A DNA stretch of 64,000 nucleotides from the NCBI GenBank assembly GCA_965207705.1, contig OZ242292.1, forward strand, positions 1,033,309 through 1,097,308, in the 5' to 3' direction. This document shows positions 1 through 64,000 of the stretch, one piece after another. The notes under the pieces were generated by a model. That model saw only the letters and a list, made by a program, of their open reading frames with translations. It did not search any database and was not told the DNA's origin. Made by a program: the position numbers and the translations under genes. Numbering within the stretch: position 1 is the first letter of the stretch; every line of letters starts with the position of its first letter. The DNA is from Gammaproteobacteria bacterium (GTDB lineage: Bacteria > Pseudomonadota > Gammaproteobacteria > CBDBNL01 > JAAOII01).

Positions 1-478
1 TCCCTACCATCCGGAAGGAAGCTTCCTTTATAATTAATCCCATATGAGGATATACCTTCTATTTTTCCATCTGGATAGTCTATCCGTTGCACTTCATTTG
101 GATATGTGGTTAACTTCGTCCCATCTGAGGCTATGAACTCTTGCCTGCCGCTCGGGTAGTCAATCGCCTTCCCCCCATTTGCATATATGAGTTCCATCCT
201 TCCATCAGAGTACCTCCTTCCTCTATAATTAGTCCCGTCTGGGGATGTACCCTCTATCCTACCATCCGAGTATTGGGTCACCTTATGCCCATTTATCTCT
301 ACAGTCACGTTTATAAATCCCTGAGTTTCTACTTCATCGCTATCATAAGTGAATACAGGGATAGCATCTCTTTGTATGGTGTTTGCCCCATCATATCCAT
401 ATGTGGTAAAAGTACTGCAAGCACCAATAAAAAGCCCCGGTAAAATAGTTCCACATAAAAATATTGTTATTCTTTTCA
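1..478 (-). CDS. Octapeptide-repeat (x[YF]PDGxK; loosely MORN-variant-like) lipoprotein, N-terminal part only; the ORF runs off the window start
   Basis: Reverse-strand ATG at 478 gives MKRITIFLCGTILPGLFIGACS... (signal peptide with lipobox IGAC), followed by SDGR/YPDG/SDGT repeats. There is no stop before position 1, so it is absent from the ORF track, which needs an in-window stop. It is a paralogue of 966..1934. Confidence 0.6.
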
Positions 479-501
479 TATTATGATCTCCTGTAATCTA
501 T

Positions 502-855
502 CTATTCTACTCTGCCATCTGGGTAGATGGTTTTCTTGTTCCCGTTTGGAAATATGACCACTGTCTTGCCATCAGGGTGGCTGGTTTCCGTTTGCCCATC
601 TGGAAATACAATCTCTCCTCTACCATCTGGATATCTAGTTTGAGTTTGTCCATCCAGAAATGCGAGTACTCTCCTACCGTCGGGATAGGCAGTTAACTTT
701 CCTTTATCAGGATCTGCTCCAACACCCACCGCTTCTATAAGGTTTTGCAAACTATTGATTAACTTTTCCCCTGTATCTTCTACAGCATAAGCTTCATTAA
801 TAATACCCCCTCCTATTAACATAGTCGTTACCAAAATTTTTATTGCGTACTTCAT
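502..855 (-). CDS. Small secreted repeat protein of the same YPDG/FPDG octapeptide-repeat family
   Basis: 117-aa ORF with an N-terminal hydrophobic signal (MKYAIKILVTTMLIGGG) and a C-terminus of YPDGRRVLAFLDGQTQTRYPDGRGEIVFPDGQTETSHPDGKTVVIFPNGNKKTIYPDGR repeats. Confidence 0.5.
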   Translation of the reverse strand: MKYAIKILVTTMLIGGGIINEAYAVEDTGEKLINSLQNLIEAVGVGADPDKGKLTAYPDGRRVLAFLDGQTQTRYPDGRGEIVFPDGQTETSHPDGKTVVIFPNGNKKTIYPDGRVE

Positions 856-965
856 ATAAATATCTTTTTTTATTCTCGCCTAATATGTCTATTATCATAA
901 CATAATAACAAGTAATCCCCTGTAATTGTATTGCCAGCAAATAAACAGAAGCAATATTAATAATC

Positions 966-1934
966 TTATTTAACTTCTCGTCTCCCGTTTGGATATACCC
1001 ACTCCTTCCTGCCATCTGAATGTTCGGTTACCTTAGTTCCATCTGGGTATATAGCTTCTTTTCTCCCATCCGGATAGATCTTTCCTTTATAATTAGTGCC
1101 ATCTGGTAATATACCTTCTATCCTGCCATCTGGATATTCGGTTATCTTGTTTCCATCTGGGAGCTCAGTTACCTTAATTCCATTTAGAAATATGGTCTCC
1201 TTTCTTCCGCCTGGAAATACGGACTCCTTTTTTCCGTCTGGATATTCAGTTATCTTGCCTCCTTCTGGAAATATAGCCACTGTTTTACCATTTAGGTAGG
1301 TTATTAATTTATTGCCATCTGGATATTCGATCATCTTGCTCCCTCCTGGAAATATAGACACTTTCCTGCCGTCTGGGTAGGTGGTGGACCTTCCTACACC
1401 TGGAAGTATATGCACTTTCCTGCCGTCTGGGTAGGTGGTTAGCTCACCCACCTCTGAGGATATAAACTCTTTCTTGCCATTCGGAAAGGTTGTTAGCTTA
1501 CTCCCGTCTGAGGATATAGACTCTTTCCTGCCATTCGGAAAGGTTGTCAGTCTACCCCCATCTGGAGATGTAGTCTCCTTTTTTCCGTCTCGATATATAA
1601 TTACCGTTTTCCCATCTGGGAATATGGTATGTTCCCTGCCATCTGGGTAGGTGGTTTGTGTTTGCCCATCTGGGAATATGGTATGTTCCTTACCATCTGG
1701 GTAGGTGGTTTGCGTTTGCCCATCTGGGAATATGATCTGTTTCTTGCCGTCTGAGTAGGTAGTTAGCTTTCCTCTATCAGGGTCTTTTGCTTCATCACTC
1801 TCGTAAGTGAACACGGGTATAGGTTCTCTTGGTGTAGTATCTACCCTGTCATACCCGTTTGTAGGGAAAGTTCTGCAAGCGCTAATAAAACTCCCTATTA
1901 AAATGCCCACCAAAATTTTTATTATGATCTTCAT
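966..1934 (-). CDS. Octapeptide-repeat (x[YF]PDG[KR]xx) lipoprotein
   Basis: ORF 966..1958. The likely start is the internal ATG at 1934 (MKIIIKILVGILIGSFISAC, lipobox ISAC). About 30 consecutive 8-residue units such as TTYPDGKEHTIFPDGQTQ follow. The plus-strand ORFs 1096..1299 and 1435..1650 are antisense shadows of this repeat. Confidence 0.65.
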   Translation of the reverse strand: MKIIIKILVGILIGSFISACRTFPTNGYDRVDTTPREPIPVFTYESDEAKDPDRGKLTTYSDGKKQIIFPDGQTQTTYPDGKEHTIFPDGQTQTTYPDGREHTIFPDGKTVIIYRDGKKETTSPDGGRLTTFPNGRKESISSDGSKLTTFPNGKKEFISSEVGELTTYPDGRKVHILPGVGRSTTYPDGRKVSIFPGGSKMIEYPDGNKLITYLNGKTVAIFPEGGKITEYPDGKKESVFPGGRKETIFLNGIKVTELPDGNKITEYPDGRIEGILPDGTNYKGKIYPDGRKEAIYPDGTKVTEHSDGRKEWVYPNGRREVK

Positions 1935-2024
1935 ATAAATATCTCTGTATTCAATCAATTTAGAATTTCTATTATTATAGCATAAGAGTAAGTTGCCTCC
2001 CTTATTCTCGTTGGGGTTCTGGTT

Positions 2025-2291
2025 CTAGTAGCCTTTGCGGGGGTCTCCTCGCACAACAACACAATCTCTACTATATAAACCATCTGTTGTATACTCATTC
2101 TCACCATATTTTATCTCTATATTACATTGCCATCTGTTAAAAGAAGAAACCACGATATTTAGTGTTTGGGTGAATACAATAATAGTTAGTAATATCAGTA
2201 ATACCCTACCTATTAATTTAATGAACCTTCTATCATCCATACCCATATATATTTTCTCCTCTATTGACTTAATAATTTTTCTGGTGCTCAT
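2025..2291 (-). CDS. Hypothetical small membrane protein (88 aa)
   Basis: ORF with one predicted TM helix (VLLILLTIIVF). It overlaps a plus-strand ORF of similar size. No recognisable family. Confidence 0.3.
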   Translation of the reverse strand: MSTRKIIKSIEEKIYMGMDDRRFIKLIGRVLLILLTIIVFTQTLNIVVSSFNRWQCNIEIKYGENEYTTDGLYSRDCVVVRGDPRKGY

Positions 2292-2312
2292 ATATAATAT
2301 CCTCTAATTTAA

Positions 2313-2341
2313 TATAAAAAATGAGAACGAATTCGTTCTCC
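2313..2341 (-). terminator. Intrinsic-terminator-like hairpin
   Basis: Perfect 18-bp palindrome gagaacgaattcgttctc at 2323..2340, preceded on the plus strand by AAAAAA at 2315..2320. On the minus strand this reads as a stem-loop followed by a U-run. Confidence 0.45.
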
Positions 2342-2693
2342 CTACAATCTATCTATTCTATATGCTATAGGTGGATGGGTTTCAAACATCTTGGCTATGA
2401 ATCCCTCTAGAGGCTCTTCTAATACTTGCATTTTTTCTAAAAATGTATCCAGTAATTATAAGACATGCCTCCTCTTCTTAATTATCTCAGCAAAGTTTAT
2501 AGTGCGGTCTGGCTCATCACTCAGCGCCTCCTTAACATCGCTTTCCGCTATAGTGTTTATCTGGATAATTAGTGAGCTTATGTCTTTATCTTTAATCTCT
2601 TGAAGGACATCTATTGCCTCGCCTCTTTCTGCAGGCTCTTTATAACCGTGCCTTAGATAACAATCAGCGAGAGTTATAAAACTATAATAATTC

Positions 2694-3224
2694 TTACTCG
2701 AACTTACAACTTGCTTTCATCTTAGCTAATGCGGATTGGAATCCTATAAGGGAATAAGTAAACGTTATATCACCTATTGAGTAATAATTTATCCTTATTA
2801 AAAACTCATTCTGCTTTTTCATGTCTTCAAGTGCAGAATATTTATTACCACCCGTGAATAATAACCATCTTGAGTTCACTATTTTATAATATTGTCTCCC
2901 TGGCTCACCATGAGGTTTAAATATATGAGTGAGTATGACATCATTGCCATCCCTTCCAGTGGGATGAAGGTAATCAAAAGATAAATATATTGAATAATTG
3001 AGGTTTCCCGTTTGAGTATAGAAAAGTCTGGTGTCAATGTCTCTTTTGTTATTTTTACCCAAAGGGCTATAGACATGTCCGGTTATTTTCCCTGTTATTT
3101 CATCTTTATCGCAGCTATAATCCCAACCCTCAGCTTTTACTTCGATTGGTGCTAGGATTATAAGAGTAGTAAGTACCACTGAGAATAATGCACATAGCGT
3201 TTGTTTAATTTTATTTAGTTTCAT
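2694..3224 (-). CDS. Secreted hypothetical protein (176 aa)
   Basis: ORF with a typical Sec signal peptide (MKLNKIKQTLCALFSVVLTTLIILAPIEVKA). No recognisable domain. It lies in the AT-rich surface-protein cluster. Confidence 0.55.
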   Translation of the reverse strand: MKLNKIKQTLCALFSVVLTTLIILAPIEVKAEGWDYSCDKDEITGKITGHVYSPLGKNNKRDIDTRLFYTQTGNLNYSIYLSFDYLHPTGRDGNDVILTHIFKPHGEPGRQYYKIVNSRWLLFTGGNKYSALEDMKKQNEFLIRINYYSIGDITFTYSLIGFQSALAKMKASCKFE

Positions 3225-3302
3225 AGAGAGTTCCTTTTTATATATTTCTATTCTACATCATTTTAAATGGGATAAGAATACTTGAATTAATTATGGATGC
3301 AC

Positions 3303-3388
3303 TACGCGAGCATATCGATAGTACATCACAAGAGTTAGGCATCTTGCGGGCGGAGCGCAGCTCCGCCCCTACAACAGACCTGCGTAGT
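3303..3388. repeat. Hairpin repeat element, copy 1
   Basis: Stem gggcggagc (3348..3356), loop gca, stem gctccgccc (3360..3368), with conserved flanks gttaggcatcYtgcg and cctaca..gacctgcgt. Near-identical copy at 16024..16106 and a diverged copy at 37330..37400. All three lie just 3' of minus-strand genes. Confidence 0.7.
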
Positions 3389-3406
3389 CAGTTCAATCGC
3401 TTTACT

Positions 3407-5974
3407 TTATGGACGCTGGGCGGCTAAGCCACCGGGAGTGCAGGTGAGCGCGGGGTATTCGGAAGCAGTACCAAAGTCCCAAGCACGGGTCATGCCATCA
3501 GGACACGTTTCTGTTGTCCAATCTGCATAAATCATATCAGGCACAGCATTTGTTGAGTTCTGCAAGCCCTCGGTGCTTCTGCTTGCTTCTGGGTATAAAT
3601 CATTACTTCCTATTGTTTTTGTTACGCCGCTGGTCTCGTTATTCCAATAGGAGTTGGTGATGTTGGCTACCAGGTTTTTGGTGGTGGCTACCCCAAAGCC
3701 AACCAGACCACCATTATTCGGAGAACCACTAATAGACATGCTTGTAGCATAAGACGAGGTGATGGTACTCCCACGCCCATCACCAACCAGACCTCCAACA
3801 ATATCGTTTTTATTCTCGACACTCCCTATTGACGCATAAGACGAGGTAATCTCGCTCCCCGGCCCATTACCAACTAGACCTCCAACCGTCCCAAACCCTT
3901 TAACAATCCCGCCTGACGCATAAGACGAGGTAATCTCGCTCCCCGGCCCATTACCAACTAGACCTCCGACTGTAGTGCCCCCAATGACTCCTCCTACTGA
4001 CACATAAGACGAGAGGATGGTGGCATCCATCCCTCTACCAATCAAACCGCCGATACTTGAACCACTAGATTCAACCATAATCGTCCCCTCCGCGGAGCTA
4101 TTTATAATGCTCGCTCCATTGGCATGACCAGCCAACAGCCCTACATTTCTATTATTAGTGCCAGTAATGCTGGCAGAACGGATATGAACATTGCGCAACT
4201 GCACCCCCTCAGCAATCGCCCCAAACAGACCGACCGCATTTGCATAATCACCAGTAGGATTTGTTATAGTAAGATTGCTAATTACATAACCATTGCCGTT
4301 AAAAGTGCTACTGAAGAATACGGTTGTAGAAGTGCAAATACTAGAACTAACGGTGGAGCATCTGCCAATTGGCTGCCAGTTATCGCCATTATAGCCAGCA
4401 AGGGAGATGTTAGCGACAAGCTCATAGCCGCTGCATACTGTGATATCCTCGCCAGCCATGGTGCCATTGCCGCAGCCCTCGTCATTGCCAGCAGCGTCCG
4501 CAGTTGCTTTGAAGGATGTGCCTTGAAGGTTATGGCGGGTTTGGTTAAGCTCGTCCGCAGTGGTAATTTCTATTAATCCATCGCCGTCTTCATCCACATC
4601 CAGGAAATTAACTAAACCGTCTCCATCTAAATCAGGTCCAATAGCTACGGTAACGGTTTGTGGTATAGTTGCTTTGCCAGCATCGGTGCCGTTTAATGTC
4701 AAACTAACAATAAAATTATAGTATCCTTCCACATCTAGTCCATCTATGAATTCCTGCACCTCAATGCCACGGATTGTTTTGGCTGGGTCTATTATGGGGG
4801 GCAAGTCCACCAAAGAATCAGAACCTCTTTGGTAGCCTATGCTAATGCTCCCTATGTGCTCACCAGGATTAGTCCATATAAGAAGGGCACTCCTGTCGCC
4901 AGGTATCGCCCGTAACCCTATCACTGAAACAGCAGCGGTCGCGGTGATAAAAGGCGCAACACCTTCCCTGCCTGCATAGATGCCACCTAAGGTTAAACTA
5001 ACAGTGAAGGTATAGGATTGTCCGTTGGTTAATCCAGGTATAGTTTCTTCCACTCTAATATTAGGGTTTAGTTTAGCGCCGCTTGTTATACGAGTATTTT
5101 CTTCTTCATTAGTAATAGGATCTAAATAGCTTATGTCAATTGCTATTATATTATTTCCCACAGCGGGATTCATCCAGCTAAGCGTTATGCTTTCATGACC
5201 AAGAACCGCTTCTAATCCTATTACTGGGAATACGTTAGGAGTTGCCGTGGCAGTTGACGCAACAGGGTTTTCCCTGCCAGTATCAGTGCCGTTTAATGTC
5301 AAACTAACAGTGAAGGTATAGGATTGTCCGTTGGTTAATCCAGGTATAACTTGTTCCACGTTATTGCCATTGGTTAGTTGAGAGCTGCTTGTTATAGGAA
5401 AATTTCTCGTTACACCAGCAACAGTATCTGGGTAGCTTATGTCAATCCTTGCTATTTGCGCGGCAGGATTAGTCCAGCTAAGAGTCACATTGCCAGCGCC
5501 TGCAACTACAGCTAATCCTTCTACTGCAAAGATGTTAGGAGTTGCGGTGATAGATTGTACCGCGCCTTCCCTGCCAGCATCTGTGCCATTTAATGCCAAA
5601 GTAACATTGAAGGTATAAGATTGTCCGTTGGTTAATCCTGTTATGACTTGCTGGACGTTAGTTCTGCTGGTGTTTAGTTGAATGTCGTTTGTTATTACGA
5701 TTGGAGGTCTTGGGTTGGCAGAATTAGGTATTGGATTACTAGAATTGGTGATTCCGTAGTTTATGCTAATGTTTGCTATTGACGCGGCAGGATTATTCCA
5801 GCTAAGAGTTACATTGCCAGCGCCGGGGGCTGCTTGTAAATTCATTACTGTGAATTTGATGGGGGGAGTGGGAGGCACAGTAACTGAGACGCCATTGTTG
5901 ACGCCGCCTCCTTCACAAGCAGCGAGGAAAACTGTAAACGTAGTCATTATAAGAATCGTGTTAATATGTTTCAT
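3407..5974 (-). CDS. Large surface lipoprotein with repeated Fn3-like ~90-aa modules, then a Gly-rich C-terminal region of GGLVG-type (GLUG-like) repeats
   Basis: ORF 3407..6004. The likely start is the internal ATG (MKHINTILIMTTFTVFLAAC, lipobox LAAC). It has four to five degenerate modules (NVTLSWxNPAA...GLTNGQSYTFTVSLTLNGTDxGRE) and about seven C-terminal units (VGGLVGNGPGSEITSSYAS). Confidence 0.7.
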   Translation of the reverse strand: MKHINTILIMTTFTVFLAACEGGGVNNGVSVTVPPTPPIKFTVMNLQAAPGAGNVTLSWNNPAASIANISINYGITNSSNPIPNSANPRPPIVITNDIQLNTSRTNVQQVITGLTNGQSYTFNVTLALNGTDAGREGAVQSITATPNIFAVEGLAVVAGAGNVTLSWTNPAAQIARIDISYPDTVAGVTRNFPITSSSQLTNGNNVEQVIPGLTNGQSYTFTVSLTLNGTDTGRENPVASTATATPNVFPVIGLEAVLGHESITLSWMNPAVGNNIIAIDISYLDPITNEEENTRITSGAKLNPNIRVEETIPGLTNGQSYTFTVSLTLGGIYAGREGVAPFITATAAVSVIGLRAIPGDRSALLIWTNPGEHIGSISIGYQRGSDSLVDLPPIIDPAKTIRGIEVQEFIDGLDVEGYYNFIVSLTLNGTDAGKATIPQTVTVAIGPDLDGDGLVNFLDVDEDGDGLIEITTADELNQTRHNLQGTSFKATADAAGNDEGCGNGTMAGEDITVCSGYELVANISLAGYNGDNWQPIGRCSTVSSSICTSTTVFFSSTFNGNGYVISNLTITNPTGDYANAVGLFGAIAEGVQLRNVHIRSASITGTNNRNVGLLAGHANGASIINSSAEGTIMVESSGSSIGGLIGRGMDATILSSYVSVGGVIGGTTVGGLVGNGPGSEITSSYASGGIVKGFGTVGGLVGNGPGSEITSSYASIGSVENKNDIVGGLVGDGRGSTITSSYATSMSISGSPNNGGLVGFGVATTKNLVANITNSYWNNETSGVTKTIGSNDLYPEASRSTEGLQNSTNAVPDMIYADWTTETCPDGMTRAWDFGTASEYPALTCTPGGLAAQRP

Positions 5975-6101
5975 TACTTTGGTTGTTAATGTAAATACTG
6001 TCATAATTAATATCCTTTTGGTTTAAGTTCAATAGATATAATATTATATAACATAATTCAAGCAAATAATTATTAATAATAAACTGGTTTATAATTTCAT
6101 T

Positions 6102-8390
6102 ATGACTACATCACATGTTTTGGGGTTCCCGCGCTTGGGACCTGATAGAGAATATAAAAAAGCGCTTGAGAGCTATTGGAATGGCAAGATTGATGCCAAT
6201 AAATTGGAGGAATTAGGAGCTGAAATTCGCCGCCAGAATTGGCGCGCCCAGGAAAATGCCGGGTTAAGCTTTGTAACCGTTGGCGACTTTGCCTGGTATG
6301 ACCACATACTTAATGTATCGGCTATGATAAATGCCGTCCCAGCCCGTTTCACATATTCCAGCCCAGTAGATATAAACACAGTATTTCGCATGGCTCGTGG
6401 CCGCGCCCCTGTAGGCAAGGATGCTCATGCTTGCGAAATGACCAAATGGTTTGATACCAACTATCACTATATAGTTCCCGAGCTTCAGTCCGAGCAACAA
6501 TTTGCATTAACCTATTGCCCATTGTTTGAGCACATAAAAGAGGCGCAACAGCAAGGACATAGCGTGAAGGTTGTTCTGCCTGGTCCCGTTAGTTATTTGT
6601 GGCTTAGCAAGTGCGTTGGCGCTGAGTTTGACAAACTATCACTATTAGATGGTGTGGTTGCAGTTTATGAAGAAGTGCTCGCTAAAGTTAAGGATATGGA
6701 TGTGGAGTGGGTGCAGATTGATGAGCCCATTCTTACATTGGATTTACCCGATGATTGGCGCGCCGCTTACGCCACTGCTTATAAGCGGCTAAGCGCAAAG
6801 TCCCCCAAGATAATGCTTACCACTTATTTTGGTGGCATGGAAGAGAACTTTGCCGCAGTGAAGGATTTGCCCGTAGCTGGCTTGCATTTTGATGCAGTGC
6901 GTAGCGATGAATGGCAGCAGTTGGCGTCACAGTTACCACAAGACAAGGTGCTTTCATTAGGAGTAATTAATGGTAGAGATGTATGGCGCGCTAATTTGCA
7001 ACAAGTAGCAGACACGCTAAAACAAGCATCTTCATTACGCCCCTCTGGCAGCGAGCTATGGGTTGGTAGCTCTTGTTCCTTGATGCACTCTCCTGTTGAT
7101 TTAACCACTGAGACCAATCTGGACGATGAGTTAAAGCAATGGCTTGCTTTTGCCACGCAAAAATGCCAAGAAGTTGCTCTGTTGGCTAAAGTCCTGGATG
7201 ACGACCTAAATGCTGAAGACCAGCAAGCGCTTGCCGCCAGCACTGCCGCTGCTGAAGAACACAAGGTGTCGGAGCGTATTCATAAGCAAGAAGTTGCCTC
7301 AAGAGTTGCGGCGATAAACGCAGATATGGAAAAACGCGCTTCTCCTTTTACGCAACGAGCCGCTGCTCAAAAAGAGCATATTAATCTACCCGCGTTTCCC
7401 ACCACTACCATAGGTTCTTTCCCGCAAACTAGCGAAATTAGAGTGCTGCGTGGCAAGTTCAAACGTGGCGAAATTAACGAGGAGAGTTATGTAGCAGCAA
7501 TGAAAAAAGAAATTGCCCAAACGGTAGCCAAACAAGAAGAGATTGGTTTGGATGTGTTAGTTCACGGCGAGCCAGAACGCAATGATATGGTGGAGTATTT
7601 TGGCGAGCTGTTGGATGGAGTTGCAGTAACCTCAAATGGTTGGGTGCAGAGTTATGGCTCGCGCTGCGTTAAACCGCCCATTATTTATGGTGATGTTTCT
7701 CGTCCTGCCGCTATGACTGTGCCTTGGTCTGCTTATGCCAAAGAAGTTACAGATAAGCCGATGAAGGCAATGCTCACAGGTCCAGTTACCATCTTGTGCT
7801 GGTCTTTCGTGCGCGATGATATAAGCCGCGCTGCTGTGGCGAGGCAGATAGCCCTAACATTACGCGATGAAACAGTAGATTTAGAAAAAGCCGGCATGCA
7901 GATGATCCAAATTGATGAGCCAGCTTTACGTGAAGGTCTGCCTTTGAGGAGACGCAACTGGCAAGAATATCTTGGCTGGGCAGTGGAAGTGTTTCGCTTA
8001 TCATCCTGTGGAGTGAGAGATGAAACTCAGATTCACTCTCACATGTGCTACAGCGAATTCAATGACATCATAGAATCAATCGCGGCGTTGGATGCGGATG
8101 TCATTTCCATTGAATGCTCGCGCTCTAAGATGGAATTGCTGGATGTGTTTGATAAGTTTAACTATCCCAATGAGATAGGTCCTGGGGTATATGACATTCA
8201 TTCACCTTTAGTACCGCCAAGTGTAGAAATGGAAGAGTTGTTGGAAAAGGCAGCTAAACGGATACCTGCGGAAAGGTTATGGGTAAACCCCGATTGTGGT
8301 TTGAAAACCCGCGCCTGGCCCGAAACCACAGCAGCCCTTAAGAACATGGTGGCGGCTGCCATTACTATGCGTCAAAAACATAGTGCTTAG
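6102..8390 (+). CDS. metE: Cobalamin-independent methionine synthase (5-methyltetrahydropteroyltriglutamate--homocysteine methyltransferase)
   Basis: 762-aa ORF with the two-domain MetE layout and conserved blocks (MTTSHVLGFPRLGPDREYKKALESYW, C-terminal Zn-site region HSHMCYSEFNDI...IECSRS). Confidence 0.95.
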   Translation: MTTSHVLGFPRLGPDREYKKALESYWNGKIDANKLEELGAEIRRQNWRAQENAGLSFVTVGDFAWYDHILNVSAMINAVPARFTYSSPVDINTVFRMARGRAPVGKDAHACEMTKWFDTNYHYIVPELQSEQQFALTYCPLFEHIKEAQQQGHSVKVVLPGPVSYLWLSKCVGAEFDKLSLLDGVVAVYEEVLAKVKDMDVEWVQIDEPILTLDLPDDWRAAYATAYKRLSAKSPKIMLTTYFGGMEENFAAVKDLPVAGLHFDAVRSDEWQQLASQLPQDKVLSLGVINGRDVWRANLQQVADTLKQASSLRPSGSELWVGSSCSLMHSPVDLTTETNLDDELKQWLAFATQKCQEVALLAKVLDDDLNAEDQQALAASTAAAEEHKVSERIHKQEVASRVAAINADMEKRASPFTQRAAAQKEHINLPAFPTTTIGSFPQTSEIRVLRGKFKRGEINEESYVAAMKKEIAQTVAKQEEIGLDVLVHGEPERNDMVEYFGELLDGVAVTSNGWVQSYGSRCVKPPIIYGDVSRPAAMTVPWSAYAKEVTDKPMKAMLTGPVTILCWSFVRDDISRAAVARQIALTLRDETVDLEKAGMQMIQIDEPALREGLPLRRRNWQEYLGWAVEVFRLSSCGVRDETQIHSHMCYSEFNDIIESIAALDADVISIECSRSKMELLDVFDKFNYPNEIGPGVYDIHSPLVPPSVEMEELLEKAAKRIPAERLWVNPDCGLKTRAWPETTAALKNMVAAAITMRQKHSA

Positions 8391-8416
8391 GGGGGTATAA
8401 GAGACACATTATTTGA

Positions 8417-9295
8417 ATGAGCTTTAATAGGCAGTCCAACGGAGGCATTGGCTATAGCTTGGAGATATTCCCTCCACGCGACCCAGATAAACAGCTTAAC
8501 CACTGGCAAGCGGTTGCCGCATTTTCTCAGCTTAATCCTTCTTTTATAAGTGTAACCTGCGGGGCATTTGGCGGCGAAACCACAATGACGAAGGAAGTTG
8601 CCCTGCGCTTGCAGTCAATGGGAGTAGAACCAGCAGTCCACTTTACCTGCATGGGTAAAAGTGAGGCAGAAGTGCGTGAAATAATCCAGGATTACAAGAA
8701 GTGCAGCTTCAAATATCTCATAGCCCTGCGCGGTGACTACCCTATGAATAGCAGCAAAGAATCACTTAATCAATTAAAAAATAAACCAGGAACTCTCCAA
8801 TATGCTTATCAATTGGTTGAGGTATTAGCCGACATAGGTGGCTTTGATGTAACTGTAGCTGCCTACCCTGAAGGGCATCCCGAGTCCAAGTCATTGGATC
8901 AAGATATACAATATCTTAAAGCCAAACTTGATGCTGGCGCTGAACGCGCCATAACTCAATTCTTCTTTGACCCTGATGTGTTTCTTAGGTTTCGCGATAG
9001 GGCTGTCAAGCTTGGTATAACTAAACCAATAATTCCTGGCATTCTCCCTATTTTGAACATAGACAAAGTGACGCGCTTTGCTGGCAAATGCAAGGTGGAT
9101 GTTCCGCAGTTTTTACTCAATATGTATGAAGGAGTGCCGCGCCAATCCGCCGACCATAAAATATTGGCGATGAATATTCTGAGCCATCAGATTACCCGCC
9201 TAATCACAGAGGGAGTGGACTTTTTTCACTTTTATACTTTGAACGAAATTCCGCTTAATACTCATATTTGCCGTTGGCTTAAAGCTGGTTTTTAG
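8417..9295 (+). CDS. metF: 5,10-methylenetetrahydrofolate reductase
   Basis: 292-aa ORF 26 nt after metE. MetF-like blocks (SLEIFPPR, LNPSFISVTCGAFGG, AYPEGHPE). Confidence 0.9.
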   Translation: MSFNRQSNGGIGYSLEIFPPRDPDKQLNHWQAVAAFSQLNPSFISVTCGAFGGETTMTKEVALRLQSMGVEPAVHFTCMGKSEAEVREIIQDYKKCSFKYLIALRGDYPMNSSKESLNQLKNKPGTLQYAYQLVEVLADIGGFDVTVAAYPEGHPESKSLDQDIQYLKAKLDAGAERAITQFFFDPDVFLRFRDRAVKLGITKPIIPGILPILNIDKVTRFAGKCKVDVPQFLLNMYEGVPRQSADHKILAMNILSHQITRLITEGVDFFHFYTLNEIPLNTHICRWLKAGF

Positions 9296-9327
9296 TTAAA
9301 TCTTTCTTTAATTGTTATAATAGGTTA

Positions 9328-10593
9328 ATGGAGGAACCTAAAAATCTCATCTACGCTCAGTCGGGAGGAGCAACGGCAGTTATAAATGTAACTGCGCGTG
9401 CTCTTATCTTAGAAGCACAGAAACATCCAGAGAAAATTGGCAAAATATATGTAGCCAATGGCGGTATAACTGGAGTGCTGCAAGAAAAGATATTTGATGT
9501 AACTGGAGCAAGTGAAGAAGATGTTAACTCCATAGCTAATGAACCAGGAGCATTTTTTGGCACTTGCCGTTATAAGCTCACTGACCCACTTGAGAATGAT
9601 TTCCAATATAGGAGATTGTTTGATGTGTTTAAAGCCCATAACATAGGATATTTCTTTTATAACGGTGGCAATGATTCACAAGATACGACTAATCGTATAG
9701 CCCAATGGTGCGCGGAGCATGGGCATAATGTGCAATGCTTGGGTATTCCTAAAACGGTGGATAACGATCTGACACACACTGACTCTTGTCCGGGTTTTGG
9801 TTCTGTTGCCAAGTATATTGCGGTGTCTATTGCCGAAATTAATGCGGACTTACTTTCCATTTGCGGCTCCTCTACTAAGGTTTTTATTATGGAAACAATG
9901 GGCAGGGATGCAGGTTGGATTACCGCATCCGCGGGTTTAATCAAACGTCAAGAAGAAGACGCTCCTCACATTTTACTTTTACCTGAAATACCCCTGAAAC
10001 GGAAAGATTTTTTAGCAAGGGTTAAGCATTGCGTTGAAAATATAGGGTGTTGCGTTATAGTTGCATCCGAAGGATTGCGAGATGAAAATAATGAATATCT
10101 GGCAGCCAGCTCAGTGGTCATTGATAGTTTTGGTCATCAACAGTTGGGGGGCGTTGCTCCCATCTTAGCGGGAATAGTCAAACAAGAATTTGGCTATAAG
10201 TATCACTGGGCAGTCCCAGATTATATGCAACGGGCAGCCAAACATTTGGTGAGCGCCATGGATTATGAGCAAGCACAGGCGGTTGGCAAAGCAGCGGTCA
10301 CCTTCGCATTGCAAGGCAAGAATGCAGTTATGTCATGTATTGAAAGGATTAGCGACTCTCCCTATAAATGGAAAGTGGGATATGTGCCATTAGATAAAGT
10401 TGCTAATGCAGTTAAGGCGATGCCGCGTTCTTTTATTAGTGATGATGGTTATTCTCTAACTGATGAAGCGCGCGCCTATTATATGCCATTGATTGCAGGG
10501 GAAGTATATCCCTCTTATGATAGGGGGCTATTAAAGAAAGCATCTTTGCAGAAAAAAGAAATTTCCCCAAAACTAGCTGAATTTAAGATATAG
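9328..10593 (+). CDS. 6-phosphofructokinase family protein (divergent, possibly PPi-dependent type)
   Basis: 421-aa ORF with PFK blocks: NGGNDS (PFK GGDGS/GGDDS position), GIPKTVDNDL (PKTIDND motif), METMGRDAGW (MGR motif). Confidence 0.8.
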   Translation: MEEPKNLIYAQSGGATAVINVTARALILEAQKHPEKIGKIYVANGGITGVLQEKIFDVTGASEEDVNSIANEPGAFFGTCRYKLTDPLENDFQYRRLFDVFKAHNIGYFFYNGGNDSQDTTNRIAQWCAEHGHNVQCLGIPKTVDNDLTHTDSCPGFGSVAKYIAVSIAEINADLLSICGSSTKVFIMETMGRDAGWITASAGLIKRQEEDAPHILLLPEIPLKRKDFLARVKHCVENIGCCVIVASEGLRDENNEYLAASSVVIDSFGHQQLGGVAPILAGIVKQEFGYKYHWAVPDYMQRAAKHLVSAMDYEQAQAVGKAAVTFALQGKNAVMSCIERISDSPYKWKVGYVPLDKVANAVKAMPRSFISDDGYSLTDEARAYYMPLIAGEVYPSYDRGLLKKASLQKKEISPKLAEFKI

Positions 10594-10635
10594 GAATATT
10601 CCTATAATTTATTATTTAGCTCGGTTATATTAATT

Positions 10636-11940
10636 GTGAAGAATAGTTTGCTTGTAGCTTTTGTAACCTTTGTAACCCTTATAACTGTGGTTATGGCGCA
10701 AAACCTTTACGCTGCTCCTCAGATAGAAGTCAGCGGCAATAAAAGAACTAAAACCGCTTACATCCAAAAGTTAGCAAATATTTGTATTAATAACTTTGAT
10801 ACCGAAAAAATAAACAGTTATGGCTCAAGTGAGCTGATATCTCAAGCAAAAAAATTAGCACTAAGACAATGCATAAATAATTCAGGGTTGTTTAGTAGTG
10901 TGGTTGTTTATGATTTTAACGAAGAAATTATAAGCATTGCAGTTGCTGATAAATGGAGTTTCTTAGTGCTGCCAAGCTATAGCCAAGCCCAAGCGCGAGG
11001 AGAAACTGGTTGGGGGCTGCTGTTCTTTGACTTTAACTTTGTTGGCAGAGGGCAACTTTTCGGAGCAATCTTTAACCGCAAAGAACAGGATGAACTGGAC
11101 AGTTATTCCTTAATATACGATTTCCCATACATTGATAAACAAGGCAAGTATGGTTTTTCTGTCACAGCATTGAAACGCAAACTAAATTTTTATGAGTTTG
11201 TTGGCGATGATTGGGTATTTAGCACTCAAGAGGAGTTCAATTTTTTATGGTTTAGATTGAAGCACAGAATAACTTCTAAGTTCTCGTTAACCTATGGTTT
11301 AGCTCCTACATATTTGGGCTTTCGCAATGCAAGATATAGAAACGGAGACACGATTAAATCCGATATTCTGCCACCAGATATACAAAGTATGACCTTAAAC
11401 GCTGAGTGGAGTAACCTAGTAAAAAGATACTACTACGATAAAGGATTCCGCAGCGGCGCAACTCTTTTTCAACAGCTTAACAGTCATGGGGAGCAAAAAG
11501 AAATGCAAAGCGCTGTGTTACTTGAGATGTATGCAGGTGTCCCATCATACCAGCAACATGTATTTCAGTGGGGTTTATTAGGCGGCACAAGAAATAATAT
11601 AAAGCAATACGATACTTTTCGTATAGGAGGCGAGTTAGGAGCACGCGGCATACCTGCAGATGGCGCTTGGAATCAACAGTACCTAATAAGTAGTTTTTAT
11701 TACCAGTTACCCATAGCGCAAGGACGTTATGGTTATTGGAATATAGGACCTTTTGTTGATATTGGTCACTTATGGAATTTACCTCATCACCCTGAAAAAG
11801 AATTGAGCTACTATTCCACTGGAATTGCCAGTTATGTCCACCTTAGGCAGGTTAATGTGCCAGCATTTGGAGTATCTTTTAGCTCCAACAGCGAGTATCT
11901 GCAGGATTATTGGAGTTTATTTATCGGCTTTCGCTTGTAG
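10636..11940 (+). CDS. Outer-membrane beta-barrel protein, Omp85/D15 (bacterial surface antigen) family-like, with a single POTRA-like N-terminal domain
   Basis: 434-aa ORF, GTG start per the ORF track. Signal peptide. The POTRA-like segment is IEVSGNKRTKTAYIQKL...SGLFSSVVVYDF..IISIAVADKW. It has a Gly/aromatic-rich beta-strand pattern and a C-terminal FIGFRL. Confidence 0.55.
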   Translation: MKNSLLVAFVTFVTLITVVMAQNLYAAPQIEVSGNKRTKTAYIQKLANICINNFDTEKINSYGSSELISQAKKLALRQCINNSGLFSSVVVYDFNEEIISIAVADKWSFLVLPSYSQAQARGETGWGLLFFDFNFVGRGQLFGAIFNRKEQDELDSYSLIYDFPYIDKQGKYGFSVTALKRKLNFYEFVGDDWVFSTQEEFNFLWFRLKHRITSKFSLTYGLAPTYLGFRNARYRNGDTIKSDILPPDIQSMTLNAEWSNLVKRYYYDKGFRSGATLFQQLNSHGEQKEMQSAVLLEMYAGVPSYQQHVFQWGLLGGTRNNIKQYDTFRIGGELGARGIPADGAWNQQYLISSFYYQLPIAQGRYGYWNIGPFVDIGHLWNLPHHPEKELSYYSTGIASYVHLRQVNVPAFGVSFSSNSEYLQDYWSLFIGFRL

Positions 11941-11952
11941 TAGGGGGCTAGC

Positions 11953-13437
11953 TTACATTGTTGGCATCATAAACTCAGGATTTATTGAGCCCTTGGGCCA
12001 ACGCGAGGTTATGGCTTTTACCTTAGTATAAAATCTAACTGCCTCAGGTCCGTAAGCATGCATATCTCCGAATAAAGAATTCTTCCAACCACCAAAGCTA
12101 TGCGAAGCAACTGGCACTGGAATTGGCACATTAATCCCAACCATGCCAACTTGAACATTGTAAGAAAAATCTCGTGCTAAACCGCCATCGCGAGTAAAGA
12201 TTGAAGTACCGTTACCAAACTGATGTTCATTAATCAGCTTAATTCCGCTAGCATAATCTGGGACACGCACAATACATAACACTGGTCCAAAAATCTCTTC
12301 TTGATAAATACGCATACCAGGAGTGACATTGTCAAACAAGCAACCACCTAAGAAAAAACCTTTCTCATGTCCAGGTAGCTTAAAGTTGCGTCCGTCAACT
12401 TCTAAAGATGCGCCCTCTTCAACTCCAAGATCTACATATCCTTTGACCTTAGCAAGATGCTCGGCTGTGATGAGCGGACCCATGTCATCATCAGGGGCTA
12501 TGCCTATTTTAAGCTTCGCCACCAGTGGCTTTAATCTTGCCACTAATTCATCAGCTACCTTATCGCCAACCGCAACAACCACAGAAATCGCCATGCATCT
12601 TTCACCAGCCGAACCGTAACCGGAACCCAGGGCAGCGCTTTCAACTAAATTCATATCGGCATCGGGCATCACTAACATGTGATTTTTAGCGCCGCCTAAT
12701 GCTTGGACTCGCTTGCCTTGCTTGGCGCCTTCTTCATAAATGTAGCGAGCTATCGGCGTAGAACCAACAAAAGAAACCGACTTAACTCTTTCGTCACCCA
12801 ACAAAGTATTAACTGCATCCTTGCCGCCATTGACCACATTGAGCACTCCATCTGGCAGGCCCGCCTCTTTCAATAATTCCGCTAAGAAATATGCGGTTGA
12901 AGGATCTTTCTCTGAGGGCTTAAGCACAAAGCAGTTGCCGCAAGCAATCGCCATAGGAAACATCCATAAGGGCACCATTGCTGGAAAATTAAAAGGAGTT
13001 ATGCCAGCTGAAACCCCCAATGGCTGACGAATAGAAGTAACGTCTATACCAGTACCAGCATCTTCTGAGTATTCGCCTTTGAGTAATTGTGGAATGCTAC
13101 AAGCAAACTCTACAATTTCCAAACCGCGAGTTAATGAACCATGGGCATCGTTGAGAACCTTGCCATGTTCTGCAGAAACTAATTTGGCAATCTTATCTGC
13201 ATTTTTTTCAATCAGTTCTTTATACTTGAAAAAAATACGCGCCCTTTTTAAAGGAGTTAATGCGCGCCATTCAGGGAACTTGTCATGAGCCGCAGTAATA
13301 GCGGACTGGGTGTCCGCCTCATTCGCCATAGCAACCTCAGCGCTAACCTCTCCAGTAGTTGGATTATATACATTGTCAAAGTTGCCGCTGCTACCTTGAT
13401 ATTGTTTGCCGTTTATAAAGTGATGAATCTGTTTCAT
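11953..13437 (-). CDS. mmsA: Methylmalonate-semialdehyde dehydrogenase (CoA-acylating), aldehyde dehydrogenase family
   Basis: 494-aa ORF. ALDH catalytic blocks (ELGGKNH-like GGAKNHMLVM, catalytic Cys region FGSAGERCMA) and an MMSDH-like N-terminus (HFINGK). Confidence 0.9.
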   Translation of the reverse strand: MKQIHHFINGKQYQGSSGNFDNVYNPTTGEVSAEVAMANEADTQSAITAAHDKFPEWRALTPLKRARIFFKYKELIEKNADKIAKLVSAEHGKVLNDAHGSLTRGLEIVEFACSIPQLLKGEYSEDAGTGIDVTSIRQPLGVSAGITPFNFPAMVPLWMFPMAIACGNCFVLKPSEKDPSTAYFLAELLKEAGLPDGVLNVVNGGKDAVNTLLGDERVKSVSFVGSTPIARYIYEEGAKQGKRVQALGGAKNHMLVMPDADMNLVESAALGSGYGSAGERCMAISVVVAVGDKVADELVARLKPLVAKLKIGIAPDDDMGPLITAEHLAKVKGYVDLGVEEGASLEVDGRNFKLPGHEKGFFLGGCLFDNVTPGMRIYQEEIFGPVLCIVRVPDYASGIKLINEHQFGNGTSIFTRDGGLARDFSYNVQVGMVGINVPIPVPVASHSFGGWKNSLFGDMHAYGPEAVRFYTKVKAITSRWPKGSINPEFMMPTM

Positions 13438-13532
13438 AGTTTAGTATTATAAATTAATTAAAAGTTATTCTGTGTTGATGTGATTATGCATATTTGATTA
13501 CACATATATACAGTTATTATAGAACTATATAG

Positions 13533-14645
13533 TTAAGCGCCAGGGTAGGACCTCTCAGCAGGTCCGATGTATTCAGCGTTTGGCCTAATCAATCTATTAT
13601 CAGCCCGTTGTTCCATTATATGAGCCGCCCATCCCGAAGTGCGAGCACAAACAAATAGCGGAGTAAACAAAGCCCTTGGAATTCCCATATATCTATATGC
13701 GGAGGCACTGAAAAAATCTAAATTAGGAAAGAGCTTCTTTTCATCCCACATAACCTTTTCAATGGCTGCGGATATTTCAAACACTTTAGTGTCTCCATTG
13801 TCCTCACCCAAGCGGCGCGACCATTCTTTTATAACCTGATTGCGCGGGTCGGATATTTTATATACCGCATGACCAAATCCCATTATCTTATCTTTTCGTT
13901 CAAGCTTTTTATGAATTCCAGCAGTCGCCTCTTCCACTGTGGCAAATTCTTGAATTAGTTCATCAGCTTTTTCGTTAGCTCCACCATGTAAAGGTCCGCG
14001 CAATGCCCCTATGGCAGCTGTTATAGCGGAATAAATATCCGCCAAAGTGGCGGTTACCACGCGGGCGGTGAAAGTTGATGCATTGAACTCATGTTCTGCG
14101 TAAAGAATTAACGATACATCCATAGCCCGACGATGTAGCTCGCTTGGCTTTTTGCCGCTAATCAAATGAAGAATATGTCCAGCAATATTTTCATCATCTG
14201 TAACAGTGTCAATTTTTTCTCCTTGCGCAGTCCAGCGATACCAATAGCCCATAATTGAAGGAAACGCCGCCAACAGTCGCTCAGTTATTTCCATCTGTTG
14301 CTCAAAGGATTGCTCGGGTTCTATAACTCCAAGCATGGAACAGCCAGTTCTCATAACGTCCATCGGATGGGCATCTGCTGGAATGCGTTCCAATGTATCT
14401 TTAACCTGCTGCGGTAAGTCACGTTGCTGGCGCAATCTATCACAAAATGCTTCTAATTGTTGCTTGTTTGGCAGTTCGCCATGCAATAAAAGATAAGCGG
14501 TTTCTTCAAAAGTGGAATGCTCCGCCAATTCTAAAATATCATAACCATAGTAGGTTAGCCCTTTACCGCGCATGCCGCAGGTACATATTGCTGTTTGTCC
14601 AGCGCTTATGCCGCGCAAGCCAGCGGTGTTATCTTGTTTACTCAT
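13533..14645 (-). CDS. prpC: 2-methylcitrate synthase / citrate synthase family
   Basis: ORF 13533..14669. The likely start is the internal Met ([12 protein letters not shown]). Citrate-synthase blocks (GYGHAVY, catalytic His/Asp regions). The ~370-aa length and adjacency to prpB favour PrpC. Confidence 0.85.
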
Positions 14646-15561
14646 TATTATCTCCTTTAGTTTTATCATCCCCTATATTCTTATCTCCTCTATTCTTATC
14701 CCCCGGGGTATATAGTTTATCCAATTTATTTTCATAAGCATGATAGTCCAACACTTCATAAAGTTCGGTGCGGGTTTGCATGTTATCCAATAATTCTTTT
14801 TGGGTTTGTTGACTACGCAACTCTGTGTATATTCCTTCCGCCGCCTTGCTCATGGCGCGAAAAGCGCTAAGCGGATAAAGAGCCAAGGATACTCCAGCAC
14901 TCTTTAGCTCCTGAGTAGTAAATAAAGGCGTCTTGCCAAACTCAGTGATATTCGCCAAAATAGGCAAAGCGCTCCCATTAGCAAATGTTTGATATTCTTC
15001 AAGGGTGGCGACTGCCTCAGGGAAGAGCATGTCCGCGCCCGCCTCCTCATATAATTTACATCTTTCTAAAGCTCCCTCCAAACCCTCATTTGCCAAAGCA
15101 TCGGTGCGCGCCATTATAGTGAAGTTGTCATCAGTGCGCGCATCAACCGCAGCTTTAATTCTATCTACCATCTCTTCTTTTGATGCGATGCTTTTGCCTG
15201 GGCGATGTCCGCATCTTTTTTGCCCTGCTTGGTCTTCTATATGAATGCCAGAAGCGCCTGCGTTTACAAGCTCACGCACTGCGCGCGCTATGTTGAAAGC
15301 ACCTCCCCAACCAATATCGGCATCCACCAGTAAAGGTAAATCAACCCTACCAGTTATGCGGCGAGTATCCTCAGTCACATCAGCCAAAGTGGTAATGCCC
15401 AAATCAGGCAAACCGAAAGAAGCGTTGGCAACACCAGCACCCGACAGATATAAAGCTTTGAAGCCCGCGCGTTGCGCCAGCAAGGCGCTATAGGCATTGA
15501 TTGTTCCAACCACTTGTAAAGGAGTTTCCTCTTTGATGGCTTGTTTTAATGATAAAACCAT
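14638..15561 (-). CDS. prpB: 2-methylisocitrate lyase (PEP mutase/isocitrate lyase superfamily)
   Basis: 307-aa ORF. PrpB blocks (LYLSGAG, IEDQ..KRCGH, catalytic KRCGHRPGK). It overlaps the prpC start. Unusual Lys/Asp/Gly-rich C-terminal tail ([21 protein letters not shown]). Confidence 0.85.
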
Positions 15562-15655
15562 ACGCTAATTATAACATAGTGCAAATATTTGCAAGAAATT
15601 ATGCATCGCACATAAGTATAACGCGGCTCATTCCCATGGAAACATTGTTGTAAAT

Positions 15656-15994
15656 TTACAGTGTTTCCTGCCAATCTTGAATACGGGCGCGGATTTCTTC
15701 TATTTCTTTTTCCAATGCTGCTGCTTGTTGTAGTAGCAGCTCTCGCTTTTGCTGGAGTTCTTCAATTTCTTGACGCAACTGCGCCATTTCTACAGAATCT
15801 TTTCCATCAAAAGATGTCTCTTGTTTTTGGGTGGGTGGAATATTAATAGGGGGGATGTCTTTTTGTGAATAGATATAAAGTGCGCTCGCACCTATAACCA
15901 AAGCGATAAACAGGATAAAGATTATACGCCATTTTAGCCATCCTTTTTTGTTTAAGATTTTTGTTGGTTTTTGATTCATCTGTTTATTGGGCAT
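15656..15994 (-). CDS. Small bitopic coiled-coil membrane protein; possible truncated EnvC-like or FtsB-like protein
   Basis: 112 aa: basic N-terminus, one TM helix (IIFILFIALVIGASALYIY), C-terminal coiled coil (QLRQEIEELQQKRELLLQQAAALEKEIEEIRARIQDW). It sits where envC follows gpmI in enterobacteria. Its 5' end is duplicated by the insertion at 15987..16171. Confidence 0.45.
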   Translation of the reverse strand: MPNKQMNQKPTKILNKKGWLKWRIIFILFIALVIGASALYIYSQKDIPPINIPPTQKQETSFDGKDSVEMAQLRQEIEELQQKRELLLQQAAALEKEIEEIRARIQDWQETL

Positions 15995-16171
15995 CGCGAG
16001 AATTTATGCATCATATATAAGAACGACGCGAGCATGAAGATAGTTTGTCGCAAGTGTTAGGCATCCTGCGGGCGGAGCGCAGCTCCGCCCCTACAGACCT
16101 GCGTTGCAAGAATTTATGCATCATATATAAGAGCGATGCGAGCATGACGATGGTTTGTTGCGAGAATTTAT
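15987..16171. mobile_element. ~185-bp MITE-like insertion with internal ~60-bp direct repeats around a central hairpin, flanked by a 14-bp direct duplication
   Basis: gattcatctgttta occurs at 15973..15986 and 16172..16185. The second copy overlaps the gpmI stop and reconstitutes an ancestral ATGAATCAA start of the downstream gene. The interior holds two copies of a gaatttatgcatcatatataagaRcgaYgcgagcatgaMgat unit either side of the hairpin gggcggagc-gca-gctccgccc (16070..16090). Confidence 0.45.
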
Positions 16172-16182
16172 GATTCATCTGT

Positions 16183-17757
16183 TTAGCGGATTAGTGCTCT
16201 ACCACTCATTTCAGATGGCGGGAGTAATCCCATAAGTTTGAGCAAGGTAGGAGCAATATCTGCTAAGCCAGCTGGCTGGGTATCAAACTCAATCTGCATA
16301 TCTCCATAATACAATAATGGGACTGGATTTAAAGTGTGCGCAGTGTAAGGACTAACTCCGTCTGCAGCCAGCATCTCTTCGCAATTGCCATGGTCGGCAG
16401 TAATAAGGGCTTGGGCTCCATTTTTACGAATCACTGGCATGAGTTGACTTAAACTTTTGTCTATGTACTCAGCTGCTTTAATCGCGGCATCCAGTTTGCC
16501 GCTGTGTCCCACCATGTCGCCATTAGCATAATTACACAAAATAAAATCGTATTCCTGGCTTTCAAACGCCGCTACAAGTTCTGCAGTTATTTCAGGCGCT
16601 CTCATCTGTGGCGCCAAATCATAGGTTGCCACCTTCAAAGAAGGAATGAGCTTACGTTCCTCGTTAGCAAAAGGATCTTCTTTGCCGCCATTGAAAAAAT
16701 AAGTCACGTGGGCAAACTTTTCGGTTTCAGCAAGACGAAGCTGCTTTTTATTAAGGTCTGCCAAAACCTCACCTAAGCAATTGACAATTTTTTCACGCTC
16801 AAAGATAAAAGGCAGAGGGAGCGTTTCATCATAAGAGGTCATAGTCAGCAAAGATGATTTGGGCAGGACAAAAGGACGGTTAAATTCATCGAAGTTATCA
16901 GCGGCAAGAGCGGCGGTTATCTGCCTGACTCTGTCAGCGCGAAAATTTATGCAAATTATTGAATCATCAACAGAGATTACTCCATTATGAACATCCCCAC
17001 TTTCCTGTTTGCCTTGCTTGCCTTCATCGCCTTGGTCGGCTGAGCGCACAACAAGTGGCGGGATAAACTCATCGGTTATTTCTTTAGCGTAGTATTCTTC
17101 CAGTTTCTGATTCAGGTGTTTTGCATCATCTACAACTTCACCCTTACCGCTAACTAACAGGTCGTAAGCTTTTTGGGTTCGCTCCCATCTTTTATCGCGA
17201 TCCATTGCGTAATATCTACCAATTACACTGCTAATCCGCCCTACGCCCGTCTCTTTTAATTGTTGTTGAATAAAGTCAATGCAAGCAGGCGCCGAATTAG
17301 GCGCGCTGTCTCTTCCGTCAAGAAAAAGATGGAGTTCTATATTCTTAATTCCCTTAGCAGCTGCCAAACGTAAAACCGCAGCCAGATGTTCCTGATGGCT
17401 ATGTACCCCGCCATCGGATAGCAGACCCATGATGTGGAGCCGCGAGGAAGTGTTTTGCAAAAATGTGTTTAATGTTGGATGCTGTTGGATTGATTTATCA
17501 GCAATCGCCTTATTTATACGCAGTAGCGTTTGGTATACAATCCTTCCAGCACCTAAAATTAAATGTCCCACTTCGGAGTTGCCCATTTGCCCCTCAGGTA
17601 ATCCCACCTGCTCGCCGCAAGCAATAAGCTCGCGTTTGGGGCATTCCTGTAACAATTTATCCCAAGTTGGAGTTGCAGCAAGCTTAATAGCATTGCCAGG
17701 ATAATCCTTGCCCAGAGCCCAACCATCAAGGATTATTAGCGCAGTTGTTTTAGCCAT
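16183..17757 (-). CDS. gpmI: 2,3-bisphosphoglycerate-independent phosphoglycerate mutase
   Basis: 524-aa ORF with iPGM blocks (ILDGWALG, GNSEVGHL, TADHGNCE). Confidence 0.95.
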   Translation of the reverse strand: MAKTTALIILDGWALGKDYPGNAIKLAATPTWDKLLQECPKRELIACGEQVGLPEGQMGNSEVGHLILGAGRIVYQTLLRINKAIADKSIQQHPTLNTFLQNTSSRLHIMGLLSDGGVHSHQEHLAAVLRLAAAKGIKNIELHLFLDGRDSAPNSAPACIDFIQQQLKETGVGRISSVIGRYYAMDRDKRWERTQKAYDLLVSGKGEVVDDAKHLNQKLEEYYAKEITDEFIPPLVVRSADQGDEGKQGKQESGDVHNGVISVDDSIICINFRADRVRQITAALAADNFDEFNRPFVLPKSSLLTMTSYDETLPLPFIFEREKIVNCLGEVLADLNKKQLRLAETEKFAHVTYFFNGGKEDPFANEERKLIPSLKVATYDLAPQMRAPEITAELVAAFESQEYDFILCNYANGDMVGHSGKLDAAIKAAEYIDKSLSQLMPVIRKNGAQALITADHGNCEEMLAADGVSPYTAHTLNPVPLLYYGDMQIEFDTQPAGLADIAPTLLKLMGLLPPSEMSGRALIR

Positions 17758-18368
17758 TAGTCAATATAAAAGAAGAGCACCACCACTTCCTGCACTCCTT
17801 CTATGCGGCGAAACCTTCCAATCATTATTTCTGCCTCTTCCCTACTTACCAGCCCTATCAGGTAAACGCGACTTCTATCAACAAAATAATCTATACGAGT
17901 AGCGTCAAACTCTTTGACACCAGCCATAGCAAACCCAATTCGTGTGCGTAACAATAAATCATTAAATCCCTTATAGGGCGGTAAGGGATTAGCAACATCA
18001 ATGCGGTTGAACACTCTTTTTATTCCTTTCTTGCGAGCCGCGAGCACTTCTAATTTTTCTTTAGTGGCGGCATTTTCTGTTTCCCCCACCAGTAAAACAT
18101 TGTTATTGTATACTTGTACCTTTGCTCTTAATCGGGTTTTGTCTCCCAGAGTAATTATGTCTCTTCTTATAGATGCCTCATTTTTTTTATCAAGCGACGC
18201 CACAGAAGGAGAGCGGAATGGTTGTTGTTCACTATAAACATTTTCCCTAGTGGATACAGAAGAACAACCACTAACCACAAACAAGGATAACAAAAGAATA
18301 ATAAAAGGTTTTAGCGAGGACTTCAAGGTTAAGCGAATATTCTTTTTTCTACTAAATAGCAAAGGCAA
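17757..18368 (-). CDS. dolP: BON-domain outer-membrane lipoprotein, DolP/YraP family
   Basis: 203 aa, lipobox VVSGCS, two BON-like segments. Conserved position after yraN-diaA as in E. coli lpoA-yraN-diaA-dolP. Confidence 0.7.
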   Translation of the reverse strand: MPLLFSRKKNIRLTLKSSLKPFIILLLSLFVVSGCSSVSTRENVYSEQQPFRSPSVASLDKKNEASIRRDIITLGDKTRLRAKVQVYNNNVLLVGETENAATKEKLEVLAARKKGIKRVFNRIDVANPLPPYKGFNDLLLRTRIGFAMAGVKEFDATRIDYFVDRSRVYLIGLVSREEAEIMIGRFRRIEGVQEVVVLFFYID

Positions 18369-18913
18369 TGCAAAATTAGAATATGTACTTCTTGAATCCG
18401 TGCCGTGCTATCCGCTGGAACTCTCAGTTCCAATGCTCCATCTTCCAGAAGTTCTTTAAGTTTTCCGCCATCCTTACCACTTAGCACCAAAACCTCCATT
18501 TTCTTATTTTTTGCGCTTCTAACAGCTTCCAATATATTGGCAGAATAACCGCTGGTGGTAAGAACCACCAAAACATCTTTCTCTTCACCCAAAGCATCTA
18601 TTTGTTTGGAGAATATTTTTGTATAAGAATAATCATTTCCGATAGAGGTAATTACCGAGCAATCAGTTGTAAGGGCAAGCGCAGGTAAAGAAGGGCGTTC
18701 AATTTCAAAACGATTAATTAATTCTGCCGCAAAGTGTTGGGCATCCGCCGCCGACCCTCCATTACCGCATAGTAAAATTTTGCCGCCTTTCAGTAAGCAG
18801 TTGGTGAGGGTATTGCCTGCCTCAACTATTTTATCGCCTAATTGCTCTAAGCTTTTTTCTTTGGCTGCTATACTGCGATTAAAAATATCATTTATCTCTT
18901 CTCTTGCTTTCAT
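18329..18913 (-). CDS. diaA: SIS-domain protein of the DiaA / phosphoheptose isomerase GmhA family
   Basis: 194 aa with SIS blocks (GNGGSAADAQHFAAEL, LSTSG). diaA is preferred over gmhA only because of the conserved lpoA-yraN-diaA-dolP synteny. The paralogues cannot be separated by eye. Confidence 0.75.
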   Translation of the reverse strand: MKAREEINDIFNRSIAAKEKSLEQLGDKIVEAGNTLTNCLLKGGKILLCGNGGSAADAQHFAAELINRFEIERPSLPALALTTDCSVITSIGNDYSYTKIFSKQIDALGEEKDVLVVLTTSGYSANILEAVRSAKNKKMEVLVLSGKDGGKLKELLEDGALELRVPADSTARIQEVHILILHCLCYLVEKRIFA

Positions 18914-18955
18914 CTTGCTTTCATATAGTGCTTATGGATTTATTAACTTATGCTG

Positions 18956-19330
18956 TTAACTTATATTGTCAATCCAATGCAGTGTTTCACCTTCAATTGC
19001 CACCACGTCAATGCGGCAAATAGGGATGTTTGCGTCATTATAAAATTTTTGTACATAATGTTGGGCTGCCCGCTCAATCTTTTTCTGTTTGAAATAGTCA
19101 ATGCTTTCCAATGCTCCGCCATAAGCATTATATTTACGGAAACGAACTTCTACAAATACTAGCTCGTCTTTATCTTTCATTATCAAATCAATTTCACCCC
19201 ATCTGCAACGATAGTTTCTACATATAAGTTGCAGTCCTTTGGTGAGCAGGAATCTCTCAGCGCGGTTTTCTGCTTGTTTTCCTATCTCAATAGTTGATGG
19301 ACGCGGGCTGCTATTGGGTTGCCTATTCAT
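18956..19330 (-). CDS. yraN: YraN family (UPF0102) predicted endonuclease
   Basis: 124 aa. Conserved E..A..YL...G block (ENRAERFLLTKGLQLICRNYRCRWGEIDLIM..LVFVEVR). Synteny with lpoA and diaA. Confidence 0.8.
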   Translation of the reverse strand: MNRQPNSSPRPSTIEIGKQAENRAERFLLTKGLQLICRNYRCRWGEIDLIMKDKDELVFVEVRFRKYNAYGGALESIDYFKQKKIERAAQHYVQKFYNDANIPICRIDVVAIEGETLHWIDNIS

Positions 19331-19331
19331 T

Positions 19332-21517
19332 TTATTGAAAGATGCTGCGGTACTTAATGGAACGCGGACGCCCTGCAGAAAAATAAACCTCGCGTGGAAT
19401 GGTAATTATTTCTGAGTCGTTCATAAAAAGTAGTCCACTTTCTCCCAAAACATAATATTCTCCAGTGGTTTTATCGCCGCGTTTGGATGAATACCTTTCC
19501 CTGTGGTCTATAAAACGCGGTAGTGACTGCCCTATGATAAATGCGTCCCGCCCGCGCACATAAAAGCGCAAGGCAAAAATACTATCGGCTTGAAGCGACT
19601 CATCCCAATTACGCAACAATCCTAAAATTCCTGGCAACTCTCCATACCTTACCTGCTGTAAATCACGATAAGTGATGCTGCTAATATCACGGTCATATAA
19701 CAAGAAGGTGCCATAAACTGGAATATCATTGGCAAGATAAAAAGAAAGGTAGGGTCTAACTTGAACTGCCATTATGCTATCCATAGCCAAGAAGATACAG
19801 TCGGCATCAACTCTCTCGTAAGATGCTTGCATTTCGTGAAAAAATTATCAAGCAGCTCTTGAGTACTCACTTCTTCTTCTGTATCACCAGCGATTAGTTT
19901 TAGTTCTTCAAGTATCTCGGGGGTCAATGTACCAGCTGCATCTCTTTGTATTGTAGTGGTACGATTATAATTTTCTTTAGATAGTATAAAAACTTCTTGC
20001 TCACGCAATAATAATTGTATATCTTCATGTGGTAGTAGAATGGGGATATCTTCTTCTTGAGAAACCGTATTTAGTAGTTCATTTAATGTCTTTTCTTCCA
20101 ACCCGCGTTTACGTAATTGGAATAGATAGTTACGATATACTTCTTTACTTGCCTCAACTTCCTCGTTGGTGACCTCTACTATTTCAGAGACGGCTTCTAT
20201 AATCTTTTCTTCTGGGACAATTATTCTATTTTTTACAATCTTACCTCCTAAAGAACGCCATTCCTGCTCCACAGCAGCACTGGCTCTATCTCCCAGCTCA
20301 TTATCCTGTCTAATAATTATCATAGCGCGGCACTCATTCTTCCAAGCAGAACGAGCCGCGAATACTGCGTTTCTTTCAACATCAAGGTTATAACTAAAAA
20401 ATTTATCACGCTTGCCTCCTTTGGGTAGCGCATTAAAAGCCAATATAGGTATGGCAGGTCTTGACACTTCTCTATAAAGCCGCTTTACCTTTTCTTTACG
20501 TAAAGGACCTATTATTAAACTGTTTTTTTCTCTAACAGCTGTGTCATAAAGAGAGCGCACTGAGCTTTCTTGATTAGTATCATATCGTTTGACCTCTACT
20601 GTGGTGTAATGTTGTTTTGCTATGCCTATATAACCAGCTACTATTGCCTCTGAAAAAGATGCAAGCGGACCACTAAAGGGGAGCAAGAATGCAACGTGAA
20701 TGGAGTCACGGGCTGACGTAGAGGAAACTTGGATTAATTCGTCCTGCCTTGAATCAAGCACGGGGAAGTATCTTTCCCCCGGGTGCCGTGGATACGACTC
20801 GCGCCATAGCGAACGAGTGTTGGTTCGTGAATAACTAGGATCTATGTAACTTAGAAGGGCAAAATCATACCAGCCGCGCATGTAGGTATCAGGCGCCAAT
20901 CTTGCTTCATGCAGCAAAGTATCTGCGGATAGAGTATAAAGCATTCTAAGAATTTGTTTTTGGTTGGGAATACTATCCTTAGTGCTGAGTCGTTCATCCA
21001 TAAGAATTAGCATTCGTAAGGCGGTTTTGATATCCCCTCCTGCCTCTAAGGTTGCCGCATAAGATAAGAACCAATCCGTTTGAAAGGCAATGGAGCTGCC
21101 TCTTAGAACTTCATCTCCTACTGGAACTATTTCACGAAAAGCTAGGTTAGGTTTATCAACCAAAAGATAGTAGCGAACCTTTGCCAGTTGAAACCTGAGA
21201 AGCTGAGATACGTTTAGGTCTGCGGTTTTGACACCATTTAATTGGCGGCGCGCTCGGTTGCTATTGCCCTCTTTCAACGCTTCTTCTGCTTCTGCTAGTT
21301 TTACTTCCGCTTCTTCACTTAAGATACGAGCTTCCGCGCGAGTTACAATCGGCTTTTGTGCGACAGAAGGGGTTCTTTTTGAAGGGGCGGTTTGACAAGC
21401 TGCCAATACCAATAGCCCGCACAAGACGAGTAATTTTATTTCTATTCTTAGTTTATTCTTAACTAACACGGGGGCGCAAAACAAAGCGAATATCTTTGCC
21501 AAAAAATCTTTCATCAA
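19332..21517 (-). pseudogene. lpoA: Penicillin-binding protein activator LpoA, split by a 1-nt frameshift in a T6 (coding-strand) homopolymer into ORFs 19772..21517 (581 aa) and 19332..19832 (166 aa)
   Basis: The N-terminal ORF has lipobox VLAAC, TPR-like repeats and the start of the periplasmic-binding-protein-like domain (HVAFLLPFSG). The 166-aa ORF in another frame continues that domain (VDADCIFLAMDS...LQQVRYGELPGILG). Adding one T to the run at 19839..19844 fuses them: ...ELLDNFFHEMQASYERVDAD... A sequencing error at the homopolymer is equally possible. Confidence 0.65.
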
Positions 21518-22664
21518 TTATCTCAAATTTATAAGCATCTTTCATACTATCAACAGTAAGCTCCATTAAAGGAGCGGTCTTAGTTCCCATTATACAAGGG
21601 GAAATATAAAGAATGAACTCATCAACTAAATCTGCGGTTAAAAAAGCACCTGCCAGTCGGGCGCCACTTTCTACCATAAGCTCGTTAATGCCTCGTTGCA
21701 CCAATCTCTCCACCACGCTGGCTAATTGGATGCCGCTCTCACCCTTCCCATCCTTCTCGCCCTTTCCGTCATTCTCGCCTCTCTCGTTATGAGGCAAGGT
21801 AATAACTTCGGTTTCCGTGGGTGCAGTGGGCAGCGCCGCTTGATTCTTGTGATGTTCTTTATTATATTTGTTATCTTGATTGTCCGCTCCAATCCAAAGC
21901 TTAGTTCCTGGGGTAGTGAAAAAGGCGGCATCGGGAGATAGAGTGAAGTTGGTATCCAACACTATACGCAACGGCTGAGTTAGCGGCTGCAGCGAGGAAG
22001 TAGTTTCAAGACGAGCATTAAGACGAGAGTTGTCAGCATTCAAGGTTGCAGCGCCAGTTATCACTGCGCAGCTTTGGGCGCGCCAATAATGGACATCTTT
22101 TCTTGCCTCTTCACCAGTTATCCAACACGGAGAATCTGCTGCAGAAGTATCGGGGTTGGTATTGGAATTGGCATTGCGAAAGGCAGTTGCGCCGTCTAAA
22201 CTTTGCGCCATCTTTAACCTAATCCATGGTCTACCTTTTTTATGACGTTGGATAAAACCCTTATTAAGTTCTGCCGCTTCTTCTGCCAACATTCCAGTGT
22301 TAACTGCGATACCTGCTTGCTTTAATCTGGCAATCCCTTTGCCGTCAACTAATGGATTTGGATCACTTATGGCTATATAAACTTTTGCTACTTTGGCTTT
22401 GATGAGCGCTTCCGTACAGGGGGCTGTCTTGCCTTGATGGCAACAGGGCTCCAAGGTAATATATACATCCGCCCCTTCAGCTTTATCCCCTGCCTGATTA
22501 AGGGCAATTATCTCGGCGTGGGGTTCACCTGCCTTACTATGCCAACCACTTCCAACTTGTTGTCCATCGCGGATTATGATACAACCAACTCGCGGATTGG
22601 GGCTAGTAGAATAAAGCCCTTTCCTTGCCAAACGCAATGCCTCCTCCATTGGGGTCAAACCCAT
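21459..22664 (-). CDS. ribD: Bifunctional riboflavin biosynthesis protein RibD (diaminohydroxyphosphoribosylaminopyrimidine deaminase / 5-amino-6-(5-phosphoribosylamino)uracil reductase)
   Basis: 401 aa. CMP/dCMP-deaminase zinc motif (HAEIIAL...PCCHQGKTAPC) and a RibD reductase C-domain. Contains a Gly/Lys/Asp-rich low-complexity insert (NERGENDGKGEKDGKGESG). Confidence 0.9.
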   Translation of the reverse strand: MGLTPMEEALRLARKGLYSTSPNPRVGCIIIRDGQQVGSGWHSKAGEPHAEIIALNQAGDKAEGADVYITLEPCCHQGKTAPCTEALIKAKVAKVYIAISDPNPLVDGKGIARLKQAGIAVNTGMLAEEAAELNKGFIQRHKKGRPWIRLKMAQSLDGATAFRNANSNTNPDTSAADSPCWITGEEARKDVHYWRAQSCAVITGAATLNADNSRLNARLETTSSLQPLTQPLRIVLDTNFTLSPDAAFFTTPGTKLWIGADNQDNKYNKEHHKNQAALPTAPTETEVITLPHNERGENDGKGEKDGKGESGIQLASVVERLVQRGINELMVESGARLAGAFLTADLVDEFILYISPCIMGTKTAPLMELTVDSMKDAYKFEIIDERFFGKDIRFVLRPRVS

Positions 22665-22666
22665 CC

Positions 22667-25036
22667 CTATTGCTCTCGGCGCAAAATCAGTTCTTTCTTA
22701 TCCACTGATATGCGAATCACCCCGCCTTTCTTTTCAAGGCCACCAAACAGCATCATATCAGCTAGCGGCATTTTAATTTTCTCTTTAATTAAACGGATGA
22801 GCGGGCGGGCTCCCATGACTGCATCATAGCCGCGAGTGGCAAGCCATTTACGAGCAGCTGCATCTATCTCCAAGGTGATATTGCGCTCAATTACCTGCTC
22901 TTGCAATTCATCAATAAATTTAACCACCACCTGCTCCATAACTAACGGGGTTAGACCCTCAAACTGAATTATCGCATCTAATCGGTTGCGAAACTCGGGG
23001 CTAAAAGTACTGATAATTGCCTGAGAGCTATCATGAGGTTCGCCGCCAGTAAACCCGCTGGAACGTTGTTGTAACTTATCAGCGCCAGCATTAGTGGTAA
23101 CTATAACGATGGTGTTGCGAAAATCTGTCTTAACCCCGCTATTATCGGTAAGCGAAGCATAGTCCATTATCTGTAGCAGAATGTTATATATGTTGGGATG
23201 CGCTTTTTCCATTTCATCAAAAAGAACAATAGAGTGCGGCGCCTTCATCACTGCGGCAGTCAGCTGACTGCCATTATCAAAACCAACATAGCCGGGAGGC
23301 GCTCCCACCAGCCGAGCCACTGTATGGCTTTCGGAATATTCTGACATGTCAAATCTTATGAGATTAATCCCTGATAGTTGCGCCAATTTTAAACATACTT
23401 CTGTCTTGCCTACTCCTGTAGGACCTGCCAACATATAGCATCCTAATGGACGACCAGGTTGGTTAAGTTCTGCTCGCGACATCTTAATGGCGCTTACCAA
23501 TTGCTTAATTGCTGAGGTTTGTCCAAAAATATTTTGACATAACTCTTCTTCTAAATTTTTTAGCTGGAGGCGAGTATCATCAGTTAAACTCTCCAACGGT
23601 AAGCCAGTTACCTTCGCTACCGCCTGTTGTATCTCGTGTTTATCTATTAGAATCTTTTTTGCGCGGGCAGATTTATTATTGGATTTACCGCTGGGATAAT
23701 TGCCGATATTGGCTTTATAATTTTCTCCTATACCGCCAGCGCCGAAGCCGTTGCCTATCATAGATTTATTCTGCTCTATAATTTTTTGAAACGCTCCTGC
23801 CTCGTCTAGAATATCTATTGCCTTGTCTGGCTGATGCCTTGCGGTGATGTGCCGATCCGACAGAGTAATCGCTGCCTTCATCCCTTCCGCAGTGTAGCGC
23901 ACCTTATGGAAACTCTCCAGACGCGGCCTCACTCCTTCCAACACTCTATACGTCTCATCAAAATCAAGCTTACCAATCTCCACTGTCTGAAAGTGGCGAG
24001 ATAGAGTGTTATCCTTGCCTAATACCGAACGATAACTTTCGTAACTAGTTGACCCAATACAACGGATTGAGCCGCTGGAAATTGCTGGCTTAAATAACCC
24101 AGAAGCATCCACATTATCTGGTCCCGCCGCGCCAGCGCCTATTAGCGAATGTATGTCATCTATAAAGAGAATAGCGTTCTTTTTTTTCTTTAGTTGAGTA
24201 ATAACCGTCTTTACGCGTTTTTCAAAATCACCGCGATATCTTGTGCCTGCTAGTAAACTTCCTAAATCCAATGAGTATATTTCACAATTGGCAATGCTCT
24301 CCGGTACCTCACCTTCTTCTATTGCCATCGCCAGCCCGCGCACCATAGCCGTCTTGCCGACTCCTGGCTCTCCTATGAGCAGGGGATTGTTCTTGCGTTG
24401 GCGCGCTAAAACCTGTAATATGCGCTCCATAGCGTCTGCTCTGCCTACTAGAGGATCTGCTCCTTCCTTTATAACTTTTTCGTTAAGATTGAGCGCAAAG
24501 GTTTCAAGCACATTTTCGCCCTTGCCCGAAGGATAACCGAAAGTTGGCTGTGATTCAGGGTGCTTGGTGTGCGGTTGATAATAGGTGCCATCCAGAATAG
24601 GTTTGCTATATATATTTTGCAAGTAATCGTTAGCATCCTCTACATTAACCCCTTGATATTTCAGCAAATAAACCGCATTGCTGTCTTCCTCTTCAAACAT
24701 TGCGCGCAAAACCATATTACCTTTAACCGCATCTGTTGGATTTGGGGAAATGGCGATGGTCAGTGCCTCCGCTCGTTGCAATACCCGTTGCAGAGCAACC
24801 GTTGACTGAGCTTTGGCTCCTTTTTCGCTGGGAGAAATTTTATTCTCAGAGATAAACTCAGTAAGACGGGATTGTAGTTCTTTTATATCAACATTACAAA
24901 ATGATAATGCTTCTGCAGTATCTTTATCGCGACAAAGGGAAAACAGCAGGTACTCTAAAGTAACATAACCATTGTTGTGCCCGTTCGCCATTTTTTGCGC
25001 TTCCTGTAGGGCGAGTTGTAAATCCTTACTTAACAT
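22667..25036 (-). CDS. clpA: ATP-dependent Clp protease ATP-binding subunit ClpA
   Basis: 789 aa. Clp N-domain and two AAA+ modules with Walker A motifs (GEPGVGKTA and GPTGVGKTE). Downstream of clpS. Confidence 0.95.
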   Translation of the reverse strand: MLSKDLQLALQEAQKMANGHNNGYVTLEYLLFSLCRDKDTAEALSFCNVDIKELQSRLTEFISENKISPSEKGAKAQSTVALQRVLQRAEALTIAISPNPTDAVKGNMVLRAMFEEEDSNAVYLLKYQGVNVEDANDYLQNIYSKPILDGTYYQPHTKHPESQPTFGYPSGKGENVLETFALNLNEKVIKEGADPLVGRADAMERILQVLARQRKNNPLLIGEPGVGKTAMVRGLAMAIEEGEVPESIANCEIYSLDLGSLLAGTRYRGDFEKRVKTVITQLKKKKNAILFIDDIHSLIGAGAAGPDNVDASGLFKPAISSGSIRCIGSTSYESYRSVLGKDNTLSRHFQTVEIGKLDFDETYRVLEGVRPRLESFHKVRYTAEGMKAAITLSDRHITARHQPDKAIDILDEAGAFQKIIEQNKSMIGNGFGAGGIGENYKANIGNYPSGKSNNKSARAKKILIDKHEIQQAVAKVTGLPLESLTDDTRLQLKNLEEELCQNIFGQTSAIKQLVSAIKMSRAELNQPGRPLGCYMLAGPTGVGKTEVCLKLAQLSGINLIRFDMSEYSESHTVARLVGAPPGYVGFDNGSQLTAAVMKAPHSIVLFDEMEKAHPNIYNILLQIMDYASLTDNSGVKTDFRNTIVIVTTNAGADKLQQRSSGFTGGEPHDSSQAIISTFSPEFRNRLDAIIQFEGLTPLVMEQVVVKFIDELQEQVIERNITLEIDAAARKWLATRGYDAVMGARPLIRLIKEKIKMPLADMMLFGGLEKKGGVIRISVDKKELILRREQ

Positions 25037-25092
25037 CTTATGCTTTTACTTGCATGTATCCTGCATTTATATAGTCCCTGTTCTCTGTTCAG

Positions 25093-25422
25093 TTACTCTT
25101 GAATCCTTTCTATGACACACTCTAATAAACATTCGTTATCCGATGCCAGCTTTTCTACTTCTGATGCTTTGGTTTCAGCAATCTCTCGCACAAAGACGCC
25201 GCATGCTGCGCGCCCTTCTTTGCTCATCTGCGACATCATCTTGACAACCGAATTACGATCTAATCCAAAAACTCTTATCATAACCTGTTCAACGAAATCT
25301 GGCGGCGCCTTACTGTTGTGTATTACCACTACCCGATACTTAGACGGGGGTAAGGGATTGGCGCCAGAACGAGATCTACTTTCTGGTAGCGAACTAGCTG
25401 CGGGCTTATCATCAAATTTCAT
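25093..25422 (-). CDS. clpS: ATP-dependent Clp protease adaptor ClpS
   Basis: 109 aa, ClpS fold blocks (YRVVVIHNSKAPPDFVEQVMIRVF). Immediately upstream of clpA. Confidence 0.9.
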   Translation of the reverse strand: MKFDDKPAASSLPESRSRSGANPLPPSKYRVVVIHNSKAPPDFVEQVMIRVFGLDRNSVVKMMSQMSKEGRAACGVFVREIAETKASEVEKLASDNECLLECVIERIQE

Positions 25423-25555
25423 ACCTGTTATTATATAACTTTTTTATACTTTTGTTAAGTTTCATTAAAACTCTGTGTTTTTTTAATATGGCTGCTACCA
25501 GAAAGATTAATTGATGAAAAAAGAGATTTATGACATAAGTAACCTGGAAGAAATA

Positions 25556-26176
25556 TTAATTATTGCATTTGCTCCGTTTTGCTTTCTTTTTCCGATCAGA
25601 TTCGACTTGTTTCATCGCTTGCGCAGGATCATGTGGGCGTGAACCACTCGGCGGCTCTCTACTATATTTTTCATAATATGCTTGGAACACAAAATATGGA
25701 TATACATAATCCTTTACATAATCATATAAATTATCTGCATCAATATCAGTATGAAATGCCAAGCAGCACCAGCATATACCATTAAGTTTATTTAAATGCA
25801 CATCTCGCAACTCTTTACCTAATCTTTTTCTTGTCTTTTCAATCCTTCCTGATTTTTCGAAAACCATAGGGAAGCCCCATTGATCGCGGGCATCTTCATT
25901 ATTGCCAAGACGTATCTTAATTTTATATCCGGGTGGTTTATCGTCAACTAAATGCCTTAATTTGTTAGCATCTTCTCCTGGTTTTAATGGCCCAATACGC
26001 CATGGGCTTTTTGTACTTTCTCTAAAATACTTAACACGAAAATATAAATTCCCTTGTATAGTTTCATGTTTTGGATCGTATTCTAAATCAGGGAAAAATT
26101 TTTTTATCCGTTCGAAATGTTCTTTTGAATAAGCTATGCATAATCCTTTATTCAAATGGGCCGCTCTTAAATTCAA
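25556..26176 (-). CDS. Uncharacterised 206-aa protein, third gene of the patatin-nucleotidyltransferase operon
   Basis: ORF separated from the nucleotidyltransferase gene by only 12 nt. Cys/His cluster (GICWCCLAFH), basic C-terminal tail (KKKAKRSKCNN). AT-rich. No recognisable family. Confidence 0.5.
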   Translation of the reverse strand: MNLRAAHLNKGLCIAYSKEHFERIKKFFPDLEYDPKHETIQGNLYFRVKYFRESTKSPWRIGPLKPGEDANKLRHLVDDKPPGYKIKIRLGNNEDARDQWGFPMVFEKSGRIEKTRKRLGKELRDVHLNKLNGICWCCLAFHTDIDADNLYDYVKDYVYPYFVFQAYYEKYSREPPSGSRPHDPAQAMKQVESDRKKKAKRSKCNN

Positions 26177-26188
26177 AAGCTAGTTCTG

Positions 26189-27211
26189 TTATAAAGATAG
26201 CGCATAGGGCTTGACTGCATCAACAATTGGAATTGAGGCGGTTGCTGCTGGCGTTATTTTGCCTCCTGAATTATTATTAGAGGTGTCTCCATTTAATTTT
26301 CCGAACTTATCGCCGAAAATCTTTCTCCATTCTTTTACACATTCATCATGGTTCTCTGCTTTATAAGCATCATTAATGAAATTATTATAGTCATTAAATA
26401 TTTTTCTGAATTTAGAATAGCCGTCTTGATTCCATCTGTCTGCAAAATTTTCACTCTCAAGTATTGGATTTTGAATTCTGGGAAGAGCTTCATTCTGCTG
26501 TAAGTAATCGTTTATTCTATTGACAAGAGTTTTTAAGCAGGTAGGGAGATTAGCAAAATCCGCATCATCATACTCATCATCATCTTGCACCTGCGCCCCT
26601 ATGAGTGTAGTTAATATTATTGATTTAATATCAAATTTTTTACTATGGTCTCTAGAATACTTTAATAATCTTGTGACTTTACGAATAAGGTTCCCTCCAA
26701 TTTTTTTATTTTTTTCTACCAACCATTTTTTATAGCCATCGCCATCAGTTAGCTCATAGCATTTATCATTTGAATTACAAATATAATATAAATAATCATT
26801 CTCCCCATTAGCAACTCTTATACAAGGAACCAGATCGAGATGAAAATCTCCCGCATAATCTAGTGTGACGCATCTATTATTCTTTTCGACTATATCCTTA
26901 TAGTTTGCATCTGCACGAAATACTTCATATATATCATTCACATAATCTACAAATGTATTTGCATCAAACTCATCACCCTTTATCATTATTAATACATCAG
27001 CGTCAAATCCAGTATCAGCGTCAACTGGTTTAATTATAGTTTTTAATGCATAGGATCCTTGAGTTTCAAAAGTTCTATAGGGTACGTATTTATCTTTCAA
27101 ATAACTAGTGATGATATCAATTTTTGATTCCAATAGCGCTACGCGTGATTTATTGAGATTGACTTCGTCTTTAAGAAAGTCATCAAAATAACCTATAATT
27201 TCGTTAATCAT
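26189..27211 (-). CDS. Pol-beta-fold nucleotidyltransferase with cGAS/DncV-like (CD-NTase/SMODS-type) active-site pattern
   Basis: 340 aa. GS (res 52-53), then 10 residues, then D-A-D (KPVDADTGFDADV), and a downstream hDh strand (FHLDLVP), i.e. GS-x(n)-[DE]h[DE]...h[DE]h. Helical C-terminal half. Directly downstream (65 nt) of a patatin phospholipase gene. Confidence 0.55.
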   Translation of the reverse strand: MINEIIGYFDDFLKDEVNLNKSRVALLESKIDIITSYLKDKYVPYRTFETQGSYALKTIIKPVDADTGFDADVLIMIKGDEFDANTFVDYVNDIYEVFRADANYKDIVEKNNRCVTLDYAGDFHLDLVPCIRVANGENDYLYYICNSNDKCYELTDGDGYKKWLVEKNKKIGGNLIRKVTRLLKYSRDHSKKFDIKSIILTTLIGAQVQDDDEYDDADFANLPTCLKTLVNRINDYLQQNEALPRIQNPILESENFADRWNQDGYSKFRKIFNDYNNFINDAYKAENHDECVKEWRKIFGDKFGKLNGDTSNNNSGGKITPAATASIPIVDAVKPYALSL

Positions 27212-27276
27212 GGCTAGTTAATAGGGCTAGTATCTTAAATTTCAAGTACTATTATTCGTTTTAATTGAGAATCTAA

Positions 27277-28251
27277 TTATTTTGAGAAAAATTTCTTAAA
27301 ATCTTCTTTTTTACCCTTAAATTTTTCTTCCGCCCTTCTCTTAAGGGCGGGGATTACCTTAATGTCATCAAGAGATATTTTTTCAACAGTATAATCGACT
27401 CTCATATATCTATCTTTAAGCATCAATTCCAGTGAATTATGAGGGAAGTCTTTTTGGATATGCATAACAAAATCAATGAGTTTTTTATTCTTCCATCCCG
27501 TTAAAAAACCCCATTTCTTTGAAAAATCTTTCTGCTTATAACCTTCTCTCGACTTGCCTGTACCTAATGAAAGTAATTTTATATCAGCGTGCTGAGATTC
27601 AAAGTTACTTAATGCTTCGATATAGCCCACCAAAGCAGGATTATTAGCCCACAGCCCTCCATCACATAACAAGGCACCCTTAACCATGGTGGGGTCAAAG
27701 TAAGTTGGCGCACAACAAGAAGCTAAAACTGCCTGCCATAGAGGGATGCATCCATCGCGTGCATACCCTTTTTTTCCTCTTATTTTTTCCTGATAATTAG
27801 ATTTAAATACCTGAACCCCCCAATTAGAAATATTTACAGCATTTATAATCAAGGGTTTATCTATATCTTTTAATAATGTGCCTCCCATCTCCTTCTCTAA
27901 AAATTTTCTAAGAGAACTAGTTTTATATATAGAGGCACATAGCCCCTCCCCCAAAAGTTGTTCTAAAAATCTACAAAGTATATTATGGTTAGTTTTTTTA
28001 AAAATACCAGGGGAACTATTTTCAAATTGATCTATTAATCTATCTAAGGGGTATCCTATCGCAACAGCCGCTGCTACAATAGCTCCCGTGCTTGTTCCAA
28101 CAATTAAATCAAAATATTCCCTAATATCAATGCTCAGTTCCTTCTCTATTTTGTGAAGAATCATAGCCGGGTATATTCCACGAACCCCGCCGCCATCAAT
28201 TGTTAGAATTTTAATTTCACCCCTATAGCCCTTTAGTTTTTCCTTCATCAT
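27277..28251 (-). CDS. Patatin-like phospholipase (CapV-like effector)
   Basis: 324 aa. Oxyanion-hole motif DGGGVRG (res 19-25), GxSxG nucleophile motif GTSTG, catalytic-dyad Asp in LLCDGGLWANNP. Confidence 0.85.
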   Translation of the reverse strand: MMKEKLKGYRGEIKILTIDGGGVRGIYPAMILHKIEKELSIDIREYFDLIVGTSTGAIVAAAVAIGYPLDRLIDQFENSSPGIFKKTNHNILCRFLEQLLGEGLCASIYKTSSLRKFLEKEMGGTLLKDIDKPLIINAVNISNWGVQVFKSNYQEKIRGKKGYARDGCIPLWQAVLASCCAPTYFDPTMVKGALLCDGGLWANNPALVGYIEALSNFESQHADIKLLSLGTGKSREGYKQKDFSKKWGFLTGWKNKKLIDFVMHIQKDFPHNSLELMLKDRYMRVDYTVEKISLDDIKVIPALKRRAEEKFKGKKEDFKKFFSK

Positions 28252-28354
28252 TCAGATTAAGGTTATTTGTAGCAGCTCAATCTTTAAGCCCCATCTCCAT
28301 AAAATTCTTGAGTCATAGCGGCTAATCTCAACTTTCATTTTCTGTGCTGCGTAA

Positions 28355-29056
28355 TTACAGTTGTTCTGAATATAGCTTACTTATACTCGCTTTATCAAAT
28401 ATTCCTGGCAAAAATACTATAAAGCCATTATCAAGACGTTTTAGTTTGCCTTTCCATTCTTCTTGCCAACGGGCAAATGGTACCGATGGTTGTTTTTTTA
28501 TAAGTGTAAAAGGATCACCTTTAGGAATGTCATAAGTTATATTAATAATAATTTTCTTTCTCTTGGTAATCGGGCGAGGTACTCGCTCTTCGCGACTTAA
28601 AGTTTCTTTCTTTATTTGAATAGGTATTATCTGCTTCCCGTTACTTACTTGCATGTCGATGCCTTGCCAATCGAGTTCTGCATTCATTTCTACTGTATCA
28701 AATATTTCTTCGGCAATGTAACCAGCATGAATTTGGGTAAGCAAGCTTGCCCAAGTACGATATATTCTGGCAGGAAGTCCTCTATGAAAAGTTTCATAGC
28801 TAAATTGAGATTTCCTTCTAAATTCTTCCAGTTCTGGCTTCAAATCTTTAGAATACTTTGCATAAAACTTCTCATAATTAAGATAGTTAGAATAATTATC
28901 CCAGTATGTTTGATAAATATGCTTAAGGGCTTGTATATTGCGAGGTAAATCAAGTTCTACTATTTTAATTCGGGAGTATTTCTCTCTATAAGCTGAGGTG
29001 TCTATTCCGGAGAGGAATTTCTCAAATTTCTCTACTGATCGCATTGTTGCAACCAA
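28355..29056 (-). CDS. Hypothetical 233-aa protein, candidate type II restriction endonuclease partner of the upstream methyltransferase
   Basis: Start overlaps the methyltransferase stop by 25 nt (translational coupling). AT-rich. Possible degenerate PD-(D/E)xK-like segment (QGIDMQVSNGKQIIPIQIKKE). No family recognisable by eye. Confidence 0.4.
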   Translation of the reverse strand: MVATMRSVEKFEKFLSGIDTSAYREKYSRIKIVELDLPRNIQALKHIYQTYWDNYSNYLNYEKFYAKYSKDLKPELEEFRRKSQFSYETFHRGLPARIYRTWASLLTQIHAGYIAEEIFDTVEMNAELDWQGIDMQVSNGKQIIPIQIKKETLSREERVPRPITKRKKIIINITYDIPKGDPFTLIKKQPSVPFARWQEEWKGKLKRLDNGFIVFLPGIFDKASISKLYSEQL

Positions 29057-30075
29057 CCATTTGCAAGGTTTATATAATCTTTATTTAGTTCTATCCCCAA
29101 ATAATTTACTCCCAATTGCTTTGCCGCCACACATTCAGAACCAGAACCAGCAAACGGCACTAATGCCGTCCCAACCTCTTCGCCTGCCACAGCAGATCTG
29201 ATGAGTTGCTGGGTTAAATATAATGGTTTTTGTGTGGGGTGTTTAATAACAGAATGCTCGCGATGATGTTTTAGCTCGGAAGGAGGGAATATCTGATTAT
29301 CGCAGGTTTGACATAGAAACCATCTCTCGCTCGCACCAGCGCCGCCTGCTAAAGCCGGATAATGCAATACGTCACGCGGCAAGGCGCCGCGTGGATGCAC
29401 ATTGTAAACTGTATCTTTGTTTTGATTGTTATAACGGCAGGGCACGCTCAAACGCTTCTTGCCGCCAAGTTTTTTATAACTCTCGGTATAAGGAATACGG
29501 ATCTCATCAATGTTGATAATTGGGCGTTTGCCTTTCCAAAAACAAATTATGGTTTCATGGCTTCTCTGCCAAAACTTGGATGAAGGAACTGCCTTGTTCG
29601 TGTAGTGCCAAGCCAGCCACCTTTGTTTATCCAAGGGAAAGCGCACTGCCAAGTGCGCAATTATTTCGCTCAAGCCATATACATAAACGGGCTTGCCCTG
29701 CTTAACTAAGCGTAAGCATTCGTGCAACCATTGCTCACACCACGAGATATATTCATCGATATGAAGATTGTCGTCATCAATTTTGTTGCCAAAATCCTTG
29801 CCAATGTTGTAGGGCGGATCTGCAATGATAACGTCAAATAAATCATTTTGTTTTATATTTTGCAATACCTTGAGTGCATCTCCACAGATTATGGAGTTTA
29901 ATGGAGGTAATTCAGGCGATTGGTTATCTTTTGGTTTAATTGGATTTAAAAATATTTCTTTTTGTTGCAGAGGATTATAATCCTTGGCGGTAACTCCCTC
30001 CCGCGCAGTCTCCCGTGCAGTATCCGAGCGGAGATTATTCTGTTGGAGTTTCAATGTTCGCGTTGCGTTTGCCAA
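29032..30075 (-). CDS. DNA methyltransferase, beta-class amino-methyltransferase (motif IV DPPY before motif I FAGSG); N6-adenine or N4-cytosine specific
   Basis: 347 aa. IIADPPYNIG (motif IV, res ~85) precedes the C-terminal AdoMet-binding VPFAGSGSECVAAKQLGVNYLGIELN (motif I). This is the circular permutation typical of beta-group N6A/N4C MTases. Confidence 0.85.
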   Translation of the reverse strand: MANATRTLKLQQNNLRSDTARETAREGVTAKDYNPLQQKEIFLNPIKPKDNQSPELPPLNSIICGDALKVLQNIKQNDLFDVIIADPPYNIGKDFGNKIDDDNLHIDEYISWCEQWLHECLRLVKQGKPVYVYGLSEIIAHLAVRFPLDKQRWLAWHYTNKAVPSSKFWQRSHETIICFWKGKRPIINIDEIRIPYTESYKKLGGKKRLSVPCRYNNQNKDTVYNVHPRGALPRDVLHYPALAGGAGASERWFLCQTCDNQIFPPSELKHHREHSVIKHPTQKPLYLTQQLIRSAVAGEEVGTALVPFAGSGSECVAAKQLGVNYLGIELNKDYINLANGWLQQCDQ

Positions 30076-30132
30076 AAGTAATATGCCAAGTTAATTATTA
30101 ATGTTAATATTATACTCGATTTACAAGGGGGG

Positions 30133-31074
30133 CTATGTGGTAAATAGTGGCTCCCCCATTTTGATGGGGGTGTTAGGGTTGGGGACAAGGGATAGGTCGC
30201 GGTTTTCCAATAGCATGACTACGGTGGAGCCCATTTCAAAGTATCCAAGTTCATCTCCTTTGTTAAATTTTTGTGGGGTAGTGCGCTTCTCGGCGGCAGA
30301 ACGGGCGTGATAAACTGATCCCCAAGCCGTCCCGATAGACGAAACAAATAAGGCGGCAACCATCACATAAGCCATCATTCCATATTCTGTTGCAAATACA
30401 CAAGACAAACGCTGATTATGAGCGTATAAAGAGGGGAATCGTTTCACGCTTTTTTCGTTCACCGAGTAAAGCTCGCCTGGAATGAAGTTGGCAAGAGTAA
30501 GCGTAGCGGCGCAGGGGACATGGACGCGATGATAGTTATGCGGCGCCAAATAGATAACCGTGCTTTGCCCGTTGCTGAGAGATTTAACGCGAGAGTCATC
30601 TTCTTCTAAACCAAGGAGTTCGCTAACCGAATAGTCCGCTCCCTTGATGTTGCGGATAATTGGTGACTGGGGTGGCGACTTAGATGGGGAGGGGGGCGGA
30701 GATGATGCGGCATGCGAAATTGTAGGCGTCGTTGCACCTGGGCTAGCGGAATCAGATATGCCTGCAGAACTCAAAGCGACGGTTGTCTTAGCTGATATTC
30801 TGCCATGCTGAATTATGCCGCCATTGGTTAAGGTTCCGTCTGCTGGAGATACAAACGCCGAGGCAGATAAAGGGCGGGCATTCGCTTTGAGGCGGCGCGT
30901 GAAAAAATCGTTGAAGCTAATATAATTGCGTAGCTGCGAATGTAACGCCTCTTGCATATTTGGCTTGTATATAAGTATAAACAGATAGATTAACAGATTC
31001 TTTAACCAACGAATACGACAGTCAGTTAAGGCGCGGGCGGCGGCGGATAAATTCTTTTTCAAGTTCATTCGCAC
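30133..31074 (-). CDS. psd: Phosphatidylserine decarboxylase proenzyme
   Basis: 313 aa. Psd blocks (YISFNDFFTRRL, YHRVHVPC, C-terminal self-cleavage region FEMGSTVVMLL). Carries a ~43-aa Ser/Pro-rich insert (res ~100-142). Confidence 0.85.
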   Translation of the reverse strand: MRMNLKKNLSAAARALTDCRIRWLKNLLIYLFILIYKPNMQEALHSQLRNYISFNDFFTRRLKANARPLSASAFVSPADGTLTNGGIIQHGRISAKTTVALSSAGISDSASPGATTPTISHAASSPPPSPSKSPPQSPIIRNIKGADYSVSELLGLEEDDSRVKSLSNGQSTVIYLAPHNYHRVHVPCAATLTLANFIPGELYSVNEKSVKRFPSLYAHNQRLSCVFATEYGMMAYVMVAALFVSSIGTAWGSVYHARSAAEKRTTPQKFNKGDELGYFEMGSTVVMLLENRDLSLVPNPNTPIKMGEPLFTT

Positions 31075-31910
31075 ACAATGTTATCAATAAGACGAGCTTT
31101 GCCAAGATATGCCGCTCCCAAAATAACAGGTTGTTTATCATCGGGACTTGCGGGCTGCAGGTCGCTTTGGCGACATATATGAATATAGTCAGGACGGAAT
31201 CCTATTTCTTGTAGGCGAGTTAATGCTTGTTCTTCCAGCTGTTGATAATCCTTGTTGCCTCCCTGAATGTCACTTGCCAGTTGTTGCAAAGTGGCATAAA
31301 ATTGTGGAGCTATGGCGCGCTGCTGTTTGGTCAGGTAGCGGTTGCGTGAGCTCAATGCCAAGCCATCATCGGCGCGTCCAGTATCCACCGCTATGATGTT
31401 CACAGGGAAGTGGAGTTCTTTTACCATTATCTGCACTAACCTTAATTGTTGAAAGTCCTTCTTGCCAAATGCCGCATGATGTGGCTTAACTAAATTAAAC
31501 AACAAAGCAACTATAGTCAGCACTCCGATAAAATGCGGCGGGCGGCTAACTCCGCAGTGTAGCCCTGTCATTGAGGAGATATTAACCTGAGTCAGCGGGT
31601 GCTTGCCAGTGACATAAATATCTTCGGCGCGTGGAATAAACACTGCCTTAGCTCCTGCTGTGGTGCAGATTTGCAAGTCCTGTTCCTCCGTGCGCGGGTA
31701 GGCATCAAGATCTTCCCCCTCAGCAAACTGAGTTGGATTAACAAAAATGCTAACCACTAAAACATCACAACAAGAACGGATGTTGTGCATGAGTTTGCTG
31801 TGTCCTTCGTGTAGATTGCCAAGGGTGGGGACAAAACCGATGGACTTGCCTTCTCGGCGAAGTTTATCAGCAAGCGCAGACATTTCCTGAGGCGAACGGA
31901 TTATTTGCAT
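31065..31910 (-). CDS. panC: Pantoate--beta-alanine ligase (pantothenate synthetase)
   Basis: 281 aa. HIGH-type motif LHEGHSKLM and PanC blocks (VVSIFVNPTQF, GKKDFQQL). Confidence 0.9.
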   Translation of the reverse strand: MQIIRSPQEMSALADKLRREGKSIGFVPTLGNLHEGHSKLMHNIRSCCDVLVVSIFVNPTQFAEGEDLDAYPRTEEQDLQICTTAGAKAVFIPRAEDIYVTGKHPLTQVNISSMTGLHCGVSRPPHFIGVLTIVALLFNLVKPHHAAFGKKDFQQLRLVQIMVKELHFPVNIIAVDTGRADDGLALSSRNRYLTKQQRAIAPQFYATLQQLASDIQGGNKDYQQLEEQALTRLQEIGFRPDYIHICRQSDLQPASPDDKQPVILGAAYLGKARLIDNIVCE

Positions 31911-31972
31911 GGTAGTATTATTTTAGCAATTCAGAAACTCAGATGCCAGAGTGACTCGCAGCACAAATAAGA

Positions 31973-32761
31973 TTAATTATAGCTGTGTTCAGCGCTTGGG
32001 AACTCGCCAGCAATGACCTGTTGGCGGAAAAGTCCGATTGCTTCTGCAATAGAATCTGTTGACTCTAAGAAGTTCTTGACAAAAGAAGGGGGGTTGGGGC
32101 TCAGCCCCAGCATATCATAAACAACCAGTACCTGAGCGTCTGTCCCCTTGCCACTGCCTATCCCTATGACTGGCACCTGCGCTTGCTTGGTGATCTGCTC
32201 AGCCACTTCGGCAACCACGCATTCCAACAACAGCATATCCGCGCCAGCATCCTCCGCTTGCTTTGCCAAATCCAACAGCTCGTTTACTTGTCCGTCATTG
32301 CGACCTTTTATGCGATAACCGCCTTCTTTTTCTGCTTGTTGCGGACGCAATCCTAAATGGGCGCAAAAAGATATTCCTTGGCGACTAACTTGATGGAGGG
32401 TAGGCATCATAGCGGCATCTGCTTCAAATTTTACAATCTCAGCTCCAGCGCGTCTCAACCTGAGACAAGAAGCAATTGCTATTGAAGTGTCGTAAGCACA
32501 GCCGATAGGAATATCCGCCATCAACAACGAAGTACTATTACCGCGTGCCACCATCTCGGTATGCCTGGCGATGTCCGCCAGCGAAACCAGTGAAGTTGAA
32601 CTATGTCCTTGAATTACCATGCCTAAGCTATCGCCAACTAAAATCACCTCCACTTGCTGCTCGGATATAATGCGAGAGAAAGTGGCATCATAAGCAGTAA
32701 GGCAAGCAAAGCGATTGCCTTTACGCACTGATTGTTTAATTTGTTGAAGTTTGTTCTTCAT
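31973..32761 (-). CDS. panB: 3-methyl-2-oxobutanoate hydroxymethyltransferase (ketopantoate hydroxymethyltransferase)
   Basis: 262 aa. PanB blocks (LTAYD, VGDSLGMV, HLGLRPQ). Upstream of panC. Confidence 0.9.
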   Translation of the reverse strand: MKNKLQQIKQSVRKGNRFACLTAYDATFSRIISEQQVEVILVGDSLGMVIQGHSSTSLVSLADIARHTEMVARGNSTSLLMADIPIGCAYDTSIAIASCLRLRRAGAEIVKFEADAAMMPTLHQVSRQGISFCAHLGLRPQQAEKEGGYRIKGRNDGQVNELLDLAKQAEDAGADMLLLECVVAEVAEQITKQAQVPVIGIGSGKGTDAQVLVVYDMLGLSPNPPSFVKNFLESTDSIAEAIGLFRQQVIAGEFPSAEHSYN

Positions 32762-32949
32762 AATAATATTTTACACCAAGCGGGGGCGGGTAACCAGAAG
32801 CTCTGTAGAAACCATATCGTGAATTCCAACAACTTAACACACCCCCTAACACCCCCCTTTAACAAATCCCCTTAACACCCTCCCCCCTTAACAAATATAA
32901 GGTTTGTTTGCTACAATATGGACTATATAAACTATATGAACACCTCTAT

Positions 32950-33951
32950 ATGAATAAATGGACTTTGCGCATTCCTGGCAGTAGCGGCAACATGGGCGCT
33001 GGCTTTGATTGTTTTGGTTTAGCGCTCAGCATATACAATGAGTTTTCATGGACACCCGCTGATGAGTATTCGCTATCATTTTCTGGTTCAGTGGAAATTG
33101 CCGCAGATTCACGTCAACTCAACAAAAATTATGTTGTCAAGGCATATAAGCATGCCTGCGATTTTCTTGACATTGCCGAACGTCCTTTTGCTATTCACAC
33201 AGAAGTAAATATTCCTTTGCGCGGCGGGATGGGTTCCAGTGGCACCGCAATTATAGCTGGCTGCGCTATTGCTTTCCTACAAAAGAAAGAGCAAGCCGGG
33301 GGAACAGGAGGAATAGAGGAAGCAGGGGGAACAGGGGGTATCCAAGAAGTATCTAACAAGCAGCTCTCATATATAGATAATGATTTGCGGCACCAGATTC
33401 TGCAGTTAGCAAGCGAATTAGAAAAACATCCAGACAATGCTGCCCCCAGCATTTATGGCGGCTTTGTAATAAGCACCGTAGCAAAAGAAGTACGTGCTTA
33501 TAAATTCCCGGTATCTTCAAAGATAAAGTGCTGGATTATTATGCCGCAAGCCGAAGTGTCCACCAACGAATCGCGCCTTAGCTTGCCGCCAGACGTGCCG
33601 CGGCAAGAAGCGGTGTTTAATATCTCCCATGGCGCGCTAACTGCTGTTGCCTTTGCCACGCAAAAATATGATTTACTTAAAAACGCGGTGATGGATAAAA
33701 TGCATGAAGCACAACGCGATAATATTTATAATTACCAAGACCTTAAACAGCTGCTGTTAAATGCGGGGGCGCTAAGCGTTTCGCTGAGTGGTAGCGGTCC
33801 TACCATGTTGGTGCTGGTGGAGGAGCTATCAGAAGAATTAAAAGCAACAGTAAATAAGCATTTCAATGGTGTTAAAATAGATTACAAGGAAACTTTAATG
33901 GAAGTGGACAACCAAGGAATGACGATTAACTGCGAAGCATTAAATAAATGA
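32950..33951 (+). CDS. thrB: Homoserine kinase (GHMP kinase family)
   Basis: ORF 32908..33951. The likely start is the internal Met (MNKWTLRIPGSSGNMGAGFDCFGLAL, the ThrB N-terminal motif). GHMP motif PLRGGMGSSGTA. Carries an in-frame 27-bp tandem duplication (GGTGGIEEA/GGTGGIQEV). Confidence 0.8.
   Translation: MNKWTLRIPGSSGNMGAGFDCFGLALSIYNEFSWTPADEYSLSFSGSVEIAADSRQLNKNYVVKAYKHACDFLDIAERPFAIHTEVNIPLRGGMGSSGTAIIAGCAIAFLQKKEQAGGTGGIEEAGGTGGIQEVSNKQLSYIDNDLRHQILQLASELEKHPDNAAPSIYGGFVISTVAKEVRAYKFPVSSKIKCWIIMPQAEVSTNESRLSLPPDVPRQEAVFNISHGALTAVAFATQKYDLLKNAVMDKMHEAQRDNIYNYQDLKQLLLNAGALSVSLSGSGPTMLVLVEELSEELKATVNKHFNGVKIDYKETLMEVDNQGMTINCEALNK
33295..33348 (+). repeat. 27-bp tandem duplication inside thrB
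   Basis: gccgggggaacaggaggaatagaggaa followed by gcagggggaacagggggtatccaagaa. It encodes a duplicated AGGTGGI(E/Q)E segment. Confidence 0.7.
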
Positions 33952-33958
33952 GGAACAA

Positions 33959-36646
33959 ATGAGTAAATCTTCTTTAATTTTGGTGGATACATCTGGGTAC
34001 ATCTTTCGCGCCCATCACGCTATGATGCATACGGGATTAACCTCACCAGACGGCAAGCCGACCCATGTTATAATGGGTGTTTTAAATATGCTGGAAAGAT
34101 TGCGCAAGCAATACCCCGATGGTTTATTGGTAACCGTGTTTGATTGCAAAGGTAACGGCGTTCGCGCCGACTGGGATGTCAACTATAAAGCTAACCGCCC
34201 CCCCACTCCACCAGAATTGTCCGAGCAAATACCACCGCTATTGGATATAGTTAAGGCGCGTGGCATCCCCTTAGTTAAAGAAGACAACTGGGAGGCGGAT
34301 GATGCTATCGCTTCTTTAGTGCGTGAGGCAAAAGGCAAATATTCTGACATATATATAGTGACACGCGATAAAGACCTGGCTCAGTTAGTTGACGATAAGG
34401 TGCGGATTATCGCAGACGATGCCAAAGGTGAGCTATGGGATAGCAAAGTAGTTGTAGAAAAATATGGCGTGGCGCCGCTCCAAATCCCGGACTATCTTAG
34501 TTTAATTGGAGACAAGGTAGATAATATACCTGGTGTTGATAAGGTTGGACCCAAGACCGCAGTTGAATGGATTAGTAAGTTTGGTTCATTACAGAAGATT
34601 ATTGACAATGCGGCGGATATTCCTGGCAAAGTGGGAGAGAATCTGCGTGCTGCCATCCCCCATCTGCCGTTGACGTTAAAGATGAACACTCTAATCCATG
34701 ATGCCAAACTTAAAACACCGTTATCCACGCTTAAGCAAACTGCGCCTGATACTGGCAAACTGCAAAAGATGTATATTGAGTTCGGGCTGCATAAGTTTTT
34801 GAATGAGCTACAAATAGAGGATACTACTAAGCGAGAGTACAAAATAATTCTGCAACAGCAGGAGTGGGATAAGCTGCTGAGCAGATTAAACACAAGCTCA
34901 TCTTTTGCCTTTGATTTGGAGACAGATGGACTTGATCATATCTCCTCTAAGATAGTTGGCTTTGCCTTTGCACTTAAAAAAAATGAAGGGTTTTATGTGC
35001 CGTGCGAGCATAGTTACATGGGAGCCCCCCTACAATTAAAAACTGCGGATATTTTGCGCGACATCAAGCCCTTGTTTGCAGATAAAAGTAAAACCATTGT
35101 TGCCCATAACATTAAATTTGATTGCCATATTCTTGCCAACCACGGACAAGAGTTTCCCGCTTGCTACGATGATACTATGTTGATGTCTTATGTTCATAAT
35201 TCCTCGGGACGCCACAATCTTACCTCTTTAGCAGAAAACTATCTGAAGTATAGTAAAAAAGATTTTACCGACTTGGCAGGTAAAGGTAAAAAACAACTCA
35301 CTTTTGACCTCATAGAAATTGATGCGGCTGGCGATTATGCCGCCGATGATGCTAATGCCTGCTTCTGCTTGCACAATATTTTTAACCAAAAGCTTAACGA
35401 GGAGAAGCAAGTGCGAGCGGTGTATGAAAAAATAGAACGTCCTTTGGTGAAAATATTGCTGGAAATGGAAAGGCACGGGGCGCTACTGGATATTGAGCAG
35501 TTGCGGCAGCAAAGCCAAAAACTGGCGAAGGGCATGGCAGAGATTGAAAAGAAGGTCTTCAAGCAGGCAGACAAGATTTTTAATATTAACTCACCAGCGC
35601 AGTTGAAAACAATTTTATTTGAAGAGATGGGTTTCACCGCCGATAAAAAGACCGCAGGCGGACAGCTATCCACTGCCGAGAATGTGCTAGCAGACCTTGC
35701 CAAAGAGCATGAATTCCCTCGCCTGATTTTAGATTATCGCACCTTGAGCAAACTGAAGAATACCTATACGGATACCCTGCCGCTGTTGGCAAAAGAGGGA
35801 ACTAATAGAGTGCATACTTCCTTTCATCAGGCGGTGGCAAGTACTGGACGACTTTCCTCGGTAAATCCCAATCTGCAAAATATTCCCATCCGCACTGCAG
35901 AAGGACGTAATATTCGCGGTGCATTTATTGCTCCACCTGGAATGGTGATAGCATCAGCTGATTATTCACAAATAGAACTGCGCATAATGGCACATTTATC
36001 TGGTGACAAAGCATTACTTAAAGCATTTGAGAAAGAACAGGATATTCATAGCGCCACTGCCGCTGAAGTATTTGGCGTAAAACTGGAGGAGGTTGACCAG
36101 GAGCAAAGAAGGCGCGCCAAGATGATTAACTTTGGCTTAATCTATGGTATGTCTGCCTTCGGGCTTGCCAAGCAGTTGTTGATAAGCAATAAAGAAGCAC
36201 AGGATTTTGTTAATCTATATTTTGAACGTTACCCAGGGGTATTGCAATATATGGAAGACACTCGCGCCAGCGCGGCAAAACTTGGCTGGGCGGAGACACT
36301 GAGCGGCAGACGAGTATATTTGCCGCAGATTAATAGCAGCAATTTTGCGGCAAAGCAAGGAGCTGTGCGTGCCGCCATCAATGCCCCAGTTCAAGGAAGC
36401 GCCGCTGATTTAATAAAATTGGCAATGATAAAGTTGCAACCGCAATTAAAAGAGAGTGATGGCGAGGCAACTATGATTTTGCAGGTTCACGATGAACTGC
36501 TCTTTGAGATAAAAGAAGACGCCCTTGATAAATACAAAAAGATTGTCTGTGATGTAATGGAATCCGTAGCGCCCTTAGATACAAAACTAAAGGTGCAATT
36601 GAAAGTGGATTTTGGTTACGGCGCCAACTGGAAAGTCGCCCACTAA
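33959..36646 (+). CDS. polA: DNA polymerase I
   Basis: 895 aa. 5'-3' exonuclease domain, 3'-5' exonuclease domain (FDLETDGLD) and polymerase domain (motif A DYSQIELRIMAHLS, motif B RRRAKMINFGLIYG, motif C VHDELLFE). Confidence 0.95.
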   Translation: MSKSSLILVDTSGYIFRAHHAMMHTGLTSPDGKPTHVIMGVLNMLERLRKQYPDGLLVTVFDCKGNGVRADWDVNYKANRPPTPPELSEQIPPLLDIVKARGIPLVKEDNWEADDAIASLVREAKGKYSDIYIVTRDKDLAQLVDDKVRIIADDAKGELWDSKVVVEKYGVAPLQIPDYLSLIGDKVDNIPGVDKVGPKTAVEWISKFGSLQKIIDNAADIPGKVGENLRAAIPHLPLTLKMNTLIHDAKLKTPLSTLKQTAPDTGKLQKMYIEFGLHKFLNELQIEDTTKREYKIILQQQEWDKLLSRLNTSSSFAFDLETDGLDHISSKIVGFAFALKKNEGFYVPCEHSYMGAPLQLKTADILRDIKPLFADKSKTIVAHNIKFDCHILANHGQEFPACYDDTMLMSYVHNSSGRHNLTSLAENYLKYSKKDFTDLAGKGKKQLTFDLIEIDAAGDYAADDANACFCLHNIFNQKLNEEKQVRAVYEKIERPLVKILLEMERHGALLDIEQLRQQSQKLAKGMAEIEKKVFKQADKIFNINSPAQLKTILFEEMGFTADKKTAGGQLSTAENVLADLAKEHEFPRLILDYRTLSKLKNTYTDTLPLLAKEGTNRVHTSFHQAVASTGRLSSVNPNLQNIPIRTAEGRNIRGAFIAPPGMVIASADYSQIELRIMAHLSGDKALLKAFEKEQDIHSATAAEVFGVKLEEVDQEQRRRAKMINFGLIYGMSAFGLAKQLLISNKEAQDFVNLYFERYPGVLQYMEDTRASAAKLGWAETLSGRRVYLPQINSSNFAAKQGAVRAAINAPVQGSAADLIKLAMIKLQPQLKESDGEATMILQVHDELLFEIKEDALDKYKKIVCDVMESVAPLDTKLKVQLKVDFGYGANWKVAH

Positions 36647-36654
36647 ATAAAAAA

Positions 36655-37221
36655 CTATTTAGTCGTGTGGCGCAAGATTCTCAAGCTTAATGTAGCCAAC
36701 ACAACTTTTAGCATATCTCCTATGATAAAAGGAGCAACGCCAGCAGTGAAAGCCGTCTTATAACCAATTAAGGCGCCCAACCAAATATAGCCGCATAAGT
36801 ATATAAGAGCGATTGCCGCACTCATCATAATAAGACAAGCAAAGTTCTTTCTATCTAACCCATACTTAACTCCATAACCAAGCAACAGTGCCGCCGCTAT
36901 AAAGCCAATCAAATAGCCGCCAGTGGGTCCAACCATATAGGCGATTCCTATGCCTAACTGAGGTGTGCCGGCAAAAACAGGTAATCCTGCAGCTCCCACC
37001 GCCAAATAAGCACCGATAGTCGCAACGCCCAAACGCAAGCCAGAAACAGCACAGATGACTAAGATAGCCAAGGTCTGCAATGTCATAGGAACTGGATAAA
37101 AGGGCACGGATATTTTAGCGGAAAGGGTTAATAAGCCCACTCCCAATAGAACAACCGCACTAGCGCGCGCCAACTGATAAGGGCGTTCAACCCATAATTT
37201 ATCTAAAATTGCTGTATTCAT
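36655..37221 (-). CDS. bioY: BioY family biotin transporter substrate-binding (S) component
   Basis: 188 aa, 5-6 TM helices, BioY-like block VPFYPVPMTLQTLAILVICAV. Confidence 0.75.
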   Translation of the reverse strand: MNTAILDKLWVERPYQLARASAVVLLGVGLLTLSAKISVPFYPVPMTLQTLAILVICAVSGLRLGVATIGAYLAVGAAGLPVFAGTPQLGIGIAYMVGPTGGYLIGFIAAALLLGYGVKYGLDRKNFACLIMMSAAIALIYLCGYIWLGALIGYKTAFTAGVAPFIIGDMLKVVLATLSLRILRHTTK

Positions 37222-37329
37222 AATTTATCTTTAATAGTTAATTCAAAAAATGTATAGAGGATATTATAAACAAACTTTACTGTTTTTAATACAAATTGCG
37301 AGCATACCGATGCATTATTCCAAGTATCA

Positions 37330-37400
37330 AACATTTAGCGGGCGGAGCAAGGGGGGTAAATAAAAGGGGGGATGAATATAAGCCCTCCGCCCCTACAGAA
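37330..37400. repeat. Diverged copy of the hairpin repeat element
   Basis: gcgggcggagc ... ~40-nt A/G-rich loop ... ccctccgcccctacagaaacg. It has the same gggcggag/ctccgccc arms and the cctacaga tail as the copies at 3303..3388 and 16024..16106. It sits between bioY and the ybbP-like gene. Confidence 0.55.
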
Positions 37401-37414
37401 ACGATGTCGTTTAT

Positions 37415-39925
37415 TTATGAGGTATTAATTCGGCGTAATAAATCGCGCGGTGGCACCATTATGGCGCGACGACTCCATATAAAACCTATAAGTCCAGCTA
37501 ATATAGTGCTTATCAACGGACAGAGTAGCCAAAAATAATAATGGGCAACAAAACTCTGTTGCAACAAATATTCATAAACTGCCCATACGATAATCTCACT
37601 CCCTAATACTGCTAAAATTCCCGCTATAAACCCGATAAAACAAAACTCCAATAAATTATGAATTAGCGCCTGGCGGCTGGTCTCGCCCAACAGACGTAAA
37701 GTGGCGGTGGTGGTAGAACGCGAATCAATGCTAACTTGCAAGGCGGCAACAAATACTGCTATGGCAGATAGCAAACTTAACAACAGCACCAGCTGCATCG
37801 CATTAGATACTAAAGCAAGGATTGACTCAAGCTGCGCCAGAATTCGTTCAACCGAGATAATTGAAAAAGTTGGGAAATCCCGCACCACGTTCAGCAGAAA
37901 ATCTTTTTGTTCGGAAGGCAGGAAAAAGCTGGTGATAAAAGTGCGCGGAAAATCCTGCAGCGCATCAGAAGGAAATAAAACATAAAAGTTGGGCTTGAAG
38001 TCGCCCCAATCCACGCGGCGCAAACTAGTGGCGATGCCGTAGATCTTTCTGCCGCCCACCACAAATTCAAGCTTCATGCCCAGTTCAATATCAAAGTCCT
38101 TAGCTATTTCTTCTTCAACAGATATGGGGAAGGTATCAACTGCGTCTGACTTTGCAGCGCCATCTTGCCACCAACTGCCTTCAATTAATTGATTATGCTC
38201 AGGCAATTCATCGCCCCAGCCCAGGTTAAATTCTCTTTCCGCTTCATTATCATAAGTGCCAAGTCGTTTAGTGCGTTCAATTAAGGGCTCATCTTCCACG
38301 TGGGTAAGTTTGCCGCGCACCATGCCGGCAAATACTCCTTGCTTAACATTGTTTTCATCTAATAGGTTTTGGATACCCTCGACTTTATTAGGCGCGATAT
38401 TCACTAAAAAATAATTAGGGGTGTCGGGCTGAATATCGTTTTGCCAGTCGCTGATAAATGATAATCTCATTATGGTAAGGACACCGATCAACATAAAAGC
38501 GGCAGCAAAAGAAAGAATCTGAAAGCTATTAATATTCCAAGAGCGGTACAAAGAAACTACTGCTATCTTAAGCGTTACTGAAGAAGAGTTGCGTCCAACT
38601 CTATCATGGAGTAATTTAAGCAAGGCGTAGCCAACCAAACCCATCAGCAAAATTAATCCTAAAACGGCTCCAAAGAGTCCCAATGAGATAACGATATCTC
38701 TGCTATAAAATAATAACAGCGCAAAGATGCCGACAAAAGCAATTATGGTTGGCATAATTCTGCCGCCACTTGATGCCGTGGAAGATGGACGCAGAATAAC
38801 AGCTGGTGGAAGGGCGGCAAGTTTCCATAAACTAGGCAAGGCAAAAGCAAGCAAGCAAATAACTGCGCTAACAGCGCTAATAAGGAAGGGGGTAATGGAC
38901 AAAACCTTTTCCGCTGGCGGCAGAATTGATTGTAAATAATAAGCCGATGCCTTATAGCCAAGCCAGCCACCCACACAACCTACAAGATATGCTATGACCG
39001 CAGGAGGGATGATGCGACTCCACAGGTAAAGTAAAGCCCGACGCGGAGTATAACCAATGGTCTTGAGCAATGCCACATACTTGCGGTTGCGCTCAATGAA
39101 ATGACGCATACAAAGTAGCAGGGCAAATGAAGTTAAAATGATGCACAACGAGCCGCTCAACAGCAAAAAAGCGCGCAAGCGGCGCAGTATGTCACTAAAG
39201 CTCGCGTCCTCATCATTTGCCTGAGTGATGCGTTGATTTACTTGCAATAAAGGTTTGATATTATCAAGATATTCATTCAATATTGCTGCATCACCACTCC
39301 ATAAATAGCGATATCTTAAACGGCTGCCAGCAATGGCAAGCCCGGTTGCCGAGATGTCCTGCAGATTTATCATGGCGCGCGGGGCGAAAGAGAAAAAAGA
39401 TGCTCGTCCAGGTTCTTGCACCAAATAGGCGCTGAACTTTAACTCAGCTTCACCCACTGCTATGCTATCTCCCAACTTGGCGTCCAGCAGTAACGCAAGA
39501 AACTCTTCTAACCAGATTTCTCCACGCTTTGGCGGCGACGATATTTGTGGCTCGCCCTCGCTGCTAAACTTAGCAAGCAAAACTCCTTTCAAAGGATAAA
39601 ACTCATCAACCGCCCTTAATCGCGCAAGTTGGAATTTTTCTGTGTCGGGCTTGACTATTATAGAAGTAGTTCTTAAAGAACGCGATTCTTTCAACCCGGC
39701 TTCACGGGCGGGCTGTAATAGTTCTTCATCTACCGCTACTGACGAAGAAAGTTCAGCGTCTGCTCCGAGCAAATCCACCGAGTAGGTCCTAACTCCGCTT
39801 TCAAGCCGCTCTGCCAACAGAGCTGGAGCGGTGATAGCGGCACTGCCAAGCGCCAAGGCAAAAAGAAATATTTGAATTTCGCGATTGCGTAGCTCGCGCC
39901 CTATTTTATTAATAAAGTTCATCAT
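37415..39925 (-). CDS. ybbP: ABC transporter permease with two FtsX-like domains (YbbP family)
   Basis: 836 aa. Two blocks of four TM helices, each preceded by a large periplasmic domain. Immediately downstream of a MacB/LolD-like ATPase gene, as in E. coli ybbA-ybbP. Confidence 0.8.
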   Translation of the reverse strand: MMNFINKIGRELRNREIQIFLFALALGSAAITAPALLAERLESGVRTYSVDLLGADAELSSSVAVDEELLQPAREAGLKESRSLRTTSIIVKPDTEKFQLARLRAVDEFYPLKGVLLAKFSSEGEPQISSPPKRGEIWLEEFLALLLDAKLGDSIAVGEAELKFSAYLVQEPGRASFFSFAPRAMINLQDISATGLAIAGSRLRYRYLWSGDAAILNEYLDNIKPLLQVNQRITQANDEDASFSDILRRLRAFLLLSGSLCIILTSFALLLCMRHFIERNRKYVALLKTIGYTPRRALLYLWSRIIPPAVIAYLVGCVGGWLGYKASAYYLQSILPPAEKVLSITPFLISAVSAVICLLAFALPSLWKLAALPPAVILRPSSTASSGGRIMPTIIAFVGIFALLLFYSRDIVISLGLFGAVLGLILLMGLVGYALLKLLHDRVGRNSSSVTLKIAVVSLYRSWNINSFQILSFAAAFMLIGVLTIMRLSFISDWQNDIQPDTPNYFLVNIAPNKVEGIQNLLDENNVKQGVFAGMVRGKLTHVEDEPLIERTKRLGTYDNEAEREFNLGWGDELPEHNQLIEGSWWQDGAAKSDAVDTFPISVEEEIAKDFDIELGMKLEFVVGGRKIYGIATSLRRVDWGDFKPNFYVLFPSDALQDFPRTFITSFFLPSEQKDFLLNVVRDFPTFSIISVERILAQLESILALVSNAMQLVLLLSLLSAIAVFVAALQVSIDSRSTTTATLRLLGETSRQALIHNLLEFCFIGFIAGILAVLGSEIIVWAVYEYLLQQSFVAHYYFWLLCPLISTILAGLIGFIWSRRAIMVPPRDLLRRINTS

Positions 39926-39997
39926 TATTCATCATTATGTATCATTATTTATCGTGGTATCAGGTGGGCTCGCCCATAAGGCGCCGCTGGCATAAGG

Positions 39998-40064
39998 GGG
40001 GATAGAATATATAGAGGGGATAGAATGTATAAGGGATAGAATGTATAAGGGATAGAATGTATAA
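39998..40064. repeat. Tandem 16-bp repeat (gggatagaatgtataa, ~4 copies) in the ybbA-ybbP intergenic spacer
   Basis: An 18-bp variant gggatagaatatatagag, then three copies of gggatagaatgtataa at 40016..40064. Preceded by an atcatta x3 microrepeat at 39926..39960. Confidence 0.75.
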
Positions 40065-40076
40065 GTAGATAAATAC

Positions 40077-40808
40077 TTATGAAGCTGCCTGGTTGTTAAT
40101 TGAGATTTTTGCCAACTTGCCTTCCTTAAGCTCGTAAGCGCTATCACACATAGCTGCAAGTTTCATATCATGAGTTACCAACAGTAAGGTGGTCTCATTC
40201 TCTTTGTTTAAATTAAACATTAAGGAAGATATTTGTCCTCCAGTGGCAAGGTCCAGATTACCGCTTGGCTCATCAGCAAACAACAACAATGGACGCGCCG
40301 CAAAGGCGCGCGCCAAAGCGGTGCGCTGCTGTTCTCCCCCTGATAATTGAGAGGGGTAATGGTTTTGCCGCTCTTCAAGCCCAACTTTTTTGAGTTCCTC
40401 GGATGCTCGGCTTGCGGCGTCTTTCACCCCGCGCATCTCCAGGGGAAGCATTACATTTTCTAATGCTGTCAGATGTGGCAACAGCATAAAGTCCTGAAAG
40501 ACGAAAGCCAATTTATTAGCGCGCATGATGCTACGCGCTGCCTCATTAAGTTTGGTTATATCTACGCCATCTATGCTTATTTCTCCGCTATCAGGCAGAT
40601 CAAGCCCTGCCAACAAAGATAGCAGAGTGCTTTTACCGCTGCCAGATACTCCCACTATGGCAACTGTTTCGCCTTTATGTATTTTTACGTTTAGTGAATC
40701 AAGAATACTTAAAGAAACTCCAGCGGAACTGGCACTGGATTTGTTAGCAAACTTTTTGGTTACTCCCACTGCCTCAAGTAGGACAGTTTTATCAGTTATT
40801 TTTCCCAT
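40077..40808 (-). CDS. ybbA: ABC transporter ATP-binding protein (YbbA/LolD-like)
   Basis: ORF 40077..40886. The likely start is the internal Met (MGKITDKTVLLEAVGVTKKF). Walker A GVSGSGKST, ABC signature LSGGEQQRTALARA, Walker B LLFADEPSGNLD. Confidence 0.85.
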   Translation of the reverse strand: MGKITDKTVLLEAVGVTKKFANKSSASSAGVSLSILDSLNVKIHKGETVAIVGVSGSGKSTLLSLLAGLDLPDSGEISIDGVDITKLNEAARSIMRANKLAFVFQDFMLLPHLTALENVMLPLEMRGVKDAASRASEELKKVGLEERQNHYPSQLSGGEQQRTALARAFAARPLLLFADEPSGNLDLATGGQISSLMFNLNKENETTLLLVTHDMKLAAMCDSAYELKEGKLAKISINNQAAS

Positions 40809-40980
40809 AGTAGTGTCATTATGCTGATTTGAATCATTATTAGGTTTCATATACAAAGCATTATACAAGAGTGTAGAAAAAATCAAGTTACAACCCCAAC
40901 TCGCTCCTTGTTATGTTAAAATTAAACCCTATATTTTTATTATGTTCTTTATTATCAATAATTCATATATGTTAGATTAA

Positions 40981-42231
40981 ATGATGAAAAAATCTTTATT
41001 TTATATATTCACAATAACTTGCGCTTTCACTTTAGGGGCTACCAGTGTTTTATGGGTGGATTCTATTAGAAATAGCTCTGATAGCGCATCACGAGGGTCC
41101 TCGGAGTCCGCAATACCTTTAGTGCCTACCATACCTTCCGCGCCTTCCTCTGAACAGGAGCCCACAGAAACGCCAATTACCGATACAGCAGAAAGGGCTA
41201 TCGTCCAAGAGATAAGTTCTTTTGCCCAGGCAGTGGAAATTGCCGCTCCCGCAGTAGTTAATGTATTTACTTCAAGGACAGAAACCAGGCAGCCGAATGT
41301 ATCGCCATTTTTTGAAGCTCCGTTTAATAACCCCTTCTTTGATAATTTCTTCGGACAGCAACGCGGCGCGCCAGAAGAAAGAATTATGCGTAGTTTGGGC
41401 TCGGGGGTTGTTATTGAAAGTAATGGGTTAATCGTAACTAATAATCACGTAATCACCAACGCCGATGATATTTTAGTGGCGCTGCGCGATGGACGTGAAG
41501 CCAGGGCTGAGGTAATCGGCGTAGATCCTGAAACTGATATAGCGGTCTTGCAAATTGAAATGAGCGATCTTCCCTCATTGAAATTTGGCGATATTGAAGA
41601 TGTCCGAGTGGGGGACTTAGTTCTTGCCATAGGCAACCCTTATGCCGTAGGGCAAACAGTTACTCAAGGAATAATCAGCGCCATAGGACGTAGCGATGTA
41701 GGAATAGCCACCTTTGAGAACTTCTTGCAAACAGACGCCGCCATTAACCCTGGTAATTCAGGGGGCGCTCTTATAAACACCAAAGGCGAGTTATGGGGCA
41801 TTAATACAGCTATCTTCTCAAGAAGCGGCGGTTCACAAGGGATTGGCTTTGCTATTCCAGTGGATTTGGTGCTGGAGATTGTGGAACAAATCAGAACTGG
41901 AGGGAAAGTAGACCGTGGTTGGATGGGCTTGTATCTTAGAGATGTCTATGAGGATGAAGGAAATAATAACAACCAAGGCGCTGCACCAAAAAAAGAAAAG
42001 TCGCAAATATATGTGGCAGGCGTTTACCGCCAGAGTCCCGCTTTTGATGCCGGCATAATGACGGGCGATGAAATTATTAATATAGATAGCCAGTATTTCG
42101 CTGATACCAAAGAGTTGGTGCGTTATGTGGCTAATAAATCACCAGGCGAAGTTATCAATGCTACTATTAGGCGCGGAGAAAGTGAGATTGACATTATCAT
42201 CACTCTGAGTTCTCGCCCCAACGCAGAATAG
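40981..42231 (+). CDS. Periplasmic trypsin-like serine endoprotease of the HtrA family (DegS/DegQ-like), one PDZ domain
   Basis: 416 aa. N-terminal membrane anchor or signal, Ser/Pro-rich linker, catalytic triad context (HVITNADD, D in DIAVLQI, GNSGGAL), C-terminal PDZ-like region. Confidence 0.8.
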   Translation: MMKKSLFYIFTITCAFTLGATSVLWVDSIRNSSDSASRGSSESAIPLVPTIPSAPSSEQEPTETPITDTAERAIVQEISSFAQAVEIAAPAVVNVFTSRTETRQPNVSPFFEAPFNNPFFDNFFGQQRGAPEERIMRSLGSGVVIESNGLIVTNNHVITNADDILVALRDGREARAEVIGVDPETDIAVLQIEMSDLPSLKFGDIEDVRVGDLVLAIGNPYAVGQTVTQGIISAIGRSDVGIATFENFLQTDAAINPGNSGGALINTKGELWGINTAIFSRSGGSQGIGFAIPVDLVLEIVEQIRTGGKVDRGWMGLYLRDVYEDEGNNNNQGAAPKKEKSQIYVAGVYRQSPAFDAGIMTGDEIINIDSQYFADTKELVRYVANKSPGEVINATIRRGESEIDIIITLSSRPNAE

Positions 42232-42280
42232 ATAACGCCTGTCACTTCAGGTACTACTACCCAAAAACCCAATTAACCCA

Positions 42281-43552
42281 GTGAGGAGCAAAATTGAAGC
42301 TGTGCGCGGAATGCCCGTGCTTCCGCCGCCACATAGCGACAAGCGGCGGCGAATTGAAGATACTCTTATTCGTATCCTGCTGAATTTTGGTTATGCCGAA
42401 ATGCGTGTGCCTATAATTGAGAGGACCGAACTTTTTAAACGTTCCATTGGCGACACAACCGACATCGTAGAAAAAGAGATGTATGAGTTTGCCGACAAAA
42501 AAGGGCTTTCCATCTGCCTGAGACCCGAAGCAACCGCTGGTATGATGCGTGGAGGTATTGGTTTGGGGATGTTTGCAGAAACACAAAGGATTTGGTGCTT
42601 GGGACCTATGTTCCGCTATGAGAGACCACAAAGTGGCAGAGCGCGTCAATTTGACCAATTAGATGTGGAGGCGGTTGGTTTTAGCAGCCCTAGCATAGAT
42701 GCCGAGTTAATCTGGCTATCATCGCTACTATGGGAAGCATTAAATATTACACCGCGTCCTATATTACAGATAAATGCCCTGGGTTCTGTGGAAACACGAC
42801 AAATCTATTCCGCGGAATTAAAATCATATTTAGAAAAGCATCGCAGTAAATTAGATGAAGATTCCCAACGGCGTCTTAATTCATCTCCTTTGCGCATAAT
42901 GGACTCCAAAAGCCCGGAAACCCAATCCGTTCTGCGCGACGCCCCAGTAATCTCCTCCTATTGGGATGATGAAACCCGCGCGCATATCAACGGAGTGACA
43001 AATATTTTGGATTCTTTGGGCATACCTTATGAAATGAATAATAAATTAGTGCGTGGATTGGACTATTATGACAAAATGGTGTTTGAATGGGTTAGTGGAG
43101 ATTTGGGAGCACAGAATACCGTTTGTGCCGGAGGACGTTATGATGGCCTTATCAAACAGCTTGGTGGTAAAGAGACCCCAGCGGTAGGTTTTGCTTTGGG
43201 AATGGAGCGGCTAATGCTGTTGTTAGAGGGCGAGGGAAATCAGGACTCCCAGCAACAAGATGATGAGAAACATAACCATTTATCTTTGCTTGCTTTAACA
43301 GATGATGTTCAGATTTTTACATTACTGCAAAAACTAAGGGGTAATTTACCCAATTTTGTTATAGAATGTGATTTTAGCGTTGGAAGTTTAAAAAGCAAGC
43401 TAAAAAGAGCTTCAAAAAAAGGGGTTTCTTATGTGCTGATAGTTGGCGATGACGAATTAGCAGCACAACAACTTACGTTAAGAGATATGCGTCAAGGGCA
43501 ACAAGAAACATTGGAGTATAAGGATTTAATTAACAAACTTATAAACGTATAA
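42281..43552 (+). CDS. hisS: Histidine--tRNA ligase
   Basis: 423 aa. Class II aaRS motifs. N-terminus matches the HisS pattern (AVRGM...LP, RIEDTL, EVTDIVEKEMY, LRPEATAG). Confidence 0.95.
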   Translation: MRSKIEAVRGMPVLPPPHSDKRRRIEDTLIRILLNFGYAEMRVPIIERTELFKRSIGDTTDIVEKEMYEFADKKGLSICLRPEATAGMMRGGIGLGMFAETQRIWCLGPMFRYERPQSGRARQFDQLDVEAVGFSSPSIDAELIWLSSLLWEALNITPRPILQINALGSVETRQIYSAELKSYLEKHRSKLDEDSQRRLNSSPLRIMDSKSPETQSVLRDAPVISSYWDDETRAHINGVTNILDSLGIPYEMNNKLVRGLDYYDKMVFEWVSGDLGAQNTVCAGGRYDGLIKQLGGKETPAVGFALGMERLMLLLEGEGNQDSQQQDDEKHNHLSLLALTDDVQIFTLLQKLRGNLPNFVIECDFSVGSLKSKLKRASKKGVSYVLIVGDDELAAQQLTLRDMRQGQQETLEYKDLINKLINV

Positions 43553-43560
43553 TAAGGAAT

Positions 43561-44340
43561 ATGGTACTTAATCAGCAGGAACAGGAAATATTTGATAAGA
43601 TAAAGCATTTTTTGCGCTCTTATGGCTTGCCCTTAGGGCTAGGATTGACGATTAGCTTGGGTTCCGTTTTAGCATGGAACGGTTACAGCTATTACCAAAT
43701 AAAGCAAAGAGGGTTGGCAACTAACGTATATCAACGCTTTTTACAAATTGATGATGCCTATAAAGAAGTGCAAGCAGAAATTGATGTTAGTTCTTTGAAT
43801 GAAGCACTATCAAGTAATAGTCCAACGGACTTTGGCGCCACGGACATCAATAGCGCGACTCCTGGGGCAACATTTAATGCAAGCAATGAAGTCAGCGCAA
43901 CGTCTATAGGATTCTTGTATAACAACATGTTAGAAATAGCAGACGTATTAAAAGAGGATTTCCCCCGCCAAAGCTATACGGGCTTTGCTGCTATGCGCAT
44001 GGCTGCGCTTGATGCAATGAATGGCAATGTAACTTCAGCAACTAATCAACTACAGTGGGTGGTCAAAAATGTTGCCAGTGATCGCATTGCGTCTTTGGCT
44101 TCTGTTATGCTTAGCCGCTCTTTGTTAGCTGAGAAAAAGTATGATGAAGCATTGGCAATCTTATCTAGCAACAAAGTTCAACGTATAGAGTTGGCGGAGA
44201 TAAGCGAAATACGGGGTGATATTTATTATGCAAGCGGCGACTATCAAGAAGCCCGTACCGCTTATGAAGATGCTGCGACTCGTGGAGGAGAGAACCCTCG
44301 CCTTAAATACAAGCTGTTACGTTTGCCTGCCACTGAATGA
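43561..44340 (+). CDS. yfgM: YfgM family ancillary SecYEG translocon subunit (UPF0070), N-terminal TM plus TPR-like domain
   Basis: 259 aa. Architecture and N-terminus match YfgM (QEIFDKIKHFLRSYGLPLGLGLTISLGSVLAW). Conserved position between hisS and bamB. Confidence 0.7.
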   Translation: MVLNQQEQEIFDKIKHFLRSYGLPLGLGLTISLGSVLAWNGYSYYQIKQRGLATNVYQRFLQIDDAYKEVQAEIDVSSLNEALSSNSPTDFGATDINSATPGATFNASNEVSATSIGFLYNNMLEIADVLKEDFPRQSYTGFAAMRMAALDAMNGNVTSATNQLQWVVKNVASDRIASLASVMLSRSLLAEKKYDEALAILSSNKVQRIELAEISEIRGDIYYASGDYQEARTAYEDAATRGGENPRLKYKLLRLPATE

Positions 44341-45551
44341 TGCTCAACCCTGGGCAGATTTTAGCTGGCTTTAGCCGTTTATCAATGCAAATCTTTTTTT
44401 GCCTGCGTTCGCAGCAACTATTCCTACTTCTTCCTATCCTGGCTATCCTGTTGATAGCAAGTTGCGCCCAAAATGCCGTCAAATTATCCCCTCTGCCCAA
44501 ATATGAAAAAGAAGTTGCGGTTAAGCTTAATTGGCGAGTTAATTTAGGTAGGGGATCTCGTCTACAATTGCGTCATCAGTCGCCAGCAGAAGTGGGCGAT
44601 GTTGTATACCTATGTGACTGGCGCAGATTAATTGCCCTTGATCTCACAAACGGCAAACGATTGTGGCGCAAAAAACTCGGCGCGCCCATAAGCGGTTGCT
44701 TGGCTCATTTTGGTGAGCGGATTTATCTAAGCGATGAAGATGGAGTAGTATATGCAATTAATGCCGAAAATGGAGATGTTCTTTGGCAAAAACAACTGGA
44801 TGCTGATAGTGTTACCCCTCCAACTGCCAACGAGAGTATAGTTTTAATCCAAACAGTTAGTGAAAAATTATATGCCCTTAACGCCAATGATGGCACCCAG
44901 CTTTGGAGCTATAGCGCCTATAATCCAGGATTAACTCTTTTTGGCTCCTTTCATCCTATTATTATTGGCAATATTGCCATTAGCGGTTTTGCCGATGGTT
45001 CAGTAGTAGTGTTTGATTGGAGCAGCGGCAACCCAGTTAGCTTTAGACAAATTTCCGTCCCACAAGGACAAAGTGATATTGAAAGGTTGGTAGATATAGA
45101 TGCAACCGCTATTTTTGATGAAGGACAATTATACATGTCTTCTTATGGCGGGACCACTTTAGGGCTTGATTTACGCAGCGGCACAGAGATATGGCGCAAT
45201 GATATAGGGAGTTTCTTAACTATGGCTGAGGATAGCGAGCGCCTGTTTGTAGTTGATAAAGATAATCGCATTTATGCTATCAAGAAAAGCGACGGTGAAA
45301 TTATCTGGCAAAGAGAAGATTATCTTTATCGCGGACTAACTGCGCCAGTTTTGTTTGATGACTATCTAGCAATGGGGGATAGAAACGGTCAGCTACACGT
45401 TTTTTCCAGTGAAGATGGATCTTCTATAGGGCGTAGAAAAATGGGATTAAAAGATATTATTAATTTCATGGTTGCAACATCGGAAGGTCTATTATTAATT
45501 GATAAAGAGGGTTTTGTTAATATGTTGCAAATTGAAGAAAAATCTCAATGA
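44337..45551 (+). CDS. bamB: Outer-membrane protein assembly factor BamB (PQQ-like beta-propeller lipoprotein)
   Basis: 404 aa. Lipobox LIASC. Repeated PQQ-type blade motifs (LWR/LWQ, A.N..G..LW). Synteny hisS-yfgM-bamB-der. An alternative start at 44385 (MQIFF) is possible. Confidence 0.8.
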   Translation: MMLNPGQILAGFSRLSMQIFFCLRSQQLFLLLPILAILLIASCAQNAVKLSPLPKYEKEVAVKLNWRVNLGRGSRLQLRHQSPAEVGDVVYLCDWRRLIALDLTNGKRLWRKKLGAPISGCLAHFGERIYLSDEDGVVYAINAENGDVLWQKQLDADSVTPPTANESIVLIQTVSEKLYALNANDGTQLWSYSAYNPGLTLFGSFHPIIIGNIAISGFADGSVVVFDWSSGNPVSFRQISVPQGQSDIERLVDIDATAIFDEGQLYMSSYGGTTLGLDLRSGTEIWRNDIGSFLTMAEDSERLFVVDKDNRIYAIKKSDGEIIWQREDYLYRGLTAPVLFDDYLAMGDRNGQLHVFSSEDGSSIGRRKMGLKDIINFMVATSEGLLLIDKEGFVNMLQIEEKSQ

Positions 45552-45610
45552 TAGCATCAATAATTTTGCTAGTGATTTTGCCAATAAAGGTTTATACTTA
45601 ACTTATCACT

Positions 45611-47116
45611 ATGCTTTTTCAAGTTGCCCTAGCTGGTAGAACTAATGTCGGGAAATCTTCTCTATTCAATCGTCTATGTAAAAGTGCTCCTCCCCGCAGG
45701 GGTAAGCACACGGAGGAAGATGCAGCAAACCCTGCTGCTCCTGCGCGCACGCAACCATACTCAAGCCGCTCACAACGCAAGGCGATAGTTGCAAACTCTG
45801 ATGGAGTAACCCGTGACTTGCTGTGCGGAGTTGTCCCAAGCGCCCATGGCGACTTTATCCTAATTGACAGTCCTGGACAGATGATGGACAACGAAGCATT
45901 GCATAAGTTAATGGAAGAACAAGCGCGCAAGGCATATACAATGGCGGACTTATTATTATTTGTCTGTGATGGGAAAGAAGGGCTGACTGCCGCAGATGAA
46001 AGAATTGCCACAGAAATTCATGCCAGTAATAAAAACTGCATTTTATTGGTGAATAAAATGGACCATAATGCGGATGAAGGGGCGATAGCGGACTTCTATC
46101 GTTTTGGTTTCCCCGTTATCGGAGTATCGGCAAAGAGCAGTTTAGGTATAAAAGATTTACGCAACGAGATAGAACGGCAAATTGCTAAAAAAGAAGCAGC
46201 AAACGAAGTGGATGATAATTTACCACCGTCAACCGGTGGTACTGATGCTGATGATACGGCAACTCCAACGCCAAAAGCGCATATTCCCGCCATCGCTCTG
46301 CTCGGCTGCCCTAATGTTGGCAAGTCAACTCTTGCCAATCTGCTACTAAAAGAAGAGCGGCAACTGGTGCATGACAAACCTGGCTCTACTCGCGACAGCG
46401 TTCTCTTGCCTTTCACTATGGATAAATCTACCAAAGAGGGAACCAGCAAAGAGGATTGGATGTTAATTGATACTGCAGGCATAAGACGCAAGAGTAGAGT
46501 CAATGAAAGCTTAGAGCAGCTCATGGTAACCTCAGCAATTCATGCTATATATGACAGCGATGTTGTTATTTATATAGTTGATGCCACTGAAGGACTGAGG
46601 CATCAGGATAGCGCCTTATTGCATTTAGCGGAAAGAGCCGGCAAGGGTCTGGTTATAGCTGTGAATAAAGCTGACCTGCTTGACGAACAACAAAGGAAGG
46701 ACTTAAAGGGGCTATTGGAATGGGACTTGGCTTTTATTGATTACGCTCCTTGTCATTTTATTTCTGCCGCCAAGAATAAAGGTATAAAGGAATTACTAAA
46801 GTCGGTGCAGTTGGCGCGCCGTTCTGCAGAAACTAGCTGGGACACCACCGCCTTGAATCGTGTTTTACAAGCATTACTTAATAATCATCCTCCTCCTTTG
46901 AGGCAAGGAATGCGCAGCAACCTGCGCTACGCAAATCAAATTCACGATAAGCCCCCTCATCTTGTGATTCACGGCAAGCGGCTACAGCAATTACCTAACG
47001 GATATAAGAAGTATTTACAAAAAAGCTTTTCACGGGAAATGAAGTTACAGGGCGCTCCCCTTAAAATTTCCTACAAAACTGACGATAATCCTTATGGTGG
47101 CTCACGCCAGCGTTAG
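45611..47116 (+). CDS. der: Ribosome-biogenesis GTPase Der (EngA), two tandem GTPase domains plus KH-like C-domain
   Basis: 501 aa. G1 motifs GRTNVGKSS and GCPNVGKST, DTAG motifs, NKxD motifs (NKMD, NKAD). A ~28-aa basic/Pro-rich insert lies between the P-loop and switch I of domain 1. Confidence 0.9.
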   Translation: MLFQVALAGRTNVGKSSLFNRLCKSAPPRRGKHTEEDAANPAAPARTQPYSSRSQRKAIVANSDGVTRDLLCGVVPSAHGDFILIDSPGQMMDNEALHKLMEEQARKAYTMADLLLFVCDGKEGLTAADERIATEIHASNKNCILLVNKMDHNADEGAIADFYRFGFPVIGVSAKSSLGIKDLRNEIERQIAKKEAANEVDDNLPPSTGGTDADDTATPTPKAHIPAIALLGCPNVGKSTLANLLLKEERQLVHDKPGSTRDSVLLPFTMDKSTKEGTSKEDWMLIDTAGIRRKSRVNESLEQLMVTSAIHAIYDSDVVIYIVDATEGLRHQDSALLHLAERAGKGLVIAVNKADLLDEQQRKDLKGLLEWDLAFIDYAPCHFISAAKNKGIKELLKSVQLARRSAETSWDTTALNRVLQALLNNHPPPLRQGMRSNLRYANQIHDKPPHLVIHGKRLQQLPNGYKKYLQKSFSREMKLQGAPLKISYKTDDNPYGGSRQR

Positions 47117-47191
47117 TTAGCGCATTCATCTTTTCCTTAATCTCCTCTAACAATAAAAATAATTACTCTTGGCTGTATGCCAGCGAGAATA

Positions 47192-48886
47192 TTATCTCTC
47201 AATAATATAGATATTATCCTGCTCTGTTGTCTGCAGATATTTAGGGTAGTGGGTTATTTTTTGCATTTGTTCTCCATACTTCTCATACAACCTCCCCCAT
47301 TCATCATCAGGGATGCCTGAACGATGAAATATCACTATATCATAATCACTCAAGATAAATTCATCAACTAGTAAACAACGAAAGTGCTTAGGGATGTAGT
47401 TTTGGTGAGCTAAATTGCAACTATCAATAAAATAAAGATTAAAAGGAGTTTCTTCAGTAGCTATTTTATGCGTAAGGGCAAAGGGTAGCACAGCACTTAT
47501 GCTGTCTCTTAGCTCATAGACAAATATATTCGTAACTTGATTTTCCTTTAGTTTGATATTAGTTTTATGGGCGTAGAATTGATATTCACGAGTTTTATAC
47601 TCCTGGAAATCGGATATGGTGGTCGGAATGCTAAAGAATAAATAAAATAATATGAACACGGGAACAAATAATCTTAATGCCGTTGTTGAGCTTTTACCCT
47701 TCAGATAAAAACATGCCGCGAGTATAAGGGCAAACTCAGGAATGCAATAATAATATCGTTGCGTAAACTTAAAAAATAATATCGCCATTATGTAAAGAAT
47801 CCCTCCAGCAAAAAGCATAATGGAAAACCTATGTCGTTGCAGCTTATTAATATCTTTGATATAACAAGCCACCATGATTAAAATAAGGGGAAAGAGCGGG
47901 TATGTGATAAATAACCCATATATAAAAGATAAATACTTGAAGTTATAACTTACTCCATAAACATATTTGCTTACAATTATAAAAAAGTGGAATGTCGCAT
48001 ACATCACTACAAAAAATAATGGCGCCAGTAGGATTCCTATTTCCAAAGGATTATTCTTAACAAAGGTAAGTGGTTTACGCAGGGCATTAACAATTGTAGT
48101 ATTGCTGTCAATCATGCGGAAAATTAACGCAGTGAGAGCAAATCCGCCAAAAAACACAAACATCGGCTCTTTAAAGTAAATCGCCGTATGCGCCAACGTC
48201 AAAGCAAAAATAAGATATCGGGTTTTATTGGTCTTATAAAATTGAATAACCGTATAAAGAAAAAGAACTGTGAGGAATATGGTGTTTCTTTCAGGAATTA
48301 CTAGAGTTGAAACAGGGATTAAGAAAGAGGCGTTTAATCCTATGAATAAAATTACTAATACTCGTTGCCATAACCGCACAAACGGAATAATTTTATTTAA
48401 GAAATATGCTGTGGCTAAAAACTCTATGAAAGTAACCGCATAAAGAAAATAATAAGAACAGTTTAGCCAATGGAATGGCAATGCCAGAAAACTTAAATCT
48501 TGATGCATAAAAGGGCCGAACCTATATCCCCAAGTAATCAATGGAGCCAAAAGATGCTTATTACATAGATATACATCTATATATAAAGGTTCTTCTCCAC
48601 GTTTAGGGCTGGCAAGATAAAAGTTATTCCAAAATAGAAAAATAGCATAAAGCCCCAGCAAGAACAAGGCAAGATAATCAGCTGGCGAACGCCCTTTCCA
48701 TGCCTGGTTGCTGTTAGGATGATTTACAAATAAAGCCTTTTCTTTTTCATAAGACCATTGCTGACTATAGCGTGTCACCCACAAACAATAAATGGTAAGT
48801 AAAGTGAAAGCAAGCACTAAAGCAATCGCTAAAATTAAGAACTCGGGATGTTGAGGCAATTTAGCAAAATTATCATAAAGAGACAT
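47192..48886 (-). CDS. Polytopic membrane protein, paralogue A of a three-member family (~12 TM plus ~150-aa C-terminal soluble domain); possibly a GT-C-like glycosyltransferase
   Basis: 564 aa. About 70% identical by eye to 50683..52383 and 52383..54089. Shared blocks: MSLYDNFAKL, HPNSNQAWKGR, NNFYLA, FYKTNKTRYL, EFILSDYD, YGEQMQKIT, NIYIIE. Confidence 0.7.
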   Translation of the reverse strand: MSLYDNFAKLPQHPEFLILAIALVLAFTLLTIYCLWVTRYSQQWSYEKEKALFVNHPNSNQAWKGRSPADYLALFLLGLYAIFLFWNNFYLASPKRGEEPLYIDVYLCNKHLLAPLITWGYRFGPFMHQDLSFLALPFHWLNCSYYFLYAVTFIEFLATAYFLNKIIPFVRLWQRVLVILFIGLNASFLIPVSTLVIPERNTIFLTVLFLYTVIQFYKTNKTRYLIFALTLAHTAIYFKEPMFVFFGGFALTALIFRMIDSNTTIVNALRKPLTFVKNNPLEIGILLAPLFFVVMYATFHFFIIVSKYVYGVSYNFKYLSFIYGLFITYPLFPLILIMVACYIKDINKLQRHRFSIMLFAGGILYIMAILFFKFTQRYYYCIPEFALILAACFYLKGKSSTTALRLFVPVFILFYLFFSIPTTISDFQEYKTREYQFYAHKTNIKLKENQVTNIFVYELRDSISAVLPFALTHKIATEETPFNLYFIDSCNLAHQNYIPKHFRCLLVDEFILSDYDIVIFHRSGIPDDEWGRLYEKYGEQMQKITHYPKYLQTTEQDNIYIIER

Positions 48887-49054
48887 TACCTCATCCTCTC
48901 AGTTGGATTCATGATTCTGCTAAGTATCATCATTCTCAACAGCGGGTTTTTACATCAAAACCATATATTCTGGTTCTATATTTTTGTGGCATAAATAACA
49001 TATTGAATATTATAATGTTATTATGAATAGAAAGAAACACAAACGTAACATCTA

Positions 49055-50596
49055 ATGGATCAATCAGGAATAGACCCTTCTTTACAAGGCGCGCAAGGAA
49101 GCATACTTTGGTATGACATAGAGACATACGGCAGCAACCCTGCTTCATCACCGCTAGTTCAATTTGGCGCAGTGCGCACTGATACCCAACTAAACGTCCT
49201 TGATGAGATAAACTTGTTATGTAAACCGCCGGCGGATATGTTAATTGACCCAGAAACTGTAACCATCCATAATATAAGCCCACTTACCGCGCAAAATGAG
49301 GGACTGCCCGAAGCGGAGTTCGCGCGCCGTATATACTCTGAAATTAACCAGCCGAATACCTGTAGTGTCGGCTATAACTCTGTTTCCTTTGATAATGAGT
49401 TTATACGCTTTCTTTTTTTCCGTAATCTATTGCCAGCTTATTGGCACGAATATAAGGATGGGTGCAGCAAATGGGATTTGTTAGATGTAGTGCGGCTTAT
49501 CTCGGTAATAGAACCTGCAGCAATAAAAGCGCCCATCATTGATGATAAAGCATCTTATAAATTAGCAAATATTGCCAAAGAAAATGATATTGCTGAGCAT
49601 CAACCACACGATGCCTTTGGCGATGTAGAAATATTACTCACTTTGGCGCAACAGATTAAACAAGCAGCGCCACAACTCTATAATTTTTGCTTTAACTCTC
49701 GCGGCAAGAACATCGCCCAAGATCTTATGCGTAAAGGAGAGGTTTTGCTAAATTTTTCTTCCAGGTTTTCTGGCGCTTATCACGGCGGTGGTATTATATG
49801 TCCTATTGCGCCCCATCCGACACAAAAAAACTCTTATATATGTTTTGATATTCGCTATTCTCCACAGGATTTATTGCAACTTTCAGCTGACGAGATGCGC
49901 TCTCGTCATTTTCAGTCCAAAAACCCGGCAACTCCTGATCCCGCTGCGGCTCCAGCTACATCTCCTGCAGCGACGAATCATCCTCCTACAGGGATCAAGG
50001 TCATAAGATTAAATCACTGTCCAGCGTTAATGCCATGGGACAGCAATTGGGACGAGAGCAAAACTAATGAGATTTTCTCTATGCTACAACTTGATAGAGG
50101 CATAGCTCGTTCACACCTAAAACAACTCAAAGAAAATCGCGCCGCAATTGTCAATAAAATAGCTGCAATATATGATGAAGAATTTGATAATAGTCATAAC
50201 AATAATGAACTTAACGGGGATAAGGAGATTAGCGCCGAACAATCGCTTTATGGCGGTGGATTCATCAGCGATAAAGATTTACAAGTGGGGCAACAGGTTC
50301 ATCAGATGAATGCTGACGAGCTAAAAAATCTACATGCCACAGACGCTCCTTTTATGGATAAACGGCTTAATGAGATTTTAGTAAGATTTAAAGGACGTAA
50401 TTTATCTGATTCTCTGTCCCCTAATGAAATGACGATATGGCAAGAACATTGCGCCAAAATCCATGATGAAGGCCTGCCGCCTCTCATCGCCACAACCCAG
50501 CAACTAATTGCAGCCCATAAAGACAACCCGCAACTGGCTCAGTCCTTAGCAGAAACTCTTAGCTATTTAGAGAATCTGCGACAGATAAAACAGTAA
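49055..50596 (+). CDS. sbcB: Exodeoxyribonuclease I
   Basis: 513 aa. DnaQ-like exonuclease motifs (ILWYDIETYGSNP, YNSVSFDNEF, HDAFGDV) plus SH3-like and helical C-domains. Has a Pro/Ala-rich insert (NPATPDPAAAPATSPAATNHPPTG). Confidence 0.9.
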   Translation: MDQSGIDPSLQGAQGSILWYDIETYGSNPASSPLVQFGAVRTDTQLNVLDEINLLCKPPADMLIDPETVTIHNISPLTAQNEGLPEAEFARRIYSEINQPNTCSVGYNSVSFDNEFIRFLFFRNLLPAYWHEYKDGCSKWDLLDVVRLISVIEPAAIKAPIIDDKASYKLANIAKENDIAEHQPHDAFGDVEILLTLAQQIKQAAPQLYNFCFNSRGKNIAQDLMRKGEVLLNFSSRFSGAYHGGGIICPIAPHPTQKNSYICFDIRYSPQDLLQLSADEMRSRHFQSKNPATPDPAAAPATSPAATNHPPTGIKVIRLNHCPALMPWDSNWDESKTNEIFSMLQLDRGIARSHLKQLKENRAAIVNKIAAIYDEEFDNSHNNNELNGDKEISAEQSLYGGGFISDKDLQVGQQVHQMNADELKNLHATDAPFMDKRLNEILVRFKGRNLSDSLSPNEMTIWQEHCAKIHDEGLPPLIATTQQLIAAHKDNPQLAQSLAETLSYLENLRQIKQ

Positions 50597-50682
50597 TTAT
50601 TATTGCTAATTATCTTTTTCAATAATCAGGGATAGCAAAGAATTCAACAAGGGCGGAACTTGACTATACACTAACGAGAATA

Positions 50683-52383
50683 TTATTTCTCAATAATATA
50701 GATGTTATCCCGCTCTGATGTCTGTAGATATTTAGGGAAGTGAGTTATTTTTTGCATTTGCGCTCCGTATTGTTCATACAAATTTACCCATTCCTCCTCA
50801 GAGATGCCTGGGCGCCAAAAAATCACTATATCATAATCACTCAAGATAAATTCATCGGCAGGAAGGCAACGAAATTGCTTAGATGCTTCCCCTCGCTGCT
50901 CTAAATCACAACCATCAAAAAGATGAAGATCAAAAGGCGTTTCTTTAGTAGCGATTCTTTGCAGCAGAACAAAAGGGAATGGAATGCTGTTAAGGCTAAG
51001 CCCTGAATCGTAAGCAAATACTTTAGTAATCTGATTTTCTTTGAGTTTGATGTTTGTTTTATAAGCGTAGGATTGATATTCACGGATTTTATGTAGCTGG
51101 AAATCTAATATGGTCGCCGGAATGCTAAAGAATAAATAAAATAATATGAACACAGGAACAAATATCCTTAATGCTGCCGTCGAACTTTTATCCTTCAGAT
51201 AAAAACATACCGCCAGTATAAGGGCAAACTCAGGAATGCAATAATAATATCTTTGTCCAAACCCAAAAAACAATAACACCATTATGTAGAGAACCCCTCC
51301 AGAAAAAAGCATAATAGAAAAGCAATGTCGTTGCAGCTTATTAATATCTTTGACATAACAAGCCGCCATTATTAAAATAAGCGAAAAGAGTGGATATGTG
51401 ATAAAGAGTTTATATAAAATAAATAGAACATTTTCCCTACGAACCGGAGCAACATAAATATACGTACTTTCAACTACAAAAAGCTGAAATGTCGTATACA
51501 TAACCACAAAAAATAATGGCGCCAGTAGGATTCCTATTTCTAAAGGATTATTCTTAGCAAAGTTAAATGGTTTGCGCAGGGCATCAACAATTGAGGTGTT
51601 GCTATCAACCATACGGAAAATTAACGCGGTGAGAGCAAATCCGCCAAAAAATAAAAACATAGGCTCTTTAAAGTAAATCGCCGTATGCGCCAACGTCAAA
51701 GCAAAAACAAGATATCGGGTTTTATTGGTCTTATAAAATTGAATAACCGCATAAAGAAAAAGAACAGTGAAGAATATGGCATTTCTTTCAGCAATAACTA
51801 AAGTTGAAACAGGAATTAAGAAAGAAGCATTTAATGCTATGAATAAAATTACTAGCACTCGTTGCCATAACCGCGCTAACGGAATGATTTTATTTAGGAA
51901 ATATACTGTAGCTAAAAACTCTAAGAAAGTAACCGCATAAAGCAAATAATGAGAACAATTTAGCCAATAAAATGGCAAAGCTAGGAGGTTTAAATCTTGA
52001 TGGCCAAAAACCAAAAATCTATGCCCCCAAGTAATCAGTGGAGCCAAAAGATGCATATTACATACATATACATCTATATATAAAATTTCATCATATCTTT
52101 TAAGTTCAGCAAGATAAAAATTATTCCAAAATAGGAAAATAACATAAAGACCCAACAATAACAAGGCAAGGTAATCGGCGGACGAGCGCCCTTTCCATGC
52201 CTGGTTGCTATTAGGATGCTTTACAAATAAAGCGTTTTCTTTTTCATAAGACCATTGATTACTATAGCGCGTCACCCACAAACAATAAATGGCAAGTAAA
52301 GTGAAAGCAAGCGCTAAAGATAAAGCTAAAATTAAGAACTCAGGATTCTGAGATACTTTAGCAAAATTATCATAAATAGACAT
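50683..52383 (-). CDS. Polytopic membrane protein, paralogue B
   Basis: 566 aa. Same conserved blocks as 47192..48886. Its start overlaps the stop of paralogue C at 52383. Confidence 0.7.
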   Translation of the reverse strand: MSIYDNFAKVSQNPEFLILALSLALAFTLLAIYCLWVTRYSNQWSYEKENALFVKHPNSNQAWKGRSSADYLALLLLGLYVIFLFWNNFYLAELKRYDEILYIDVYVCNMHLLAPLITWGHRFLVFGHQDLNLLALPFYWLNCSHYLLYAVTFLEFLATVYFLNKIIPLARLWQRVLVILFIALNASFLIPVSTLVIAERNAIFFTVLFLYAVIQFYKTNKTRYLVFALTLAHTAIYFKEPMFLFFGGFALTALIFRMVDSNTSIVDALRKPFNFAKNNPLEIGILLAPLFFVVMYTTFQLFVVESTYIYVAPVRRENVLFILYKLFITYPLFSLILIMAACYVKDINKLQRHCFSIMLFSGGVLYIMVLLFFGFGQRYYYCIPEFALILAVCFYLKDKSSTAALRIFVPVFILFYLFFSIPATILDFQLHKIREYQSYAYKTNIKLKENQITKVFAYDSGLSLNSIPFPFVLLQRIATKETPFDLHLFDGCDLEQRGEASKQFRCLPADEFILSDYDIVIFWRPGISEEEWVNLYEQYGAQMQKITHFPKYLQTSERDNIYIIEK

Positions 52384-54089
52384 TATCTTGTTCTCTCAAT
52401 AATATAGATATTGTCCTGCTCTGATGCCTGCAGATATTTGGGAAAATCAGTTATTTTTTGCATTTGTTCTCCATATTGTTCATATAATTTTTTCCATTCA
52501 TCATCAGGGATGGCTGAGCGCCAAAAAATTACTAGGTCGTAATCACTTAAGATAAATTCATCCACCTGCAGACAACGGAACTGCTCCGGCACTCTTCCCG
52601 CTGACTTTAAAGCACAATCAGCAAAAAGATGAAGAACAAAAGGCGTTTCTTTTGTAGCTATTCTTTGAAGAAGGACGAATTGCATTGGCAGGGGACCAAG
52701 TTCACCTCCTTGCCCATAAGAGAATACCTTATTAACCTGATTTTCTTTTAGCTTTATGTTTGTTTTATGACTGTAGAATTTATATTCATTAATTTTATAC
52801 CGCTGAAAATCGGATATGGTTGTTGGGATACTAAAGAACAAATAAAATAATATGAACGCAGGAACAAATATTCTTAATGCCGTTGTTGAGCTTTTACCCT
52901 TCAGATAAAAACATGCCGCCAATATAAGGACAAGCTCAGGAAGACAATAATAATATCTGCTGCCAAACCTAAAATATATTAGCGCCATTATGTAGAGAAC
53001 GCCTCCGGCAAAAAGCATAATGGAAAATCTATGCCGCTGCAGCTTATTAATATCTTTAACATAACAAGCCACCATGATTAAAATAAGCGGAAAGAGCGGG
53101 TATGTGATAAATAATCCATATACAACAGATATACGGCTTGCTTCACTGAATATTAGACCATAAACCCAACTGCTTTCAACTATAAAAAGTTGGAATGTTG
53201 CATACATAACCACAAAAAATAATGGCGCCAATAGGACTCCTATCTCCAAAGGATTTTTCTTAACAAAATCAAAGGGTCGGCGCAGGGCATCAACAATTGT
53301 AGTATTGCTGTCAATCATACGGAAAATTAACGCAGTAAGAGCAAATCCGCCAAAAAATAAGAATGTTGGCTCTTTAAAGTAAATAGCTATATGCGCCAAC
53401 GCTAAAGCAAAGATAAGATATTGATTCTTATTGGTTTTATAAAATTCAATAATCGCATAAAGAAAGAGAACCGTGAAGAATGTGGTGTTTCTGTCAGGGA
53501 TAACAAAGTTCGAAAAAGGAATTAAGAACGAAGCATTTAATACTATGAATAAAATCACTAACGCTCGTTGCCATAACCACACCAACGGAATAATTTTATT
53601 CAGAAAATATACCGTGACTAAAAACTCCAAAAAAGTAGCCAAATAATAAAAATAATAGGGGTTTTTTAGCCAATAGGATAGCAAACCTAAGATATTTAAA
53701 TCTTGATGCATAAAAGGCGCAAATCTCCGCCCCCAACTAATCCATGGTGGCACCAAATGTAAGTTGCGCGAATATACATCTATAAATAGAGGATCTTCAT
53801 TTCTTTTGGGTCCCGCTAAATAAAAGTTATTCCAAAACATAAAAATAACATAGAGTCCCAACAATAATAAGGCAAGATAATCAGCTGGGTTACGTCCTTT
53901 CCATGCCTGGTTACTGTTAGGGTGATTTATGAATAAAGCATTTTCTTTTTCATAAGACCATTGCTGACTATAGCGCGTCACCCAAAAACAATAAACGGCA
54001 AATAAAGTGAAAGCAAGAGTTAAAGCAAAAGCTAAAAGTAAGTACTGAGGATGCTCAGACAATTTAGCAAAATTATCATAAAGAGACAT
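52383..54089 (-). CDS. Polytopic membrane protein, paralogue C
   Basis: 568 aa. Same family, tandem with paralogue B. Confidence 0.7.
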   Translation of the reverse strand: MSLYDNFAKLSEHPQYLLLAFALTLAFTLFAVYCFWVTRYSQQWSYEKENALFINHPNSNQAWKGRNPADYLALLLLGLYVIFMFWNNFYLAGPKRNEDPLFIDVYSRNLHLVPPWISWGRRFAPFMHQDLNILGLLSYWLKNPYYFYYLATFLEFLVTVYFLNKIIPLVWLWQRALVILFIVLNASFLIPFSNFVIPDRNTTFFTVLFLYAIIEFYKTNKNQYLIFALALAHIAIYFKEPTFLFFGGFALTALIFRMIDSNTTIVDALRRPFDFVKKNPLEIGVLLAPLFFVVMYATFQLFIVESSWVYGLIFSEASRISVVYGLFITYPLFPLILIMVACYVKDINKLQRHRFSIMLFAGGVLYIMALIYFRFGSRYYYCLPELVLILAACFYLKGKSSTTALRIFVPAFILFYLFFSIPTTISDFQRYKINEYKFYSHKTNIKLKENQVNKVFSYGQGGELGPLPMQFVLLQRIATKETPFVLHLFADCALKSAGRVPEQFRCLQVDEFILSDYDLVIFWRSAIPDDEWKKLYEQYGEQMQKITDFPKYLQASEQDNIYIIERTR

Positions 54090-54149
54090 TATCTTGCTCT
54101 CTCAGTTAGGTTCATTACTCCACCAGGCATAATTACTTAAACGGCTAAT

Positions 54150-56642
<2,493 letters not shown>

Positions 56643-56773
56643 TTAATTTCACTACTTATTTATATAAGTTTGCATATAAATTTTGTATACAAGTTTGTTA
56701 TACAAACCTTGACTTATATAACATTATTTACTATCCCTTCTTTATTCACCCCTCCTTTATTCATCCCCTTGTA

Positions 56774-57961
56774 TTATCCATTTTTTACTATCTGTTCTTC
56801 ACAGACAACCCAATGGGTAAAACCTTCTTTCTTGCTCCATTTTAGCAGATTTTCATCTGGTACGGAAGTAATAAACACCTGATTTTCGTGTTCTAGAAGA
56901 TGCTGTAGCAACAAACTTTGGTTGGCCGCATCAAGCTGGGTAATCACATCATCCAACAATAAAATCACTGATATTGCGAATTTTTCCTGCAAAATGAGCC
57001 GCGCTGCGCAGAAAAATGCTAATGATAGCATTTTTTGCTGTCCCAAGGATAACACTTTCCCTGCATCTCTTTGATTAATCCCGATGATTAAATCAGCGCG
57101 ATGACAACCACAAGAAGAGAAACCGCGCCCAATATCCCGCTCAAAGTTATTCTGTAATGCCCTTGCCAAAGAAATACCCTCTTGCCAGCCGCGATAATAG
57201 TCAATCTGGGCGCTCGCTAAATTAAATTGCTCCAAAATATCTGTGACTGGCTTCATAAACAAAGGGATAAGTTCCCGCCGCCCCATTTCTATTTTCTCTC
57301 CAAGTTCTGCCAGCTTCATATCCCAGGAAGCAAGGGCATCATAATTAGAAGGTTTAGCTAACAAAATCTTATTCCTTTGCCGCAGACATCGCTCATAGTT
57401 CTTGTATGTAGAGCTTAATTCTGGCTTGTGATGAAACATAATAGCATCTAAAAAGGAGCGGCGCTGTGTGGGACTTGCCTCAATAAGATTGATATTATGA
57501 GGGGCAGCAAACACCAAAGGGAGCCGGCACGCCAATTGCATAATTGAATTAACTTGTTTGTCCTCTAATAAAGCACTTTTCCCCCCTTTACTATCCAAAC
57601 GAATTTGGGCATTCCACACGGGTGGGGACGCGGATGTAATATTGGCTTTTGAGGGAGAGGGGTCTGCTTCAGGCGAGGCGCCGCCAGTGCCTGGCGAGGT
57701 TTGCTCATTGTTATCCCCAAATGACGTGAATTCGCTAAAAGAGGCGCGGATAACTGCATTGCTATGGTTATGATTAATTACATCTTGATGACGTGAAGCC
57801 CTAAACGAGCGCCCGCGCCCAATGTAATAAATTGCCTCTAACAGGCCTGACTTGCCTACCCCATTGCCCCCTATAATAAAGTTTATTCTATCCTGTGGCT
57901 GCCATGACAGGCGAGAGAAGTTGCGAAATTGATTAAGTTCTAAGCTGCGCAACCAAGGCAC
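56774..57961 (-). CDS. recF: DNA replication and repair protein RecF
   Basis: 395 aa. Walker A GGNGVGKSG, signature LSLGQQKML, Walker B LLLDD. Has a Pro/Ser-rich insert (EQTSPGTGGASPEADPSPSKANITSASPP). Confidence 0.9.
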   Translation of the reverse strand: MPWLRSLELNQFRNFSRLSWQPQDRINFIIGGNGVGKSGLLEAIYYIGRGRSFRASRHQDVINHNHSNAVIRASFSEFTSFGDNNEQTSPGTGGASPEADPSPSKANITSASPPVWNAQIRLDSKGGKSALLEDKQVNSIMQLACRLPLVFAAPHNINLIEASPTQRRSFLDAIMFHHKPELSSTYKNYERCLRQRNKILLAKPSNYDALASWDMKLAELGEKIEMGRRELIPLFMKPVTDILEQFNLASAQIDYYRGWQEGISLARALQNNFERDIGRGFSSCGCHRADLIIGINQRDAGKVLSLGQQKMLSLAFFCAARLILQEKFAISVILLLDDVITQLDAANQSLLLQHLLEHENQVFITSVPDENLLKWSKKEGFTHWVVCEEQIVKNG

Positions 57962-57964
57962 AAC

Positions 57965-59086
57965 TTAGATTTTCATCGGCATTACAACAAACTGGGTATC
58001 GTTGTCATCTTGTTTTTGAATAAGAGCGCTTGAATTTGCGTCTGTGAGCTTAATTGATAATGCTCCTTCTTTCAAAACACTGAGAATGTCCAGTAAATAA
58101 AAAACATTGAACTTTAGAGTTAGCTCATCGCCCGAATACTGAATATCTATATTCTCATTAACCTTTTCTTCTGTCTTGTTGGTAGAAAAAAGGCGCATGT
58201 TATTGTTGCTAAAAGAAAGTTCAACCTTATGATGCTTTTCTCCTGTATCCTGTCCCAATATAGCACAACGTTGCAAGGCATTGCGCCAGGTTGCGATGTC
58301 AATAACTGCCTCACTTTTAGTATCAGACGGTATTACACGCGTATAATCTGGAAAAGGAGCATCTATAAGCTTACAACTATAAGAAAAGAATTCACCGGAT
58401 ATTTGCAGAAAGTTGGAGTAAAAAATCAACTCGGCTTTATCTTTAATACCCCCGATAAGGCGCATCATTTCAGATATCCCCTTATGCGGAACAATACATT
58501 TAATTTTCTCCTGAGTTAGTTGTGGAGTATTATGGCGAGAAATAGCCAGGCGATGGCCATCAGTCGCAACCAAAGACAAGCCGTCGGCGGAAAAATCAAA
58601 CAAAATGCCATTCAGGTAAAAACGGACATCCTGACGAGCCATACACGACATAGTGGTGGTTAGATGACTCAGCAATTCAGATTTATCTATAGAGAAACGT
58701 ATCTTACGGTCTCCTTCATCTGGCGCCTCCATAATAGGGAACTCCTCAGGTGGCAATGAGCTTAATTCAGAGTTGCTGTTTCCACAAGAGATTTGAAAAT
58801 GATTATTCTCGTAGTTTATACTAATCATACTATCAGCTGGGAATAATCTACAGATGTTAAGGAACTTGCGTGCCGGGATAGTGCCTTCCATATCAGGACT
58901 TTCTCCTTCCAGTGGCAGATAACCAGTAATTTCTACCTCTGTATCAGTACCTATAAAGGTTATGCGGTTATTTTTAACGCGAAAATAGAGATAAGACAGA
59001 ATTGGCATCACCTGCTTCTTTTCCGCAACACTGGCAACTATTGCCAATGCTTCTAATAGTTTCCCATTGTTAATTAATACTTTCAT
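57965..59086 (-). CDS. dnaN: DNA polymerase III beta sliding clamp
   Basis: 373 aa. Three-domain beta-clamp pattern. Position between dnaA and recF. Confidence 0.95.
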   Translation of the reverse strand: MKVLINNGKLLEALAIVASVAEKKQVMPILSYLYFRVKNNRITFIGTDTEVEITGYLPLEGESPDMEGTIPARKFLNICRLFPADSMISINYENNHFQISCGNSNSELSSLPPEEFPIMEAPDEGDRKIRFSIDKSELLSHLTTTMSCMARQDVRFYLNGILFDFSADGLSLVATDGHRLAISRHNTPQLTQEKIKCIVPHKGISEMMRLIGGIKDKAELIFYSNFLQISGEFFSYSCKLIDAPFPDYTRVIPSDTKSEAVIDIATWRNALQRCAILGQDTGEKHHKVELSFSNNNMRLFSTNKTEEKVNENIDIQYSGDELTLKFNVFYLLDILSVLKEGALSIKLTDANSSALIQKQDDNDTQFVVMPMKI

Positions 59087-59311
59087 ATTATCCTCATAAT
59101 TAATTCTAATAATTGCTTATAGCTTTATCTGCATAGTATCCTCTATAGCATCTAATATCCTATAGAATACACCATATTTTCCTTCCTCATCCATTCTTCT
59201 CTGCATCCTTTCCCTTTCGGCGCATAAGCAGTTTAATTCTTACAAACGCTTTGCGTAAATTATACGCCGCTTTAATCTATTTGAGTATATTTATCCTTTT
59301 TTTTAGAGTTT

Positions 59312-60817
59312 TTATTGGGATATCTCCAACCCTCCCCTCAACTTATTTTTTATGCTGTTATATCTCTCGCGTACTTCATTATCCTGTTTGATTTTCTTAT
59401 AAAAATTAGTGCAGGAGTATAAAACTGTTGAATGATTCTTGCCGCCAAAGCTGAGCCCTATTTCCGTAGTGCTTTTTGAAGTTAGTTCACGGCACAAACA
59501 CATAGCCATCTGGCGAGCGGCAGTTATAGAGCGGCTTCTGCCTTGAGAAGTTAAATCAGAGATTTGTATGCCAAAGCTATCCGCAACCGCTTTTTGAATT
59601 TGTTTCACAGATGCCTTGTGATCTTGCTGAGGAAGAATATCTTTTAATGTCTGCCTTATTAATGTCAGGTTTGGGGGCATATTGTGCGTTTTAGCGTAAA
59701 AAACAACCATCTTAACCGCCCCCTCCAGATCACGCACGCTGCGGTTTATCCGTTCCGCTATATAAGTGGCGCAATTATCATCAAAAACCACCTTAAAGGC
59801 GGCCCCTTTGTTTTTAATTATCGCTATTCTAGTTGCGAGGTCTGGCTTATCAATCGCTGCCATTACACCCATAGCAAGACGGGTTTTTAGTCGGTTGTGA
59901 ATTCCATTTATTTTATGGGGAGGTTGGTCGCAAGAAATAACCATATTTTTGCCAGCATCAAGGAAATGATTAAAAATATGGAAAAACTCGGTTTGGGTTT
60001 TTTCTTTACCTGCAAAAAAATGAATGTCGTCTATAAGCAATAAATCGGCGCTCTTGTATGCAGCTTTAAAATCATCCATTTTTTTAGCGATGATACTTTT
60101 TGTCATCATGGTTAAAAAATGGTCTGCTGTGACATACATGGCTTTAATGTTACTTGTCTTCGTTACATTATTCATTAACCCTTGCAACAAATGTGTTTTC
60201 CCGATTCCACTATCTCCATAAATAATAAAGTGCTCCCCTTTAATGTTTGCTTGAATGTTTGCTTGAGTATTTGTTTGAGTATTTGTTTGAGTGTTTGTTT
60301 GAGTGTTTGTTTGGATTCCCGCTTTCTCACCAAGGGTTTTTCCTTTTGTGTCTGATATATTTTTTAACAAACTAATAATTAATTCCTTTGCCATTTTATT
60401 GGACTCCCCTACAACGAAAGATTCAAGGGAGGTGGCGGGATTAACAAAAGAACAATGCGGTGATGCCTTCGCTCCTTTGATTCGGGAAGGTGTGTTCCCC
60501 CTATGTTGCGATATTTTCTTTTTTGGTTGCTCTTTTAAATAGCTGTACTTAACATTAAGGTTATTTATTTTTGGGGATCCTTGTAATTTAACCAACGCCC
60601 CCTTTATGCTTACCCCATATTTATCCTTAACCCATTTCATCTTATAATAGTTTTCAGCCACCACAAGAAAACTCGCATCTCCCTTCGCCCCCGACTTCAC
60701 TGCCACCTCATTCCTCTCAAGGATTAATGGCAACAACCACTTATTGAAATCCTCAGCAGGAATATCCTTCTGCAGAATATCACAGACATCGTGCCAAATT
60801 ACGTCTTTTTTACGCAC
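59312..60817 (-). CDS. dnaA: Chromosomal replication initiator DnaA
   Basis: 501 aa. AAA+ Walker A GDSGIGKTHL, sensor motifs, C-terminal DNA-binding domain (SRSITAARQMAMCLCRELT). Domain II has a (TNTQ)n low-complexity insert from a 12-bp microsatellite. Confidence 0.95.
   Translation of the reverse strand: MRKKDVIWHDVCDILQKDIPAEDFNKWLLPLILERNEVAVKSGAKGDASFLVVAENYYKMKWVKDKYGVSIKGALVKLQGSPKINNLNVKYSYLKEQPKKKISQHRGNTPSRIKGAKASPHCSFVNPATSLESFVVGESNKMAKELIISLLKNISDTKGKTLGEKAGIQTNTQTNTQTNTQTNTQANIQANIKGEHFIIYGDSGIGKTHLLQGLMNNVTKTSNIKAMYVTADHFLTMMTKSIIAKKMDDFKAAYKSADLLLIDDIHFFAGKEKTQTEFFHIFNHFLDAGKNMVISCDQPPHKINGIHNRLKTRLAMGVMAAIDKPDLATRIAIIKNKGAAFKVVFDDNCATYIAERINRSVRDLEGAVKMVVFYAKTHNMPPNLTLIRQTLKDILPQQDHKASVKQIQKAVADSFGIQISDLTSQGRSRSITAARQMAMCLCRELTSKSTTEIGLSFGGKNHSTVLYSCTNFYKKIKQDNEVRERYNSIKNKLRGGLEISQ
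60244..60315 (-). repeat. 12-bp microsatellite (6 units, tgtttgYttgaR/tRtttgtttgag) inside the dnaA linker (domain II)
   Basis: Six head-to-tail 12-bp units. On the coding (minus) strand they encode TNTQTNTQTNTQTNTQANIQANI. Confidence 0.8.
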
Positions 60818-61105
60818 AGGAAATAAATAAGGTTATTATGTTATATAAATAAATGTTCAAAGCAAAAGTTAAATTAGTGTTAATGTTTTATACCAAACAG
60901 AAAAGGAATAATGAAAATAAATCATAGAAAAGATTTGATTAATAATAAAAAAGTCGTCCGACAAATTTTATGAACAAGAAGTTAACAGGTTTCCAAAAAT
61001 AAAACCAAGCATTCACAAGAGCAAAAAAAGAAACAAACAAAACAAACAACCTAATAATAATAAAGGGGATAACCCATTTCATTAATTAACACCCTTTAGC
61101 GTTAG

Positions 61106-62413
61106 TTGTCAACAAAGGATATAATAAAAGACATGTTATTAAACTTCATTTTGTTATTCTTTCTTTTCAGTGTTGTTTCCGCTTTCTTTTCCTCTGCCGA
61201 AACAGCTTTTATAAGTGTGAATAAACACAACCTTGCTGCAGATGCTAATGAGAACAATAGAGGTGCGTATCTAGCCCTTAAATTATTAAAAGACCCAACC
61301 AAACTTTTGAGTTTGGTGTTGTTGGGTAATAATCTTGTGAACGTTGGTATATCAGCCCTCGTAACCCTTCTTACTATCCGCTTGTTTGGCGATGGCGCTG
61401 TGTTTGCAGCCACCCTGTTAGTTACTTTGTTTATTTTACTTTTTTGTGAAACAATTCCAAAAGCGTTTGCTGTTCGTTATTCTCATAAAATGGTTATTGT
61501 TTTTTCTTATATTTTATACCCTTTTCAAATTGTGGCTGCTCCTATTGTCGCAGCAATTAATTATATTGTTTTTATCTTAGATAAAATTATTTTTAGGGGA
61601 AGTAAAAACATTCGTGAAGAAGAGGAACATAACCTTGAGCGCTTGCGGGGCGCTGTCTCCGATGCGCGAACCATATTACACAAGTCACATGGGGATATGT
61701 TGCTTGGTATATTAGATTTAGATAAAATTAAAGTCGATGAAGCGATGACCCCTTTGAGCGCCCTTGAAGGAATTAATCTGGAGGATGACGTTAATCGTAT
61801 TTATGAAAACATAAAGAAGTCAGAACATAGTCATTTAGTTGCTTATGAAAAAGAGATAAGTAACTGCCTTGGTTTTATAAACGTTAAAAGGGCTTTGTTG
61901 TTATTTAATTTAAAAGACGTTAGTAAAAACAAAATAAAATCTATTGTGGATGAAGGGGAGTTTATACCTGACACAGTTAATCTACTTAATCTTATGGGGG
62001 AGTTTACTGAAAGAAGAGAAAACCGCGCCTTTGTTGTTGACGAGTACGGAGCAACCCAAGGCATAGTTACCTTGCGAGATATAATGGTTAAAGCAATTGG
62101 TAAAATAAGTTCATTGCTTATGCAGGAAATTTCACCTGGGGTTTTTAGGGTTAACACCAATCTACCAATAAGAGAGATTAACAACCGTACTGGCTGGAAT
62201 ATTGAGGGCGGGCAAGCATCAACCATAAGAGGGCTCATTCAAGAGAACATTGAATCGTTACCTGAGGGGGGCGTTTGTTTTGAAGTTGGTGATTATAGGA
62301 TTGAGGCCGAACTAAATGATTATAAAAAAGGAGGTAATTTAACATCATCTGCTAAAATATGGGTTCATGCCAGGGAGGCAGGTAAACAAAAGGGCAGGAA
62401 AGACCTTGCCTAG
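61106..62413 (+). CDS. HlyC/CorC family transporter (DUF21 membrane domain + CBS pair + CorC_HlyC C-domain)
   Basis: 435 aa. N-terminal 4-TM DUF21-like region, CBS-like segments (AFVVDEYGATQGIVTLRDI), C-terminal transporter-associated domain. The true start may be an internal Met. Confidence 0.75.
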   Translation: MSTKDIIKDMLLNFILLFFLFSVVSAFFSSAETAFISVNKHNLAADANENNRGAYLALKLLKDPTKLLSLVLLGNNLVNVGISALVTLLTIRLFGDGAVFAATLLVTLFILLFCETIPKAFAVRYSHKMVIVFSYILYPFQIVAAPIVAAINYIVFILDKIIFRGSKNIREEEEHNLERLRGAVSDARTILHKSHGDMLLGILDLDKIKVDEAMTPLSALEGINLEDDVNRIYENIKKSEHSHLVAYEKEISNCLGFINVKRALLLFNLKDVSKNKIKSIVDEGEFIPDTVNLLNLMGEFTERRENRAFVVDEYGATQGIVTLRDIMVKAIGKISSLLMQEISPGVFRVNTNLPIREINNRTGWNIEGGQASTIRGLIQENIESLPEGGVCFEVGDYRIEAELNDYKKGGNLTSSAKIWVHAREAGKQKGRKDLA

Positions 62414-62480
62414 AGAAGCAAAGTAAAAAGAAGTTAATGTTAGAATTCACACAAAATAAATTAGAGAGTAAACCAAAGTA

Positions 62481-63749
62481 ATGATTTCATTAAAAGCAAA
62501 AGTAAACGCCTTTTTCCACTCGGACAGTTCTATTGGAGTAATGTTGTTTTCCGCCACAATACTTGCAATTATTTTAGAGAACTCCCCCTTTGTTGATTTG
62601 TATCATTTTATTAAAGAGTTCCACGTGGAACTTTCTCTGGGCTCTATCAAACTTGACCATGATTTGCATTACTGGGTTAATGAAACACTCATGGCTCTAT
62701 TCTTTTTATTAGTGGGACTTGAAATAAAACGGGAGATACTGATAGGTCAACTAGCAAGCATACATTATGTTATTTTGCCAGCGGTTGCTGCAATAGGGGG
62801 GATAGTCGCCCCAGCAATGTTCTTTTGGTTTTTTAACGGGGGCGAAGCCAGTATTGTTGGTTGGGCTGTTCCCACTGCCACCGATATTGCCTTCGCTGTT
62901 GGAGTTATTGCCCTTTTTGGTAGCAGGTTGCCACATAATGTGAAATTATTCATATTAACTCTGGCGGTAATTGATGATATAGGCGCAGTTTTTATTATTG
63001 CGGTTTTTTACTCAGAGAGCATAAATATCCAAATGTTGCTTTATGCTTTTTTGTGTGGTTTGATTATGGGTGGGTTTAACTGGATTAATGTTCGTTCCTT
63101 AACGCCCTATATGCTAATGGGCGCGTTAACCTGGTTTTTTATGTTTAAAACAGGAATTCACCCCACTTTAGCGGGAGTCGTCATTGCCTTTTGTGTGCCA
63201 TTGAGAGTTAAGCAGGATCCTCGCTTGCCCCATGCTTTTGGCATGGACTTGGGGCAGACGCGGCTGGGATATGTCTCCCCCGCAATAAAGCTTGAAGCCA
63301 GCTTGCACCGCAGCGTGAGTTTTGGAATTTTACCCTTATTTGCTTTTATGAACTCTGGGGTTGATTTTTCTGCAATTATGTCTCAAGGAACTCTAATCTC
63401 CACTGTTTTTTCGGGGGTAACCGCTGGAGTATTTTTGGGGTTATTTTTTGGCAAGCCGTTGGGTATGATGGCGGGAGCTATTGCCTGGAAGCTATTGTCA
63501 CGCAAAGATTTCCCATCACAAATAGATTACTTAAATCTGTTAGGGATGGGCTTTATTTGCGGCATTGGCTACACCATGAGCATACTTATTAGCACAATCG
63601 CTTTTGAAGGTAACGATTTATTTATAAATAGAGCCCTTGTGGGGATTTTACTTGGTTCTTTCTGCTCGGCTCTTGCTGGCAGCGCGGTTTTTGTTTATTG
63701 GTTGCGGCGGCAAAAACTATCCGTCGTGCCAAGCGCAGATAAGACTTAG
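62481..63749 (+). CDS. nhaA: Na+/H+ antiporter NhaA
   Basis: 422 aa, 11-12 TM helices. NhaA signature blocks (ETLMALFFLLVGLEIKRE, the two crossing-helix Asp/Lys regions, AVIDDIGAV). Confidence 0.9.
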   Translation: MISLKAKVNAFFHSDSSIGVMLFSATILAIILENSPFVDLYHFIKEFHVELSLGSIKLDHDLHYWVNETLMALFFLLVGLEIKREILIGQLASIHYVILPAVAAIGGIVAPAMFFWFFNGGEASIVGWAVPTATDIAFAVGVIALFGSRLPHNVKLFILTLAVIDDIGAVFIIAVFYSESINIQMLLYAFLCGLIMGGFNWINVRSLTPYMLMGALTWFFMFKTGIHPTLAGVVIAFCVPLRVKQDPRLPHAFGMDLGQTRLGYVSPAIKLEASLHRSVSFGILPLFAFMNSGVDFSAIMSQGTLISTVFSGVTAGVFLGLFFGKPLGMMAGAIAWKLLSRKDFPSQIDYLNLLGMGFICGIGYTMSILISTIAFEGNDLFINRALVGILLGSFCSALAGSAVFVYWLRRQKLSVVPSADKT

Positions 63750-64000
63750 CACAATATAAAGAAGAGCTAAGCAAAGGCATCTTACCTAACAAAGCCCTTC
63801 GGTTTTCTGCTCCCTCCCCCTTCTCCTCAATGTTCCACGTAGAACAATTAATGCCATCACATCCCACATATTCCCGCCCCCCAATAAGAAGGTTTCGTTT
63901 ATAATACTTCTATGATTCAATGCTCCCGTTCGTTTCCAAACACTATTTTATGAGCAATAAGAAACCAGTTTTGGTGGTTATTTATAACCACAAGTATCTG

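Follow-up and report, generated by a model that had tools for sequence, protein, structure and literature searches.

Three diverging paralogues between gyrB and der in an uncultured gammaproteobacterial lineage: a membrane protein family with a predicted GT-C glycosyltransferase fold

ArnT (CAZy GT83; PDB 5EZM/5F15) is the lipid A 4-amino-4-deoxy-L-arabinose transferase; it uses an undecaprenyl-phosphate sugar which is made by a GT2 enzyme (ArnC), and it carries an acidic residue shortly after the transmembrane (TM) helix that precedes its first periplasmic loop. The Gtr-type system of Shigella and Salmonella, described along with its relatives (PMC11127046, PMC8035078), carries out periplasmic glycosylation with three components, namely a GtrA flippase, a GtrB polyprenyl-phosphate glucosyltransferase and a serotype-specific GT-C enzyme (GtrC/Gtr*), while the mycobacterial Emb/Aft arabinosyltransferases are GT-C paralogues of differing acceptor specificity which share one lipid-linked donor (PMC11127046).

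The window analysed here (the whole stretch of DNA, 64,000 nucleotides in length) contains three paralogous genes, designated copies A, B and C (Table 1), which the first-pass annotation had described as minus-strand open reading frames of approximately 565 amino acids; all three were recovered at full length and are intact. Protein identity, initially put at about 70% by eye, was measured at 76% (A-B), 73% (A-C) and 72% (B-C), and the nucleotide identity among the three copies (80-83%) is far above chance. Of the sequence blocks that had been listed as identical, HPNSNQAWKGR and EFILSDYD are the same in all three proteins, while MSLYDNFAKL, YGEQMQKIT and FYKTNKTRYL vary: copy B has MSIYDNFAKV and YGAQMQKIT, and copy C has FYKTNKNQYL. 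The stop codon of C and the start codon of B overlap by one base (aga-TAATG-tct), confirming that the two genes share position 52383. At this junction the 3' end of C (ATTGAGAGA) continues straight into the 5' leader of the family (ACAAGATAATG), an arrangement that accounts for the two extra residues (TR) of C and for the 1-nt stop/start overlap; the junction may have arisen at a TGAGAGA microhomology. The opposite-strand gene that separates A from B was correctly named as sbcB, its 93%-identical orthologue in L002 having RNase_T, ExoI_SH3 and ExoI_C domains; there was no evidence of a functional link between sbcB and the paralogues. No match was found when the window was scanned against Rfam, the promoter and terminator scan gave no difference from shuffled sequences, and neither simple repeats nor GATC sites were found, giving no indication of phase variation. 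Phage genomes searched by tblastn contained no match to the paralogues.

Table 1. Positions of the three paralogues, sbcB and selected regions within the window.
Feature	Position	Strand	Description or basis
Copy A	47192..48886	-	564 aa, ATG start; putative GT-C-fold membrane glycosyltransferase, clade A, der side of sbcB
Copy B	50683..52383	-	566 aa, ATG start; clade B, second in tandem pair, gyrB side
Copy C	52383..54089	-	568 aa, ATG start; clade C, first gene after gyrB, most divergent
sbcB (exonuclease I)	49055..50596	+	Conserved landmark dividing the paralogue array between A and B
C/B junction	52381..52403	-	Comparison of three 5' leaders and 3' ends
EL1, first predicted periplasmic loop, copy A residues 90-144	48455..48619	-	Conservation, helices, positive-inside count
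Hypervariable predicted periplasmic loop, copy A residues 304-317, around conserved Y310	47936..47977	-	dN, conservation
C-terminal alpha/beta domain, copy A residues 452-564, predicted periplasmic	47195..47533	-	Model strands and helices

Copies A, B and C belong to a sequence family which is described by no current domain library. Scans of the three proteins against Pfam and NCBIfam returned no match even at E-values up to 10, the ArnT model also being absent, and searching PDB sequences with a profile returned only noise. Word-indexed protein searches, whether started from one sequence or from a profile, extended no further than the close lineage and one additional protein, P0174, and an exhaustive profile search identified 202 distant relatives. 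P0174 matches the family profile (E 1.5e-50; hhalign probability 99.8) and also passes the Pfam gathering score for PMT_2 (PF13231); judged by these scores, it bridges the paralogue family to PMT_2, with the PMT_2 region mapping to residues ~135-290 of copy A, in the TM core. The link is solely indirect, via P0174: the curated PMT_2 threshold was not reached by A, B or C, and a Pfam scan of 61 relatives gave one weak PMT_2 match (E 4.8e-4), with 60 of the 61 below the family threshold.

Close relatives (at least 71% identity) were found only in a few uncultured gammaproteobacterial genomes of 1.3-2.2 Mb, where the 1 to 4 copies invariably lie between gyrB and der. Copy A has orthologues in at least 4 genomes, L002 carries three clade B copies, and copy C was found only in the strain group of the window (cluster 3). 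Strains with 1, 3 or 4 copies occur among otherwise near-identical genomes.

The copies are old and under purifying selection. They form three old clades (A, B and C) in the phylogeny, the dS between paralogues is 0.43-0.59 with an omega of about 0.3 (0.29-0.32) and no stop codons, and every copy in three genomes is intact (omega 0.22-0.38). They also evolve faster than the flanking genes (dN of 0.077 for orthologous A copies compared to 0.003-0.043 for flanking genes in the same genomes). dN is concentrated in predicted periplasmic parts, namely EL1 (0.20-0.33), the loop at residues 304-317 (0.61-0.76, with 57-68% nucleotide identity) and a divergence hot spot in the first half of the C-terminal domain (residues 452-505; 0.33-0.59), and no region had an omega convincingly above 1 that would indicate positive selection. 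The copies are thus not near-identical recent duplicates, in line with the earlier description of a diverging family, and the data are consistent with substrate diversification among A, B and C.

An AF2 run on 13 near-identical sequences gave an unusable model (pLDDT 38); as a result of the deeper alignment obtained by exhaustive profile search (61 sequences), the pLDDT for copy A increased to 90.2 (pTM 0.92). The model has 12 long hydrophobic helices, which agrees with hydropathy and with the number previously predicted, and which lies within the 7-13 TM helices of GT-C enzymes. A further ~140 amino acids beyond the last TM helix, made up of a stalk helix and an alpha/beta domain of ~113 amino acids, correspond to the C-terminal soluble domain that had been estimated at ~150 residues. 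In a Foldseek comparison to the PDB all matches with a probability of 1.00 were to GT-C enzymes (ALG9, DPY19, ArnT, STT3/PglB and Pmt4), with TM-scores to solved GT-C structures of only ~0.45, the best being to ArnT (0.45-0.47); Emb and AftA were matched at lower probability. Wzy and WaaL were absent both from the Pfam results and from the confident Foldseek matches. The model supports a GT-C glycosyltransferase fold for A, B and C, and the GT-C-type architecture suspected in the first-pass annotation is favoured by this fold comparison, together with the PMT_2 bridge and the GT2-GtrA-GT-C modules described below.

The N-terminus is predicted from the model to consist of a short periplasmic tail, an extra first helix (TM0) and a K/R-rich cytoplasmic loop, followed by the GT-C core. 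There are 21 K/R residues in the odd loops vs 7 in the short even loops, and because the positive-inside rule places their loops or helix ends there, all of the strongly conserved polar positions would be periplasmic. Position 98, which lies ~9 residues past helix 68-89, is acidic in 60 of the 61 relatives (D in 59; E, D and E in A, B and C, respectively) and by the same rule should be on the periplasmic side, in the first extracytoplasmic loop. R122 and K239 are invariant among the 61 relatives, and EL1, which follows TM1 of the core and contains position 98, R122 and a conserved acidic residue at position 130 (D130; D/E130), is a candidate catalytic loop. The other conserved polar residues (PERN 198-201, Y-x-KEP 237-241, Y310, Y365 and Y378/Y379, with Y310 conserved in 59/61) are predicted to be at periplasmic helix ends, and the topology suggests that the conserved residues cluster in one pocket. 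Cys490 and Cys504 in the C-terminal domain are conserved as a pair in 55/61 relatives and probably form a disulfide.

Of the five closest outgroup homologues, four lie beside a polyprenyl-phosphate GT2 of ~314 amino acids, and three of these four are also next to GtrA; GT2, family member and GtrA occur together in L003, L004 and L010, and GT2 and family member in L009. In L003 two family members flank one GT2, in a neighbourhood of GT2s, a NeuD-like acetyltransferase, sugar aminotransferases and a formyltransferase. No glycosylation genes were found beside P0026 (one of the five closest outgroups) or beside P0174.

The window's lineage has a GT2 of 313 amino acids (P0185, P0183 cluster), which is encoded outside the window on the same chromosomes as the paralogues; contigs with both are 2,057,196, 1,793,685, 1,863,397, 2,087,519 and 2,243,418 bp in length. 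This GT2 has two C-terminal hydrophobic segments and aligns over its full length to PgfS (1.5e-81) and ArnC (1.9e-48). In this lineage it is not linked to the paralogues, being ~0.8 Mb distant in OZ242303.1 while the copies lie between gyrB and der, and neither the window nor the DNA within 10 kb of the GT2 yielded a GtrA-family gene. Its neighbourhood was examined at the cluster member P0305, where it adjoins a canonical ArnT-like PMT_2 protein; this neighbour could be the sole client of the GT2. The ArnT-like neighbour was also considered as a distant member of the paralogue family, which was rejected (hhalign probability 0.1).

Taken together, A, B and C are probably inner-membrane GT-C periplasmic glycosyltransferases of a Gtr/Arn-type pathway, with one common lipid-linked donor and differing acceptors. 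We infer a pathway in which undecaprenyl phosphate would first be charged with a sugar by the 313-residue GT2 and the product flipped to the periplasm; each paralogue would then pass the sugar to an acceptor in the envelope, with LPS or a different surface glycan as the likeliest candidates. A lipid-phosphate-linked sugar is the putative donor, to which the GT2 beside four of the five close outgroup homologues and the GT2 of the lineage point indirectly. The paralogues would probably draw on one donor and differ in acceptor site, in which case the surface glycan would vary between strains with 1, 3 and 4 copies.

An ArnT-like modification of lipid A or core is considered unlikely. In such a role the enzymes would place a cationic or amino sugar on lipid A phosphates and thereby alter how well the cell resists antimicrobial peptides of the host, instead of decorating O-antigen or another polymer; ArnT gave the best TM-scores, the lineage GT2 aligns to ArnC throughout, and the L003 formyltransferase and DegT-family aminotransferase beside the module are reminiscent of arnA and arnB. 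However, these two L003 enzymes score best against dTDP-6-deoxyhexose enzymes (dTDP-4-amino-4,6-dideoxyglucose formyltransferase and DesI-like, respectively), which are typical of O-antigen sugar synthesis, a separate ArnT-like protein that is unrelated in sequence to the paralogues is already present beside the GT2, and a set of three or four diverging copies is more easily reconciled with many acceptor sites than with the two phosphates of lipid A.

It is quite improbable that the paralogues are protein O-glycosyltransferases (PMT or PgfM-like) of periplasmic or surface proteins, with a target set for each copy. The lineage GT2 has its best NCBIfam match in streptococcal PgfS, which synthesises the donor for a protein-glycosylation pathway, but the score of 274 bits is far below the equivalog cutoff of 500. 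The fold also matches Pmt4, DPY19 and STT3/PglB, and the bridging relative P0174 matches PMT_2, whereas A, B and C themselves have no MIR or other PMT-specific domain and no PMT or PMT_2 match, and the neighbourhoods of relatives are of polysaccharide type (L003).

That the paralogues are not enzymes at all is highly improbable, despite the lack of database annotation or a direct motif match and the faster evolution relative to flanking genes: transporter, lineage-specific effector or structural family and decaying duplicate readings were set aside on the Foldseek results (transporter folds had TM-scores of ~0.1 at low probability, and Wzy, WaaL and other non-GT-C folds were absent from the confident matches) and on the intact copies under purifying selection, the periplasmic-side polar residues are conserved across 61 distant relatives, relatives repeatedly adjoin GT2 and GtrA, and the effector suggestion of the first-pass annotation is unsupported because the proteins span the inner membrane with 12 TM helices and have 202 distant relatives elsewhere.

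Periplasmic glycosyl transfer is thus the function proposed here for a membrane protein family left blank by Pfam and NCBIfam, and its conserved residues are direct targets for mutagenesis. If the copies differ in acceptor, copy number (1, 3 or 4) would offer a simple way to follow surface-antigen variation in this uncultured lineage from genome sequence. The paralogues probably represent a new family within a familiar class, the lipid-sugar-using glycosyltransferases that decorate surface glycans of bacteria, and not a new kind of system; because GT-C enzymes are already well known to transfer lipid-linked sugars, the conceptual advance is a modest one. A wider proposal is put forward tentatively: the 202-member superfamily may be a previously unclassified GT-C family meriting a CAZy and a Pfam entry, with the signature D..(GRFFPLGHQEFN)..PERN..YYKEP and a predicted N-out topology that is unusual and includes an additional helix at the start. 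In an uncultured, small-genome, probably host-associated gammaproteobacterial lineage this family may have lost its linkage to the donor genes and expanded to 1-4 copies at one constant housekeeping position, and in doing so it may generate diversity of surface glycans among strains.

Among the known systems, the Emb/Aft enzymes are a lower-probability structural match and combine several GT-C paralogues with one donor, as is proposed for A, B and C, but they are much larger, carry carbohydrate-binding modules, use a decaprenyl-phosphate arabinose donor and belong to another phylum. PMT_2, a member of the GT-C clan, has P0174 in common with the paralogue family, whereas A, B, C and 60 of the 61 aligned relatives remain below its threshold. 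ArnT, the best structural match (TM 0.45-0.47, probability 1.00), has the same combination of a multi-helix membrane domain and a C-terminal periplasmic domain as well as the early acidic residue; it differs in that identity is ~10%, the paralogues match neither the PMT_2 nor the ArnT model, their extra N-terminal helix leads to a predicted N-out, 12-TM layout, and their lineage has its own separate ArnT-like gene. Unlike the Gtr systems, the paralogues occupy a housekeeping locus (gyrB-sbcB-der), are not phage-borne, lack phase-variation signals and are unlinked from the GT2 with no GtrA found nearby, and the likeness to Gtr is drawn without sequence similarity to a characterised GtrC. The two nonetheless have in common a polytopic enzyme of GT-C fold whose catalytic loop is extracytoplasmic (predicted in the paralogues) and a GT-C component that is poorly conserved and often unannotated; close relatives of the paralogues are encoded in GT2-GtrA-GT-C modules, and several acceptor-specific GT-C enzymes can use one donor system, to which the two family members in L003 offer a parallel.

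Three minus-strand open reading frames (copies A, B and C; see table) were found in the window exactly where the first-pass annotation had placed them. Their proteins are 76% (A-B), 73% (A-C) and 72% (B-C) identical, with 80-83% identity at the nucleotide level. Of five sequence blocks previously quoted as identical in all copies, HPNSNQAWKGR and EFILSDYD are the same in A, B and C, while the other three vary in B or C. None of the copies matched Pfam or NCBIfam, even at E values up to 10.

The AlphaFold2 prediction had a pLDDT of 38 with 13 close sequences and of 90.2 (pTM 0.92) with an alignment of 61 sequences. When the model was compared with the PDB using Foldseek, all matches with a probability of 1.00 were GT-C glycosyltransferases: human ALG9 (E 3.9e-4), the C-mannosyltransferase DPY19, ArnT (5F15/5EZM; TM 0.45-0.47), STT3/PglB and Pmt4. 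EmbA/B, AftA and PimE were matched at lower probability, and channels and transporters gave a TM of about 0.1. A, B and C are thus predicted, from the modelled structure, to be glycosyltransferases with the GT-C fold that belong to an unannotated sequence family.

The model contains 12 long hydrophobic helices (copy A residues 14-38, 68-89, 145-166, 172-193, 199-219, 222-236, 242-260, 280-303, 318-344, 346-372, 377-395 and 402-424), the last of which extends as a stalk to residue 443 and is followed by an alpha/beta domain (452-564). Lysine and arginine number 21 in the odd-numbered loops compared to 7 in the short even-numbered loops, which places the odd-numbered loops in the cytoplasm. The predicted layout is a short external N-terminal tail, an extra first helix (TM0) and a cytoplasmic loop (39-67), with loop 90-144 and the C-terminal domain in the periplasm. 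This two-helix N-terminus with its K/R-rich connector (mean of 5 K/R per ~30 amino acids) was present in 51 of 61 relatives.

Among the same 61 relatives, position 98 is acidic (D in 59, E in 1), R122 is invariant within the motif GRFFPLGHQEFN, and position 130 is E or D in 60. Also conserved are P-E-R-N (198-201), Y-x-K-E-P (237-241, with K239 invariant), Y310, Y365 and Y378/Y379. The conserved polar positions are all located at helix ends or in loops that are predicted to face the periplasm, a placement which, given the topology, would match the needs of an extracytoplasmic GT-C active site. A Cys490/Cys504 pair, kept in 55/61, fits a putative disulfide within the periplasmic domain. The conserved residues, including the cysteine pair, are retained in A, B and C.

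Close relatives were limited to 10 full-length clusters (each at least 71% identical) among 5.8 billion protein clusters; the contigs that carry them measure 65 kb to 2.24 Mb and all come from ENA or NCBI assemblies. When 1.84 billion representatives were searched exhaustively with a HMMER profile, 202 relatives emerged at E values up to 1e-3, 11 of them reaching 1e-30; the closest outgroups share 30-40% identity. One relative, P0174, matched the family profile (E 1.5e-50; hhalign probability 99.8) and exceeds the curated threshold of Pfam PMT_2 (35.6 vs 26.1 bits) over a region corresponding to copy A residues ~135-290. The sequence link of the family to PMT_2 is indirect and runs via P0174; a weak PMT_2 match was seen in only 1 of the 61 aligned relatives, and a family profile search of PDB sequences gave no match.

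Several outgroup homologues are encoded beside a polyprenyl-phosphate glycosyltransferase (GT2), a candidate donor synthase. The order is GT2, GtrA, family member for P0025 and for P0029, where gene ends adjoin or overlap; a 314-aa GT2 lies immediately upstream of P0027, and P0026 and P0174 have no glycosylation neighbours. The P0024 locus (L003, the closest outgroup) reads formyltransferase, DegT aminotransferase, 573-aa protein, 313-aa GT2, P0024 and GtrA. As the 573-aa protein also belongs to the family (hhalign probability 100), two paralogues (573 and 559 aa) flank one GT2, with GtrA next after them, and multi-copy use of one donor module thus recurs outside the window's lineage. Best scores of the neighbours (dTDP-6-deoxyhexose aminotransferase, formyltransferase, NeuD-type acetyltransferase) indicate a polysaccharide gene cluster. 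Among the three partner GT2s, pairwise identity is 55-59%.

No GT2 or GtrA gene was found within the 64,000-nt window. A profile of the partner GT2s identified 313-aa orthologues (59-60% identity) on contigs of 2,057,196, 1,793,685, 1,863,397, 2,087,519 and 2,243,418 bp, the same chromosomes that bear the paralogues. Full-length alignments of the lineage GT2 were obtained with PgfS (1.5e-81) and ArnC (1.9e-48), in each case under the equivalog cutoff, and two hydrophobic segments are present at its C-terminus. Its gene in OZ242303.1, at about 1.05 Mb (L011), is separated by about 0.8 Mb from the paralogue locus and forms a divergent pair with a 576-aa PMT_2/ArnT-like GT-C protein of no detectable sequence relatedness to the family. 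An unannotated 416-aa protein follows (about 7 hydrophobic segments, a ~100-aa loop behind the first), and no GtrA was found nearby. GT2, GT4 and GT10 genes were observed about 7-10 kb upstream of this pair. By homology, a donor synthase exists in the lineage, unlinked from the paralogues, and it could act for either the paralogues or the ArnT-like enzyme, or for both.

Coordinates of the features (window positions unless a locus is named)
Feature	Position	Strand	Details
Tcp10_C-repeat protein	966..1958	-	330 aa
Fibronectin type III/GLUG protein	3407..6004	-	865 aa
Low-GC island	25556..30075	-	GC 0.33
Unannotated ORF	25556..26176	-	206 aa; listed with CBASS-like pair
SMODS/DncV-like nucleotidyltransferase	26189..27211	-	CBASS-like pair
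Patatin phospholipase	27277..28251	-	CBASS-like pair
TaqI-like restriction endonuclease	28355..29056	-	second defence system
N6/N4 DNA methylase	29032..30075	-	paired with TaqI-like endonuclease
Der/EngA GTPase	45611..47116	+	501 aa
Copy A	47192..48886	-	ATG start, 564 aa
Leader of A	48887..48910
Copy B	50683..52383	-	ATG start, 566 aa
C/B junction, leader of B	52381..52403	-
Copy C	52383..54089	-	ATG start, 568 aa
Leader of C	54090..54113
L003 paralogues, GT2 and GtrA	7242..12120 of L003
L011 GT2 locus	8140..12278 of L011		OZ242303.1

The gene order is recF-gyrB-C-B-(sbcB)-A-(der-bamB-yfgM-hisS). The plus-strand gene separating A from B is exonuclease I, as identified through a 93%-identical orthologue in L002 (a 1.79-Mb genome) with RNase_T, ExoI_SH3 and ExoI_C domains. 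By eye, the Der translation has an apparent ~35-aa proline/alanine/arginine-rich insertion directly after the first P-loop (SAPPRRGKHTEEDAANPAAPARTQPYSSRSQRK).

The syntenic slot is constant across genomes and copy number is variable: one copy on the der side in OZ242303.1 (L001), three in the window (a gyrB-side pair and a single der-side copy) and four in L002 (two per side). The stop of C and the start of B share one base (TAATG). The 5' leaders of A, B and C are homologous (AACTGAGAG..(A/G)TAATG); A and B end in ATTGAGA(G/A)ATAATATTCTCG, and C in ATTGAGAGA-ACAAGATAATG. The coding end of C passes directly into a leader, giving the extra Thr-Arg and the overlap, which is consistent with a tandem fusion at the TGAGAGA microhomology common to gene 3' end and leader. 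As the L002 tandem copies are spaced by 131 nt, this coupling is peculiar to the arrangement in the window.

A neighbour-joining tree rooted on P0024 and P0025 gave clade A (win_A, P0001, P0002, L001, L002_d1), clade B (win_B, P0008, P0005 and three L002 copies) and clade C (win_C/P0009 only). Window paralogue pairs have dN 0.14-0.17, dS 0.43-0.59 and omega 0.29-0.32, and flanking genes between the same genomes dS 0.06-0.26, dN 0.003-0.043 and omega 0.03-0.20; this dates the duplications before the split of these genomes. All 8 genes examined were intact. Selection maintains the paralogues, yet at the protein level they evolve more quickly than the adjacent genes (orthologous A copies, window vs L001: dN 0.077, omega 0.27). 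Non-synonymous hot spots are predicted periplasmic parts, namely loop 90-144 (dN 0.20-0.33), loop 304-317 (0.61-0.76) and residues 452-505 (0.33-0.59), compared to merely 0.05-0.13 in membrane-core blocks. GT-C enzymes such as ArnT, PglB and Emb contact acceptors at periplasmic parts. Omega exceeded 1 in no sizeable region, so the values do not establish diversifying selection. Where nucleotide identity rises to 94-98% over short distances (e.g. A-B codons 211-240), the cause could be gene conversion of small tracts or just strong constraint.

Elsewhere in the window, a low-GC island bordered on its high-coordinate side by psd-panC-panB carries two defence systems. A further protein has about 6 Tcp10_C (T-complex protein 10 C-terminus) repeats (E 1.2e-61), otherwise typical of eukaryotic centriole proteins; eukaryote-like proteins are frequent in host-associated bacteria. 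The protein with fibronectin type III and GLUG motifs is possibly surface-located or secreted.

A, B and C would most likely supply the transferase of a periplasmic glycosylation pathway of the Gtr/Arn type, and probably differ in acceptor. The novelty lies in the sequence family, in the additional helix at its N-terminus, in its separation from the donor genes and in the varying number of copies at a housekeeping locus of an uncultured lineage. Systems of this kind are already well known: Gtr systems and their relatives use a three-component pathway of polyprenyl-phosphate sugar synthase, flippase and GT-C transferase (PMC11127046), and the outgroup modules of GT2, GtrA and family member have the same arrangement.
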